This document shows, piece after piece, positions 1 to 41,586 of a stretch of DNA of 41,586 bases. The DNA lies in the NCBI GenBank assembly GCA_947451105.1, contig CANFXY010000004.1, positions 1 to 41,586 on the forward strand. The letters are read 5' to 3'. Origin of the DNA: Bacteroidota bacterium (GTDB taxonomy: Bacteria; Bacteroidota; Bacteroidia; NS11-12g; UBA955). The notes below the pieces were generated by a model. It was given only the letters and a program-made list of their open reading frames with translations. It made no database searches and was not told the origin of the DNA. Every line of letters starts with the position of its first letter. Positions within the stretch are counted from its first letter, which is position 1. The translations under genes were made by a program, and so were the position numbers.

Positions 1-225
1 CAACCTCGCATCATGAATTCTATACTCAAAGGCATAATATTCGCCTAGCTCAGAATCCTGTTCTTGGTTATTAAATCCAAACCTATATTTACTCGTATCT
101 GCACCATCAGAGTAGGCGTATTGGAGCTCTGGAATAGAACTGCCGAAGGTAGAACTATACAAATTGCTTCTTTTTATAGAAGGGCTTTGTTTGGGGACAC
201 TTGCAAAGTTTGCAGATTTGTACAT
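1..225 (-). CDS. Partial Rhs-core cassette protein (runs off the left edge of the window); paralog of 1189..2232
   Basis: Not in the ORF track. Hand translation from ATG 225 gives MYKSANFASVPKQSPSIKRSNLYSSTFGSSIPELQYAYSDGADTSKYRFGFNNQEQDSELGEYYAFEYRIHDARL..., colinear with the N-terminus of the 347-aa ORF. Confidence 0.85.
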   Translation of the reverse strand, partial: MYKSANFASVPKQSPSIKRSNLYSSTFGSSIPELQYAYSDGADTSKYRFGFNNQEQDSELGEYYAFEYRIHDARL

Positions 226-276
226 CTAATGGCTAGCTTTGAATCAAAAATAATAGGTAATTATGACAAAAGCAAA
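209..276. promoter_or_regulatory. Overlapping divergent Bacteroidota sigma-A promoter pair (copy A)
   Basis: Plus strand: TTTG 209-212, 21-nt spacer, TAGCTTTG 234-241. Minus strand: TTTG (caaa 273-276), 20-nt spacer, TATTTTTG (caaaaata 245-252). Confidence 0.7.
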
Positions 277-292
277 CCACTTACTCCCCATT
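263..292 (+). pseudogene. Stub of tyrosine integrase 5' end (about 10 codons)
   Basis: Reads MTKANHLLPI versus MTKTNQLIPL at 2270; similarity is lost after about position 292. Confidence 0.7.
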
Positions 293-491
293 AACTATTT
301 TGTTTTAAATTGGGTAGTTTATGCATATGGCGTAAGATTATCTACAAATACAAATCTAAAACATTGTTGCTTGAAATTTTGAAACAAAATTGCATAATAC
401 TCTAATTGAATCATTTTGGCCTGAGTTACTTAGCCAATGATCATAATTTAGATAATTAATAAAATCTATATATTCATTTTCAAAAAAAGTC

Positions 492-1175
492 TTACTCTTT
501 AATTATCCTCATTATTCCATTGTTTGCATTTAGTTCGTATACGACAGGTTTCTCATAAGTTAAAAATTGATAGTACTTTTTCAATTCGCCCCCATCTTTT
601 ATTAATAAAACTTCAACTTTAATAGCTTCATTTTTCCTAAAATAAACTGGCTCGCTGTAATCTGAGAGTTTGTATTTTAAATAATTATATTCATAAAAAA
701 GTTGATCAACAATAGAATCATTAAAATACTTTGTGACATTTACTTTCATTAAATCTACCCCTTGATCACCAATTTTATTATTGAATGTTACTCGAAATCG
801 AGAATGATAATTGACAATGTAAGTGGTGTCATTATTTTTAAAGTCAAAGTAAAATCTTTGAAATCCTTCTGTGCTTTTATCACTATAACAAACTTGGAAT
901 TTTTTTAAAAAGTTTTTGTCCAAATTCTTCTTAGAAATATGTATAACCCCATGCCTATCTGGGGAAAATTGTATCCCTTTTTTTAAATCTTCTTCATTTG
1001 GATAAATTTCATTGTATTCAATAATTTTACAGCAATATTCTTTTAAGATCTTAAAATCGTCATGGTTTAAAAATTTCATAGAAATCGTATCACTGTTATA
1101 CTTTTGTATGTTTACAGCAACTTTTTTTTCTCCGGCATTACAAGCGGATAGGATTATCAAAAATATATATTTCAT
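492..1175 (-). CDS. Putative lipoprotein; candidate immunity/partner of the upstream Rhs-CT
   Basis: Lipoprotein-like signal MKYIFLIILSAC; starts 13 nt after the Rhs-CT stop; very AT-rich. Confidence 0.7.
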   Translation of the reverse strand: MKYIFLIILSACNAGEKKVAVNIQKYNSDTISMKFLNHDDFKILKEYCCKIIEYNEIYPNEEDLKKGIQFSPDRHGVIHISKKNLDKNFLKKFQVCYSDKSTEGFQRFYFDFKNNDTTYIVNYHSRFRVTFNNKIGDQGVDLMKVNVTKYFNDSIVDQLFYEYNYLKYKLSDYSEPVYFRKNEAIKVEVLLIKDGGELKKYYQFLTYEKPVVYELNANNGIMRIIKE

Positions 1176-1188
1176 TTTTTATAGTTTT

Positions 1189-2232
1189 TTACTTCACTAT
1201 ATAATCATCCATACTAATTTCTTTGCCAATTATTGTCTCTTTGACTTCATAAGTAATAATCTCTTTTGTAATTGTTTTTTTTACTTTATCATCCTTCCAT
1301 ATTTCCCACCAACTTTTTTCTGGATTTTTAACCCATATCTCTTCCGTTACTGTAGTAACAACCTTTACTTTTGTTAATTTCACAAAATTACCTTCGCCTA
1401 CGATTTTGAATTTTCCATTTGCATTTTTTGGATCAATCATTGCCATTGTGCCAGTTGCTGCAATTACAGTGGCACCGGTTTCTAAACACAATTCTTTGGC
1501 AAATGAATTCCCAATGACATATGCACCTGAATTTGCAGTGTTACATGCATTTAAAAAAAATGTTGTATTGGATGTAAACTTTATCAACCCCGATTGTAAA
1601 TTTTCTTTAAGTAATAAAATAGTTTGAGTGTAAAAACCTTTTTGATCTTGCATCAATAATCCTGAAGCATCTCCATGCCCAAAATAGGCAATGTATGAGA
1701 TTGAACCATTATTTTTAGTTTCATTAATCAGAGTAGCTATTATTTCTTGAGCTGTCGTTACTTGACTATAATTAAACCCAAATAATTTACTAATTCTTTG
1801 ACCTTGTTTTTTAAACATTTTTACATTAGTAGCACTGTAATGATTATTGCCAGGGGTATTATATAGCTCAATTGGAACACTTCCAGATAATGCAACTTTT
1901 TCTAGACCTTCCAAATCTATACATCTAACTACATCATTTTCAGCAAAAGCATAAGTACTATTCCAGGAATATTCCATACTCAAAGGATCTACACTCAAAA
2001 ATCTCCCCAACCTCGCATCATGAATTCTATACTCAAAGGCATAGTATTCGCCCAATTCTGCATCTTGTTCTTGATTATTAAACCCAAACCTATATTTACT
2101 CGTATCTGCCCCGTCAGAGTAAGCATATTGGAGCTCTGGAATAGAACTGCCGAAGGGAGGGTAATACAAAGTTGTCCGTTTCGATGAAGTGCTTGGTTTT
2201 AGTGTACTTACAAAATTTGCAATTTTGAACAT
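1189..2232 (-). CDS. Rhs repeat-associated core protein with C-terminal His/Cys (clan CD/DUF4347-like) domain
   Basis: YYPPFG, KYRFGFNNQE, RIHDARLGRFLSVDPL, YAFAENDVVRCIDLEG (DxxG-type boundary). The CT has IAYFGHG...FFLNACNTA. No YD-repeat shell. Confidence 0.85.
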   Translation of the reverse strand: MFKIANFVSTLKPSTSSKRTTLYYPPFGSSIPELQYAYSDGADTSKYRFGFNNQEQDAELGEYYAFEYRIHDARLGRFLSVDPLSMEYSWNSTYAFAENDVVRCIDLEGLEKVALSGSVPIELYNTPGNNHYSATNVKMFKKQGQRISKLFGFNYSQVTTAQEIIATLINETKNNGSISYIAYFGHGDASGLLMQDQKGFYTQTILLLKENLQSGLIKFTSNTTFFLNACNTANSGAYVIGNSFAKELCLETGATVIAATGTMAMIDPKNANGKFKIVGEGNFVKLTKVKVVTTVTEEIWVKNPEKSWWEIWKDDKVKKTITKEIITYEVKETIIGKEISMDDYIVK

Positions 2233-2299
2233 CTTTGGGCTAGCTTTGACTCAAAAATAATATGTAAATATGACAAAAACAAACCAATTAATCCCTCTT
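2008..2299. repeat. Direct repeat copy B
   Basis: See copy A; constant 2007-nt offset. Confidence 0.92.
2216..2283. promoter_or_regulatory. Overlapping divergent sigma-A promoter pair: integrase promoter (+) and cassette promoter (-)
   Basis: Plus strand: TTTG 2216-2219, 21 nt, TAGCTTTG 2241-2248, ATG 2270. Minus strand: TTTG (caaa 2280-2283, inside the integrase CDS), 20 nt, TATTTTTG (2252-2259), ATG 2232. Confidence 0.72.
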
Positions 2300-3316
2300 A
2301 CTCAATTGTATCAAAAGTATGTAGATGAAACCACAAAGGGAAAAAGATTACAGAAAAACGGCAAAATAGTTAACCAATCTACAATAAGGTCATATAATGT
2401 TTTATTGAATAATATTAAATTGTATGAATCTAATTCAAAAGAAACTTTCGTTATTAATGTTAACTACAAATACAGTAAGAGACTGTTTGATTTAGAAAAA
2501 AGAAAATATCATAAGTTTTATATAAAATTTACTGACTTTCTTTATCAAAAAGGATGCACAGATAACTATGTAGGAATTTTGATTAAATATCTCCGTTCAT
2601 TTTTTAATTACTTGAACGAAAACAAAGGTTATAATACAGGCTTATTTTACAAAGAATTCTATATTAGAAAAGAAGAAATACCTGTTATTGTTTTAAATAT
2701 GATGCAGCTAAAACTTTTAATTTCAAATCGAGAATTCGAATCTAAATTACCAAAGCATCTTATGACAACTAAAGACTTATTTGTTTTTGGGTGTACAGTC
2801 GGGCTAAGATTTTCTGATTTGATTTCACTTAAGAAGAAAAATCTAATCATAGATGAAAACAAATACTATATTGTGTCACGCTCATTAAAAACCTCTACAG
2901 ATACTAGAATCAAATTACCCGAATATGCGAGAGATATATTAATCAAATACAAAACTAATCCTAAAAATCTACTTCCCACTATTTCACTAAACCAATTCAA
3001 TAAAAACCTAAAAGATATTGGTCTTATTGCGGGATGGACTTATGAAGTTGGAAAAGAAAGGTGTCGCAGAGGAGTCAGGAAGGAAATTAAAAATAATGGT
3101 AAGACCTACCGATTTTGTGACTTAATATCAAGTCATATCATGAGAAGAACTGCAATAACAACATTATTAATCCATGGCATGCCTGAGCCATTGGTGAGAA
3201 AGATCTCTGGCCATGCTCCGGGTAGCAAAGAATTTTACAAATACGTCCAATATTCTGAATCTTTTCTCGATAAAGAAACGGATAGAGTTTTTGATCTTGT
3301 GATGAGTATATATTGA
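2270..3316 (+). CDS. Tyrosine-type recombinase/integrase
   Basis: Catalytic set visible: GLRFSDL (R), LKTS (K), SHIMRRT (HxxR), ISGH (H), FYKYV (Y). Confidence 0.93.
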   Translation: MTKTNQLIPLTQLYQKYVDETTKGKRLQKNGKIVNQSTIRSYNVLLNNIKLYESNSKETFVINVNYKYSKRLFDLEKRKYHKFYIKFTDFLYQKGCTDNYVGILIKYLRSFFNYLNENKGYNTGLFYKEFYIRKEEIPVIVLNMMQLKLLISNREFESKLPKHLMTTKDLFVFGCTVGLRFSDLISLKKKNLIIDENKYYIVSRSLKTSTDTRIKLPEYARDILIKYKTNPKNLLPTISLNQFNKNLKDIGLIAGWTYEVGKERCRRGVRKEIKNNGKTYRFCDLISSHIMRRTAITTLLIHGMPEPLVRKISGHAPGSKEFYKYVQYSESFLDKETDRVFDLVMSIY

Positions 3317-3374
3317 ACTTTTTTCTTGCATAAATCTAACAAATCGGTTTAATTTGAATAAAATAAACTAAACT

Positions 3375-5762
3375 ATGCGACAGTTGCTTTTATTTGCTTT
3401 TATTAGTAGTGCAACTTTAATTCATGCTCAAATTATAACGAAGTCAATTCCAATAATTGATACTTCTACGAATAGGATCAAAGTTTTAGGCTTTAAAAGC
3501 ACCCCATTTGACACCTCAAGCCTCTTTAATAAGAATTCTAAATTCAAGCAAAGAACCCACCAATTCGCTGACTCGCAAATTTTAGAAAAGCAAAAAAGCA
3601 AAGTTAGAATTACAACTGAAGCTCAAAACACCTTTGGGTTAAATAAAAAAAGAGAATTTCTAGAAAAAATAAAGGCAAAAATCCCACCCAAAGAGAACCT
3701 CTTTAAATTCTCATTGCAATTGCGTTCAGAATCTTTTGCAACCAATGCTCAGAATCCAATGCAAAGAAATGAGTTGATGTATAGCAGATTGTATGTCAGT
3801 CCGAAGTTTACATTGCTAGGATTGCCATTTACATCAAATTTGTTCTATACCACTGAGTCTAATAATACCTATAAGAATAACTATTTTGCATTTAGACTGG
3901 ATGTCAATAGTCTCAGACAATCGGCTGCAGAGCAAATGCAAAAAGAGATTGATGAAATAAACAAATTAGACAGATTACGTCAATTAGATATCAATGCTAA
4001 ATCGATCGAGTCAGATAAAATCAATCAGCAATTAGAATTGCTTAAAAAACAAGTGCCTGATTACGACAATTGGCAACAAACATTAAAGCAAGAGGCTGAA
4101 AGAAAGGTTAACGAGAAACTAGAATGCGAGAAAAAGGCATTAGAAGAAAAACTCAAAACCGCATCAGAAAATGAGAAAGAAAAATTGATACAGGCTTATG
4201 AGCACAAGAAAGACTCAATGGTGTCGACTATTAAGCAGTCAATAAATGATTCTATAAATGATTTAAAGGTTAAAACGAGAAAACAGGTTGATACTTCTAA
4301 ATTAAATAAGTTACTGGCACTAGAAGAACAATATAAGACTCTACAAAAGCAAAAAGAAAAACTAGAACTTCTGCGCAAAGCTGATACGACTGGTATGGCT
4401 TCTAAAATTGCAGGAATTCGGAATCCTAAAAATATAAGAGATCAAATGAAGTCTGGTATGCCAAATCAAGGTCTTTTGAAAAGTGTCTTGGCAGTTGATA
4501 GGTTTGGTATTGGTTTGACTGGTGCCATGTATACGGATTTTACTTTAAGTAACATGTCATTGAAAGGAGTTGATATTGGAGTCAGTAAGAAAAAGTACTT
4601 TTGGGATGCAACAATTGGAAAAACAACTAAGCAATTCTTATTGCCTTTTTCTACAAGTAAAATAGTATATAATCGACCCACAGGCGCACTCCGATTTGGA
4701 ATAGGTTCCAGGAGTTCAGATTTTGTAGCACTCACTTATTTTTCTGCATTTGATTTAAATACAATTGATTCATTCTCCCCCAATGTAAATAATTCGGTAT
4801 TGAGTATTGGGGGTAAACTTAGTTTATTAAAAGGATTGGCAGTTGAAGGAGAATGGGCCCAAAGCCAATACAAAGAACATTATCACTATAAGGTTATTAC
4901 CACAAATACGTCAAACAATATATCAGCGAATGGCACCATGTCATATCAATTAAAAGCTGTTCAACAGGCTGGCAAAAATACAAAGTTTGAAATACAAACA
5001 CGTCAAGTGGGAGCAGCGTTTAGGACAATAGGAAACCCGTTTTTAAGGAGAAACTTTAGAGAACTTGAGTCAAAAGTTGAGCAATTGTTTTTTAAGCAGA
5101 AAATTAAATTTTCAGCAAGTTACAAAGAAATGCGAGACAACCTTAATGAGTTAAATATCACTACCAACAGAATAAAGGGCTATGGATTGAAACTAAATAC
5201 CTCTTTTGACAAATACCCAAACTTGATGTTAAGTTATAGTCCGTATATCCAAGGGAACAACCACCCGGATAGTTTATATAGAACCAATAATCAATTTTCA
5301 ATAACTACGGCAACAATAAACTATAAAAAGAGGTATAAAATTTACAATTGGGTTGGATTGGTCAATTACACAAAATCAACCATGGAAATTGGAGATAAAG
5401 GGCAAGTAGCATATAAAAACATAAGTACCACCCATTCGATTCAAGTTGGTCAAAGACATAACATGCTCTTGTCTTTTTTTAGAAACATTACTGCACCATT
5501 TGTCGATTCTTTAAATTCAAATTCAGTTCAAGTAAGTTATAATTATCTTGCTAAAAAAGGGCTATCAATTGGCCTGCAAACTGATTATTTAAAATACAAG
5601 AACAATGCATTCAAGCAAGGTGTTGGAATAGTTGCAACATCTACAATTTTAAAGAATCTTTCAATTTCAGGTATTGTGCGATATGACAAAATCGATGGAT
5701 TGTGGAAGTTGGAAAATAAAAATGTTTTTACAGGGAAAATGGTTTTGGTGTGGAGGTGGTAG
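3375..5762 (+). CDS. Secreted/outer-membrane beta-barrel-like protein with a coiled-coil insertion
   Basis: Signal peptide MRQLLLFAFISSATLIHA-Q; E/K/Q-rich helical middle; amphipathic strands; terminal aromatic residue (LVWRW). Confidence 0.65.
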   Translation: MRQLLLFAFISSATLIHAQIITKSIPIIDTSTNRIKVLGFKSTPFDTSSLFNKNSKFKQRTHQFADSQILEKQKSKVRITTEAQNTFGLNKKREFLEKIKAKIPPKENLFKFSLQLRSESFATNAQNPMQRNELMYSRLYVSPKFTLLGLPFTSNLFYTTESNNTYKNNYFAFRLDVNSLRQSAAEQMQKEIDEINKLDRLRQLDINAKSIESDKINQQLELLKKQVPDYDNWQQTLKQEAERKVNEKLECEKKALEEKLKTASENEKEKLIQAYEHKKDSMVSTIKQSINDSINDLKVKTRKQVDTSKLNKLLALEEQYKTLQKQKEKLELLRKADTTGMASKIAGIRNPKNIRDQMKSGMPNQGLLKSVLAVDRFGIGLTGAMYTDFTLSNMSLKGVDIGVSKKKYFWDATIGKTTKQFLLPFSTSKIVYNRPTGALRFGIGSRSSDFVALTYFSAFDLNTIDSFSPNVNNSVLSIGGKLSLLKGLAVEGEWAQSQYKEHYHYKVITTNTSNNISANGTMSYQLKAVQQAGKNTKFEIQTRQVGAAFRTIGNPFLRRNFRELESKVEQLFFKQKIKFSASYKEMRDNLNELNITTNRIKGYGLKLNTSFDKYPNLMLSYSPYIQGNNHPDSLYRTNNQFSITTATINYKKRYKIYNWVGLVNYTKSTMEIGDKGQVAYKNISTTHSIQVGQRHNMLLSFFRNITAPFVDSLNSNSVQVSYNYLAKKGLSIGLQTDYLKYKNNAFKQGVGIVATSTILKNLSISGIVRYDKIDGLWKLENKNVFTGKMVLVWRW

Positions 5763-6119
5763 TATTAATAAGGTTTAAGAATTGCTTTTATAAATTCTAG
5801 TTTTCATTTCATTTAACAATAAGTAAGATGAGTATATTTATTCATGAAATGTGCTTTTTTAAAATACGATTCTATAAAAACAAAATGCATACCTCAATTG
5901 GTGGTATTTCATAATCAAATAAACCAAAATGACGATTGCATTATTGAATATACTTTTACATTCCAATGTTGAAGTACTTTACCGGTTTGTACATGATAAT
6001 CATCAAATTGAATTAATTGACGAATCTTTAAAAATGAAAAGAAATATTTAAAATTTACCTAAATAAGTACATTTATATTACAAACTAGTCATCAATTTTG
6101 AACTTAAAATATCAATCAC

Positions 6120-6174
6120 TTTTAGAGGGGCAATTTGGACTGAATTTAGAGGGTCGGTTTGGGGTAATTATGCA
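6120..6174. mobile_element. Isolated IS21-like terminal sequence
   Basis: Two related units 24 nt apart (tttagaggggcaatttgg 6121; tttagagggtcggtttgg 6145) ending in TGCA at 6174, resembling the multiple-repeat ends of IS21 elements. No istA/istB present. Confidence 0.4.
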
Positions 6175-6388
6175 ATATAGCCAAGATCTCGCATCCATCT
6201 TAATAATCGACCGTGGTCAGACTTACCAGTATACTTTCTCCAAATATAATCCTTGCTCGAACCACTGGATAAATTATCCTTAATAACTTCATTCTTGTCT
6301 TGGCCAGTAAAATATCTGACTGATTTGGGTATTATATTTTTTCTTCATATTTACTTTTTTTTGTGTAAACCTATTTTAGGACAAGACA
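6175..6388 (-). pseudogene. IS3-family left end with frameshifted, truncated orfA remnant
   Basis: Terminal sequence TGTCTTGTCCTAAAATAGGTTTACAC from 6388. A minus frame reads RYFTGQDKNEVIKDNLSSGSSKDYIWRKYTGKSDHGRLLRWMRDLGY (HTH OrfA-like), out of frame with ATG 6348 and ending at the IS21-like end. Confidence 0.55.
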
Positions 6389-6494
6389 ATCGGCAGCGAG
6401 GGTCAAATAAAAAAAGCAAAAATATTATGTTTGTTTTAACTTTACTAGGTCTGTTTGACCTTAATTTCAGAAGTAAAGAAATGCTAATTTCTGT

Positions 6495-7208
6495 TTATAA
6501 TATTAAATCAAATAATTTATAGTAAAAAATATCAAGATATAATGAATTTCCTATGGATCTTTTGTAACTTTTATTTTCCTCATTAGGAGGATTTGTCCCA
6601 ATATACTTACTTCCAAAATAATATTTAAAAACGGGAATAAAGCTGCAGCTATCATAATCTATATAATACAAATAATTATATGCTTTTTTGGGAGATGATT
6701 TTAATTCAAGCTTACCTATATCTCCATTTAAAATCTTAATTTTCAAATCATCAATATTCAACAATTCAATTCTATTCTCGAAAAACAACGGGTACATTTC
6801 ATTATTTTTATTAATCTCGATAGCTTTATGTAAAACGCACTTTTCTAATCCTTTTTTAAATATAATCATCCTTACAAGCTCCCCAAATTTGTAGGTGCAA
6901 AATAACATTGTAGAGTCTTCATGATAAATATATTTGTTATTATTGTTCTCTATGACATAATCTTCAAACAATAACTCAGCTTCTTTTTTATAAAAAAATT
7001 GGTATTTATATTCTTTTGAATTATGAAATACAAGATTGATTTTTACTGGGTAACAATTTTCGTTTATTGCAGTGTCAGTTGGCTCCAACAGGAATGTGTT
7101 AAAATAATTAGAAGATTTATTCATACTAGTTTTAACTTGACAAAAGCTAAAAACAAAAATACTAAAAAAGAATATATTTATTTTCATATAATTTTGGAAT
7201 TTATTCAA
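6495..7208 (-). CDS. Putative lipoprotein/exported protein; candidate immunity/partner of the fused Rhs-CT
   Basis: Starts 3 nt after the stop of 7212..11426; MKINIFFFSIFVFSFC lipoprotein-like signal (alternative start 7187). Confidence 0.7.
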   Translation of the reverse strand: MNKFQNYMKINIFFFSIFVFSFCQVKTSMNKSSNYFNTFLLEPTDTAINENCYPVKINLVFHNSKEYKYQFFYKKEAELLFEDYVIENNNNKYIYHEDSTMLFCTYKFGELVRMIIFKKGLEKCVLHKAIEINKNNEMYPLFFENRIELLNIDDLKIKILNGDIGKLELKSSPKKAYNYLYYIDYDSCSFIPVFKYYFGSKYIGTNPPNEENKSYKRSIGNSLYLDIFYYKLFDLIL

Positions 7209-7211
7209 TAA

Positions 7212-10200
7212 TTACGGAGAACTAATCATTTTATTTTTTGGTTTTGATCTCCCTTTTGGTTTTGGCTTATCAACTTTACCGGTATGAATTAAACTGCTCC
7301 CGTTTATCATTGTAACAAAGCTTCCATCATTCCTAATTTTTAGGTTGCCAACCTGTTCTATGCTCTTTCCTTTAGGAGCAGCTTTGGACCATTTTCGAGC
7401 ATTTGAAGTGGCCATTTCTTGATAAGCTGATTCATGACCATCCCACGGTCCTCCAATAAAAAAATCACTAAACAAGCTTGCTCCAAGATATGACTCTCCT
7501 TGATTTCCATATACATTTCTTTTTGTTAGATCAGCAAATTTTTGAATATATTTATCCCCTCCAATTTGATGTGCTGCTGTAAAACAACCAAGTAGAATTA
7601 TATTCCCTGACTCTAATAAATTATTTCCTAAATCCTCTAAAGTTTTAGCTAATAAAACGCTTTCAGAATAGTAGTAATTGCCAATTCCTTGAGCAGAATA
7701 AGTATAAATTCCATGCCCAACAATATACATATTATTGTATGTTTTTCCACTTGTATTTAATTGAATATTTAAATTTTCGATATTGTCTACAACAAGTACA
7801 TCAATATTAGAATTATTCATTGCAGCTTGATAAGCATTATAAAATGTCCCACCTACTTTGGAATCACTTTCACTAAACACTGTTATAGATTTTGCAGTTT
7901 CACCTAGTGGTTTTGCAAAACCCACTGAATCACCGTTTTGGTCAACGAATACAATTGGATTATTTAGAAAGCAAGAATATCCACTTACACCTCTTAAAGA
8001 CTTTGGATCGATGTTAAACCTCCTGCCCAATCGGCTATCGAACTGCCAATATTCTGCAGTATACGAATTATCTTCTCCTGATACTTCATTATCTTTTTCT
8101 TGCCCATTAAACCCAAACCTATATTTACTCGTATCTGCCCCGTCAGAGTAGGCATATTGAAGTTCTGGTATGGAACTTCCGATATTACTATAACTTCGGC
8201 TAACATCAGTGTCGTAAGGGCCAAAGAATTTAATGTAGATGTCTAAGGATTTTTGAAAATACTCTATAGCTTTCGAATATATTTTTTCTCCACTCCATAT
8301 TTTTCCAATTTGTTCGTAATCAAAAGCTACATTTGGATGTTCAATTCCCCAAAATTTCATATCAATTGCCAAGGATTTTTCGGCATACTCCATTGCCAAT
8401 AAATATTCTCCTTTATGATACATTGCACTACCTATCATGTAGTTTGAAACCGATAATTCAGGGTGCACATTACCTAATAGTTTTGCTTTAATATCAAAGC
8501 TTATAAGGTAATTTTCTAATGCATTTTTATAAGTTCCTCTGGCTTCCCATAGACTTCCTATGCTTTCATAGGCGTCAGCTACAAAAATATTTTCTGGCCC
8601 ATAGGTTTTTAAGCGAATCACTAAGGATTTTTGAAGAAATTCCATGGCCATGTCGTATTTATCTTGCCTTTTTAGATTTTTTCCAATTTGCCCATAAGAA
8701 TATGAGATTTTAGGATGTTCAGTACCCAACGATTTTATTTTAATATCTAAGGATTTTTGAAATAGGTCAATAGCCTTACTAATGTTTCCAAAATTGGATT
8801 CAAGAACTCCGATGCAGTCCATTATTTGAAAATCATTTTGCATGATTTCTAGATTAAAATCTAATTTATTAAAGTGTTTTAATGCCTCCTCTTTTTCAAA
8901 AAGATGAATGGCCATTAATCCTAACATGATCGCTTCCTTGCAATCAAATTTATTTAGCGGCATTAATTCACTAAGAAAATCTTTCCGAATAACATGCAAC
9001 TGCAATTCTTCCAACTGCTTATCCAATTTCAACAAAGCCTTCCAATCATTTTCCGTAGGATTTTCTAATATTTTTTCAATTAGTTTTTTGCTGCCAAATG
9101 ACTTTAAATACAAGAGCAAAGGGTTGATGCATAAGTCTATGCCTTCTGTTCCAGAATCTATTAATTCAACAATAAGGCTGATGTCTTCCATTAAAGCCCT
9201 TTCAGATAAGTAATATTCTATGCCGCCCTTGTGAAGCTTGTTTTTGTCTTTTAAAATGGTGTTTATAAAGGCTAACTCAATTTTGTCTTCCTCATTTTGG
9301 AGTTTTTGCCCCAATACATACAACAATGCGCCCTCAACGGTAAAAGCAATGCAGGCGTTTAAGTCTTTCGTGTAACGGCTGATCCAACCTAGGTTTTTTA
9401 ATCTTGGGTAGGGTGAATTGATGTTGTCAGAAACCAGATAATCTTTAAGTGTTTCGTTTTTCAATACATCATCCAGGAACAATTCGTTTTCGCCTTTCTC
9501 CCAAATTTTATTTGCCAATAAGTTAAAAAATATTTGCTCATCTTCAGTGAAGGTTTTTAACCAGTCTTTCCATATATTTAAATGCAGTATGCCTTTTTTC
9601 GGTAAGGACTTTCCATTGTATATTTCTAAAAATATGCGGAGTACTAAGGGGTTGCTAATTTGGTTGTACAGCCCGCGGTCAAAGCTTGCGATGTCATCAA
9701 ATTTGAACTGCGGCTTAAACCTAGACTTGTCCTTGCTGGTGTATTTGTCCCAAGCGGCGTTTAATTCCTTCATGTTCAAAGGGGTTAACCAATTGGCATA
9801 AGCACTTAGGCCTTCTTCGTTCTCGCTTTTTTCTCCGTAAATTTTTTGTAAATCTTCTTCTGATAGGGCATAACGGTTTAAATCCGCTTTTGAATTGGCT
9901 CTGCTGCTGACCACAAATTTTAAACTTCCCGCCTCAAACAACTTCGAAAGTTCTATAATTTCAGTCCAAAGATCCTCTGCATTGTGTGCCTCATTCAGAC
10001 CATCAATCAAAATAAAACAAGGTTCATTTTGAGTGCCTGCAATATTTGTATAGGTTCTTAATTCAGAGGCAAGATCAATATTTAGCAAATAAGCAATCTG
10101 CTCTTTAATTGTTGGCTTTTCCATTCGCCCAGCCCGTATAAGTAGGCTGGGTAAATTCCTTTCATGGTATTGCTTTTGAATTTCTACCAAAAGATTTGTT

Positions 10201-11408
10201 TTTCCGCTTCCCGCCTCCGCAGAAATAAAGAAAATACTTGCCCTGGCGCCTATCCATTCTCTGAGTTTTATTTCAATGTCCTCACGGTGCACATAAATAC
10301 CGGGCAGCACTTTTTTTTCTGCCAGCAAGGTGTCGTTTAGCAACTTATTTTCTTCTGCAATTCTTGTTAAGAAAACCTCTTTGGTAAAGGTCTCTGGCGA
10401 ATATGGAACTTCTTTCTGTTTGTTGCGCAAAAGCAAATTCAGCTTTTCAAGGATCTTGCCAGAGCTTTGTTTTTCAGTGCCTTCAGGACTGAAGAACTTT
10501 ATGGTCTTACCGGTATAGGACTCATAAGCTAAAATTTGTTCTTTGTCTTCCTTCGCCAAAGACACTTCTCCAGGGACAACAAAGAATGGCAATACATCAA
10601 GCGTCTCACCCTTTGGATTGGTAAGCCATACACTTCCACTTTCTTGCTGCTTGCTTTCATAGATCTTAATTTCGGATGAATGCAATAAATAGGTTTCACC
10701 ATGCTCATGCTTGCTCATGGCATAATCCGATGCGAAGGCCATTTGCTCCAATAGATGTCTAAAAATAGGGAAGTATTCCTCCCAAAGTTTCAGGCAAGAA
10801 TGTTCATCTAAGGTTAAACCATGTCCCAAATAACGGTTGCGAAAATTAATAAGCATACCAATTGCTGTTGCTTCTTGCTTTTTTAATTGGACATCGCCAT
10901 TGGCATCTATGAATTCAATTTCTCCGTTGTATAATTTTCTTTTTTTACCTGTTTCAATGGCCTCATAATAGCTGTTTAATTCAGGGCAGAAAAACGCATG
11001 CTCTGTTTCGTTTAGATATTTAAGTGTTTCACGCACAAATAAATTCCATGTTCCAAATGAAGGTTCTGCAATGCTTTGCTGAAATAAGGCTACCATGCGT
11101 TTGTCTTTCAATGGGCTATTGAAAAATTCTGAGGCACTTAAGAGTCCCAAATACTTTAAGTAGTTTAAGAAAGTGTCTTTAAACAGGTTGATTTTAGTCC
11201 ATGGGTGTTTTTCCAATAAGGTGCGCTTTAAAGGATAGGCAATAACATAGGGCAAAGCCGCAATCAATGCTTCATCTTCATCAGACAATTCATTACTTTC
11301 AATGAGTTCAATTAGTGCCTGGGCACAAACCGGACAATTCATGGCAGCCGGAAATGCAGCTTTGGAAATGGCAATGGCACAGGTGGGGTTTTGGCAAATA
11401 AATTTCAT
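7212..11408 (-). CDS. Chimeric protein: Zn-ribbon, HEPN-like domain, NACHT-type STAND ATPase, winged helix, 42-aa TPRs, Rhs core, His/Cys CT domain
   Basis: CQNPTC...CPVC; FRNRYLGHG; Walker A AEAGSGKT; Walker B FILIDGLNE; NPLVLR; five TPRs plus a truncated sixth (SYSNIG); then SSIPELQYAYSDG...RLGRRFNIDP...NNPIVFVDQNGD; CT with IVGHG...LLGC. ATG 11408 preferred over TTG 11426. Confidence 0.85.
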   Translation of the reverse strand: MKFICQNPTCAIAISKAAFPAAMNCPVCAQALIELIESNELSDEDEALIAALPYVIAYPLKRTLLEKHPWTKINLFKDTFLNYLKYLGLLSASEFFNSPLKDKRMVALFQQSIAEPSFGTWNLFVRETLKYLNETEHAFFCPELNSYYEAIETGKKRKLYNGEIEFIDANGDVQLKKQEATAIGMLINFRNRYLGHGLTLDEHSCLKLWEEYFPIFRHLLEQMAFASDYAMSKHEHGETYLLHSSEIKIYESKQQESGSVWLTNPKGETLDVLPFFVVPGEVSLAKEDKEQILAYESYTGKTIKFFSPEGTEKQSSGKILEKLNLLLRNKQKEVPYSPETFTKEVFLTRIAEENKLLNDTLLAEKKVLPGIYVHREDIEIKLREWIGARASIFFISAEAGSGKTNLLVEIQKQYHERNLPSLLIRAGRMEKPTIKEQIAYLLNIDLASELRTYTNIAGTQNEPCFILIDGLNEAHNAEDLWTEIIELSKLFEAGSLKFVVSSRANSKADLNRYALSEEDLQKIYGEKSENEEGLSAYANWLTPLNMKELNAAWDKYTSKDKSRFKPQFKFDDIASFDRGLYNQISNPLVLRIFLEIYNGKSLPKKGILHLNIWKDWLKTFTEDEQIFFNLLANKIWEKGENELFLDDVLKNETLKDYLVSDNINSPYPRLKNLGWISRYTKDLNACIAFTVEGALLYVLGQKLQNEEDKIELAFINTILKDKNKLHKGGIEYYLSERALMEDISLIVELIDSGTEGIDLCINPLLLYLKSFGSKKLIEKILENPTENDWKALLKLDKQLEELQLHVIRKDFLSELMPLNKFDCKEAIMLGLMAIHLFEKEEALKHFNKLDFNLEIMQNDFQIMDCIGVLESNFGNISKAIDLFQKSLDIKIKSLGTEHPKISYSYGQIGKNLKRQDKYDMAMEFLQKSLVIRLKTYGPENIFVADAYESIGSLWEARGTYKNALENYLISFDIKAKLLGNVHPELSVSNYMIGSAMYHKGEYLLAMEYAEKSLAIDMKFWGIEHPNVAFDYEQIGKIWSGEKIYSKAIEYFQKSLDIYIKFFGPYDTDVSRSYSNIGSSIPELQYAYSDGADTSKYRFGFNGQEKDNEVSGEDNSYTAEYWQFDSRLGRRFNIDPKSLRGVSGYSCFLNNPIVFVDQNGDSVGFAKPLGETAKSITVFSESDSKVGGTFYNAYQAAMNNSNIDVLVVDNIENLNIQLNTSGKTYNNMYIVGHGIYTYSAQGIGNYYYSESVLLAKTLEDLGNNLLESGNIILLGCFTAAHQIGGDKYIQKFADLTKRNVYGNQGESYLGASLFSDFFIGGPWDGHESAYQEMATSNARKWSKAAPKGKSIEQVGNLKIRNDGSFVTMINGSSLIHTGKVDKPKPKGRSKPKNKMISSP
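8108..8182. repeat. Direct repeat copy C (Rhs-core start only)
   Basis: aaacccaaacctatatttactcgtatctgccccgtcagagta is identical to copy B; similarity stops abruptly at ccga 8179-8182. Confidence 0.9.
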
Positions 11409-11713
11409 GGTTTTGATGCGAAACAATTATAATAGAAATATTTCAGTAAATTTAAATTCAAGCTACTTAATTTAATATTTATTAATATTCTAATGTATAC
11501 ATTTTTGTTGAAGGCTAAAGTTTTTTCAATGAAAGAGGCGTTTGCCTCAATGAAGTTTAACTTTAAAACCATGAAAGAGCTTTTCCCTTAAAATAAAATC
11601 CCCTTCAACCCTTCCTTTATCTCTATTCTTCATTGAATATTTTTTAATATTTAAAATAAGAGTCCTATATTGCCAACAGATATTAAAATAAAGCCTTAAA
11701 GGCAAGCATTATT

Positions 11714-12787
11714 TTGGCTAGAAATCAATCATTTCAACAAAGAAACTTAGGGAAGGATCCTTTATCAAACGATAAAAACAAGGGTTGTTTTAGTTCGTTT
11801 GGAACGGTCATGTGGATTTTCTTGTTGGCTTATACATTTTCTAAATCCATGCCGGTGTTTTATTTGTTGTTGGCGGTGTCCATTTTATGGGGAATAACCC
11901 GTTTCTTTTTTAAAAATGTTTTAGGCAGAATATTAACTTTTGTTTTAATTATTTTCTTAGGTGTGTATGCCTTGTCTTTTGTGTTTAAAAAGGGTAAGGA
12001 ACTTGTTCCTGAGGAATCCAACAGTGGCATTATTAGGGTTGATCCGCCGCGAATGGGCAAGATAAAACCGGGAACAAATGAGCGGGATTTGTTGAGTGAT
12101 AAATACTTCAGTTGGTATGATTTTTCAAACAGCAATTACCAAGCAGATTATTCGACCTCTAATTTTTCGTTTATTGCTTCTCAAGAAAAACATCAAGAAA
12201 TAGCATCGTCTATTAATGCTTCAAATAGCATAGAATACTTTAACCAAGTTTACCTTGGCTTGAATAAATACGACAGCAAAAAAATGAACACCTTGGTGGA
12301 TTTATTTAGGGATTCAGCTAAAAAAATGAATCTATCTACCTTGCAATTGGCGGAGATGGTGACCACCTTTGTTCAACAAATTCCTTATGTGTTGGTGCAC
12401 GATGGAACTTGTGAAGTGGCCTCTAAAGAAGCTGAGTTTATGAAAGACTATCATGAAGCGGGCAATCCTTGTTTGGCCAATATCCCTGCTGGTGTTCAAT
12501 CGCCATACGAGTTCATTCACAACCTAAAAGGCGATTGCGATACGCGCACTTTGCTCGCCTTTACCATATTAAAGAAATTAAAAATCCCAGCATCCATTTG
12601 GGTAAGCGAGGCCTATGGGCACAGCATACTTGGTATCGGTTTGCCTTTTGCCAGCGGCTTTCACAAAGAAGTAGCGGGCGTAAACCATTACTCGGCAGAA
12701 TTAACCGCCAGGTGCAGAATCGGTTTTGTCAGCCCGGAGCAAAACGAAGAAAGCAATTGGGATATCGCATTGTACTATCAACCTTAA
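11714..12787 (+). CDS. Membrane-anchored transglutaminase-like (Cys-His-acid) protein
   Basis: Three N-terminal hydrophobic helices; KGDCDTRT, YGHSILG and HYSAELT motifs; TTG start. Confidence 0.7.
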   Translation: MARNQSFQQRNLGKDPLSNDKNKGCFSSFGTVMWIFLLAYTFSKSMPVFYLLLAVSILWGITRFFFKNVLGRILTFVLIIFLGVYALSFVFKKGKELVPEESNSGIIRVDPPRMGKIKPGTNERDLLSDKYFSWYDFSNSNYQADYSTSNFSFIASQEKHQEIASSINASNSIEYFNQVYLGLNKYDSKKMNTLVDLFRDSAKKMNLSTLQLAEMVTTFVQQIPYVLVHDGTCEVASKEAEFMKDYHEAGNPCLANIPAGVQSPYEFIHNLKGDCDTRTLLAFTILKKLKIPASIWVSEAYGHSILGIGLPFASGFHKEVAGVNHYSAELTARCRIGFVSPEQNEESNWDIALYYQP

Positions 12788-12790
12788 AAT

Positions 12791-13297
12791 ATGAAATTAA
12801 TCATTATAATTCAAGTCGTTTTGGCCTTTGTTATAGGCATCGGATCCTTGTTTGTTCTTTACCGTTTGTTAAACAATTATATTCGTAAAAAATCTGAAAT
12901 TTCAGAGACCAATACGGCTTTTGCTGTCTTTCAAGTGGGTATACTATTGTCTGGATCTTTAATCATGTCTTCCGTTGTCAATCCTGCGGTGAATGCCATT
13001 CGTTTCTTGAACCAAGAGGAGATTATCAATGTTCAGAGTTGTGTAACTTCCTTGGTTTATGTTGCGATGTTTGTTGTTATTGGAATCATATGCACCATTA
13101 TGGTTATAGCCGGAGGCGTATTTACTTTTTTTCAACTTACCCAGGTGAATGAATGGGATGAAATTAAACAAAACAACATTCCCACTTCTCTTATATCAGC
13201 GGCAATCATCGTTGGGCTTTCTTTGATTATGGATGAGTATGTTGGTCACTTGTGTGAGGCCTTAATACCTTATCCTGACGTACTTCAAATTCGATAA
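12791..13297 (+). CDS. DUF350-like four-TM membrane protein
   Basis: Two-fold TM-hairpin repeat; NEWDEIKQNNIPTSLISAAIIVGLSLI is typical of DUF350. Confidence 0.7.
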   Translation: MKLIIIIQVVLAFVIGIGSLFVLYRLLNNYIRKKSEISETNTAFAVFQVGILLSGSLIMSSVVNPAVNAIRFLNQEEIINVQSCVTSLVYVAMFVVIGIICTIMVIAGGVFTFFQLTQVNEWDEIKQNNIPTSLISAAIIVGLSLIMDEYVGHLCEALIPYPDVLQIR

Positions 13298-13387
13298 ATT
13301 TGCAGAGACGCTTACCGCGTGGTACCAATCAAAACATTTTATTACAGTTATTCAACAGGTTTAATGGTAAATCTATAAATTCACAAT

Positions 13388-14752
13388 ATGAAAATAAATA
13401 AATCAATCATAAAGATTGTAGGGCTTCTCGGCGATTTTAATAAAAAGTCTGCCCGCGTAAAATACAATCAATTCATTAATAATGGTTACAAAAGAGAATT
13501 GTTACCAGAACTAAATAATAGTAAAGAAGAGGCTGGGAGCAAGCGGTTTTTTAAAAATACATTTTACCCGGAATTCAGAGATATGATGTATCTTGGGCAA
13601 ACAGATTCTGAAGAAAAAAGATTTTCTAACAATAAGTCTTTTATTATTGATCTAGACTTTAAATCTGGGGAAATCTTAACAACGTATTCACTAAAAATTA
13701 TAAAATCTGAAATCTATGTTTTTGAAGGACATATTGGTTTATTTTCTGTTTCTGTTGAGATAATCCCAAATTATAATCCAATCAAGTCTGAATTAAATGA
13801 AGGCTCTAAAATTACAATCGATGATGCCAGCAATGTAACATCAAAATTAAGGCTTTTCGATACTGTAATTAAATATGAAAGCCGAGACTATGTCTGGTCT
13901 CAGTGGATTAGCGAATTTGTACTATGTGGTACGGAATTAGAAAGTAAGGATGGCAGTATAGTAAAGGCCGATGAGTTTTCAGGCTCAAAATTTAAATTAT
14001 ACACTGTGTATGAACTTGACGATCTTCCTGATAACAATTTGTTGTTCGATCTTGGAACATGTTCAAGGCTTGGTTCTTCTGCAGGCGTATATTCAAATGC
14101 CGTGCCCCATGAGTCTTACTACAAACGGATAATGAAAAAAAATAAGATTTCTGTCTTTCAAAATTGGGAGGCCTTGTGCCTTTTTGACACTTTCACCTGC
14201 ATAGGAAATGGGCAAATTTTAGAGAAAAGTTATGTTAGTTGGGATGAAACCTATTTTAAAATATATTTATATAGGTTGTTTTTTAAGTACAATTTGTACC
14301 GCTACAATTCGGAAATTTTTGAAGACAAACACAGCGCAATTAAAGTAAGAGATCAATTTGTTGATTTTTTAAACCGTTACGAGATTAGCCATATTTCTTT
14401 TAATTTTCTTCCCAATGAAATTTATTCTAAAATAGGTGAGGCTTTGGAATTGGAAGTTGAATTGGAAAAGTTTAAAACTAGAATCAATAATCTTTCCGAT
14501 AAAATTCAGGAAGAAAGGGAGTCAAAAACCAATATCCTATTACAGATTGTGACTGTGCTTGGCGGGATTTCTTCTGTGGGCCCAATATTGGATGGTGTTG
14601 ACCATTTCAAAGAACAAATTGGTTTTTCATCATTGGTATTCTATGCTATAACTACTGTTTTAATTCTGCTTGTTGGCATTGGTGTTTTGTATTTTATAGT
14701 CCCTCATGAATTGAAAAAAGTATGGAGAAAAATCAAATCTATATTCCGATAG
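13388..14752 (+). CDS. CorA-like membrane protein (soluble domain, long helix, two C-terminal TM helices)
   Basis: Coiled helix ELEKFKTRINNLSDKIQEERESKTN, then two hydrophobic segments and a basic tail; no GMN motif. Confidence 0.55.
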   Translation: MKINKSIIKIVGLLGDFNKKSARVKYNQFINNGYKRELLPELNNSKEEAGSKRFFKNTFYPEFRDMMYLGQTDSEEKRFSNNKSFIIDLDFKSGEILTTYSLKIIKSEIYVFEGHIGLFSVSVEIIPNYNPIKSELNEGSKITIDDASNVTSKLRLFDTVIKYESRDYVWSQWISEFVLCGTELESKDGSIVKADEFSGSKFKLYTVYELDDLPDNNLLFDLGTCSRLGSSAGVYSNAVPHESYYKRIMKKNKISVFQNWEALCLFDTFTCIGNGQILEKSYVSWDETYFKIYLYRLFFKYNLYRYNSEIFEDKHSAIKVRDQFVDFLNRYEISHISFNFLPNEIYSKIGEALELEVELEKFKTRINNLSDKIQEERESKTNILLQIVTVLGGISSVGPILDGVDHFKEQIGFSSLVFYAITTVLILLVGIGVLYFIVPHELKKVWRKIKSIFR

Positions 14753-15279
14753 AAGCGGAGTTTCATATGCTCAGGCATTTTGAACTATGTTCAGCAAAAA
14801 GCTTGGATAGAATCCGTGTGCAATACACTCAAGAACAAATTGACACAGAAATGACCCAAATTGGTTCTCGATTTTACCACAGTTTTGCCACCGATATACC
14901 GTCAATATTAGAGCATGTCTTTGCAGGTGTTTTTAATCAAAAAACGGGCAATAATGGCAATGTGATTTTGTCGCTCCAAACCGACACCCAAGTTGGCGAG
15001 CATGGGGTAGCGGAAATGGATACCTTAACCCAAGCGCAAAAAGATAAAATCTCCTTGCAAAGCAACAGGGGTTTGCAATTGATGCACCTAGAAGTTGATC
15101 AATTGCCACCCACCAATGCCTATGTGCTTATATTAAAGCCTATAGAAAACGGATACAATTTCATCACCGCTTTCCCTGGTGATGAAGGTATGCCTTTGCC
15201 CTACGAAACCCTGCCGGAAGACTTTAGGAAAGCGTGCAAAGCATATTGGGATAGGCATGTGTTTTTGGATAAAATTTAA
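14722..15279 (+). CDS. Hypothetical protein
   Basis: 185-aa ORF overlapping the upstream stop by 31 nt; motifs HMLRHF and ITAFPG...YWDRHVF. Confidence 0.7.
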   Translation: MEKNQIYIPIEAEFHMLRHFELCSAKSLDRIRVQYTQEQIDTEMTQIGSRFYHSFATDIPSILEHVFAGVFNQKTGNNGNVILSLQTDTQVGEHGVAEMDTLTQAQKDKISLQSNRGLQLMHLEVDQLPPTNAYVLILKPIENGYNFITAFPGDEGMPLPYETLPEDFRKACKAYWDRHVFLDKI

Positions 15280-15353
15280 TTTCAAATAATTAATAGATGA
15301 AGTTTGGATGGTTTGTGTATTGCCACAATACCAAATTCTTAGGTCCAATTTTA

Positions 15354-17024
15354 TTATAGTTCGTTTAGTTTTTCTAATTTTTCTTTTACACGCATTGTGT
15401 TTGTATGTATTTCACCAAAGGTTTTAATAAAAATAGGCAATGCTTTTAGATAATAGATTTTTGCCAATTCAAAATTCTCCAAGTCTGCATTGCATTTGCC
15501 AATGTTATAATATGAAAAACCAAAAGAAGGGTGGTCTTCTTCGTGGATATCGAGTTTTATTTGCAAGCTTTTTTGAAAATAAACCATTGCATTTTCAAAA
15601 TCGCCAGACTGCTGGTAAACGCCTCCAACATTGCTAATTGTTGATGCATACCAAGGGTGCTTTATGCCATATAACTTTTCCAATATAGCCAATGCTTTAT
15701 TGTTGTGTTCTAGAGACGATTTAAAGTCTTTTAGATTTAAATCTAACATAGCAATATTGTTGTAAAGGGTTGCCGTCCATTTATGGTATTCGCCAAAAAT
15801 GTTTCTGAATATCTTAATGGCTTTATTGAAATATAGCCTAGCCTCAGCATATTTTTTATTGCTGCTAAAGAGCTCCGCAATGTTGTTGTAAGAAATTGCT
15901 GTATCTGGATGGTGTCTTCCGTTTGTTTTTTCTTCTAAATGAATCGATTTATTGTAATAATTTAGTGCTTCATTAAAGTCCCCTTTTTCATGGTGCAATT
16001 GGCCTAAGTTATTGTAGATTTTGCCGATTGACTCATGCTCTAATCCAAAATTTTCTATGTAAATCTCCAATGCCTTCTCGAAGTTTATTTGACTTTCCTC
16101 AAATTTGCCTTCATTCAGCAGAGCACCACCCAGATTGTTGGTAATTTCTGCACTTATTTCAATGTGTACTTCATTTAAAAGATCAATTATGCTTAGTGCT
16201 TTTTTATATGCAAGAATCGATTTATTATAAGTTCCCAAAGCATTCCATTCTGAACCAATATTTTGAAAAAATACCACTGCTTCCTTGTCATAATTTGGAA
16301 AATTTATAGCCGTTAATTGCTCAAGCTTTTCCACTTTCTCATTGGCATTTAAAAATTTAACTGAATGAACAAACAATAGTGCTTTTTTAGGGGTATCTGG
16401 TTCAATAAAATTTAAAACTTCTTTTAAAATAAATCTCAGTATATCACTTTTTTGAAGTTTTTCTAATTTGCTTACAATTTCAAGCAGTAGTTTAATGTCA
16501 TTGTCCGAAGATGTTTCGAATAATGATTGCGCAATGCTTTTTATAGCTTGATTTGTCGAATCTTTACTTGCATTTAAAAAAGCATGGGATAGGGGAACTA
16601 GCGTTGAATTTGTGAACTTCCCACCAAAGTCTACAAACCATAACAATAAGTCAAATTCATGGCTGTCAACTTTTCGAATCAAAAATTGCTCGAACCCTTC
16701 ATTTAAACCTGTTAAATTAATTTTATTAATATATTCGAAAATTTCATTTGCCGTGAGATTTGAAAATCTAGCTTCTAAAACCTCACCCAGCACATAATGA
16801 AAATAACCCTCAACGGTAAAAGTAACATATAACTTTTCATCTCTAATATTTTCTGTTAAAACCCCTTCCAATAGCATTTGTTGATAGGGTGAATCTATTT
16901 GTATGCTCTTAACGAAATCTCCAATTTGTTCATCGTCGAACAGCAAATCCACTGGCAAGATGTGTTGCTCGTGTTGAAGCATGAGTTCAGAAAGGCGGTA
17001 TAGGAGAAGGTGATTAGAGGTCAT
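15354..17024 (-). CDS. Winged-helix-like N-domain + about 7 TPRs (42-aa type); module 3
   Basis: Conserved MTSN...EGYFHYVLGEV N-terminus; YNNLG/HP TPR pattern. Confidence 0.88.
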   Translation of the reverse strand: MTSNHLLLYRLSELMLQHEQHILPVDLLFDDEQIGDFVKSIQIDSPYQQMLLEGVLTENIRDEKLYVTFTVEGYFHYVLGEVLEARFSNLTANEIFEYINKINLTGLNEGFEQFLIRKVDSHEFDLLLWFVDFGGKFTNSTLVPLSHAFLNASKDSTNQAIKSIAQSLFETSSDNDIKLLLEIVSKLEKLQKSDILRFILKEVLNFIEPDTPKKALLFVHSVKFLNANEKVEKLEQLTAINFPNYDKEAVVFFQNIGSEWNALGTYNKSILAYKKALSIIDLLNEVHIEISAEITNNLGGALLNEGKFEESQINFEKALEIYIENFGLEHESIGKIYNNLGQLHHEKGDFNEALNYYNKSIHLEEKTNGRHHPDTAISYNNIAELFSSNKKYAEARLYFNKAIKIFRNIFGEYHKWTATLYNNIAMLDLNLKDFKSSLEHNNKALAILEKLYGIKHPWYASTISNVGGVYQQSGDFENAMVYFQKSLQIKLDIHEEDHPSFGFSYYNIGKCNADLENFELAKIYYLKALPIFIKTFGEIHTNTMRVKEKLEKLNEL

Positions 17025-18714
17025 TGAGTTTGTTTATCTTTTCATTAAGTAGCAATGTATAATGATGTCCTTCGCCTAATTTATCCTTGAATATTTGATG
17101 AGCCTTAGAATAGTAGTTGTAAGCTTTTTGATATTCAAGTTCTAATTTGAAAATGTTGCCGATATTATTGTATGATTTCCCTGTAGCTACATGGGAATCT
17201 CCAAAAGTTTTTGATCTTATTTCAAATGCTTTACAATAATATTCCTTAGCAATTTCACTTTTGTTTTTATTAAACCAAGCTGTCCCTAAATTGTCGAAAA
17301 CTATCGCTGTAAAAGGATGTGATTCACCTTCATTTTTCAATGCAATGATTAATGATTTTTCATAAAAACTAATTGCCATGTCATAATCTTCATTTGAATT
17401 CCATGCAGATCCTAAGTTGTTAAAAGTTGTTCCTGTTAATGGATGCTCACTGCCATATACCATGATATCAATTGCTAAAACTTGCTCATGATAGGATATC
17501 GCTTTCTTGCACTCACCTTTTTCATTTAATGCCAAAGCTATATTGTTGTATACAGTGCTAGTTGAAGGATGTATTTTTCCGCAAACCTTTAAATGAATTT
17601 GTAATGATTTTTCTAGATAATCAATTGCTAAATCATATTCACCTTTTTCAATTAATGTCAATCCTAAATTGTTATAAATTTCCCCAATAGATATATGTTG
17701 ATGATCATGAGAATTTGTTAGGATTTCCAACGATTTTTTATAATATTCTATGGCTTTATCATAATCACTCTTGTCACTCCAGCAATCACCTAATTTGTGG
17801 TAACATCTGGATATTGATTGATGTATATTTCCGTGAATCTTCTGTGCAATATTCAATCCTTTTTCAAAGTATTTAATTGCTGTTTCATGTTCTGCTATAT
17901 TTTGAAATTGTTGCCCTAATGTGTAAAAAAAATAAGCTAATTCTTCGTTCTTTTTAAGTCTATGTGATTTGTCGATTAGCTGATCTAGTTTTTCTCGTCT
18001 TTGATTGAATGGTATGTAATTTATAGACTTTATATAGGCATTAGCTTCAAATAAATTAGTTGGCTCTATAATCTCATTAAACCTTTTATATATAGTTGCA
18101 ATATGGTCATGTTTTTGGATTCCCTCTAAATGTTTAATCGTTAATTCAAGTACATTGAAATCGTTTGTGCTTGGAAGATTAAATAATTCATTTAGAACTC
18201 TATTTATTTGTGTTGCATAACCTATATCAGTATTTTCTTCGGAATTGATTTTTTTTTCAGATTGTAAAAAAGCATATGAAAGAGGAACAATACATATTTC
18301 TATGTGTTTTCCTCCGTAGTCAATCAACCAGATCAATCTTGTAAAATTATCCATTTCAACATCCCGAATCAAACACTGCTCAACCCCTTCCTTTGCGCCA
18401 TTCAACTTATTCTCCTCAACAATTTGCTTCAAGGCCTCAGCACCCAATCCTTCAGTTTGGTTGTATATAACCTCGCCCAACACATAATGAAAATAACCCT
18501 CCACGGTAAAACTTATATATAATTTTTCATCTCTAACAGATTCTGTTAAAACCCCTTCCATGAGCATTTGCTGGTAGGGTGAATCTATTTGAATACTCTT
18601 CACAAGATCTCCAATTTGCTCATCATCAAAGAGCAAATCCACTGATAAGATGTTTTGCTCATGTTTAAGCATCAGTTCTGTAAGGCGGTGAAGGAGGAGG
18701 TTGTTAGAGGTCAT
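17014..18714 (-). CDS. Winged-helix-like N-domain + about 7 TPRs; module 2
   Basis: 70 of the first 82 residues identical to module 3 (hand count); overlaps each neighbour by 11 nt. Confidence 0.88.
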   Translation of the reverse strand: MTSNNLLLHRLTELMLKHEQNILSVDLLFDDEQIGDLVKSIQIDSPYQQMLMEGVLTESVRDEKLYISFTVEGYFHYVLGEVIYNQTEGLGAEALKQIVEENKLNGAKEGVEQCLIRDVEMDNFTRLIWLIDYGGKHIEICIVPLSYAFLQSEKKINSEENTDIGYATQINRVLNELFNLPSTNDFNVLELTIKHLEGIQKHDHIATIYKRFNEIIEPTNLFEANAYIKSINYIPFNQRREKLDQLIDKSHRLKKNEELAYFFYTLGQQFQNIAEHETAIKYFEKGLNIAQKIHGNIHQSISRCYHKLGDCWSDKSDYDKAIEYYKKSLEILTNSHDHQHISIGEIYNNLGLTLIEKGEYDLAIDYLEKSLQIHLKVCGKIHPSTSTVYNNIALALNEKGECKKAISYHEQVLAIDIMVYGSEHPLTGTTFNNLGSAWNSNEDYDMAISFYEKSLIIALKNEGESHPFTAIVFDNLGTAWFNKNKSEIAKEYYCKAFEIRSKTFGDSHVATGKSYNNIGNIFKLELEYQKAYNYYSKAHQIFKDKLGEGHHYTLLLNEKINKLNDL

Positions 18715-20233
18715 TGAGTTCTGATATTTTATCTTTTATCAATTTGGTTGTAGAATGATTAATCCCTAATAATTGTTTGAAAAGGCTGTACGATTTTTTA
18801 CAGTTCTTTCTTGCATTTGAAATGTCATTATTATTTTTTTGAGACATTGCAAGATTATACAATATCGTAGCTGTCATTACATGGCAATCTCCATTTATTT
18901 GAATTGAGTATGTTAACGATTTACTGTATTTCGTTACGGCATTTTCGTATCTTTCTTCATACTTGTAAACCACTCCTAGATTGTTCAATGTTACTATAAT
19001 TGAAGAATTAGGCTCGTTGAAAATATTTTCTTTAATTCTCAGAGCCTCTTCGTAACAATGAATTGCCAATTCATATTCTCCTGATGACCTATAAACTAAA
19101 CCAAGATTATTATAACTTGTTGCTGTAATCTTATCAAAACTACCAAAGTTTTCAAGAGTCAGCTCAAGAGATTTAATTTGGTATTTTAATGCTGTGCCGT
19201 AAGATTCCTTTTGGCGGTATGCCTCTCCAAGTGTCGAATAATTACAATCTTTCTCATAATAATTTTGAATCGATTGCTTATTTATAATCTTGTTAGATTT
19301 TTTCGCATAGTAAATAGACTTTTCCAAATCATCCTTGTACAAACTGACTTGAGCCATGTGCATGTAAATTTTAACTTTTAATGGTTCATTTAATTTTACC
19401 TTTTTTAAAGCCACAGCATAAAGCGAAAACGCATTTTTGTAATCTGAAATGAGTTCGTATTGATATGCAAGAGCGTAATAAAAATCTGACGGCACACCTT
19501 TAAGTGAAACCAACTTTGCTTTGAGCGAATGCAATCTTTTTTTTCTCGTAACGGGAGAAAGGTATTCGAGCGAATTTATGATTAACATATATTCTTCAGG
19601 TGTTTTTGGACTCAGAAATCTACATAAAAAATTACAAATAACTTCTAAATGCTCTATTTTATTGTATTTCTCGAGCATTGAAACTGCATCTGAAATCACA
19701 TCGATATCTAACAAAGAATAATTCTTAAGCAGCTTTTTTAAAATATTTCGAATTTCTTTTTGACGACTTTTAAAACTACATTTTAAAAATGCATATGCCA
19801 AAGAATTTACACATACTTCAGTAGAATTTGACAAATTGTCTATTAACCAGATCAAACGGGATAGATTATCCTTCTGAACATCCCGAATCAAACACTGCTC
19901 AACCCCTTCTTTTGCACCGTTTAATTTATTATGCTCTATTATTTCTTTTAAATATTCAGCGCTTTTTCCCTCAGATTTTGCATAAATTACCTCCCCCAAC
20001 ACATAATGAAAATAACCCTCTACAGAATAACTTACATACAACTTTTCTTCTCTAACAGATTCTGTTAAAACCCCTTCCATGAGCATTTGCTGGTAGGGAG
20101 AATCTATTTGAATACTCTTTACAAAATCTCCAATTTGCCCATCGTCAAACAGCAAATCCACTGGCAATAGGTGTTGCTCATGTTGGAGCATGAGTTCGGC
20201 AAGATGAAAAAGTAATTTATGATTATCTGTCAT
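18704..20233 (-). CDS. Winged-helix-like N-domain + about 6 TPRs; module 1
   Basis: Same N-domain; shares LNGAKEGVEQCLIRDV with module 2; in frame with the upstream ATPase. Confidence 0.88.
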   Translation of the reverse strand: MTDNHKLLFHLAELMLQHEQHLLPVDLLFDDGQIGDFVKSIQIDSPYQQMLMEGVLTESVREEKLYVSYSVEGYFHYVLGEVIYAKSEGKSAEYLKEIIEHNKLNGAKEGVEQCLIRDVQKDNLSRLIWLIDNLSNSTEVCVNSLAYAFLKCSFKSRQKEIRNILKKLLKNYSLLDIDVISDAVSMLEKYNKIEHLEVICNFLCRFLSPKTPEEYMLIINSLEYLSPVTRKKRLHSLKAKLVSLKGVPSDFYYALAYQYELISDYKNAFSLYAVALKKVKLNEPLKVKIYMHMAQVSLYKDDLEKSIYYAKKSNKIINKQSIQNYYEKDCNYSTLGEAYRQKESYGTALKYQIKSLELTLENFGSFDKITATSYNNLGLVYRSSGEYELAIHCYEEALRIKENIFNEPNSSIIVTLNNLGVVYKYEERYENAVTKYSKSLTYSIQINGDCHVMTATILYNLAMSQKNNNDISNARKNCKKSYSLFKQLLGINHSTTKLIKDKISELNDL

Positions 20234-20239
20234 CAGAAG

Positions 20240-22699
20240 CTATTGTGAAATCAATTTCTCATGGTACAACGACCAAATGCTGATAAATCCACCACGGCTC
20301 TTTGGCAAGCCTTTGCCATTGTTTAATTCGAGGAACAAACGCAGCAATAGTGGATTGTCTAATTGGTCGCTTAAAGAACGGTCGTGGTAGGTCAGTTCTT
20401 CATAAGAAAAATTTGGTTTGCGTCTCACCTTATCTTGCTTATCATTTACATACTTATTCCATGCCCCTTCTACCTCAACTTTATTCAGTGGTTTTAACCA
20501 ATAGCAAGATTTAGCAATGATATTTTCATCATTGTTGTTTTCCTTGGCATCGCTGTATATGATAGACTCGAATTTGTCATCGGCTTGCGGCAATTCATTT
20601 TTGGTATTCACCCTCCAACTTAATACAATTTTAATGTGCCCACCTTTATGCTTGTCTAAAAACTGAATAATTGAATCGAAAAGCACTTTAGGATCAGAAT
20701 TTTCATTTGCTCCATCAATTAGAATCATTAAAGGATTCTCTTGTTCATAGCGAACGAAATTTGCCTCTTCAAAAGAACTGTCTGCTGTTAAATTTAATCG
20801 ATAGCACAATTCTTCCCAAATATCAGGCGTTCTAAAACGATTGCCCCTTAGTAAAATTGTGTTTAAACCACGTTCTTGATACTGTCTATTCATCTCAACC
20901 AATAAATTGGTTTTCCCACTTCCCGCTTCAGCTGAAAGAAAAAACAAACCAGCTCTTGCGCCAATCCAAGACCTTAGAGCAACTTCTGCATCTTGTCTCT
21001 CTTGGTATATGCCCTTGATAACTTTCTTTTCAGTCAGTAATGATTGAAAAGTTGCCTCGTTATTTTCTTTCAAAACGGCTTTCCAACTTACTTCGTCCAA
21101 ATCTTTCATGTAAGCAGGTTCTTGCTTCTCTTTATCTCGAATCATTAGATTCAGCTGATCTAACACTTTTTCATTGTTTGTTTCACCATGAACGCTTTCA
21201 GGGCTAAAGAATACGATACGGCTTCCTGTGTTTTGCTCATAGACCATTAGTTTTGCTCGGTCAGAAACTTCTTTAATGAAATATTCACCAGGCAATATAA
21301 AAAATGGTACAATGCTTAACTCTTGGTTGTCTGAATTCAATATCGCCACATTGGATTTTAATTTTTGCCTTAGATTAATTTGTGTAATTTCATCCCCCAT
21401 TAAGCGCCATGCAATTGTTTTATCGCTGCTCACAATGTTGTAGTTTTTACAAAAATCCATTTTCAGTAACAGCGCTTTTAACAATTGAAAATGCTCATTC
21501 CACAGCTGATTTGATTGGCTTTCATTAGGAACTGTTCCATGCCCTAGATAGTGGTTGCGAAAATTAATGAGCTTGCCTATTGCGGTTTCCCCTTTTTCGG
21601 CATATGGTTTTGTTTCTACTTCATTGTAGTAATCTGGTAATTCCTTAATAAACCAAGAATATTGATGCTCATTCAAGGCCTGTATTGCACTGCGCATAAA
21701 GGCGTTCCAATGACCAAATTGAGGACGGTAAAGGAAACTTTTAAAAGCGCGGTTGATTTCACCAATTTTTAAGTCACTGTTGAAGTATTCTGATGCGGTA
21801 AGTAAACCTAAATATTTTAAGTAGTTTAACAAGACCTCTTTTAATAAGTGAAGTCGCTTAAACCCATCTTCTTCCTCTAAGGCACGTTTGTATGGGTGTG
21901 CCAAAAAATAAGGGTAGCTGCTTATTATCTTATTGTCATTTGAATCAATATTTATCTTTGTTGTTGCTTCCAATGAATCTTCTATACTTACTTTGTCAAC
22001 GGATAGTTGGATTGCGGATTCAAATGGAAATAGCTGATTCTTGAAACTTAAAACAATAGAGCCATTGCAAACCTTGTCATGTCCATGAATGCTTTGATTG
22101 TTTGATGAGTCAGTAAAAGTTAGTTCTGAAAAGGTGTCTAAGGATTCAATGAATGAGTTTAAAATTGGTTCGTAAGATTCAAAAATTTTCTTACTTTCAT
22201 TTTCTGAATAAACCGTTCCATGGCCGACATATTTATTTCTAAAATTGATTAAAAGCTCTACAGGGGTATTGTTGATCTCAAGTATTTGTTTCTTGCCTTT
22301 GCTGTCAATTACAGTGTGCTTAACTGTCATTCTTTTAATAGACGCTTGTTTTTGGAACTTTATTGAGACACCAAAAAAACTTGCTAATTCAGGTGATAGC
22401 AATTCAGAATCGCGCGCATCTAATTCTTGTATTATTTTTGTTATAGTAGAAGTCCATAATCCATGGCTGTCTTTTATCAATAGGGAATCAATTGATTGTT
22501 GCAGGGATTCGTTGATCACTTCTTCTCCCTCTGCTATTGCAATTAGTGCATAACCATATAGCCTAAAGCATCCTAAAAGTACATCTGAAATTAGATGCAA
22601 TTTTTTAAAATAATTACTCGAATTATATAGTTTAAATAAAGGTAGTGAAATTTGGACTGGAATCTGCTCTAAATTCTTAGGTCCTATAGTTGTGTTCAA
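20240..22699 (-). CDS. Tandem HEPN-like domains + NACHT-type STAND ATPase lacking its winged-helix/TPR part
   Basis: LINFRNKYVGHG and LINFRNHYLGHG; Walker A AEAGSGKT; Walker B MILIDGANE; NPLLLR; paralog of the N-terminal part of the 1404-aa protein. TTG start is uncertain. Confidence 0.85.
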   Translation of the reverse strand: MNTTIGPKNLEQIPVQISLPLFKLYNSSNYFKKLHLISDVLLGCFRLYGYALIAIAEGEEVINESLQQSIDSLLIKDSHGLWTSTITKIIQELDARDSELLSPELASFFGVSIKFQKQASIKRMTVKHTVIDSKGKKQILEINNTPVELLINFRNKYVGHGTVYSENESKKIFESYEPILNSFIESLDTFSELTFTDSSNNQSIHGHDKVCNGSIVLSFKNQLFPFESAIQLSVDKVSIEDSLEATTKINIDSNDNKIISSYPYFLAHPYKRALEEEDGFKRLHLLKEVLLNYLKYLGLLTASEYFNSDLKIGEINRAFKSFLYRPQFGHWNAFMRSAIQALNEHQYSWFIKELPDYYNEVETKPYAEKGETAIGKLINFRNHYLGHGTVPNESQSNQLWNEHFQLLKALLLKMDFCKNYNIVSSDKTIAWRLMGDEITQINLRQKLKSNVAILNSDNQELSIVPFFILPGEYFIKEVSDRAKLMVYEQNTGSRIVFFSPESVHGETNNEKVLDQLNLMIRDKEKQEPAYMKDLDEVSWKAVLKENNEATFQSLLTEKKVIKGIYQERQDAEVALRSWIGARAGLFFLSAEAGSGKTNLLVEMNRQYQERGLNTILLRGNRFRTPDIWEELCYRLNLTADSSFEEANFVRYEQENPLMILIDGANENSDPKVLFDSIIQFLDKHKGGHIKIVLSWRVNTKNELPQADDKFESIIYSDAKENNNDENIIAKSCYWLKPLNKVEVEGAWNKYVNDKQDKVRRKPNFSYEELTYHDRSLSDQLDNPLLLRLFLELNNGKGLPKSRGGFISIWSLYHEKLISQ

Positions 22700-22802
22700 A
22701 TTATAGATAGGGTGTTTAGAAATTTGATTGTGGTTTATTTGACATGGTAATATGTGTTACTTATTTTTTATAGGATTACCTATGTTTACATATTATAAAA
22801 TA

Positions 22803-22810
22803 CAAATATA
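22803..22810 (-). promoter_or_regulatory. Candidate Bacteroidota -7 box for the split STAND operon
   Basis: TATATTTG on the minus strand about 100 nt upstream of 22699; AT-rich context, so it could occur by chance. Confidence 0.35.
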
Positions 22811-23236
22811 ATTTTATATTCAAAACAGACAATGAAATTCAATGAACATACAACTTACTCATATCAAAGTATAATTAATCAATTTAAACGGTAGATAATG
22901 AGCTGAAAAGCATTTGTTTTTATTGTTGTAAACTGTCAATTTGCTTTCATCGGGTGAACTGCATTGATAAATTCAATTATATTGCAGACATGTATTTGAG
23001 GTTTTAATTTTGACTCGGTTCATTTTAAGAACGACGTTATAATCTCAATATCAAAAAATAAGTTACATGTCTTTGGATAAAAAATACAAATTATAACAAC
23101 GAATTTTAAAATGGAAAATAACAAACCAAAGCGGAAGCATTTAAAAACAGCAATTGAATTAAATCTGCCAGCGGGCTTGCCCAATTGTCGTGTGCTTGTT
23201 GTTCCATATAGTATTAATTAAAGATTAAAAATCACC

Positions 23237-23626
23237 TCACATCAAAAAATATAAGAACCAATTGATCTGTTCTCTTGACCAATTGTCAATTCGAGCAATT
23301 ATTTTGTTAGAACTGTCATAAATGTAGTTTCCATCTATTCGCCATAGCTGCTGGTTTGAACCGTTGTAAAAGTAGTTGCCGTCAATTCTTCCTATTATTT
23401 TATTGTTTTGGTCATACAAATAGCTGCCAGACTTTCTTCCAATTTGTTTATTGCCTGCATCATACAAATAATTGCCATCAGATCGGCCAATAATACGGTT
23501 GCCTGCATCGTAAAAATAATTACTGCTCACCCTTGCTAGTATTGTATTAGAACTGCTGTATAGGTATTGGGCATTTATGTTTCCTGAATAGAAAAACATT
23601 GTAATTAGTATGGCGACTGTTCTCAT
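23237..23626 (-). CDS. Secreted protein with six 16-aa beta-hairpin repeats (beta-flower-like)
   Basis: Signal peptide ending INA-Q; repeats of the form Y[LFI]YDxxNKxIGRxDGN; -7 box TATTTTTG at 23652-23659. Confidence 0.8.
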   Translation of the reverse strand: MRTVAILITMFFYSGNINAQYLYSSSNTILARVSSNYFYDAGNRIIGRSDGNYLYDAGNKQIGRKSGSYLYDQNNKIIGRIDGNYFYNGSNQQLWRIDGNYIYDSSNKIIARIDNWSREQINWFLYFLM

Positions 23627-23771
23627 TGCTTTTTTGATGTAGGTATAAATACAAAAATAAGTTTACGCCTTGGAAATGTTATTTTTATTTTTAATCATTT
23701 AATACCAAGCCCGAGGATTTAGAATTAATATTTTAAATTATATTGCAGTCCTTAAAATTGCTGCAAATTCA

Positions 23772-25169
23772 TTGGCGAAATCAAAGTTAAATATAGAAGA
23801 AGAACTTTCCCGTTGTGTCAATCAATTGTTGTTGCAGGAACCATTCTATGCCCACGTTTTGGCAGGAACCGTGCGTGCAATTACAGATGAGGTGCAAACT
23901 GCTGCAGTGGGTTTTAGAAACGAGCTCATTATGTTGATGGTGAATGAGGACTTCTTTCTTAAAGAGCTTAAATCAGCTTACCAACGCACTGCCGTTCTCA
24001 AGCACGAGGTTTTGCACTTGGTGTTTAGACATTTGTTTAGAGATAAAATAAAAGAAGATCCTGAACTCTTCAACATTGCGGCAGACATTGTGGTGAATCA
24101 GTATATTGGCCAATGGGAATTGCCAGACTCCGCTGTTACCATTGAACGTTTTCCGGATTTAAATTTAAAAACGGAGCAAAGCCTAGAGTATTACTATGAT
24201 ATTTTATCACAGCTGCAAAAATCCATTGATCAATCCAAATCGCAACAAGAATTAGATTCGGGCAATGGAGGCGATTCAAACGGTGGATCAGGAGGGTCGC
24301 AGGGCGACAAGGGTGGTTCAGGGTCTAAAGACGATTCATCTGGGCCTGAGAAGGGCAATAAACCAAAACAAAAGGAGACTGAAAAACCCCTCCATGAGCA
24401 GGCGCCCATAAGTGCTAGCGCCTTAGAGCAAATATATGGACAAGTAAGACACGGCGACCATTCAAAATGGGTGGTGAAAGATGGGTCAAATGCGTATACA
24501 GCAGATGGAAAGTCTATTCAAGGCAATATGGTTTCAGGCATGGAAACCATGACCGATAAAAGTATTTTGGATGCAGTGCAGCGCATGCCTTCCAAATATT
24601 ATGGAACATTGCCTGCTGGGGTAATCACGCAATTGGATGCCATCCGCGAATCCATGAAACCCAAGTTGGATTGGAAAAGGGTTTTGCGCTTGTTTTCAAG
24701 TTCAAGCGGCAGAACGGTTGTATACCACAGCATGAAGCGCATCAGCAAGCGATATGGAACAAGACCCGGAGTGCGCATCAAGCAGTATAAAAAAATTGCG
24801 GTTGTGGTAGACACCTCAGGTTCTATAGATGAGAAAACGCTAATGTTTTTTTTTACAGAAATAGAAGCCATTCGCCGCAATGGTGCTGAGGTTACAATTA
24901 TAGAATGTGATGCGGCAGTTGGTAATGTATATCCGTATAAAAAGTCTGCAAACATTAAAGTTACAGGTGGTGGTGGAACCAATTACGACCCAGCTTTTGA
25001 ACACATCAACGCGAATCGAAATTTAAGGATTGATGCGTGTGTGTATTTAACGGACGGCTATGCGCCTGAGCCACAGATAAAGCCAAGATGCAAACTCTTA
25101 TACGTCATAACGCCTGATGGGAAACTAGGTCCTCATCTTAAATTTGGCAAGGCGATTAAAATGAATTAG
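23772..25169 (+). CDS. HExxH metallopeptidase-like + vWA protein (DUF2201-like)
   Basis: LKHEVLH, FNIAADIVVNQ, Gly/Ser linker, MIDAS VVDTSGS, GGGGTNY, YLTDG. Confidence 0.88.
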   Translation: MAKSKLNIEEELSRCVNQLLLQEPFYAHVLAGTVRAITDEVQTAAVGFRNELIMLMVNEDFFLKELKSAYQRTAVLKHEVLHLVFRHLFRDKIKEDPELFNIAADIVVNQYIGQWELPDSAVTIERFPDLNLKTEQSLEYYYDILSQLQKSIDQSKSQQELDSGNGGDSNGGSGGSQGDKGGSGSKDDSSGPEKGNKPKQKETEKPLHEQAPISASALEQIYGQVRHGDHSKWVVKDGSNAYTADGKSIQGNMVSGMETMTDKSILDAVQRMPSKYYGTLPAGVITQLDAIRESMKPKLDWKRVLRLFSSSSGRTVVYHSMKRISKRYGTRPGVRIKQYKKIAVVVDTSGSIDEKTLMFFFTEIEAIRRNGAEVTIIECDAAVGNVYPYKKSANIKVTGGGGTNYDPAFEHINANRNLRIDACVYLTDGYAPEPQIKPRCKLLYVITPDGKLGPHLKFGKAIKMN

Positions 25170-28100
25170 ACCATCTTTCTGTGAAAAAATGATAAGGGTT
25201 AATAGATGACTGCCAGTCAATATTGTCTTGTAAATGTGCTTGGAAGTCTGCTTTTTTAAGAAAACATTTAGCAATGTACAAATTGTCTATGTGCATATTG
25301 TCGAGTGCTTTAACGTCTTTAAGATTGTCCATCTGCGATACATCTAGTATGTCCAAATGTTGTAAATGCTCAATGCCGTCCAAGCTGCTAATGCCTGAGT
25401 TTTCTTTCAAAGAAAGCCTGCGGAGTTTCTTTAAGTTTTTAAGTGGCAAGAGTGATTTGAGTTCTGGACCATATAAAATGAGGTATTCTAATTCAGGAAA
25501 TTGTTCTATACCGCTAAGGTCATTAATTTTGCTTAATTCAAGTCTTTTCAGTGAATTGATAGGGATGTCTGATCTTAGTTTCTTTACTTCTGCACTTAAT
25601 TCAATTGGATTGAGATGCAATATGTCATTGAAGTCTTGCAAATTTGGGCAATTGTCAAAATGCATGTTAAGGGCACTGTTTCCAAGGGTTTCAATTTGTT
25701 TTAAACCTTTTAAGTCGAGCAATTGAGGACAATGACCACAATTAAAATCTAAAAGTGTTTTAACGCCTTTCAAAATTGGGAATGAAGATATGGCCGTTGT
25801 CGTCAAATTTAATGAATCAATGGTTTCTGAAAACAGAGAATCAGATATTTCCTTTAATTTACTGTTATGTCTCACATCGATTCTTTTTAAAGAAAGAACT
25901 TCAGGTGCGAGTTCCAAACGTGTTATCTCACTTTCAAAGATTTTTATTTCTTCTAATTTGTAAAGATTAGCAAGTGGTTTTGAGTCTGTAAAAGGCAGTC
26001 TGTTAAACTCAAGGATTTTAAGTTCAGTGCAATTTTCAATGCCATCAATATTCTTAATAACCGTAGCGGAATCAATCTTTAAAACTTCAAGGTTTTTTAA
26101 TTGTGAGAGTTCTTTAAGATCGGTAATGGTGTTTTCTGCTATTTTTCCTACTAGCAAAGTCTTTAGGTATGTCATGTCTTTGATGCCATTAAATCCATTG
26201 CTGAGGATAAATGCGTTGGCATCTATATACTCCAATTTTGTGCAGTTTTTAAAGACATCAAAGTTCACTTTGTAGTTTTGCCAAGAAGCGCGATTGCGAA
26301 TGATTAAGTATTTTAAATTGGGTAAATTGATTTCACAATCTACAAGATCAGTATCTGGGATGCTTAGAGAACGCAAATTGCTAAAATGGTCTATACCAAC
26401 AAATTTTTGTGTTTCAAGGTTTAATGCAACGATTTTTTCATTAAAGGTTTTCCATTTGTTGATTTTACTGGCCAATTTAAGCACGCTTAAAAGGGCATAG
26501 TTTAAGTATGGTTGTGCAGGACTGGTACCTTTAAATATTTTATTGGGTACAATTATGTCTTTCTTGTAATCTATTTCTATGCCATCAAGAAGTGAATTTA
26601 TGATTGTTTCATCTTCCAAACTTTCTAAAATAGACAGGCCCAAATCAACAGATTCATAACTTCTTTCTTGCAGCAGTTTTTTGATTTTTGGAATTTGCTT
26701 TTTTAAGGCGCTTGCTTCTGGATCGGCTTTTATTTTCTCTAACTTTTCTTTAAATGTTTTGGTGTCTAATTTATAAAATTCGGCAAGTTTCAATTGGTAA
26801 GAAAATACCTTTTCTTTTTGAATGCGGCCATTTTCTCTTGGTTTTATTTCTAAAAGCTCACATTCGCTAATATCAAGTGATTCTAGGGTCTTTATTTGAG
26901 CTATTGAGGAAACGTTCTTCAGAGCCTTTAGGTTGTTCAATTGAAGTGACTGAAGCTGATTTAGCTTTGCTATAGCGCTGATATCAGACAGTCCAGTATT
27001 TTCAATTAGTTTTAAGACTTGTAGCTTTGGGAGATTCTTTAAACCACTTAAGGTTTCAAGGTCATAGTTTTTCGACAGTAATATGGTACTTAGTTCTGGG
27101 AGTGATTCTAGAAAATTTGCATCGGTGAATAATGAATCTATTATTTCAATGTCTCTAATTTTTGAAGCATGAAAATTAAAATTACGACACCCTTCAAATA
27201 CAAATTTGCAATTCATTTCACCTTCATATTTAAGGTCAACATCGCAATTGTTTAGATAGATTAAATTTAAACTTTTGCTTGTGAATACATCATGCAGCAC
27301 CTCGCTGTTAAAGCCGTTGTAAAATTTAATCTCTCTTAACTTATGGAACTTGGAAAGATCGCCTAACTTGCGCAATGCGGGTAGTTTTTTGACGCCTAAA
27401 ATTGTTGTTTTTTCTGCAATGTTTTTGTTTTGCGTCAATCCTTCCAAAGACTCAAGTTTATCACATTGACGTATAACAATATCAATAATGTTGCCAAGGA
27501 ACTCACATTCTTTAATTTCCGTTAAAGCATGACATTCAGTTATAACTATGCTCTGTAAATCGCTTAGGTTTTCTATGCCTTTTAATTCGGTTATTTCACA
27601 TTTATTTAGCTCCAATGATTTTAGCTTAGGCACATACTGAAGTCCACCAATATCCGCTAATGAATTGCAAGTAATACATAGGCTACTCAGATTTGGGTAG
27701 CCTTTTAACCAATCTAAATTTTGCATGCCTCTGCATTCGATGTTAATCTGTGTAACGGTTTCAGAACCTATGCCCTCAGGATTGTTCCATTCGTCTATGA
27801 TTAAACCAATGTCAATGCCTGAGTTAATAAATAATTCATGATTGGAACTACAGGCGCTTAATTCAATATGTTTGTCTACAGATGTTACATTCTTTAGCGA
27901 CTTAATGCCACCCAAGGCTTTAACGTTTTTTATTTGGGGACAATCATCTATGATTAGATTTTCTAAAGATTGGTAAAATTCAAGGCCATCTAAGTTTTCT
28001 AAATGATAGTTATCAATAATTTTTAGTTCGCTTGTGTCATCTTTATCCACTTTTCCTTTTAATGGCAAAAAACTTTTTAATTTTCTGATGTTTTTAAATC

Positions 28101-29490
28101 GAAAAGACTCAATTGGAAAACTTGAAATTCTCTCTATGTCTTCTATGCGGTTACACGCTGAAATGTCAATTTTTTTCAGCGTCATATTGGGGTCCAATTC
28201 ATTTAAATTCTTGATGAGGCCATTGGGGTCTTGCAGAATTAAGGATTCTAGAGACGTAAAGCAATGCAAATAACTTAGCTTGCTGATTTCTAAATTTAAA
28301 GTTTGTGTGTTTTGTTTAATTTGCTCAGCCAATTTGGCCTCTGGTCCTGCGTAAAACAAAATAGCCGTAACAATGTAGTTGAGCAAAGCAGGTTCTATTT
28401 TTAGGCCTTTGCCCAATTCTTTAACATTGAAAATATCATTTTTGATTTCAACTTTTTCGAGCAGTTTATCAAAGAGGCAGGGGTCATCGCTGTATGCAGC
28501 AAGAATGGAAATGCCTGCTTCAACGATATTTGGGTCTGGGTTTAAAAGCAGTTTTTTAAGTTTGCTAAATTCTTTGCTATTTGAAACAATTGAGTTGTCA
28601 ATAATTTCTTTTGAATAGGTGCTTGCTTCAGCTTCGTTTTTAATTTCTTTTGCGGATACAAATACCTCGTTGTCTAAGAAAATTTGAAGTGCCTCCGCTG
28701 ATAGCGCTTTTACCCCTTTTAAAGAAATGTACGAAAGGGAATCACTGCAAAGATTTTTTGCACATTCATTGCTGATTGATTTCAAAGAATCTAGGAACAG
28801 TTCACTAACTTTTCCTAGACCTAATGCTTCCTTTTCGCCAAGTTCGCTGATGCCATTTAAACGGAGGGAAGTAATGCCGGTTTCGGCAATTACACTTGAT
28901 AAAGTTTCATCAATAAATTTAATGCGGCTCAAATTGACTTTTTCTCTGTTGTTCTTCAAATAGACTTTCGCTGCAAATGAACAAAAACCTTGCAAATCTT
29001 GTAAAAAACTTGTTTTGGTTTCAAAGTCTCGACTTGCCATCATTTGGACTATACAAGCGATAAGTTCAATATGCGTTTGTGCATTTGTTTCTGGAAGTTT
29101 TAGGTCTGGAAAAAGTGCTTTTAATTGACTCCAATGGTTCTCATTTGTTTTTAAATTTAAACCATTTATAAATGCACTTGTCTGAACAATTCCATCGGAG
29201 TCAATAATTGAACTATGCTTTATACTGGATTCGAAAAACTTATTCGGATCGATGCTGCTACTTTTGCTAAGAACTTGTTTTAAATCAGCTCCGAATGTGT
29301 TCTTGAAGGCTATAAAAAAAGTCTTACTATCTGGGTAATATGGACTATTTTGAAAATGAACCGATACCTCACAGCTAATTCCTGTCTCAGGTTTAATTAA
29401 AACCGTATAAATTCTTTGGTGTGGGGTGAAGTTTATATTAAAGAAATACAGGCCGGGAGCTGCTGATTCCAGATAGTTTATCCTTTCCAT
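25156..29490 (-). CDS. Large leucine-rich repeat protein
   Basis: Many LxxLxxLxxLxxLxL units in two blocks, each preceded by a similar helical cap; no signal peptide. Confidence 0.88.
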   Translation of the reverse strand: MERINYLESAAPGLYFFNINFTPHQRIYTVLIKPETGISCEVSVHFQNSPYYPDSKTFFIAFKNTFGADLKQVLSKSSSIDPNKFFESSIKHSSIIDSDGIVQTSAFINGLNLKTNENHWSQLKALFPDLKLPETNAQTHIELIACIVQMMASRDFETKTSFLQDLQGFCSFAAKVYLKNNREKVNLSRIKFIDETLSSVIAETGITSLRLNGISELGEKEALGLGKVSELFLDSLKSISNECAKNLCSDSLSYISLKGVKALSAEALQIFLDNEVFVSAKEIKNEAEASTYSKEIIDNSIVSNSKEFSKLKKLLLNPDPNIVEAGISILAAYSDDPCLFDKLLEKVEIKNDIFNVKELGKGLKIEPALLNYIVTAILFYAGPEAKLAEQIKQNTQTLNLEISKLSYLHCFTSLESLILQDPNGLIKNLNELDPNMTLKKIDISACNRIEDIERISSFPIESFRFKNIRKLKSFLPLKGKVDKDDTSELKIIDNYHLENLDGLEFYQSLENLIIDDCPQIKNVKALGGIKSLKNVTSVDKHIELSACSSNHELFINSGIDIGLIIDEWNNPEGIGSETVTQINIECRGMQNLDWLKGYPNLSSLCITCNSLADIGGLQYVPKLKSLELNKCEITELKGIENLSDLQSIVITECHALTEIKECEFLGNIIDIVIRQCDKLESLEGLTQNKNIAEKTTILGVKKLPALRKLGDLSKFHKLREIKFYNGFNSEVLHDVFTSKSLNLIYLNNCDVDLKYEGEMNCKFVFEGCRNFNFHASKIRDIEIIDSLFTDANFLESLPELSTILLSKNYDLETLSGLKNLPKLQVLKLIENTGLSDISAIAKLNQLQSLQLNNLKALKNVSSIAQIKTLESLDISECELLEIKPRENGRIQKEKVFSYQLKLAEFYKLDTKTFKEKLEKIKADPEASALKKQIPKIKKLLQERSYESVDLGLSILESLEDETIINSLLDGIEIDYKKDIIVPNKIFKGTSPAQPYLNYALLSVLKLASKINKWKTFNEKIVALNLETQKFVGIDHFSNLRSLSIPDTDLVDCEINLPNLKYLIIRNRASWQNYKVNFDVFKNCTKLEYIDANAFILSNGFNGIKDMTYLKTLLVGKIAENTITDLKELSQLKNLEVLKIDSATVIKNIDGIENCTELKILEFNRLPFTDSKPLANLYKLEEIKIFESEITRLELAPEVLSLKRIDVRHNSKLKEISDSLFSETIDSLNLTTTAISSFPILKGVKTLLDFNCGHCPQLLDLKGLKQIETLGNSALNMHFDNCPNLQDFNDILHLNPIELSAEVKKLRSDIPINSLKRLELSKINDLSGIEQFPELEYLILYGPELKSLLPLKNLKKLRRLSLKENSGISSLDGIEHLQHLDILDVSQMDNLKDVKALDNMHIDNLYIAKCFLKKADFQAHLQDNIDWQSSINPYHFFTERWSNSF

Positions 29491-29502
29491 GTAATAAATT
29501 GC

Positions 29503-30621
29503 TTATAAACTTGCCAATAATAGTTTTGCCAATTTCTTGTCTTTCAGCATGTCTTTTACCTCTGGTTTAGCTTCTTTATTTAGGTCCATAAAAAAGCTCA
29601 TTTTAAGATCGTTTGGAATAGAATCCAACAGAATAAAGTCAACCAAGTTTACTTTATGCTTGTCCTCATTTTGGTAATTATCGTTTTTTAAATGCAAATA
29701 AAGTCGTGTGCAAATTGTAGCAATTCTGTCTACTCTTTTTTCGCCATTTTTCCCAACAGCAATTGATTCCATACGTTCTTTTATGGTTTTAAAGTCCTCG
29801 GCATTAAGAATGTCAGAAGGGTCAATTAATTGGGTTAAATCGTTGTTGATAAAACTCACAAAACTGCTAACGGTGGTATCGTCTAATGCGCTTTTGGCAA
29901 GGGCTACAACCAAATCTAGTTCCGCTTTAAGGTCTTGTATCTCGTGGATTTGGTCAAAAAACTGAACCAAACTTCTAGGGGTGGTACGCTTGCCGGTAAC
30001 TGCCTCTGGGTAGGTTAATACAAAATCAATTCCTCTTTTATCAATGCCTGCACTATGCGCCCATTCGGCCCATGCACGCGCATCAAAACTAAGAGAAATA
30101 TGCAATAGCCTGGTTAACATGGCGTCGTCCATAGGCGTCACAGAATAATCGCCATCATCCGGATTTGCAGTTGCAACAATTTGCCATTTGGCAGGAAGTG
30201 CCCATGAGAGCAATTCAAAGTTTTGCAACAATTGCATCACCCCTCTTAATATACGGTCATCAGCACGGTTAATATCATCCAACAATAAGATGCCTGGACC
30301 TTCTTCTTTTGGCACCCATTCTGGCGGACTGTAAACGGTGTATTCATCGCCTTGGATATTGCCATCAGGGTCTACAATCATTGGCATGCCATGCAAATCG
30401 CCCATTTCCTCAAACTGAGCGGGTGCGCAATAAGCCATTTTCCAATTGTTCTTTTTGGCGTATTCGAACACCGTTTGAGTTTTTCCAAGACCATGGCTAC
30501 CCCATATCATAATTGGGGTTCCCCTTTGACCTTTTTCGTGCAATTGGTTGTTGCGGTTAAAGATATGCTCTAAAAACTTGTTGAGCTGATTGGTGTTTAC
30601 ATTTTGGCCTATTTTTGACAT
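29503..30621 (-). CDS. MoxR-like AAA+ ATPase
   Basis: Walker A GSHGLGKT, Walker B LLLDDINRA, sensor ATAN, arginine finger MLTRL; the family is typically paired with DUF2201-like vWA proteins. Confidence 0.88.
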   Translation of the reverse strand: MSKIGQNVNTNQLNKFLEHIFNRNNQLHEKGQRGTPIMIWGSHGLGKTQTVFEYAKKNNWKMAYCAPAQFEEMGDLHGMPMIVDPDGNIQGDEYTVYSPPEWVPKEEGPGILLLDDINRADDRILRGVMQLLQNFELLSWALPAKWQIVATANPDDGDYSVTPMDDAMLTRLLHISLSFDARAWAEWAHSAGIDKRGIDFVLTYPEAVTGKRTTPRSLVQFFDQIHEIQDLKAELDLVVALAKSALDDTTVSSFVSFINNDLTQLIDPSDILNAEDFKTIKERMESIAVGKNGEKRVDRIATICTRLYLHLKNDNYQNEDKHKVNLVDFILLDSIPNDLKMSFFMDLNKEAKPEVKDMLKDKKLAKLLLASL

Positions 30622-30887
30622 CTTAAACTGGTGAATTTATTAGAATTTGGTTTGCGATTAGTATTGTTCAATAATAATGATATTTATTATTAAATAGCAA
30701 TACACCCAGAAAGAAAGTTTTGAACTTATTGCTTTTCTAAATTAAGAAAATTTGTAGTATTTATTTAAAATTTGTTTGCCATTCTAATAGTACAATGGTA
30801 ATTTCTCCTCACCTCTCAGTCTTCATTTTTTGTAACGTTTTTGTAACGCTTTTTGCTTGACAATACTCATCTAAGGCGCAAAACAAT

Positions 30888-33800
30888 ATGTTACATTTGT
30901 TATGCGCTTTTATGGTGAAAATCAATAAGAACATATCACCTCAACCAAGCTATTTGTTTAGTTGCTTATTAATGTTGCTTTTTCTTTTGGGGTATGTATC
31001 AAATGCTCAAAGCAATGCCGCTTTTTCTGTTTCGGGTTCAAAGTGCTATGGAGATTCAGTTTTCTTTCAGTTTACAGGCCAAGGGGATACTTTATTTTGG
31101 GATTTTGCGGATGTGAATTCTGGTTTCTACAATACAAGCAATGACAGCAATGTTGTTCATATATTTGCTAATAAAGGGACCTTTAATGTTCGTTTAATTG
31201 TTAAAGACACCAATGGACTTAGTGATACGGCTTGGCAATCGTGGTCGGTGTACAATAAGCCACTTGCCAATTTTACTTTTATCAATGCCTGTATCGGTTT
31301 GAATGCTCAGTTTACAAATACCAGTAACTCCGATTTGAACAATCCAATTAGCACTTACTTGTATCGTTTTGGTGATGGCTCTAGCAGCAACCAAGCCTCG
31401 CCGCAGCATGCGTATACTTCCACTGGCGCAAAATCGGTTAAGCTTTTGGTTCAAACCACACAGGGGTGTAAGGATTCTATACAAAAAAATTTGGTGGTCT
31501 ATGCTTCGCCTACTGTTTTATTGTCGACCGATTCAATTTGTCCTGGCGATAATTTGGGTGTCGATATTCAGCATGGAACGGACCCTGTTACACAATATTA
31601 TTGGAATATGGGTGATGGCACTTTTTCTAGCAACAAAACTTTTACCCAACAATACAGCAGTTCTGGTTTAAAACGCATTGGGGTAAAATTAACCTACAGC
31701 AATGGAAACACTTGCACATTCAATAAAGATTCAGTGTTGGTTTACAACAAACCAAATGCATTTTTTACCATTTTAACGTCTAGAAAACAATGCTATAAAG
31801 GCAATCAAACATGTGTGCAGTTTGGATTGGATTCAACCCATATTGTGTACAGAAATATGCTGTGGGACGACGGTTCGAGTGTACAGGTAAACAAATCGAG
31901 TACTGGAGCCTGTTATACCTATGGCAATGCCAATGGGGGGGTGTATAAAATTACCCACGAAGTGATTGATACCAATGGATGTGCCGAACGGTACACGGCA
32001 AGTATAGACAGCGTTAAGGTATACAAAGACCCTAAGGCAAATTTTAAAGTGACCATTACAGGCGGGTGTTTTAAGACCATGGTGTCGGTTGTTAATTTGA
32101 GCAATATGCAAATTCCTGTAGTGAAAAGTTTTGCATGGAATTGGGGCGATGGTTCTAATCTTGATACCAGCACATTTACCAATGCTCAACACCAATACCT
32201 TGTAAACGGGGTATTTAAAATCAAATTGAGCATAACAGATATTTATGGTTGCAAGGATTCTTTTGTGTCATCGGATACGATCAAAAACATCAATTTTAAA
32301 GTTGATGGAATTAACTATGCCATAGATTCTTGTCAATCGAGCAACGATTTCAAATTTATTCAAACACCCGTTCCAGGTGGACTTGCAACCTGGTTTTTTG
32401 GCGATGGCGATACGCAAAATGGTTGGAATGTCAACCACCAATACTACAAAGGAAACCGAATAGGAACCTACTACCCTATAATCAGGGTGAGCAAATTAGG
32501 TTGTGATTCATTTATCAACTTAAAACCCAATATTGTTTACGGGCCATTGGTGGATATGTCTATACTCAACCGCTACCAGTGCCAGGTGAAGGATACGGTT
32601 TTTTTTACCAATGCCTCTTTGTTGTATCTAAACAAAAAAATATCGGTTTTTTGGGATGCGCTTGATCCTTTTGCGGGCAATTGCACCATCAATTCAAAGC
32701 TCAATCAAAATGTTGACAGCAATTGCAATTTAAGTGTTGATTCGCTTTATTTTAAGCACATGTATAAAAAAGGGCAGGATAAATGTTATGCCGTAAAACT
32801 GACCTTGGTTGATTCTGCTTTGGGTTGTTCGGATGTTAGATCATTTAGCTTGCCATTAACCAAACCCAATGCCCGCACAGGCATAACAATGCGTGCAAAT
32901 GGCGGGTTTTGTTTGGGCCCTGAGAGTGGTAAAACCGTTTCGATTGATCTTGGTGCAACTAAGCCAGCCTGCGGACGCGAGCGGTATTGGGTGATGTGGG
33001 ATTCGCTTTGTGCAGAAAATTCAGGCAATTTTAATGCTTGGTGGCAACTGAATACCTCCTACCACAATTACACCTATGTTCCTTGCGATTCGAATGGAAA
33101 TATCAGCATTGGGGTTATTATTCAAAATGGAACTGATACCAATGGCAGGGTCTGCAGAGACACTGCTTTTTACCACCATAAAGTGCGGTTTGGATTGACA
33201 GACCCAAGATTCACGAGCACCTATAATCCGACTGTTCAATATTGTAAGAATTCAACTTTCGATTTTATGTTGGGCGATTCTACCCTCGATTCCATTGTTT
33301 ACATCAATTGGAATTATGGAGATGGCGTGAATGAATCGAACTTGAGTTTGGGAAAACGCACCCACACCTACAAACAACGGGGCCGTTACACCGTGATAGT
33401 GATCATGCGCCACGCCAATGGCTGTGTTGCAATCGACTCTATGGTGGTAAGAATTGGCGCACAGCCATCTTTGGTTTTAAACAAACAAAAAATATGTTTG
33501 AGCGACAGTTTTAAGGTCATTAACACCAGCAAATATTGGAATGGACCTGCTTATTGGAAAGACTCATTAAGGGTATTAAACAATAAGGAAAAAACGCGTT
33601 GGGATTTGGGCGACGGAAACGGATTTTCGAACAACAATTACCAAACATTTTTTAAGTACAATAAGATTGGGAATTACAGTATAAAGATTGAATACACAGA
33701 CAGTGTTGGGTGTGTAGACACCTTTAATTATCCAATTCCACTTAGGGTGTTTGATGTGTTCTCGAGCATTACCTTGCCCAGTAAGCAATTAATTTGTGCC

Positions 33801-36800
33801 CAGGTTGTTCAATTCAAATCCTCGGCGAGTGTTTACGACAGTTTAAATCAATTTGGACACAGCGACGACAGCGTTGTAACGTTTGCTTGGTATTTTGATC
33901 AAGCCAGCAGCTCTAGCCTAATAAAAAACCCATTTAAATTCTTTAAACGGGGCTGGCACGATGTTGAATTGCTGGTGAGCAATACCTTGGGCTGCCAGGA
34001 TTCAAAAAAGGATTCTTTTTTCATTAATGGTCCAGAAGCTGGATTTGAAATGTTGTCTGACACAGTTGGGTGTATGCCATTGACCGTTACCTTTAAAAAT
34101 AAAAGCATAAACGCCAACAATTACACCTGGTTGTACAAAAATGCAGGGAACAATACCACCACCACCAATTCGAATGCCAATATAAACTTTACGTATACCA
34201 ATTACGGTATTTTTAGGCCTCAGTTAATTGCCCGAAACACGTTTTTAAACAACGGTATTTCGGTTACTTGCGCAGATACTTTTGTGGTGAATCCACTGAC
34301 AAAATATTCGCCTAAAATTGAGGTCTACGAATTGCCAAGACCAAATTTTACGCATTCGACCAATTGCGCAAATTATACCACCACTTTTACCAATACCTCG
34401 GTTTTGAGCACCGGGAATATTGTGCAATATTTATGGAAATTTGGCGATGGTAGTTCAAGTACCTTAAAAAATCCGGTGCATCAGTTTGCCGACTCAGGCA
34501 AATATACCATTGTTCTTAAGGCCTTTAGCCCATATGGTTGTGTGGATTCCATTGTAAGAGATATTTTTGTTTATCCTTTTCCTGAGGCTGATTTTACGTT
34601 TAACGAAGTTTGCCAAGGCAAAGCCACAAATTTCAGAGACATCTCAAAATCGTTCAATGACATTATTATCAATTACACTTGGAATTTTGGCAATGGTGCA
34701 GGCAGTTCAGCAAAAAATCCCAACTATATTTATCCCAAAGATTCTGTTTTTTATCTTGTGAGGTTAACGGTTCGCAACCGATCAGGATGCATAGATGATA
34801 TCACCAAACAGGTAAGAGTTTGGGCTAAGCCAAAACCGAATTTTACAGCCGTTAATGTGTGTCTTAAAAACACCATTAATTTTACAAATACAGGCAGTTC
34901 AAAACAAGCCGTTCAAAGCAATGTATGGACCATGGGCGATGGCACAGTACTTCAATCAAATGCTTTTTCAAAAACCTATGCGGATACCGGAAAATACAAT
35001 GTAAAACTAAAAACCACAACTGTTCAAGGTTGTGTTGATTCGGTAAGCAAGAAGATTCAAATTTACGCCAACCCCAAGGCCAATTTTAACATCAATTCGA
35101 GCAGCCAATGTTTGAATCAAAACCGTTTTGTGTTAAGCAATTCGTCTGTTATTTATTCGGGTACTATAACGGGCTACGAATGGCGTTTGTCCGACGGGTT
35201 TATATCCACTAAAGCCAATGTTGTTCATAGTTTCCCTTCGGTCAATACTTACAGCATAAAACTGATTGTTCGCTCCAACAATTTTTGTTACGACACCATT
35301 AACCAAACAGTTAATGTTAGGCCATCTCCAAAATCCATTATCCAATTGAGTGCAATTGAAAAATGCATCAATACTGCCGATTCGATTTCATTTAATGATG
35401 TTTCAACCATCGACACAAGCATTCAGTCGAGAATGTGGACTTTGGATCCAGGGATTACAAATAGTCAGAAACAATTTAAATACAAATACAATTCTGTTGG
35501 TGCCCGTGTTGTTTCTTTGAGGGTTCAGAACTCAGTTAATTGCTTCGACACCAGTTACAAACCAATAGCCATTCACCCAAAACCACAGGCCATTGTAGCG
35601 CAGCACGTAAAAGAACAATGCTTTAGAAATAATTTGTTCACCTTCAAAGATTCCTCTAAAATTACTTCCCCTTATACCAGCAGTGTCATATGGTATTTTG
35701 GAGATGGCGATACCTCCATTTCAGCATTTACGACCCACCGCTATTTAAGCTTTGATACCTTCAAGTTAAAGTTAATTGCAAACAGCAACAAAGGCTGCAA
35801 GGATACGCTCTCTCAAAACGTCATTGTGCATCCAATGCCAGTAAGTAGCTTTAAGATAGACACCTTAAAGCAGTGCTTAAAAGCCAATCAATTTAAGTTT
35901 ACCAATCTGTCGAGTATTCCACACGGAAGTATAACGTATGCTTGGTTGTTTGGCGATGCTGGTACGAGCACAATGCTTAATCCGACACACAGCTATTCGA
36001 ATTTTGGTGTTTACACCTGCAGTTTGTTTGTTCAGTCGAATTTTGGGTGTAGAGACAGTTCATACAAACAATTGCAAGTTTATAGCATGCCGGTGGCCAA
36101 CTTTAAATGGGTCGATTCCACGGCTTGTTTTAGGTCAAATAAAATGACAGCCATTAACACCTCTGCCATACCTCAGGGAACTTACACCACCTATTGGCGT
36201 TCGATGGTAAAGCAATTAACAGGCAAGGATACCTTTGTGGTGACATGGCCAAAAGATTCGACCTATAAGCTTGTTTTGAACTTGGTTTCAAATGCCGGGT
36301 GTATGGATTCAATTTCTAAAAAAGCCTACGTATGGCCAATGCCAGTGGCAAGGTTCAAAATTGATTCGGCCAAACAATGTCTAAGGTCAAACTTATTTAA
36401 GTACAGCAATTTGAGCACGGCCAAAGACGGCCAGATAGGCTACCAATGGGATCTTGGTAATGGTTACAATGCCGTCCAAAAAGACACCCAAATGCGCTAT
36501 TCAAATCAAGGGTCTTATACCGTAAGATTAATTGCAAGTTCGGTTCGGAATTGCAAAGACACGGTAAGCCAAATTGCAGTAGTTCATCCTATGCCAAAGG
36601 CTTTGTTTGGAATCAATGACAGCACCCAATGTCTAAACACTCAAAATTTTATTTTTACAGATAAAAGTGTGATTGCCTATGGCGGTTTAAAACGTTTATG
36701 GACATGGGGTGATGCGAGCACCGATACAGCTAAGATCAAGTCGCATTATTTTACAAAAGATACGGTATACAAAAACAGATTGGTGTCTATCAGCAATGAG

Positions 36801-39326
36801 AATTGTATGGATACTACTCAGTTTTTTATTGAAACCTACTCTGTCCCAAAGCCTAGTTTTGTTATCAATGATACCGACCAATGCTTGCCAGTTCAGAAAT
36901 TCCAAATGCTTAATTTGAGTAAAATTAAGCAGGGGAGTCTGAGTTATATTTGGTCGTTTGGAGATGGTAATTCAGCCACATCAAGCAACGCCAATCATGT
37001 TTATGCTTTGCCGGGCACTTATAAAATTAAACTAAAGGCCATCTCTAATTTTGGCTGCAGCGACAGCATTGCAAAAACCAATGTTGTGTACCATCAACCG
37101 AAGGCCAAATTAATGGTCAATGATAGCGAACAATGTTTAAGATTTAACCAGTTTGTATTGTTCGGAAACTCCAATATACAACAAGGTAGTGTTGTTGCTT
37201 ATTATTGGGATACTTCGGGTTTAAATGCAGTGGGTTTAAAAGATAAAACCATTGCATATGGATCTTATGGCACTAAAACCGTTAGATATGTTGTGCAGAG
37301 CGATAAGGGTTGCTTAGATACAATGTATCAAACGCTCACGGTTCATCCAATGCCTAGGGCCAAATTCACCATCAACGATTCGGTTCAATGCGCTCAAAAC
37401 AATCAATATGTATTTACGGCCACCTCGGTTATTGCCTATGGCACACTCAAGTATAAATGGAACATTGATCGAGTGTTTACTGACACAGGTATTGTGTTTA
37501 ATAAAACGTTTAATGCAGCCGATACACCAATTATTGGCTTGGTAACGGTGTCCGATAAATCTTGCACGGACACCCTAGAAAGATTGGTGTTTGTACAGCC
37601 AAGTCCTAAAGCATTTTTTACCTTGAATAAAGCGGGGCAATGCCTAAAAATTAACCAATTTGCGGCCTCAAACAAGTCGACATTGACTCATGGAAATATG
37701 CGTTTTGTATGGCGTTTACAGGATGGATTTAGCAGCACAGACACCAATATTGTGCATAGCTTTGCCAAGCACGGAGATTTCAAAATGCAATTATGGGTGA
37801 GCAGTCAATACGATTGTGTTGACAGTTTTAATGCGACCGTATTGGTGCACCCTGAACCAAAAGCGTTGTTTTCGGTAAATGATGCCAGCCAATGTGTTAA
37901 GGGCAATCGGTTTTTATTTAACAATTTGTCAAGTATAGACAGCACAGCAATGTCATATAAATGGAAGTTTAATGATGGTGATTCATCTAATTTAATTTCA
38001 CTTGTGCATACCTATAAACTTTATGGTAATTACTGGGTTAAGTTGGTTTCTAAATCTATTTATAATTGTCAAGATTCGTTTAAGCATTTGGCGGTGCTAA
38101 GTCCTATGCCCAATGCAGTATTTGCAGCAAACGATACAGATCAATGTGTAAATGCACAAAGCTTTGATTTTAAAAATTCTTCATGGATTCAAGCGGGATT
38201 GTTGACCCAACATCGATGGTCATTGAATGGACAATTACTTACCTCTTGGAATGTAAACAATTACAAATTCAATCAAGTGGGTTTATTGCCAGTTCGCTTG
38301 ATAGAAACCAGCGACAGTTTGTGCAATGATACAGCATACAGCAATGTTACCATTTATGCAAAACCCAAAGCTGATTTTAGTATCAATGACACGGCCCAAT
38401 GTTTGACAGGCAACAAGTTTATTATGCGTTCAACTTCTACCGATTGGAATGGAATTTCGAAGCATCAATGGTGGTCAGATAATGTATTTAGTGCTTCGGA
38501 CTCATTATGGGTCAAATCTTATACTCAAATAGGATGGCATGCAATAAAATACGTCGCTACATCGAATACTTATTGTAATGATACCATTGTAAAAAATCTC
38601 AGGGTTAAACCGATGCCGGATGCTCAATTCAATATATTGAAGCCCTATTATTGCAACAATGAGCCACCGATATTGTTAACCCCATTAGTGCCTGGAGGTT
38701 TTTTCTCAGGGGTTAATGTTCAAGGAAATTATTTGTACCCGAATCAATTGTTTGGAGACACAGTTACCTATACAGTGACAATAGATAATTGCACATCGTC
38801 GAGCAAACAAAGCACAATGATTTATCCTATGCCAGTTGTAAGTCTTGGGAAAGACACAACTTTGTGTCAAACTGAAAGCATTATACTCAAAGCGAAGAAT
38901 TGGAATTCAACGTATGTTTGGCAAGATGGAAACATAAATGAAACGTATGAAGTAAGAAAGCCTGGTTTATATTGGGTAAAAGCAAGTAATATATGTGGCT
39001 CAGCTTCAGATTCAATACATGTGGATTATAGAAACCACAATTGCCGCATGTGGCTTCCTAATGCCTTTACGCCCAATGAAACGGATCAAATTAACACTTA
39101 TTATAAACCGATAGGGATAAATCTAGTTGATATGGAATACAAGATTTTTAACCGTTGGGGAGAACTGATTTATATCGGGGATTTAAATAGCCAGGGCTGG
39201 GATGGGACTTATAAAGGCCTGCCTGCTCAAGACGCATATTTTATAGTTCTTGTAAATTATTCTTACAGAAACTCGGGTAAAAAATTTGCTTTTTTTGAAC
39301 GGGAAGTGTTTTATTTATTGCGTTAA
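30888..39326 (+). CDS. Giant PKD-domain surface protein with T9SS type-B (gliding-motility-associated) C-terminal domain
   Basis: Signal peptide; many W[DN]FGDG...GC-D-[ST] PKD units; C-terminal PNAFTPN...IFNRWGE...GWDG. True start may be ATG 30912, because a TACATTTG -7 box lies at 30892-30899. Confidence 0.92.
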   Translation: MLHLLCAFMVKINKNISPQPSYLFSCLLMLLFLLGYVSNAQSNAAFSVSGSKCYGDSVFFQFTGQGDTLFWDFADVNSGFYNTSNDSNVVHIFANKGTFNVRLIVKDTNGLSDTAWQSWSVYNKPLANFTFINACIGLNAQFTNTSNSDLNNPISTYLYRFGDGSSSNQASPQHAYTSTGAKSVKLLVQTTQGCKDSIQKNLVVYASPTVLLSTDSICPGDNLGVDIQHGTDPVTQYYWNMGDGTFSSNKTFTQQYSSSGLKRIGVKLTYSNGNTCTFNKDSVLVYNKPNAFFTILTSRKQCYKGNQTCVQFGLDSTHIVYRNMLWDDGSSVQVNKSSTGACYTYGNANGGVYKITHEVIDTNGCAERYTASIDSVKVYKDPKANFKVTITGGCFKTMVSVVNLSNMQIPVVKSFAWNWGDGSNLDTSTFTNAQHQYLVNGVFKIKLSITDIYGCKDSFVSSDTIKNINFKVDGINYAIDSCQSSNDFKFIQTPVPGGLATWFFGDGDTQNGWNVNHQYYKGNRIGTYYPIIRVSKLGCDSFINLKPNIVYGPLVDMSILNRYQCQVKDTVFFTNASLLYLNKKISVFWDALDPFAGNCTINSKLNQNVDSNCNLSVDSLYFKHMYKKGQDKCYAVKLTLVDSALGCSDVRSFSLPLTKPNARTGITMRANGGFCLGPESGKTVSIDLGATKPACGRERYWVMWDSLCAENSGNFNAWWQLNTSYHNYTYVPCDSNGNISIGVIIQNGTDTNGRVCRDTAFYHHKVRFGLTDPRFTSTYNPTVQYCKNSTFDFMLGDSTLDSIVYINWNYGDGVNESNLSLGKRTHTYKQRGRYTVIVIMRHANGCVAIDSMVVRIGAQPSLVLNKQKICLSDSFKVINTSKYWNGPAYWKDSLRVLNNKEKTRWDLGDGNGFSNNNYQTFFKYNKIGNYSIKIEYTDSVGCVDTFNYPIPLRVFDVFSSITLPSKQLICAQVVQFKSSASVYDSLNQFGHSDDSVVTFAWYFDQASSSSLIKNPFKFFKRGWHDVELLVSNTLGCQDSKKDSFFINGPEAGFEMLSDTVGCMPLTVTFKNKSINANNYTWLYKNAGNNTTTTNSNANINFTYTNYGIFRPQLIARNTFLNNGISVTCADTFVVNPLTKYSPKIEVYELPRPNFTHSTNCANYTTTFTNTSVLSTGNIVQYLWKFGDGSSSTLKNPVHQFADSGKYTIVLKAFSPYGCVDSIVRDIFVYPFPEADFTFNEVCQGKATNFRDISKSFNDIIINYTWNFGNGAGSSAKNPNYIYPKDSVFYLVRLTVRNRSGCIDDITKQVRVWAKPKPNFTAVNVCLKNTINFTNTGSSKQAVQSNVWTMGDGTVLQSNAFSKTYADTGKYNVKLKTTTVQGCVDSVSKKIQIYANPKANFNINSSSQCLNQNRFVLSNSSVIYSGTITGYEWRLSDGFISTKANVVHSFPSVNTYSIKLIVRSNNFCYDTINQTVNVRPSPKSIIQLSAIEKCINTADSISFNDVSTIDTSIQSRMWTLDPGITNSQKQFKYKYNSVGARVVSLRVQNSVNCFDTSYKPIAIHPKPQAIVAQHVKEQCFRNNLFTFKDSSKITSPYTSSVIWYFGDGDTSISAFTTHRYLSFDTFKLKLIANSNKGCKDTLSQNVIVHPMPVSSFKIDTLKQCLKANQFKFTNLSSIPHGSITYAWLFGDAGTSTMLNPTHSYSNFGVYTCSLFVQSNFGCRDSSYKQLQVYSMPVANFKWVDSTACFRSNKMTAINTSAIPQGTYTTYWRSMVKQLTGKDTFVVTWPKDSTYKLVLNLVSNAGCMDSISKKAYVWPMPVARFKIDSAKQCLRSNLFKYSNLSTAKDGQIGYQWDLGNGYNAVQKDTQMRYSNQGSYTVRLIASSVRNCKDTVSQIAVVHPMPKALFGINDSTQCLNTQNFIFTDKSVIAYGGLKRLWTWGDASTDTAKIKSHYFTKDTVYKNRLVSISNENCMDTTQFFIETYSVPKPSFVINDTDQCLPVQKFQMLNLSKIKQGSLSYIWSFGDGNSATSSNANHVYALPGTYKIKLKAISNFGCSDSIAKTNVVYHQPKAKLMVNDSEQCLRFNQFVLFGNSNIQQGSVVAYYWDTSGLNAVGLKDKTIAYGSYGTKTVRYVVQSDKGCLDTMYQTLTVHPMPRAKFTINDSVQCAQNNQYVFTATSVIAYGTLKYKWNIDRVFTDTGIVFNKTFNAADTPIIGLVTVSDKSCTDTLERLVFVQPSPKAFFTLNKAGQCLKINQFAASNKSTLTHGNMRFVWRLQDGFSSTDTNIVHSFAKHGDFKMQLWVSSQYDCVDSFNATVLVHPEPKALFSVNDASQCVKGNRFLFNNLSSIDSTAMSYKWKFNDGDSSNLISLVHTYKLYGNYWVKLVSKSIYNCQDSFKHLAVLSPMPNAVFAANDTDQCVNAQSFDFKNSSWIQAGLLTQHRWSLNGQLLTSWNVNNYKFNQVGLLPVRLIETSDSLCNDTAYSNVTIYAKPKADFSINDTAQCLTGNKFIMRSTSTDWNGISKHQWWSDNVFSASDSLWVKSYTQIGWHAIKYVATSNTYCNDTIVKNLRVKPMPDAQFNILKPYYCNNEPPILLTPLVPGGFFSGVNVQGNYLYPNQLFGDTVTYTVTIDNCTSSSKQSTMIYPMPVVSLGKDTTLCQTESIILKAKNWNSTYVWQDGNINETYEVRKPGLYWVKASNICGSASDSIHVDYRNHNCRMWLPNAFTPNETDQINTYYKPIGINLVDMEYKIFNRWGELIYIGDLNSQGWDGTYKGLPAQDAYFIVLVNYSYRNSGKKFAFFEREVFYLLR

Positions 39327-39579
39327 TTTTTCGCTAAACCAATTCTGTTTTTGCAAGAACAAGTTGACTATTTTAATCAGTTTTGCATTAAGTTTTATTG
39401 TAGATTTTTTTAATTAAATTTTACACTATGTTTTTGTACTATTATTAATTAGGAATAAAACTTCATTTTAATCAGATAAATCATACAAATCAAAGTTTAG
39501 ACATTGGCAAAGTGTTTTAAATTAGACCGAAGCACTCATTTGAAGCATGGGTTAATACTGCATCGCTCTCACTTTTTAA

Positions 39580-39684
39580 CCCCGTACTGTGACGTTCGTG
39601 TGTTGCTGTAGCTTTTCTCAATCATCATAGCTTTAGCAGAGTTGATAGCGGAGGCACAATCAAAGTGTAGTCTCTGGTACGGGG
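39580..39684. repeat. Small element with terminal inverted repeats (MITE/REP-like or structured 3' region)
   Basis: ccccgtac 39580-39587 and gtacgggg 39677-39684. Confidence 0.3.
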
Positions 39685-39695
39685 CATTCTCACTA

Positions 39696-40904
39696 TCATC
39701 TCTCCAACCCCTCAAACTCCGTCTCCCCCTCGCTTTTGGCGATGACTAGCGTGGCAACACCATTGCCGATGAGGTTGGTGATGGCGCGGGCTTCGCTCAT
39801 GAACTTGTCGACACCCAACAAGAAGGCTAGGCCTTCAACGGGAATGCGGTGCAGAGCGGTGAGTGTGGAGGCCAAGACGATAAAGCCACTGCCGGTAACA
39901 CCAGCTGCGCCTTTGGAAGTTATCATGAGGATGCCGATGATGCTTAGAAGTTCGAAAGCATTGAGGTCTACTTTGTAGAGTTGGGCTATGAATATAACCG
40001 ACATGGACAAATAGATGGAAGTGCCATCGAGGTTGAACGAGTATCCAGTAGGAATTACCAGGCCAACCACTGGTTTGCTGCAGCCCATTTTTTCCATTTT
40101 TTTCATGATGGAAGGAAGCGCAGCTTCAGAGGAAGAGGTGGCCAGTACAATGAGTATTTCTTCTTTTATTTTTTTAAGGAATTTGTTTAAACTGAGTTTG
40201 TAGTAGCGCATGATGCTACCCAGAATCAAGAAGATAAACAAGGCCATGGTGAGGTAGACGCAGAGCATCAATTTGCCCAATGGAATAAGTGTGGCTAATC
40301 CAAATTTTCCGATAGCGAAGGCCATGCCACCAAAGGCACCAATAGGGGCGAGGTACATCACCCATTTAAGGCCGGTGAAAACCACATGGGCAGTTTTTTC
40401 TAGATAATGAAGGGCTTTGTCTTTCTTTTGGATATAGGTAAGCGCAACGCCAGTGATTAAGGCCAGCAGCAAAACTTGCAGGGTGAAGTTGGAAAGGAAA
40501 AAACTTTTCCAAGAAAAGGGTTGCGCACCTGATGTGTATTTAGAAGCATCTGCAGCATTAAGTCCGCTAACATCAATGTTGCCAGGTTGGAAGATATAAG
40601 CAACAAGCACACCGATGATTAAAGCAAAGGTGGTAACGATTTCAAAATACAGAAGCGATTTAACCCCAATGCGTCCAACTTTTTTCATGCTGCCCACGCG
40701 GCTAATGCCCAAAACGATGGTGAGGAAAATGATGGGGCCGATAAATATTTTGATGAGGTCAACGAAAGTCTTGCCAATGATCTCCATTTTTACGGCCGTT
40801 TTTGGATAGAAATGTCCAAGCCAAATACCTGCTATAATGGCGATCAAAACATGGAAAGCCGTGTTGCTAAGGAGACGGTATGAAAACGGTTTTTTTTCTT
40901 CCAT
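39696..40904 (-). CDS. dctA: Cation:dicarboxylate symporter (C4-dicarboxylate transport)
   Basis: LATSSSEAALP, PTGYSFNLDGT, TSKGAAGVTGSGF, DKFMSEARA; ATG 40904 (MEEKK) preferred. Confidence 0.92.
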   Translation of the reverse strand: MEEKKPFSYRLLSNTAFHVLIAIIAGIWLGHFYPKTAVKMEIIGKTFVDLIKIFIGPIIFLTIVLGISRVGSMKKVGRIGVKSLLYFEIVTTFALIIGVLVAYIFQPGNIDVSGLNAADASKYTSGAQPFSWKSFFLSNFTLQVLLLALITGVALTYIQKKDKALHYLEKTAHVVFTGLKWVMYLAPIGAFGGMAFAIGKFGLATLIPLGKLMLCVYLTMALFIFLILGSIMRYYKLSLNKFLKKIKEEILIVLATSSSEAALPSIMKKMEKMGCSKPVVGLVIPTGYSFNLDGTSIYLSMSVIFIAQLYKVDLNAFELLSIIGILMITSKGAAGVTGSGFIVLASTLTALHRIPVEGLAFLLGVDKFMSEARAITNLIGNGVATLVIAKSEGETEFEGLER

Positions 40905-41048
40905 TAATTCGCTTGGCAAGTTAAATCAATTTTAAAGATAAAATGGGCATGTTGATTAAAAAAGTCTTGTATGATTTTTAAATAGAATATGATGGCTCGA
41001 AGAACGAAATGCCTAACAAGTCCTGAAGATGATCGATTTTTTTGTATT

Positions 41049-41088
41049 CGCTCCGTAGGAGCGGCATTCAATTGGCCCTGTAGGGGCC
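41049..41088. repeat. Pair of GTA-loop hairpins, REP-like
   Basis: cgctcc-gta-ggagcg (41049-41063) and ggccct-gta-ggggcc (41074-41088). Confidence 0.5.
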
Positions 41089-41212
41089 TAATTATTGTAG
41101 AACTTTGTTCAAATAAATGGTCACTTTTCCTGAAATTCCCCGAATGCCTTTACAAGTATGCGCGCTACTGCTTTACAATTGCTATAAATTTGCCCCCTTA
41201 AATAGTCGCCAT

Positions 41213-41518
41213 ATGTTAGCAGGAAATTGGAAAGTTAAAGACACAGATGAATTGTTGAAAATTACGGGGGATTCGGAAAATAAAAATTTTTGGATCCATG
41301 TACCCGAGCGCGATATAAACAATATCTCTTTTAATTTTATGCGCTCTATGTACAAGCACGACGGTATCCTTAGAGGGAAGTTGTTTGTTGGTGAATCTGT
41401 TTCTTTGTTTGAGAAAAATGTAATCTACTTGTTGGAAGTTAAAATTGATGAAAGCATCCATGTGATTGACGATGAAGAAAAGACTGTAATGACCCTTGAA
41501 TGGGTGTCTACAATTTAA
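41213..41518 (+). CDS. Hypothetical protein (101 aa)
   Basis: ATG 41213 (MLAGNWKVK) lies downstream of a TAAATTTG -7 box at 41185-41192; the longer ORF-track start at 41117 is less likely. Confidence 0.6.
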   Translation: MLAGNWKVKDTDELLKITGDSENKNFWIHVPERDINNISFNFMRSMYKHDGILRGKLFVGESVSLFEKNVIYLLEVKIDESIHVIDDEEKTVMTLEWVSTI

Positions 41519-41586
41519 TGTTCTTCAAGGTTTCGCATAGGTATTCAATGTCTTGTGGACTTTGATCCAGGTGAAACACAAAACGC
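41508..41586 (-). CDS. 3' end of a gene, possibly low-specificity threonine aldolase
   Basis: Reads RFVFHLDQSPQDIEYLCETLKNIKL*, resembling the RFVTHLD C-terminal motif; only 25 residues are visible. Confidence 0.4.
   Translation of the reverse strand, partial: RFVFHLDQSPQDIEYLCETLKNIKL

Follow-up and report, generated by a model that had tools for sequence, protein, structure and literature searches.

Predicted head-to-head sigma-A promoters between a tyrosine recombinase gene and an orphan Rhs cassette in a Bacteroidota bacterium

On one contig of a Bacteroidota bacterium (NCBI GenBank assembly GCA_947451105.1, contig CANFXY010000004.1), a tyrosine recombinase gene, here also called the integrase gene, and an orphan Rhs cassette point away from each other, and a spacer of only 37 nt separates their start codons. 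How could so little DNA serve two genes, and why are these two placed back to back? A preliminary description of the window (the whole stretch that was analysed, 41,586 nt) had placed overlapping divergent promoters in both copies of a repeat that includes such a spacer, and had compared the arrangement with an integron. Our reading, to which we assign a probability of roughly 0.6, is that the spacer is a compact bidirectional sigma-A promoter and an expression dock for a cassette parked beside a cassette-rearranging recombinase. The argument draws on the following parts of the window.

1 to 225, minus strand: 5' part of orphan Rhs-core cassette 1; the reading frame starts at 225 and runs off the start of the window
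136 to 159, minus strand: YSSTFGSS codons of copy 1, putative recombination-site region, placed by register with 2143 to 2166 and by analogy with related loci
209 to 241, plus strand: relic integrase promoter of copy 1, TTTG-N21-TAGCTTTG (motif match)
245 to 276, minus strand: predicted cassette-1 promoter, TTTG-N20-TATTTTTG (motif match and conservation)
263 to 300, plus strand: remnant of the integrase 5' end, about 12-14 codons, fading (repeat alignment)
492 to 1175, minus strand: putative immunity gene of cassette 2, 227 aa, of no known family, starting 13 nt past the toxin stop codon
1189 to 2232, minus strand: orphan cassette 2, 347 aa, made up of a 23-aa leader, an RHS repeat-associated core (aa 24-110) and a C-terminal toxin domain
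2143 to 2166, minus strand: YYPPFGSS codons, putative recombinase site and 5' edge of cassette homology (from related loci; the homology of the third copy starts here)
2216 to 2248, plus strand: predicted integrase promoter, predicted start site 2253 (A) (motif match)
2252 to 2283, minus strand: predicted cassette-2 promoter, predicted start site 2247 (A), with its -33 box in integrase codons 4-5
2270 to 3316, plus strand: tyrosine recombinase, 348 aa (PF00589; family alignment)
8091 to 8182, minus strand: third copy of the Rhs-core tract, within an NTPase/TPR reading frame at 7212-11426

Cassette 2 has the make-up of an orphan Rhs-CT module: a core without the Rhs repeat shell (TIGR03696 positions 1-76 of 76, 47.6 bits against a cut-off of 32.5), a variable C-terminus, and the 227-aa gene 13 nt downstream. 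It is 41% identical to a cassette of L001, one of the related loci considered below. The Rhs core HMM match of cassette 1 begins at 159, and no homology was found between the two toxin domains beyond the core or between the two immunity-like proteins. The window contains no full-length rhs gene and no correctly placed intrinsic terminator between the cassettes; an Rfam search of its whole length gave 0 matches, and a sigma-70 promoter scan applies a model that is not valid for this phylum. In the recombinase, the catalytic residues R180, K207, H289, R292, H315, and Y325 are conserved in the family alignment. A PDB sequence search with the protein returned 0 hits, and an NCBIfam scan listed only Xer-type models, far under their cut-offs (29-32 bits against 220-335).

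Read directly and by pattern scan, the four promoter boxes lie in both repeat copies exactly where the preliminary description had put them. The plus-strand TTTG-N21-TAGCTTTG occupies 209-241 in copy 1 and 2216-2248 in copy 2, and the minus-strand TTTG-N20-TATTTTTG occupies 276-245 and 2283-2252. The -7 boxes are indeed 3 nt apart (234-241 and 245-252 in copy 1; 2241-2248 and 2252-2259 in copy 2). TAnnTTTG is exact on both strands of both copies, both -7 halves agree with the sigma-A box at all six specified positions, and the two boxes together form a dyad, the inverted repeat TTTG-N3-CAAA. Given an integrase ATG at 2270, the cassette -33 box (2280-2283) falls in integrase codons 4-5, as had been noticed; the mirror image had been missed, namely that codons 5-6 of the cassette reading frame (ATG 2232) in turn contain the integrase -33 box (2216-2219). 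In F. psychrophilum the -7 box lies at -12 to -5, and the median 5'UTR in the flavobacterium is 24 nt (PMC9723704). Transferred to the window, the flavobacterial box position predicts leaders of 17 and 15 nt for starts at 2253 (plus) and 2247 (minus), 5 nt beyond the respective box. By this prediction the two starts would be 6 bp apart, against the 7-25 bp by which bidirectional promoters are defined. Of the Bacteroidota consensus to which the boxes had been referred, the -7 half stands, both predicted promoters fitting the sigma-A box. The -33 TTTG is found at the expected 19-21 nt (N21 on the plus strand, N20 on the minus strand) but is doubtful in flavobacteria: the motif could not be identified in F. 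johnsoniae (PMC7366714), and the minus promoter has TTG at a spacing of 18-21 in only 5 of 11 copies. The minus-strand -33 box also coincides with integrase codons Lys-Thr-Asn, which are kept in L001 as well.

How much of this would shuffled DNA produce? The full-consensus pattern matches 6 times on the two strands of the window, against 2.12 +/- 1.5 in shuffles, a count reached by 3 of 100 shuffles, and four of the six matches are the promoter predictions discussed here. The single TANNTTTG box is not enriched (72 in the window, 67.8 expected from shuffles), so one box alone says little. The two copies, moreover, are not independent, because both belong to one 293-nt repeat with 83% identity. 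Within 151-293, however, box positions are identical at 24/24 sites and other positions at 83/119 (Fisher one-sided p=4.5e-4). The copies differ in their core codons by 10 synonymous changes and 1 non-synonymous change, and outside the core their identity is only 75%. The 26 leader codons from ATG 2232 to the core show 8, 10, and 8 differences at the three codon positions, with 3 synonymous and 13 non-synonymous changes; since these codons show no coding constraint, translation from ATG 2232 is uncertain. In copy 1 the integrase promoter is still perfect although there is no integrase gene for it to drive; this plus-strand box may have been conserved because the palindrome serves some other purpose, or because decay has not had time to set in.

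For a wider comparison, 80 of 408 confirmed loci were kept from a genome-contig scan; closer relatives of the window may exist outside those 80, for instance the 95%-identical integrase P0001. A minus-strand TAnnTTTG is present at -8 to -11 from the integrase ATG in both window copies and in L002, L003, L004, L005, L051, and L079, and it overlaps the ATG in L012, L018, and L020. The -7 pair recurs at the same place in close relatives having a divergent cassette; the minus-promoter -33 box has its canonical spacing in under half of the copies. The pair is absent from L001, the sole close relative without a divergent cassette, and in 20 of the 27 divergent loci, those more distantly related, neither strand of the spacer has an exact box. 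Across 954 kb there are 6 head-to-head box pairs with a spacer of 2-4 nt, the range over which the spacer varies among relatives, and 5 of these lie at a recombinase-cassette junction. In low-GC sources, a reverse-strand box lies within -30 to +2 of 9/29 integrase starts and of 7/177 other ORF starts (p=3.8e-5); by class, it is found in 6/9 divergent loci and in 1/17 co-directional or other loci. Cassette starts are also held in place: the cassette ATG is 33-37 nt from the integrase ATG in the window, L002, L003, and L079, so that any cassette promoter must extend into the integrase gene. Among orphan cassettes generally, an exact upstream box precedes 22/106 (background 0.073), and TTCTTTGA at -34 to -54 precedes 31/106 (background 0.0095).

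In related genomes the recombinase family is almost always found beside Rhs cassettes. An orphan core abuts the integrase in 57 of the 80 related loci (27 divergent, 30 co-directional), and wherever a full-length rhs gene is visible, it is opposite in strand to the abutting orphan (13/13 loci). When a main gene is compared with its orphan, sequence identity sets in abruptly at the DYYPFG codons (9/9 pairs). Two loci, L041 and L043, are 99.99% identical over 11.2 kb and differ by one cassette: L041 joins the dock to the second cassette of L043 across 20-23 shared nt over the YPFG codons, leaving the dock untouched, a junction that is based on the first 30 nt of a metagenomic contig. Seven near-identical locus pairs are available, all of them collinear; two showed one-cassette indels, and a flipped segment was seen in none of the seven. 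As no locus pair was found in both orientations, inversion is read from architecture only. These comparisons indicate that the recombinase is a member of a Bacteroidota family physically dedicated to Rhs C-terminal cassettes, and that this family probably shuffles the cassettes adjoining it. A 795-aa neighbour was considered as a universal partner and, having homologues in only 4/80 loci, was dropped as a part of the system.

Other explanations of the spacer have to be set against a bidirectional promoter. That the boxes are chance matches in AT-rich DNA, looking conserved through recent duplication, would agree with a GC content of about 35%, with single boxes at chance level, and with the dependence between the two copies; we find it hardly credible, since every box position was kept while identity outside the core fell to 75%, and independent loci have the same box pair at the same place. 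Alternatively, the TTTG-N3-CAAA inverted repeat might mainly be a protein-binding site, either a recombinase accessory site or an operator, with its match to two -7 boxes secondary. The dyad itself, the copy-1 plus-strand box conserved with no gene to drive, and the near confinement of the pair to the recombinase-cassette junction would all suit such a site. Yet both halves fit the sigma-A box at all six specified positions and stand at distances that are usual for leaders in flavobacteria, spacer variation of 2-4 nt would be poorly tolerated by a strict dyad operator, and the putative crossover site is some 100 nt distant, so we regard a primary binding site as quite unlikely. In the classical view, finally, orphan cassettes are silent. 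The integrase promoter alone could then be real, and the minus-strand box could simply follow from the requirement of Bacteroidota mRNAs for an A-rich leader ahead of the start codon; CAAAnnTA is rich in A and forms part of the integrase 5'UTR, and the leader codons of the cassette reading frame are unconstrained. We think this unlikely, because the box is enriched at integrase starts over other ORF starts of the same low-GC DNA, tracks the divergent cassette, and is lost in L001, because the position of the cassette start codon is conserved, and because Salmonella orphans are transcribed (PMC7043789).

The integron comparison needs separate treatment. It had been proposed that the promoter explains the roughly 10 integrase codons retained in copy 1, with homology ending just past the -33 box. 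The homology instead fades gradually around integrase codons 12-14 (position about 300), with no exact end at codon 10, and the explanation rests on a single instance: when every locus that has 1.5 kb or more of sequence upstream of the integrase is considered, an integrase-5' remnant occurs only in the window. The inner cassettes of other arrays have promoter-like boxes of their own with no integrase DNA, and those of L018 share an upstream repeat containing a box. Nor does the likeness to an integron hold in other respects. The NCBIfam matches of the recombinase include no integron-integrase (IntI) model; cassette 3' ends have no attC-like or other shared element, only weak AT-rich inverted repeats and no Rfam match; and, whereas integron cassettes lack promoters and are transcribed from a single Pc, each of the two window cassettes comes with a copy of the predicted promoter. 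An integron-like capture could still be imagined in which a mobile, non-autonomous unit of promoter, integrase 5' codons, and cassette inserts at an attI-like site near integrase codon 12, every insertion bringing a new promoter and a new integrase N-terminus. Such a unit would account for a repeat that spans the promoter and runs into the integrase before fading, and for the first 12 integrase residues, which differ at 6 positions between the copies and are the least conserved part of the family. We nevertheless judge it very unlikely: in the sole cassette gain or loss that was seen (L041/L043) the crossover is at the YPFG codons and not in the dock, the remnant is peculiar to the window among the loci with enough upstream sequence and lacks a sharp end, no conserved element marks the cassette 3' ends, and the relic could have arisen just as well from a deletion between two neighbouring integrase-cassette modules.

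Under the bidirectional-promoter reading, the two -7 boxes face each other across 3 nt, TAGCTTTG belonging to the plus strand and TATTTTTG to the minus strand. Each would lie within the short leader of the opposite transcript, and each -33 region reaches into the opposite gene as far as its first 4-6 codons. Of the two promoters, that on the minus strand would drive the parked Rhs-core/toxin/immunity operon, and that on the plus strand would drive the tyrosine recombinase; that their transcription is mutually exclusive on a single template, as the preliminary description suggested, is plausible. At bidirectional promoters RNA polymerase binds in one orientation at a time (10.1101/2020.01.31.928960; PMC12825309), but in E. 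coli competition matters only when one side is strongly activated (PMC12825309). The most likely role of the recombinase would be to rearrange cassettes at a short site that covers the YYPFG codons, some 100 nt away from the start of the recombinase gene; the outcome would be cassette gain or loss, or inversion if the cassette is faced by a full rhs gene. The stub of promoter plus leader would in that case be a fixed expression dock, at which whichever cassette is parked stays transcribed and, with it, above all its immunity gene. The copy at 209-276 would be a former dock, left with about 12-14 integrase codons and promoter boxes that are still conserved. More tentatively, and without leaning towards it as a whole, we propose that the family is a dedicated Bacteroidota Rhs-toxin cassette recombinase, a shufflon/integron hybrid that would cut a site of about 20 bp covering the YYPFG codons, on the 5' margin of the core, invert the parked cassette relative to the full-length rhs gene, and add or remove cassettes beside itself. 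The bidirectional promoter would be the fixed dock that keeps immunity on so that toxin-switched siblings spare each other, and a cassette that landed in a pseudo-site would account for the NTPase/TPR::Rhs-core fusion at 7212-11426.

C-terminal warhead swapping in polymorphic toxins is usually ascribed to homologous recombination with silent orphan cassettes. In most of the related loci an enzyme lies a constant distance away from the edge of the cassette, which suggests that switching may be programmed, and the promoter would keep the parked immunity gene expressed, as a toxin-switching population needs. The genomic setting, a recombinase with its cassettes, outweighs the promoters in importance. 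If the promoters and the recombinase activity are real, Rhs toxin variation in environmental Bacteroidota would become a tractable phase-variation system; if they are not, a correct but ordinary motif observation remains.

Among known systems, the R64 pilV shufflon and hsdS are inversion systems with a tyrosine recombinase. Shufflons and gene-altering programmed inversions resemble the loci described here in having a tyrosine recombinase beside alternative 3' segments and inverted short identical tracts (PMC10028968); the inverted-repeat arrangement of shufflons is present in 13 related loci, whereas the window has three direct core copies and no full rhs gene. Neither "Rhs" nor "toxin" occurs (0 occurrences) in the main text of the systematic inversion survey PMC9881135. 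In rAID-1 of Bacteroidales, a Bacteroidota tyrosine recombinase likewise stands beside an array of conflict cassettes with repeated junctions (10.1101/471110; PMC12247911). The rAID arrays, however, run in the same direction as the recombinase and consist of immunity genes alone (10.1101/471110), whereas the cassettes described here retain the Rhs core and toxin and, in the window, point away from the recombinase; the defining rAID-1 order of a recombinase followed by at least two co-directional orphan immunity genes (10.1101/471110) does not occur in the window. Salmonella orphan Rhs-CT/immunity modules also keep the end of the core and have their own 5'RACE-mapped promoter, with both toxin and immunity protein made, but their promoter is inside the conserved core and they have no recombinase (PMC7043789); rhs switching in Salmonella proceeds via homologous recombination (PMC3967940). 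Our search, limited to main texts outside subscription journals, found no published description of a recombinase-linked Rhs cassette switch.

In the class 1 integron (Pc/PintI1), the cassette promoter is inside the recombinase gene and faces away from it, with possible interference with the recombinase promoter. The predicted cassette promoter of the window also faces away from, and reaches into, the recombinase gene, but only its -33 region enters the gene, and the window has no IntI signature or attC, and the cassettes carry toxin-immunity operons, often with promoters of their own. The bidirectional promoters of Warman and Grainger are alike in having close divergent start sites from elements on opposite strands (10.1101/2020.01.31.928960); no term beginning "Bacteroid" occurs in the text of that preprint. 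There, sigma-70 -10 hexamers overlap by their own symmetry and starts are typically 18 bp apart, whereas in the window two non-palindromic sigma-A boxes abut in a crossed arrangement, so that the predicted start sites are only 6 bp apart. If the predicted promoters are active, the two facing sigma-A boxes would illustrate cleanly that bidirectional promoters are not confined to sigma-70.

More notable than the promoters at the start of the window is the association there of a tyrosine recombinase with Rhs cassettes. The features concerned are as follows:

1-225, minus strand: copy 1, beginning of a second orphan cassette that continues beyond the window edge
209-212, 234-241, 252-245 and 276-273: the four promoter boxes of copy 1, same as those of copy 2
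1189-2232, minus strand: ORF of orphan Rhs cassette 2, residues 24-110 forming the complete RHS repeat-associated core domain
2216-2219, plus strand: integrase -33 box of copy 2, TTTG, 21 nt before -7 box TAGCTTTG
2241-2248, plus strand: integrase -7 box of copy 2, TAGCTTTG
2259-2252, minus strand: cassette -7 box of copy 2, TATTTTTG
2283-2280, minus strand: cassette -33 box of copy 2, TTTG, 20 nt before -7 box TATTTTTG
2270-3316, plus strand: integrase, 348 aa, PF00589
3375-5762, plus strand: 795-aa protein following the integrase, with signal-peptide-like N-terminus, coiled-coil middle and aromatic C-terminus
6495-7208, minus strand: immunity-like ORF beside the fused NTPase/TPR gene
7212-11426, minus strand: 1404-aa fused ORF, zinc-ribbon-like N-terminus, P-loop NTPase, TPR repeats
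8091-8182, minus strand: third core-tract copy, 85-89% identical to copies 1 and 2, within the 1404-aa ORF

The ORF at 1189-2232 (TIGR03696, 47.6 bits against a cut-off of 32.5; C-terminal domain, after the core, of no known family) and a putative 227-aa immunity gene starting 13 nt past the toxin stop codon make up an orphan Rhs C-terminal cassette. A profile from 40 integrase relatives, run against one genome per species, yielded 408 confirmed loci, and the best 80 were classified with an HMM of the core domain that was derived from the cassettes. Of these 80, 27 resemble the window in having a divergent orphan core directly upstream of the integrase, and 30 have a co-directional one directly downstream; the core is elsewhere in the locus at five and absent from nine, and another nine are uninformative because less than 400 nt of contig precedes the integrase. 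Core start and integrase ATG are 96-126 nt apart in 24 of the 27 entries assessed, window included. Wherever a full-length rhs gene (at least 1400 in-frame codons upstream of its core) is visible among the best 80 of 408, it occupies the strand opposite the integrase-adjacent orphan and faces it (13/13 loci), and in all nine aligned pairs the identity of main gene and orphan begins sharply at the DYYPFG codons and is near-perfect for about 77-170 nt. Locus L001, with a syntenic integrase, encodes a 41%-identical homologue of window toxin 2 in reversed orientation relative to that integrase. Three orphan cassettes of L001 (250-4994, plus strand) lie upstream of its integrase and are co-directional with it, so that their 3' end faces the integrase.

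Two natural rearrangements were observed. Two Ferruginibacter-type contigs, L041 and L043, are 99.99% identical over 11.2 kb and differ by one cassette (1536 nt) directly beside the integrase; the first 30 nt of L041 match the second cassette of L043 (L041:1-60 versus L043:8283-8335 and 9819-9871), and the junction lies within 20-23 common nt over the YPFGMLMP codons. Between loci L030 and L032, which share 99.5% identity, the number of cassettes differs by one across a 160-nt direct repeat (L030:6007-8212, L032:5996-6155). Among the near-identical pairs compared, none had the locus in both orientations. Taken together, the locus classes, the inverted rhs and orphan pairs, these rearrangements and the L001 homologue are read most economically as a predicted recombinase-driven cassette system. 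Integrase homologues are often found on contigs of 1-5 kb, and many contigs, among them L002, L003, L005, L020, L022, L025, L040, L041, L042, L046 and L079, stop 100-300 nt upstream of the integrase, in or beside the Rhs-core tract; this is consistent with assemblies breaking at a junction that is repeated or polymorphic.

The 1404-aa ORF switches in mid-TPR (from '..SYSNIGS' to 'SIPELQY..') to Rhs core positions 12-75, followed by a DUF4347-like C-terminus; the junction, near 8160-8185, falls at the same FG/GS codons at which cassette homology begins elsewhere, and its DNA forms a 7-7-7 dyad. This ORF has the appearance of a non-Rhs gene into which a cassette has recombined. A paralogous NTPase gene (15354-22699, minus strand; 37% identity over 622 aa to the fused-ORF N-terminus) is followed by three TPR genes with common 300-nt repeats. 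The 795-aa protein matched no Pfam or NCBIfam family and is syntenic only in L001, L003, L005 and L006 among the best 80 of 408 loci. Regions 23772-30621 and 30888-39326 carry a DUF2201 metallopeptidase/VWA gene, a 1444-aa LRR protein and a MoxR-like AAA_5 ATPase, then a PKD-repeat protein of 2812 aa that bears a CHU_C type IX secretion signal; unrelated to the promoters, they place the window in Bacteroidota.

All four boxes can be read directly in both repeat copies, and the coordinates bear out the 3 nt between the -7 boxes. Because the integrase start is backed by 40 aligned relatives, the cassette -33 box does lie within integrase codons 4-5; the layout is symmetric, the integrase -33 box lying within cassette codons 5-6, with the cassette ORF starting at 2232 and only 37 nt between the genes. 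The consensus TTTG-N19-21-TAnnTTTG has six matches on both strands of the 41.6-kb window, four of them the boxes of copies 1 and 2, against 2.12 +/- 1.5 in shuffles (at least six in 3/100). Lone TANNTTTG is at chance level (72 found, 67.8 expected), and the case for promoters thus depends on the combination and position of the boxes. The two copies form one 293-nt repeat of 83% identity and are hence not independent, though their age makes them informative. At the protein level the Rhs core is conserved (differences 2/0/11 by codon position; 10 synonymous, 1 non-synonymous) and the 26 leader codons are not (8/10/8; 3 synonymous, 13 non-synonymous). A second island of conservation covers the spacer and first integrase codons. 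Box positions are identical at 24/24 sites versus 83/119 for the rest of 151-293 (p=4.5e-4). A 13-nt inverted repeat (297-309 / 378-390; 92% complementary, 68-nt spacer), AT-rich and possibly due to chance, begins precisely where copy-1/copy-2 homology fades.

Among close relatives of low GC content whose cassette is divergent, L002, L003, L004, L005, L051 and L079 have the minus-strand box at -8 to -11 relative to the integrase ATG, and in L012, L018 and L020 it overlaps the ATG; it was not found in L006, nor in L001, where a divergent cassette is lacking and the integrase spacer has lost the box. In the window, L002, L003 and L079, 33-37 nt separate the start codon of the cassette from that of the integrase. 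Exact head-to-head pairs with a spacer of 2-4 occur six times in 954 kb, five of them at the integrase-cassette junction. A reverse box precedes 9/29 integrase starts versus 7/177 other ORF starts (p=3.8e-5), a pattern for which an A-rich leader does not account; by class, it is present at 6/9 divergent loci versus 1/17 others. Exact boxes were not found in more distant relatives. The element TTCTTTGA stands 34-54 nt upstream of the core in 31/106 orphans (background 0.0095; examples are L035, L017, L025, L043 and L059), and an exact box upstream in a further 22/106 (background 0.073), so that orphan cassettes commonly bring their own upstream element; TTCTTTGA may represent either a binding site or a variant of the -7 box. 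Read on the integrase strand it is TCAAAGAAC, some 85 nt ahead of the integrase ATG. Orphan Rhs cassettes of Salmonella are described as transcribed from their own promoters (PMC7043789).

Two predicted promoters are well supported by comparison, though one element of the consensus in the preliminary description is less secure: the minus-strand -33 motif is kept in only 5/11 related copies. It overlaps integrase Lys-Thr-Asn codons, also kept in L001. The -33 motif was defined on 23 promoters of B. fragilis and was not identifiable in F. johnsoniae (PMC7366714). With the -7 box at -12..-5 relative to the start, as given for F. psychrophilum (PMC9723704), predicted starts fall at 2253 (plus) and 2247 (minus), both adenines, with leaders of 17 and 15 nt and no overlap between transcripts. 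Each -7 box would lie within the leader of the opposite transcript, so that one polymerase is predicted to exclude the other on a given template; in E. coli bidirectional promoters, competition arises only if one direction is strongly activated (PMC12825309).

The promoter had also been offered as the reason why the non-autonomous unit retains about 10 integrase codons, which is not supported. Of those among the best 80 of 408 loci that extend 1.5 kb or more upstream, the window alone shows the remnant, and homology tails off gradually up to about codon 12-14 or beyond. The inner cassettes of L018 have a common upstream repeat that bears the box without integrase DNA, and the L041/L043 indel leaves intact the dock, our proposed name for the fixed promoter-plus-leader stub next to the integrase, where the parked cassette sits. 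Deletion of DNA between two neighbouring integrase-cassette modules, the promoter being spared by selection, fits the remnant as well as any programmed mechanism does.

Interference between Pc and PintI1 in integrons offers a parallel, as do the R64 and hsdS shufflons. The integron frame is nevertheless not supported beyond a likeness of function: the integrase matched no IntI family, no attC was found in the window or the cassette 3' regions, and the cassettes, with predicted promoters of their own, are not promoterless. In the literature searched, at the level of main texts, we met no account that links a tyrosine recombinase to Rhs cassettes. The closest described systems are rAID-1 arrays and polyimmunity loci next to XerC/D, together with shufflon-type invertons and bidirectional promoters.

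Follow-up and report, generated by a model that had tools for sequence, protein, structure and literature searches.

The window, a stretch of 41,586 nucleotides that forms one whole contig of a 196-contig MAG of a lake bacterium (Bacteroidota), carries at one end toxin-related gene modules arranged around a tyrosine recombinase gene (Table 1). A repeat search of the window revealed a 92-nt sequence family in three direct copies, A, B and C, spaced by 2007 and 6029 nt and respectively 92%, 100% and 89% identical to copy B. The minus-strand product of all three is GSSIPELQYAYSDGADTSKYRFGFN. As claimed in an earlier, sequence-only reading of this DNA, the copies share the same nucleotide junction, each closing with CCGA (143-146, 2150-2153 and 8179-8182). 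A genome-wide search, the copy count proposed in that reading, gave a total of three copies; the other 25 of the 28 matches at E<=10 are chance matches of 14-23 nt. Copies A and B belong to a wider similarity of 288-293 nt at 83% identity (1-293 versus 2008-2300), with 89% over 1-54, 92% over 55-146, 67% over 147-225 and 84% over both 226-262 and 263-293; past 293 identity falls to 41%. Copy C is similar over the equivalent of 55-146 only (85-89%), with roughly 20-30% elsewhere. The contig end falls inside copy A. Scans of 1-12000 for tRNA genes and Rfam families found nothing.

Table 1. Coordinates of the features at the left end of the window.
Feature	Position	Strand	Remarks
Orphan module A, 5' part only (leader and start of RHS-associated core)	1..225	-	Runs off contig end; 75-aa open frame
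Repeat copy A	55..146	-	Proposed recombination site at 146 end (FG codons); repeat and identity comparison
Orphan A leader, 37-nt intergenic copy and integrase 5'-end stub	147..293	-	67%, 84% and 84% identity to 2154-2300
Presumed immunity gene, cassette B	492..1175	-	227 aa; signal-peptide-like N-terminus; role suggested by position only
Orphan module B	1189..2232	-	Leader of 27 aa, RHS-associated core (aa 24-110) and CT-B toxin domain
Repeat copy B	2062..2153	-	Proposed site at 2153 end; repeat and identity comparison
Interval from site B to integrase start, 117 nt	2154..2269	.	Orphan leader and shared divergent control region
Tyrosine recombinase, intact	2270..3316	+	PF00589, E 3.2e-10; single copy in genome
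795-aa signal-peptide protein, unnamed family	3375..5762	+	Recurs beside this integrase clade
Presumed immunity gene, cassette C	6495..7208	-	237 aa; unrelated to B partner; role suggested by position
Cassette C as fused to carrier	7212..8182	-	Core domain and CT-C toxin domain (weak DUF4347 match)
Repeat copy C	8091..8182	-	Junction with TPR-coding DNA at 8182/8183; repeat and identity comparison
NTPase (NACHT/AAA-like) and TPR carrier gene	8183..11426	-	Cut mid-TPR repeat at residue 1083

Judged by its profile match, the shared 92-nt segment encodes the beginning of the RHS-associated core domain (TIGR03696) and not an Rhs shell. Orphan B matches this model at 47.6 bits (cut-off 32.5; model positions 1-76) and the cassette C part at 31.7 bits, slightly below the cut-off, while the 75-aa frame of orphan module A is 81% identical to residues 1-75 of orphan B. 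The three Rhs cores described earlier are not cores of Rhs proteins: the carrier fusion protein of 1404 aa matches NACHT/AAA and TPR families, with no RHS-repeat family at E<=0.01 in a profile search. CT-B and CT-C have only their first ~83 residues in common and the downstream partner proteins of the two cassettes are unrelated to each other, as had been read from the sequence; calling these partners lipoproteins was a judgement by eye. Domain matches among the presumed toxin tips are weak only (DUF4347, at E 1.9e-4 for CT-C, and Peptidase_C25), and the 227-aa partner of cassette B gave no family match in Pfam or NCBIfam. The CT-B family counts 92 representatives, mostly orphan-sized; a full scan found five of the 92 to be long proteins (at least 1000 aa, one of 3027 aa), and a word-based search, a weak one, found CT-B on none of 609-2000 aa. 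The idea that 6114-6390 might be a fragment of IS3 found no confirmation, and little was gained from following up a plasmid match.

The integrase gene is divergent from orphan module B and starts 117 nt from junction B, close to the distance of about 120 nt given before. A profile search revealed no family-level match to any named recombinase, and 30 homologues all keep residues R180, K207, H289, R292, H315 and Y325. The integrase stub reported beside copy A was recovered as 31 nt on the plus strand (263-293), corresponding to about the first 10 codons and translating as MTKANHLLPIN versus MTKTNQLIPLT in the integrase. It is peculiar to the window; the repeats of the related loci L021 and L016 stop 5-26 nt upstream of the site. 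The integrase and the 795-aa gene are the only stretch common to the window and to L016, L018, L020, L021 and L126-L128, an observation at odds with the earlier view of the 6029-bp unit as a cassette. By this comparison, the 795-aa gene consistently accompanies this clade of integrases as a conserved partner, and it probably does not belong to a cassette. A PFG-type junction was considered at the homology break between two copies of the 795-aa gene (C4:3678 / C16:10661) and rejected, no PFG-like sequence being present there; the C16 toxin is without the PFG motif.

The fusion of cassette C to its carrier is in frame and lies at the same nucleotide position as the PFG-codon boundary. Alignments of the carrier to P0121, P0123 and P0145 all end exactly at residue 1083, the core motif is absent from all 120 closest carrier homologues, and the junction offers TCGG-level microhomology only (~4 nt) and no flanking homology. 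Lying at a fixed site without flanking homology, the fusion is therefore more readily explained by a site-specific event than by homologous exchange. A search for the reciprocal product showed that the tails of three TPR homologues match only TPR repeats in the window. A chimeric origin of the tandem order, or of the TPR::cassette fusion, in metagenome assembly is highly improbable. Such an artefact would be in keeping with a MAG contig that ends inside a repeat and with the poor coverage of 8001-8800 by public contigs; yet the repeats are just 83-92% identical, the few nucleotides shared at the TPR junction are too little for a de Bruijn chimera, the reading frame is kept, a 686-nt contig of the independent run X5 spans 1678-2363, and relatives have the same architecture. 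Public runs consist of short contigs of 200-700 nt, and four of 22 (X1, X2, X5 and X8) were compared with the window. In these four, the excised circles or joints anticipated earlier were not seen, nor was any inversion. A joint 2007->8094 in X1 was discounted as a recombination product because one side consists of 24 letters and fits no simple crossover product.

A broader view was obtained from 80 integrase-homologue loci (43-72% identity) in Flavobacteriaceae, Chitinophagaceae and Cytophagales; a metagenome scan for close relatives gave 12 loci only, the nearest 72% identical. The integrase homologues do neighbour core-domain starts, as the sequence-only reading had expected: at least one core motif match is present at 65/80 loci, and in 14 of the 15 others the contig breaks off where the motif should lie, 62-374 nt from the integrase. 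A minus-strand site lies upstream of the integrase in 27 loci, most commonly at -115 to -119 nt as in the window, a plus-strand site 117-185 nt past the integrase stop in nine, and convergent sites flank the integrase in 14; in nine related loci the recombinase is followed by co-directional cassettes. At the genome level, TIGR03696 was found in 16/17 integrase-positive relatives. Breakpoints are fixed and not scattered, again as anticipated, since in 33 pairs of copies, drawn from 22 loci, within-locus homology starts at the PFG codons. In these pairs identity is ~0.3 at -60 to -16, rises to 0.99 between the F codon and +8 and stays at 0.8-0.9 as far as +55, against 0.34-0.76 in the between-locus control. 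The motif GTTCTT stands upstream of 53/104 sites in integrase-linked loci (~1 expected) and is missing in the window and its nearest clade (L016, L021).

Core motif copies occur in both orientations in 32 of the 41 loci with at least two copies. Moreover, related Flavobacterium species carry the integrase-bearing segment in opposite orientations (L086 versus L073, L069 and L087; L061 versus L048): in all four pairs the integrase strand is unchanged, the flanks align in reverse and the breaks fall within inverted repeats. Flanks are 86-92% identical over 8.3-8.6 kb for L086 versus L073 and L069, and only ~63-73% identical in the two other pairs. The inverted species pairs differ in cassette contents, and the inversions could therefore be old and RecA-mediated. 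In one isolate, the integrase lies on a contig of 4911 nt that is bounded on both sides by the opening base of the inverted repeat and overlaps one neighbour contig per side by exactly 77 nt; only 29 exact nt are common to the repeats, and both orientations are therefore probably present in the reads of this isolate. Two further isolates revealed no overlaps among the contigs neighbouring the integrase contig.

We consider it somewhat probable that the window holds the end of an array of polymorphic-toxin tip cassettes linked to a recombinase, in which toxin tips are exchanged by the action of the recombinase. Such a cassette would open with a short leader and the RHS-associated core domain, continue with a variable C-terminal toxin and be completed by a partner (immunity) gene, and a dedicated XerC/D-like tyrosine recombinase would act at a site within the (D)YYPFG codons opening the core domain, where the crossover presumably lies. 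With inverted sites, as in most related loci, the recombinase may flip the segment between them and so fuse another toxin tip to the large carrier gene. With direct sites, excision and re-insertion of cassettes would be expected; inversion is impossible within the window's contig because all three sites are direct. The graft of a cassette at the exact site onto the unrelated NTPase-TPR gene would most simply be an off-target (secondary-site) event, and cassettes B and A may represent two older cassettes behind the integrase. The presumed catalyst of all these events is the integrase.

Several observations count against this account. The 55-80 nt of high identity inside the site exceed what a tyrosine recombinase needs and also fit gene conversion. 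Arrays without the integrase (G060, G041 and G032) have the same DYYPFG boundary followed by ~20 locus-specific identical codons; the inverted orphan clusters G058 and G064, in integrase-negative genomes where a hidden integrase was expected, have none nearby (2/2); and core domains are present in 18/44 integrase-negative relatives. To these can be added the direct orientation of all window sites, the missing GTTCTT of the window, L016 and L021, and the public contigs, which hold no recombination product. The stacking by site-specific recombination at the PFG codons put forward in the sequence-only reading is partly supported: it gains from the fixed boundary and the homology-free TPR fusion and loses from the same boundary in integrase-free arrays.

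Some of these data could also come from an ordinary orphan array, formed by C-terminal displacement and RecA-dependent homologous recombination through the 92-nt core, the integrase being a passenger or serving another element. The boundary and identical stretch shared with integrase-free arrays, the 85-92% identity of the window repeats of 92-293 nt, the reach of high identity inside the boundary and the lack of recombination products in the public contigs of 200-700 nt all suit this explanation. We nevertheless hold it to be unlikely. A passenger would not keep a spacing of ~117 nt to the cassette start in many loci of three families, nor be expected with core motifs at so large a share of the loci; the TPR fusion offers no homology to recombine through; GTTCTT is confined to integrase-linked loci (0/27 sites in integrase-free arrays); and inverted copies are frequent only when integrase-linked, an eye tally of a listing of clusters giving 3 of ~20.

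Alternatively, the integrase may belong to an integrative element with a replacement toxin tip, whose att site is the core-domain start and which on insertion would replace the resident tip by a new one with its immunity gene. Its ends would then be the repeats at 8182 and 2153, and unit B would be a decayed earlier copy, with integration and excision only and no programmed shuffling. This fits the 6.0-kb integrase-containing stretch between direct repeats, the integrase adjoining one repeat, an arrangement found in many integrative elements, the stub by copy A, which resembles the remnant of an earlier integrase copy, the recurrence of the integrase and 795-aa gene pair with unrelated flanks, and a patchy distribution (9/32 genomes of the genus). 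However, integration yields direct repeats only, whereas inverted copies prevail in multi-copy loci and the integrase segment is inverted between related species; in L016, L051 and L067 the integrase lies at the far end of long direct arrays and not beside the expressed tip; and neither an empty site nor a circle was observed. To us this remains a doubtful explanation.

Recombinase-driven exchange of toxin tips can be compared with known systems. In the shufflon of plasmid R64, the recombinase Rci reportedly switches the C-termini of PilV. The related loci resemble it in layout, with a tyrosine recombinase beside short in-gene repeats whose flipping would change the C-terminus of a protein; here, however, what would be exchanged is a toxin domain accompanied by its own immunity gene, and the site lies in a conserved domain-coding sequence common to many carrier genes. 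The window has the adjacent tyrosine recombinase and lacks the inverted sites flanking alternative gene ends that are common in its multi-copy relatives; as to coexisting orientations, the contig-graph signature of the single isolate is suggestive, and inversion is seen between species. In integrons, the cassette added last should lie beside the integrase, an expectation shared here. The divergent position of a tyrosine recombinase adjacent to a cassette stack recalls these elements, but here the site is within coding sequence and the cassettes are gene-fusion modules. Membership of this class, to which the earlier reading likened the array, is not supported: the integrase scores 31.6 bits against the integron-integrase model NF040815 (cut-off 220), and a repeat search of 1-14000 revealed no attC-type inverted repeats at cassette ends.

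Displacement of Rhs C-termini and the resulting orphan tips are said to have been treated by Koskiniemi in 2014. Reactivation of orphan toxin tips in Rhs and similar systems is generally ascribed to rare homologous recombination. Arrays of displaced tips, each with an immunity gene, likewise keep a core piece, and the integrase-free arrays fit this pattern; here, by contrast, the arrays are closely tied to a recombinase of their own, often hold inverted copies and, in the window, have a carrier that is not an Rhs protein. Displacement and orphan tips are attributed to Jackson 2009 in the accessible text of a later article (PMC13183296). The rAID-1 loci of Bacteroidales, in the available descriptions, combine an XerD-like tyrosine recombinase with orphan immunity gene arrays and repetitive intergenic motifs, and were likened to integrons by their authors (bioRxiv 10.1101/471110; PMC12247911); the recombinase is defined there by at least 44% identity to the B. 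fragilis reference (bioRxiv 10.1101/471110). They share with our loci a recombinase by polymorphic-toxin-related cassettes in Bacteroidota, co-directional in the nine loci mentioned. By those descriptions they differ in that the cassettes here keep the toxin tip and start in core-domain codons, and in that a full-length carrier is linked to inverted sites at many of the loci. Instead of at least two co-directional genes after the recombinase, the window has cassettes divergent from the integrase at one flank and convergent with it at the other. Zhang et al. 2012 (PMC3482391) described polyimmunity loci beside XerC/D recombinases and suggested that the latter help genes to accumulate. There too the recombinase adjoins polymorphic-toxin-related arrays; the accessible text mentions immunity genes only and contains none of the words 'inversion', 'invertase' or 'integrase'. 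A literature search, with subscription journals and supplements outside its scope, found no published description of recombinase-driven Rhs tip exchange.

Whether the scheme extends to a widespread Bacteroidota tyrosine recombinase family is, in our estimation, an even call: such a family would use the DYYPFG-coding core start as its site, and toxin tips with their immunity genes would be portable cassettes, flipped or moved onto any site-bearing carrier and, off target, onto unrelated genes too, of which the NTPase-TPR gene would be one, as a programmed 'toxin shufflon or integron'. Should the enzyme prove to be only an element integrase, the result would still define a new attachment site inside a toxin gene. 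If the broader scheme is true, toxin switching would be fast, reversible and possibly regulated, and the spread of toxin and immunity cassettes between unrelated carrier genes and species would be explained. It would provide a simple testable system, one enzyme and a site of ~150 bp, in harmless, culturable Flavobacterium isolates, and would place the immunity arrays found beside recombinases in gut Bacteroidales within a wider mechanism of cassette handling. It would also constitute a new way for bacteria to change weapons, in which the logic of shufflons and integrons is applied to toxin tips at one fixed in-gene spot.

The 92-nt segment present three times in the window proved to be the start of the RHS repeat-associated core domain (TIGR03696), the first position of which aligns to residue 24 (YYPPFG) of orphan B, the toxin-tip module carrying the second copy, with 47.6 bits against a cut-off of 32.5. 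The sequence-only reading had described repeats with a fixed junction, and such they are: three direct copies (A, B and C) with identical CCGA ends and spacings of 2007 and 6029 nt. Copies A and B are similar across about 293 nt, a span that takes in the leader of the orphan, 37 nt of intergenic DNA and the initial 31 nt of the integrase ORF; the likeness of copy C to them is limited to the 92 nt. Between the two complete tips, likeness is confined to the first ~83 residues, and the genes downstream of them are unrelated to each other. A search of the whole 2.76-Mb genome found no fourth copy of the segment, and four core matches in total. The window is a complete contig (C4) of a MAG (196 contigs, 86% complete), and its end falls within the first repeat copy. 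No credible recombination joint for the window was found among the public-run contigs, which are short, and one of them (X5 record 19) spans 1678-2363; that the arrangement is an assembly artefact appears very improbable.

Features of the window, with position and strand
Feature	Position	Strand	Remark
92-nt repeat copies	55-146, 2062-2153, 8091-8182	all direct	85-92% identity
Third toxin-type gene	225-1	minus	5' start alone
227-aa gene	1175-492	minus	
347-aa gene (orphan B)	2232-1189	minus	
Tyrosine recombinase	2270-3316	plus	
795-aa gene	3375-5762	plus	signal-peptide protein
Non-coding DNA	between 795-aa and 237-aa genes		about 730 nt
237-aa gene	7208-6495	minus	
1404-aa gene	11426-7212	minus	NACHT/AAA-like and TPR matches
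1444-aa ORF	25156-29490	minus	
2812-aa ORF	30888-39326	plus	

Three Rhs cores had been proposed. The segment is indeed the start of an RHS-associated core domain, but the 1404-aa gene carrying copy C does not encode an Rhs protein, being NACHT/AAA-like with TPR repeats, and the domain search found no RHS-repeat family in it. The core motif is absent from all of its closest 120 homologues (0/120), which are 1100-1700 aa long and of the NTPase-TPR type, and alignments to three of these break off precisely at residue 1083 (the G of '...SYSNIG|SSIPELQ'), midway through a TPR repeat; an unrelated gene has therefore been joined in frame to a cassette. The join is the exact nucleotide where homology among the orphans starts, microhomology there is at the level of TCGG only, and the genome search did not turn up the TPR gene's missing 3' portion. 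Elsewhere in the window (15354-22699, minus strand), similarity of 24-30% (tblastn) to the NTPase-TPR part is seen in four successive ORFs of 819, 509, 566 and 556 aa, and one match spans two of them, so they may be a split or broken paralogue. Among 92 representatives of the family of CT-B, the toxin domain of orphan B, most have the size of an orphan (200-500 aa) with the domain C-terminal, and only five are at least 1000 aa long, one of them 3027 aa.

The integrase family comprises 2270 proteins at E<=1e-5. A profile scan with one genome per species gave 458 relatives, and among the best 80 of these the core motif was present, at least once, at 65 loci (129 matches altogether), so that integrase homologues do lie beside core starts elsewhere, as had been anticipated. 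In fourteen of the 15 exceptions the contig stops 62-374 nt from the integrase, near the expected position of the site, and L080 is the sole match-free locus with ample flanks. A minus-strand site lies upstream of the integrase at 27 loci, most commonly at -115 to -119 nt (-117 in the window), a plus-strand site lies 117-185 nt past the integrase stop at nine, and convergent sites flank the integrase at 14, chiefly in Flavobacterium.

The breakpoint was located by classing copies according to their 20 upstream codons (open frame or stop) and comparing the classes within each locus (33 pairs from 22 loci, with 2550 between-locus pairs as control). Within-locus nucleotide identity is about 0.3 at -60 to -16 and not above the control at -12 to -4; it reaches 0.99 between the F codon's first base and +8, stays at 0.8-0.9 as far as +55 and has dropped to about 0.5 by +100. 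This jump at the F codon, fixed across families, bears out the proposed site in the PFG codons.

Both orientations of the repeat occur at 32 of the 41 loci with at least two copies, usually as a carrier exceeding 2000-3000 aa opposite an orphan tip, with two immunity genes between them. When L086 is compared with L073, L069 and L087, and L061 with L048, the flanks align reversed, the integrase strand is unchanged and the breaks lie inside the inverted repeats; the segment has therefore been inverted between related species. Flank identity is 86-92% over 8.3-8.6 kb for L086 against L073 and L069, and only about 63-73% for the other two comparisons. Within each pair the cassettes of the inverted segment are not alike, so cassette replacement has occurred as well. 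In one isolate assembly, a 4911-nt integrase-bearing contig begins and ends at the first base of the repeat and has a 77-nt exact-length overlap with one neighbour per side, while the repeats at its ends have just 29 exact bases in common (L070:1-29). In a k=77 graph a repeat of 29 nt would not be expected to cause a break; the isolate culture therefore probably contained both orientations, as judged from contigs rather than reads. Separately, the inverted repeat within the carrier gene of L073 contains a 103-nt tandem duplication (8379-8580, 98% identical).

A second motif, GTTCTT, precedes 53 of the 104 sites of integrase-linked loci, where shuffles predict about one, and 0 of the 27 sites of integrase-free arrays. 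The upstream positions of GTTCTT(T) cluster at -26, -44 and -52 to -54 from the PFG site (loci include L051, L053, L058, L086, L069, L088, L054, L060, L063 and L065), and in some full-length carriers it is read as PDVL. In Chitinophagaceae the motif takes the form TCAAAGAACT and lies towards the integrase, some 45 nt from the site. GTTCTT was found neither in the window nor in its clade, the loci that combine the integrase with the 795-aa gene (L016, L018, L020, L021, L126-L128).

It counts against integrase action that this clade has direct arrays only, that the integrase and the 795-aa gene are the sole stretch that the window has in common with it, and that neither L016 nor L021 shows the integrase stub. 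Set beside the inversions between species, an integrative element that does no more than supply a new tip is an unlikely explanation. L021 has a second tyrosine-recombinase-like gene (7088-8353, minus strand; 421 aa, 29% identical to that of the window) 1.4 kb past the 795-aa gene, and the 2812-aa ORF of the window has repeated segments in common with the end of L018. The 795-aa family is unnamed, with DUF6029 as its nearest named cluster (at 0.90), and a second copy of the gene, with 91.7% nucleotide identity and without the first ~100 codons, lies on another contig of the genome (C16:10661-12744), 3.3 kb downstream of a 5'-cut toxin gene of 2449 aa with a core domain. In the non-coding stretch 6100-6400, depth in public metagenome contigs is raised, with many loose ends at 6354-6391; it has a single 62-nt match (82%) on contig C51, and was not confirmed as an IS fragment.

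Among 61 related genomes, the integrase is present in 17 and core domains in 34, namely in 16 of the 17 integrase-positive genomes but also in 18 of the 44 integrase-negative ones. Arrays in three of the latter (G060, G041 and G032) show the identical DYYPFG boundary with a locus-specific identical stretch behind it, one of them with an IS3 element alone, and no integrase lies near two inverted orphan clusters in integrase-negative genomes. The shared boundary in integrase-free arrays is therefore no proof by itself of integrase action, and appears to characterise the cassette pool. In G041, from the window's family, the core domain matches 46 times and an integrase of this family is absent at E<=1e-40; many of its contigs start or stop within a core copy, and some stretches are X/N. 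Plain homologous exchange, with the integrase as a passenger, would accommodate such arrays; next to the homology-free fusion in the window, we regard it as unlikely. The PFG-codon sequence is likely the integrase's site of action, because of the conserved tight spacing to the integrase, the excess of inverted copies, the between-species inversions and that fusion.

The nearest described systems are rAID-1 arrays (bioRxiv 10.1101/471110, PMC12247911) and XerC/D-adjacent polyimmunity loci (PMC3482391), both of which deal with immunity genes. The main text of two surveys on gene-altering inversions (PMC9881135, PMC10028968) names neither Rhs nor toxins, and our literature search yielded no account of recombinase-driven Rhs tip exchange. 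On balance we lean towards an integrase that acts at the PFG-codon site: between inverted sites, inversion would switch the toxin tip, and between direct sites, as in the window, cassettes would be excised and inserted.

Follow-up and report, generated by a model that had tools for sequence, protein, structure and literature searches.

The window analysed here (the whole stretch of 41,586 nucleotides) carries four co-directional open reading frames on its minus strand, encoding proteins of 819, 509, 566 and 556 amino acids (Table 1). We interpret this operon, with a probability of roughly 0.65, as an NLR-like (STAND) conflict receptor that is naturally divided between helical domain 1 (HD1) and the winged helix. 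Receptors of the STAND/NLR type are known as single polypeptides whose winged helix keeps the nucleotide pocket locked as long as the fused sensor has not bound its ligand. In the divided form proposed here, the first gene would encode a constant executor, consisting of two HEPN-like domains and a P-loop NTPase with neither a winged-helix lid nor a sensor of its own, and the three genes that follow would encode alternative lid-plus-sensor subunits that have a winged-helix docking domain in common and differ in their TPR arrays. The initial annotation of this DNA had proposed a modular receptor with a common docking domain, several sensors and one ATPase, and that proposal is supported by the analysis, each computational check that it named having favoured it; we infer binding in the cell, the use of all modules and a part in immunity, the last of these being suggested by the architecture, the patchy distribution and the neighbouring genes.

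Gene layout and the fused paralog

Table 1. Features of the four-gene locus and of the fused paralog (window coordinates)
Feature	Coordinates	Strand	Description
Fused paralog P0005	7212..11426	-	1404 aa; CxxC..CxxC, one HEPN-like domain, NTPase, winged helix, TPR, extra C-terminal region
Executor gene	20240..22699	-	819 aa, TTG start; HEPN-like 1, HEPN-like 2, beta-rich linker, STAND NTPase (NBD + helical domain 1)
HEPN-like domain 1	22085..22672	-	residues ~10-205; motif R154-N155-x4-H160; AF2: helical bundle
HEPN-like domain 2	21440..21952	-	residues ~250-420; motif R381-N382-x4-H387
Beta-strand-rich linker domain	21170..21439	-	residues ~421-510; AF2 secondary structure; Pfam none
STAND-type P-loop NTPase	20243..21082	-	Walker A GSGKT (593-597), Walker B ..ILIDG (D662), R696, HD1 with NPLLLRLFLEL
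Split junction	20231..20242	-	CAA TAG CTT CTG ATG: stop, 6-nt spacer, module 1 start, same frame
Sensor module 1	18704..20233	-	509 aa; winged helix (1-88), helical region, TPR array
Overlap of modules 1/2	18704..18714	-	11 nt, ATGACCTCTAA; module 1 ..NDL-stop / module 2 MTSN..
Sensor module 2	17014..18714	-	566 aa; winged helix, helical region, TPR array
Overlap of modules 2/3	17014..17024	-	11 nt, ATGACCTCTAA; identical to module 1/2 overlap
Sensor module 3	15354..17024	-	556 aa; winged helix, helical region, TPR array

The executor, whose last codons read ...HEKLISQ-TAG, lacks both a winged helix and repeats, and its homologs have an initiator M at the place that matches its TTG start. What the executor and its modules jointly correspond to can be read from P0005, a fused paralog that lies outside the operon and marks the split point. 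In BLASTP comparisons, ATPase residues 210-809 align with P0005 residues 10-619 (231/622 identical, E 4e-126), the alignment terminating at the IW of '...FISIW' in the one and '...LNIW' in the other, and residues 5-479 of module 2 align with P0005 635-1085 (138/480 identical, E 6e-45), all three TPR genes aligning with the paralog from residue 635 onward. The gap between the pieces amounts to some 15 residues of P0005, as compared to about 18 positions across the split. Because these segments abut in order, ATPase and module are collinear with the fused protein, as had been claimed from the letters alone, and the motifs quoted at that time for the modules (IDSPY and [FY][TS]VEGYFHYVLGE) are indeed present in them. 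In the wider family the fused form is in the majority (66 fused vs 4 split clusters); since two natural fused forms, P0023 and L030, also exist among the close relatives, the split is not obligatory.

The neighbouring genes are of vWA/MoxR-like, LRR and integrase types. Scans of the window yielded no tRNA, no enrichment of promoter-like sites (48, vs 38.5 +/- 7.2 in shuffled sequences) and one terminator-like site, on the opposite strand.

Executor domains, sensor modules and their predicted assembly

The N-terminal domain of the ATPase is duplicated, residues 10-207 also matching P0005 55-249 (BLASTP, E 4e-14). In HEPN-like domain 1 the R, N and H of the motif are each invariant (21/21 aligned sequences) and R154-x5-H160 conforms to the Rx4-6H motif; in HEPN-like domain 2 the corresponding counts are 54/54, 54/54 and 53/53. 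A VIA-align comparison of residues 246-421 returned Roquin N-terminal/ROQ-domain entries (Z 9.2 and 8.6) and several HEPN proteins (HEPN toxin 8xdj 7.4, 1wwp 7.2, sacsin HEPN 6.8, Csm6 6.4, LsoA 6.2), all of them interleaved with unrelated helical bundles, which can reach Z scores of 6-9 through chance. Foldseek with the N-terminal model (1-530) found nothing in the PDB at E <= 0.001, Pfam gave no meaningful match for the isolated N-terminal domains and linker, and the ESM Atlas matches of HEPN-like domain 2 were uninformative (unnamed clusters with a best score of 0.91, and one RnlA-toxin_DBD lead at 0.78). Overall, support for the HEPN fold assignment is moderate, and the two domains are probable RNase domains.

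The NTPase carries the motifs expected of a STAND NTPase, with G593, D662 and R696 invariant or nearly so in 47-48 aligned sequences. The PADLOC Avs2 model matches the ATPase at E 1.4e-12, over ATPase residues 513-698 and model positions 272-463 of 1504 only, so that the full-length Avs2 model, which includes the sensor, is not covered. Pfam matches of the ATPase to NPHP3_N and AAA_22 fell under the cut-offs. In the Pfam comparison of paralog and ATPase, NPHP3_N scores of 18.2 and 25.4 bits were recorded vs a cut-off of 24.8; for NACHT (PF05729) the paralog scored 16.8 bits vs a gathering score of 26.7 and the ATPase had no NACHT row. The series NBD-HD1-winged helix that defines STAND proteins within one polypeptide is not found in the ATPase, which stops after HD1. 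The winged helix forms the N-terminus of the genes after it, and the series is complete only in the modelled, assembled pair. The superstructure-forming C-terminal repeats of STAND proteins are likewise supplied in trans (TPR_12, E 4e-27 to 1.9e-74 in the three modules).

An AF2 model of module 2 (pLDDT 90.7) shows the winged-helix pattern, helix-helix-helix-beta-hairpin-helix, over module residues 3-87, consistent with the winged helix originally placed at the module N-terminus. Structure and profile searches say little on this point: Foldseek with the module model returned TPR proteins only and hence did not test the winged helix, TPR matches swamped the results when the family alignment was used as a profile against solved structures, and phmmer with the NTPase-winged-helix part of the paralog found nothing in solved structures at E <= 10. 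The predicted winged helices of modules are 76-81% identical and the sensors 19-85% identical, the sensor parts of the three window modules being 24-30% identical to one another. The strong divergence of the TPR arrays had thus been described correctly, and the figure of about 85% given for the N-domains of modules 2 and 3 was slightly high (80% over residues 1-88, 64% over 1-150). Among the window modules the docking domain has a dS of 0.7-1.0 vs a dN of about 0.1, with dN/dS close to 0.1 in every copy, and the dN/dS values for the sensors of orthologous modules are 0.20 and 0.32 (rows for the window ATPase vs locus L018 were dropped, indels having put the sequences out of register). On these values the module duplicates are old and under purifying selection. 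Recent gene conversion was considered as a source of the docking-domain similarity and rejected because of the synonymous divergence of 0.7-1.0. Across the family one docking domain is carried on differing sensors (623 module clusters), some of which combine TPR with a Kelch-like propeller.

A complex model of ATPase residues 520-819 with module 2 residues 1-200, of the kind that the initial annotation had suggested as a check, gave ipSAE values of 0.64, 0.68 and 0.64 in three runs, vs 0.01 for the best of three controls, with at least 72% of contacts agreeing between runs and a partner pLDDT of at least 73. In calibration, 58/80 solved complexes and 2/110 mismatched pairs reach the mark, figures that hold only roughly here because custom alignments were used; because the partners are the halves of a split STAND protein, the result may also mirror likeness to solved single-chain STAND structures. 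The model places the winged helix of module 2 on the P-loop pocket of the ATPase, with predicted contacts between module residues 49-55 and 70-78 (including invariant E72, G73 and H76) and ATPase residues 592-593 (P-loop), R696 and the C-terminal helix 805-819. A shared docking surface, which had also been proposed, is consistent with identity at 17/22 predicted interface positions across the three window modules. These residues are hardly more conserved than the remainder of the docking domain (0.83 vs 0.79), and H76 is not conserved in the fused paralog.

If the operon is such a divided receptor, one module would cap each executor molecule in trans, its winged helix over the nucleotide pocket keeping the executor off. 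Binding of a ligand by the module repeats would release the lid, the NTPase would then swap nucleotide and oligomerise, and the HEPN pair would cut RNA and halt the infected cell. The uncapped executor may be active by default, in which case the modules would be sensors and antitoxin-like guards at once. One executor would serve several specificities, new ones arising through cassette exchange at conserved docking-domain DNA while the executor stays untouched. We put at even odds the fuller proposition that any of several free lid-sensor cassettes, swapped at docking-domain DNA, can license the HEPN-ATPase executor in trans; were this so, one operon would give a combinatorial repertoire.

Split junction, cassette turnover and rival explanations

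The initial annotation would have been contradicted by relatives that are always fused and lack extra modules, and a survey of related loci gave a different picture. A stop codon lies at the same point in 22/23 related loci with a readable junction (12/12 from the genome collection, 10/11 from metagenomes), the arrays have 2-4 modules, and 119/120 best homologs (protein clusters) have lengths of 784-861 aa. Spacers at the junction range from 0 to 14 nt in varying frames, mostly unlike that of the window. On this comparison the split is a conserved gene structure and not damage. That a nonsense mutation in a fused gene, or an assembly artefact, has left tandem TPR genes as decaying copies is a notion to which the source, an 86%-complete metagenome-assembled genome, and the single TAG that parts the frames lend some colour, but the recurrence of the split in independent assemblies, the split length of nearly all best clusters and purifying selection on all parts leave it virtually without credit. 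Contigs from four DNA runs (short, low depth) included none listed that spans the ATPase/module-1 junction; two single-contig joints, with sides of 20 and 29 nt, were too weak for use, and a search of sequencing runs found no RNA run containing the locus. Recoding, through read-through of the TAG or a frameshift, might re-join ATPase and module 1 into a classical single chain, given that the window genes are in frame and apart by the TAG and two codons (6 nt) and that the fused homolog P0023 reads LISQ-LA-MTNNH at the junction. We regard this as very improbable, because only 3/12 genome-collection junctions are in frame (stop TAA in 9/12 and TAG in 3/12, spacers of 0-8 nt, out of frame in 9/12); ten metagenome loci add spacers of 4-14 nt, and TAG terminates other long ORFs of the window too. 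Judged from the relatives, the shared frame in the window is incidental, and modules 2 and 3 cannot be re-joined by recoding because they lie in other frames and are joined by 11-nt overlaps.

The cassettes themselves turn over, as indicated by modules that differ among close relatives, shift array position and leave truncated remnants at array ends. In the closest relative (ATPase 90% identical) the sensors at positions 1 and 2 are only 19% and 23% identical to those of the window; the module 1 sensor has its match, at 81% identity, in the second module of L018, a less closely related locus, and module 3 is an ortholog of the third module of L019 (sensor part 85% identical). Such shifts and remnants, together with a 60-nt docking-domain stretch that is 98% identical between modules 1 and 2 and could be a recombination substrate, would also suit a reservoir in which one module, probably the first, works and the others are spare cassettes for recombination, like the silent cassettes of antigenic variation. 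We consider this rather improbable, however: every module is a complete ORF with a start codon, the downstream modules are linked by the conserved 11-nt overlap typical of coupled translation (also present at module junctions of six other loci, L010, L011, L012, L016, L018 and L019), sensors and all docking-domain copies, those of modules 2 and 3 included, are under the constraint given above, and no invertase or recombinase was seen beside the array, the nearest integrase gene lying at 2270-3316. The operon could alternatively encode a non-immune signalling ATPase of the MalT/AfsR kind, whose TPR subunits would respond to ligands or proteins of the cell itself and adjust RNA turnover. STAND clades alternate between defence and regulation, according to a Nature 2026 paper, known defence-system models match only partly (the Avs2 NTPase), and TPR subunits are generic protein binders. 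We judge this reading unlikely in view of the patchy distribution, the NTPase being present in 8/191 genomes of the host order, 3/32 other genomes of the genus and 0/400 genomes sampled elsewhere in the phylum; the flanking genes vary between loci, the sensor repertoire turns over fast, HEPN-like effector motifs are present, and other conflict-type genes and an integrase lie nearby. Within the order, each of six split-type genomes has one ATPase and up to three module matches.

Relationship to known receptors and significance

The divided receptor proposed here recalls, by analogy, the immune networks of plants and animals in which many sensors serve one executor. In the NAIP-NLRC4 inflammasome and the plant sensor/helper (NRC) networks, diversified sensors, encoded by duplicated and fast-evolving genes, feed one conserved executor, and every sensor is a complete NLR with its own NTPase; the sensors of the split system, in contrast, have no NTPase and appear to complete that of the executor. 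Polymorphic-toxin tips and the HsdS subunit of type I restriction systems likewise pair a constant core with specificity parts that can be exchanged and have conserved sequence at their borders. The unit exchanged in the split system differs from these in being a receptor lid plus sensor, with no dedicated recombinase seen beside the array.

HEPN fused to "STAND-ATPase, TPR, S1" is listed in Table 1 of Anantharaman et al. 2013 (PMC3710099). Fused HEPN-STAND-TPR proteins, P0005 included, share the domain order of the split system, are homologous to it over the full length and have an invariant RN-x4-H motif. They are single chains that have a single sensor and, in most cases, a single HEPN-like domain, whereas in the split system the chain is cut after HD1, there are two HEPN-like domains, and the lid-plus-sensor part exists in 2-4 copies, each a gene of its own. 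Avs proteins, especially Avs2, resemble the split system in their three-part organisation, in which an effector is combined with a STAND NTPase and a repeat sensor, and they are known to be activated through oligomerisation (PMC13601566; PMC13581612); they are, however, single chains, and neither the sensor nor the effector of Avs2 is matched in the split system. A literature search for split or multi-sensor STAND proteins found nothing relevant, although supplementary STAND-clade tables of 2020 and 2026 papers might contain cases. Split forms are easily missed: the sensor analysis of the 2026 STAND census (PMC13581612) omitted C-terminal regions of <400 aa and clades without sensors of >=400 aa.

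If the proposed reading is correct, the winged-helix lock of STAND receptors would operate between polypeptides, and bacteria would have a route to a many-sensors-one-executor network that does not duplicate a dangerous effector. As a ready-made modular scaffold, the locus would also allow sensors to be swapped in order to probe how ligand binding is relayed to the NTPase, and would permit the cost of leaving the executor uncapped to be measured.

Gene order and the split junction

The window, an entire contig of a metagenome-assembled genome (2.76 Mb, 86% complete), encodes the ATPase and its three modules as four genes lying back to back, without intergenic space, and elsewhere a fused paralog. 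In BLASTP comparisons, residues 210-809 of the ATPase align with residues 10-619 of the paralog (37% identity, E 4e-126) and residues 5-479 of module 2 with residues 635-1085 (29% identity, E 6e-45), so the operon is collinear with successive parts of the fused protein, and the split point proposed in the initial annotation is borne out. A second segment (E 4e-14) assigns ATPase residues 10-207 to the N-terminal domain of the paralog, which the ATPase thus carries in two copies.

Coordinates of features in the window and, where named, in related loci
Sequence	Feature	Positions	Strand
Window	Tyrosine recombinase (Phage_integrase, E 3.2e-10), near left contig end	2270-3316	
Window	237-aa ORF directly downstream of paralog	6495-7208	
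Window	Fused paralog, 1404 aa	7212-11426	-
Window	C-terminal ~360 aa of paralog	7212-8300	
Window	TPR module 3, 556 aa	15354-17024	-
Window	Module 2/3 overlap	17014-17024	
Window	TPR module 2, 566 aa	17014-18714	-
Window	Module 1/2 overlap	18704-18714	
Window	TPR module 1, 509 aa	18704-20233	-
Window	ATPase, 819 aa	20240-22699	-
Window	Four genes upstream of operon	23237-30621	
Window	2812-aa PKD-repeat protein	30888-39326	
L012	Array-end module remnant, 28 codons	17966-18052	
L015	Array-end module remnant, 47 codons	16364-16507	
L008	183-aa ORF, docking domain alone	5077-5628	

In the window the last codon and stop of the ATPase gene are CAA-TAG, and after 6 nt module 1 begins in the same frame, an arrangement that brought a nonsense mutation or read-through into question. 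Among the best 120 of 393 ATPase homologs, 119 are 784-861 aa long, and the single fused protein (P0023; 1388 aa, 77% identical) reads LISQ-LA-MTNNH across the junction. Thirteen loci were taken from freshwater Bacteroidota genome records, and in all 12 that contain the junction a stop (TAA in nine, TAG in three) directly follows the ...LISQ codon, with a spacer of 0-8 nt before module 1 that is out of frame in nine. Sixteen metagenome loci were retrieved with a Kelch-like module as query; the 3' end of the ATPase gene is contained in 11. Ten of these have the split, their spacers measuring 4-14 nt, and the eleventh, L030 (65% ATPase identity), has a fused gene. L030 and P0023 are thus the fused exceptions among otherwise split relatives, one of them with a TPR plus Kelch-like sensor. 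Judged from these lengths and junctions, the division into separate genes is a conserved trait, as the initial annotation had expected of homologous loci. Translational re-fusion of the ATPase with a module, contradicted by these junctions, is highly improbable, and damage or artefact, which the same survey contradicts, is more improbable still.

The distribution of the NTPase within the host order is sparse (8/191 genomes), with a single open frame of 830-888 aa in each of six genomes and up to three module matches per genome. Proteins of fused type, 1175 or 1404 aa long, occur in the window's own genome, G137 and G142. Among 400 further genomes, sampled evenly across the phylum, none gave a match at E <= 1e-20. 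From the 150 listed 50%-identity representatives of the wider family, we set aside 52 without an NTPase match over 150 aa and 16 that are N-terminally short. The remaining 82 comprise 66 fused proteins (400 aa or more beyond the NTPase), with one N-domain in 63, two in 2 and none detected in 1, four of split type, all with two N-domains, and 12 with intermediate tails that probably stem from cut ORFs. Since fused proteins are the majority among these listed representatives, we infer that the split is derived within a family of fused HEPN-STAND-TPR proteins, an architecture already present in Table 1 of a 2013 HEPN survey (PMC3710099).

Module arrays and their sensors

At loci whose flanks allow counting, the number of modules varies, as had been anticipated: two in L015, L021, L032 and L033, three in the window, L012, L016, L019, L022 and L028, and four in L018. 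Consecutive modules are joined by an identical 11-nt overlap, ATGACCTCTAA, whose bases close one reading frame with ..NDL-stop and open a second with MTSN..; both module junctions of the window have it, as do six other loci, and it is compatible with coupled translation. The last modules of related arrays have other C-termini (...IKIK, ...KGEV, ...IRGS); because they end otherwise and the same bases encode the MTSN start of the next gene, the conserved ..NDL tail of non-terminal modules may be a product of the overlap rather than of protein function. The truncated module starts in L012, L015 and L008 are traces left by the loss or exchange of cassettes.

With module residues 1-150 as query we obtained 623 protein clusters of 393-894 aa; one homolog among them bears the name of an Aquirufa isolate, so that the system may have a carrier in culture. 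Residues 1-88 average 76-81% identity between any two modules, in the same array or not; for the sensor parts the figure lies between 19% and 85%. In some modules the TPRs are followed by a Kelch-like beta-propeller (Pfam 41.5 bits against a gathering cut-off of 50, E 1.2e-10), and this type stands at array position 1, 2 or 3 depending on the locus. Flanking genes vary among loci except in L019, the closest relative, which shares them with the window and whose ATPase is 90% identical; its third module is orthologous to window module 3 (85%), and its sensors at positions 1 and 2 are unrelated to those of the window (19% and 23%). The sensor of window module 1 instead recurs, at 81% identity, in module 2 of L018, a locus more distant by its ATPase (75% identity). 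For this pair the sensor dS is 0.35 whereas synonymous sites of the docking domain are saturated, which hints at a breakpoint between the two parts.

Over codons 1-85 the window modules differ by dS of 0.7-1.0 and dN of ~0.1; by this measure the three copies are old, and the likeness of their docking domains therefore points to purifying selection and not to recent gene conversion, which such dS values rule out. Between orthologous modules of different genomes the sensor dN/dS is 0.20 and 0.32; that of the docking domain is 0.06 (window-3/L019-3 pair) and that of the ATPase 0.04-0.16, one further ATPase pair, whose register indels had shifted, being left out.

The four genes upstream of the operon, which also flank that of L019, encode a Bflower_2 beta-flower protein, a DUF2201 vWA-like/metallopeptidase protein, a 1444-aa leucine-rich-repeat protein and an AAA_5 (MoxR-like) ATPase, and may constitute a conflict system of vWA-MoxR type. 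After its TPR array the paralog has a stretch (residues 1099-1165) resembling the RHS-associated core tip (TIGR03696; E 4.9e-6, 27 bits against a cut-off of 32.5), followed by a DUF4347-like region under its cut-off (E 1.9e-4), and its C-terminus looks like a polymorphic-toxin-style tip grafted on a STAND receptor; the ORF downstream matches no Pfam family. No tRNA gene was found in the window. The PKD protein, with at least 14 repeats and a CHU_C type IX secretion signal, is predicted to be secreted or surface-exposed and unrelated to the split system.

Predicted domains, docking and mode of action

The NTPase part of the ATPase has GSGKT and invariant D662 and R696; PADLOC's Avs2 model matches it by its NTPase section only (E 1.4e-12), and Pfam NPHP3_N, AAA_22 and NACHT match at or under their cut-offs. 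A confident AF2 model of residues 1-530 (pLDDT 93.2, pTM 0.90) shows a pair of helical domains together with a linker rich in beta-strands. An RN-x4-H motif, fitting the HEPN Rx4-6H signature, is invariant in both helical domains (21/21; 54/54, 54/54 and 53/53). Foldseek returned nothing at E <= 0.001 with the N-terminal model, and VIA-align gave Z 9.2 and 8.6 to Roquin N-terminal/ROQ-domain entries and Z 6.2-7.4 to several HEPN entries, amid unrelated helical bundles scoring alike; these comparisons lend moderate support to a HEPN-like fold. In the module model (pLDDT 90.7) four helices (3-18, 25-29, 35-39, 46-52) precede a hairpin (56-69) and a further helix (72-87), a predicted winged-helix pattern that leads into a helical region and then TPRs.

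The docking of module on ATPase proposed in the initial annotation was modelled for module 2 (residues 1-200, with ATPase residues 520-819 and alignments supplied for both), giving ipSAE of 0.64, 0.68 and 0.64 against 0.01 for the best control, with at least 72% agreement of contacts between runs and partner pLDDT of at least 73. The ipSAE mark, reached by 58/80 solved complexes and 2/110 mismatched pairs, is only roughly valid here, our own alignments having been supplied; as the two chains come from either side of the split, the pass attests resemblance to STAND folds already known and falls short of proving binding. Predicted contacts join module residues 2-8, 49-55 and 70-78 to the P-loop (592-593), R696 and C-terminal helix (805-819) of the ATPase, and in closed STANDs the winged helix occupies the same position over the P-loop. 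At the predicted interface, 17/22 positions are identical across the three window modules; conservation of the interface positions (0.83) is not clearly above that of the remaining docking-domain positions (0.79).

Our literature search, of partial coverage so that an earlier mention is possible, found no description of a STAND with several sensor genes and a split between HD1 and winged helix; a 2026 census of prokaryotic STANDs places C-terminal regions of < 400 aa outside its sensor analysis. That the operon is a non-immune regulator appears unlikely, and slightly more so that the array stores spare cassettes while a single module works. We favor, at a probability of roughly 0.65, one executor served by alternative lid-sensor subunits acting in trans. 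The winged helix of a module would keep the executor off until a ligand at the module's repeats released it, and NTPase-driven assembly would then lead to HEPN RNase activity, the steps after docking being proposed by analogy with single-chain STANDs.
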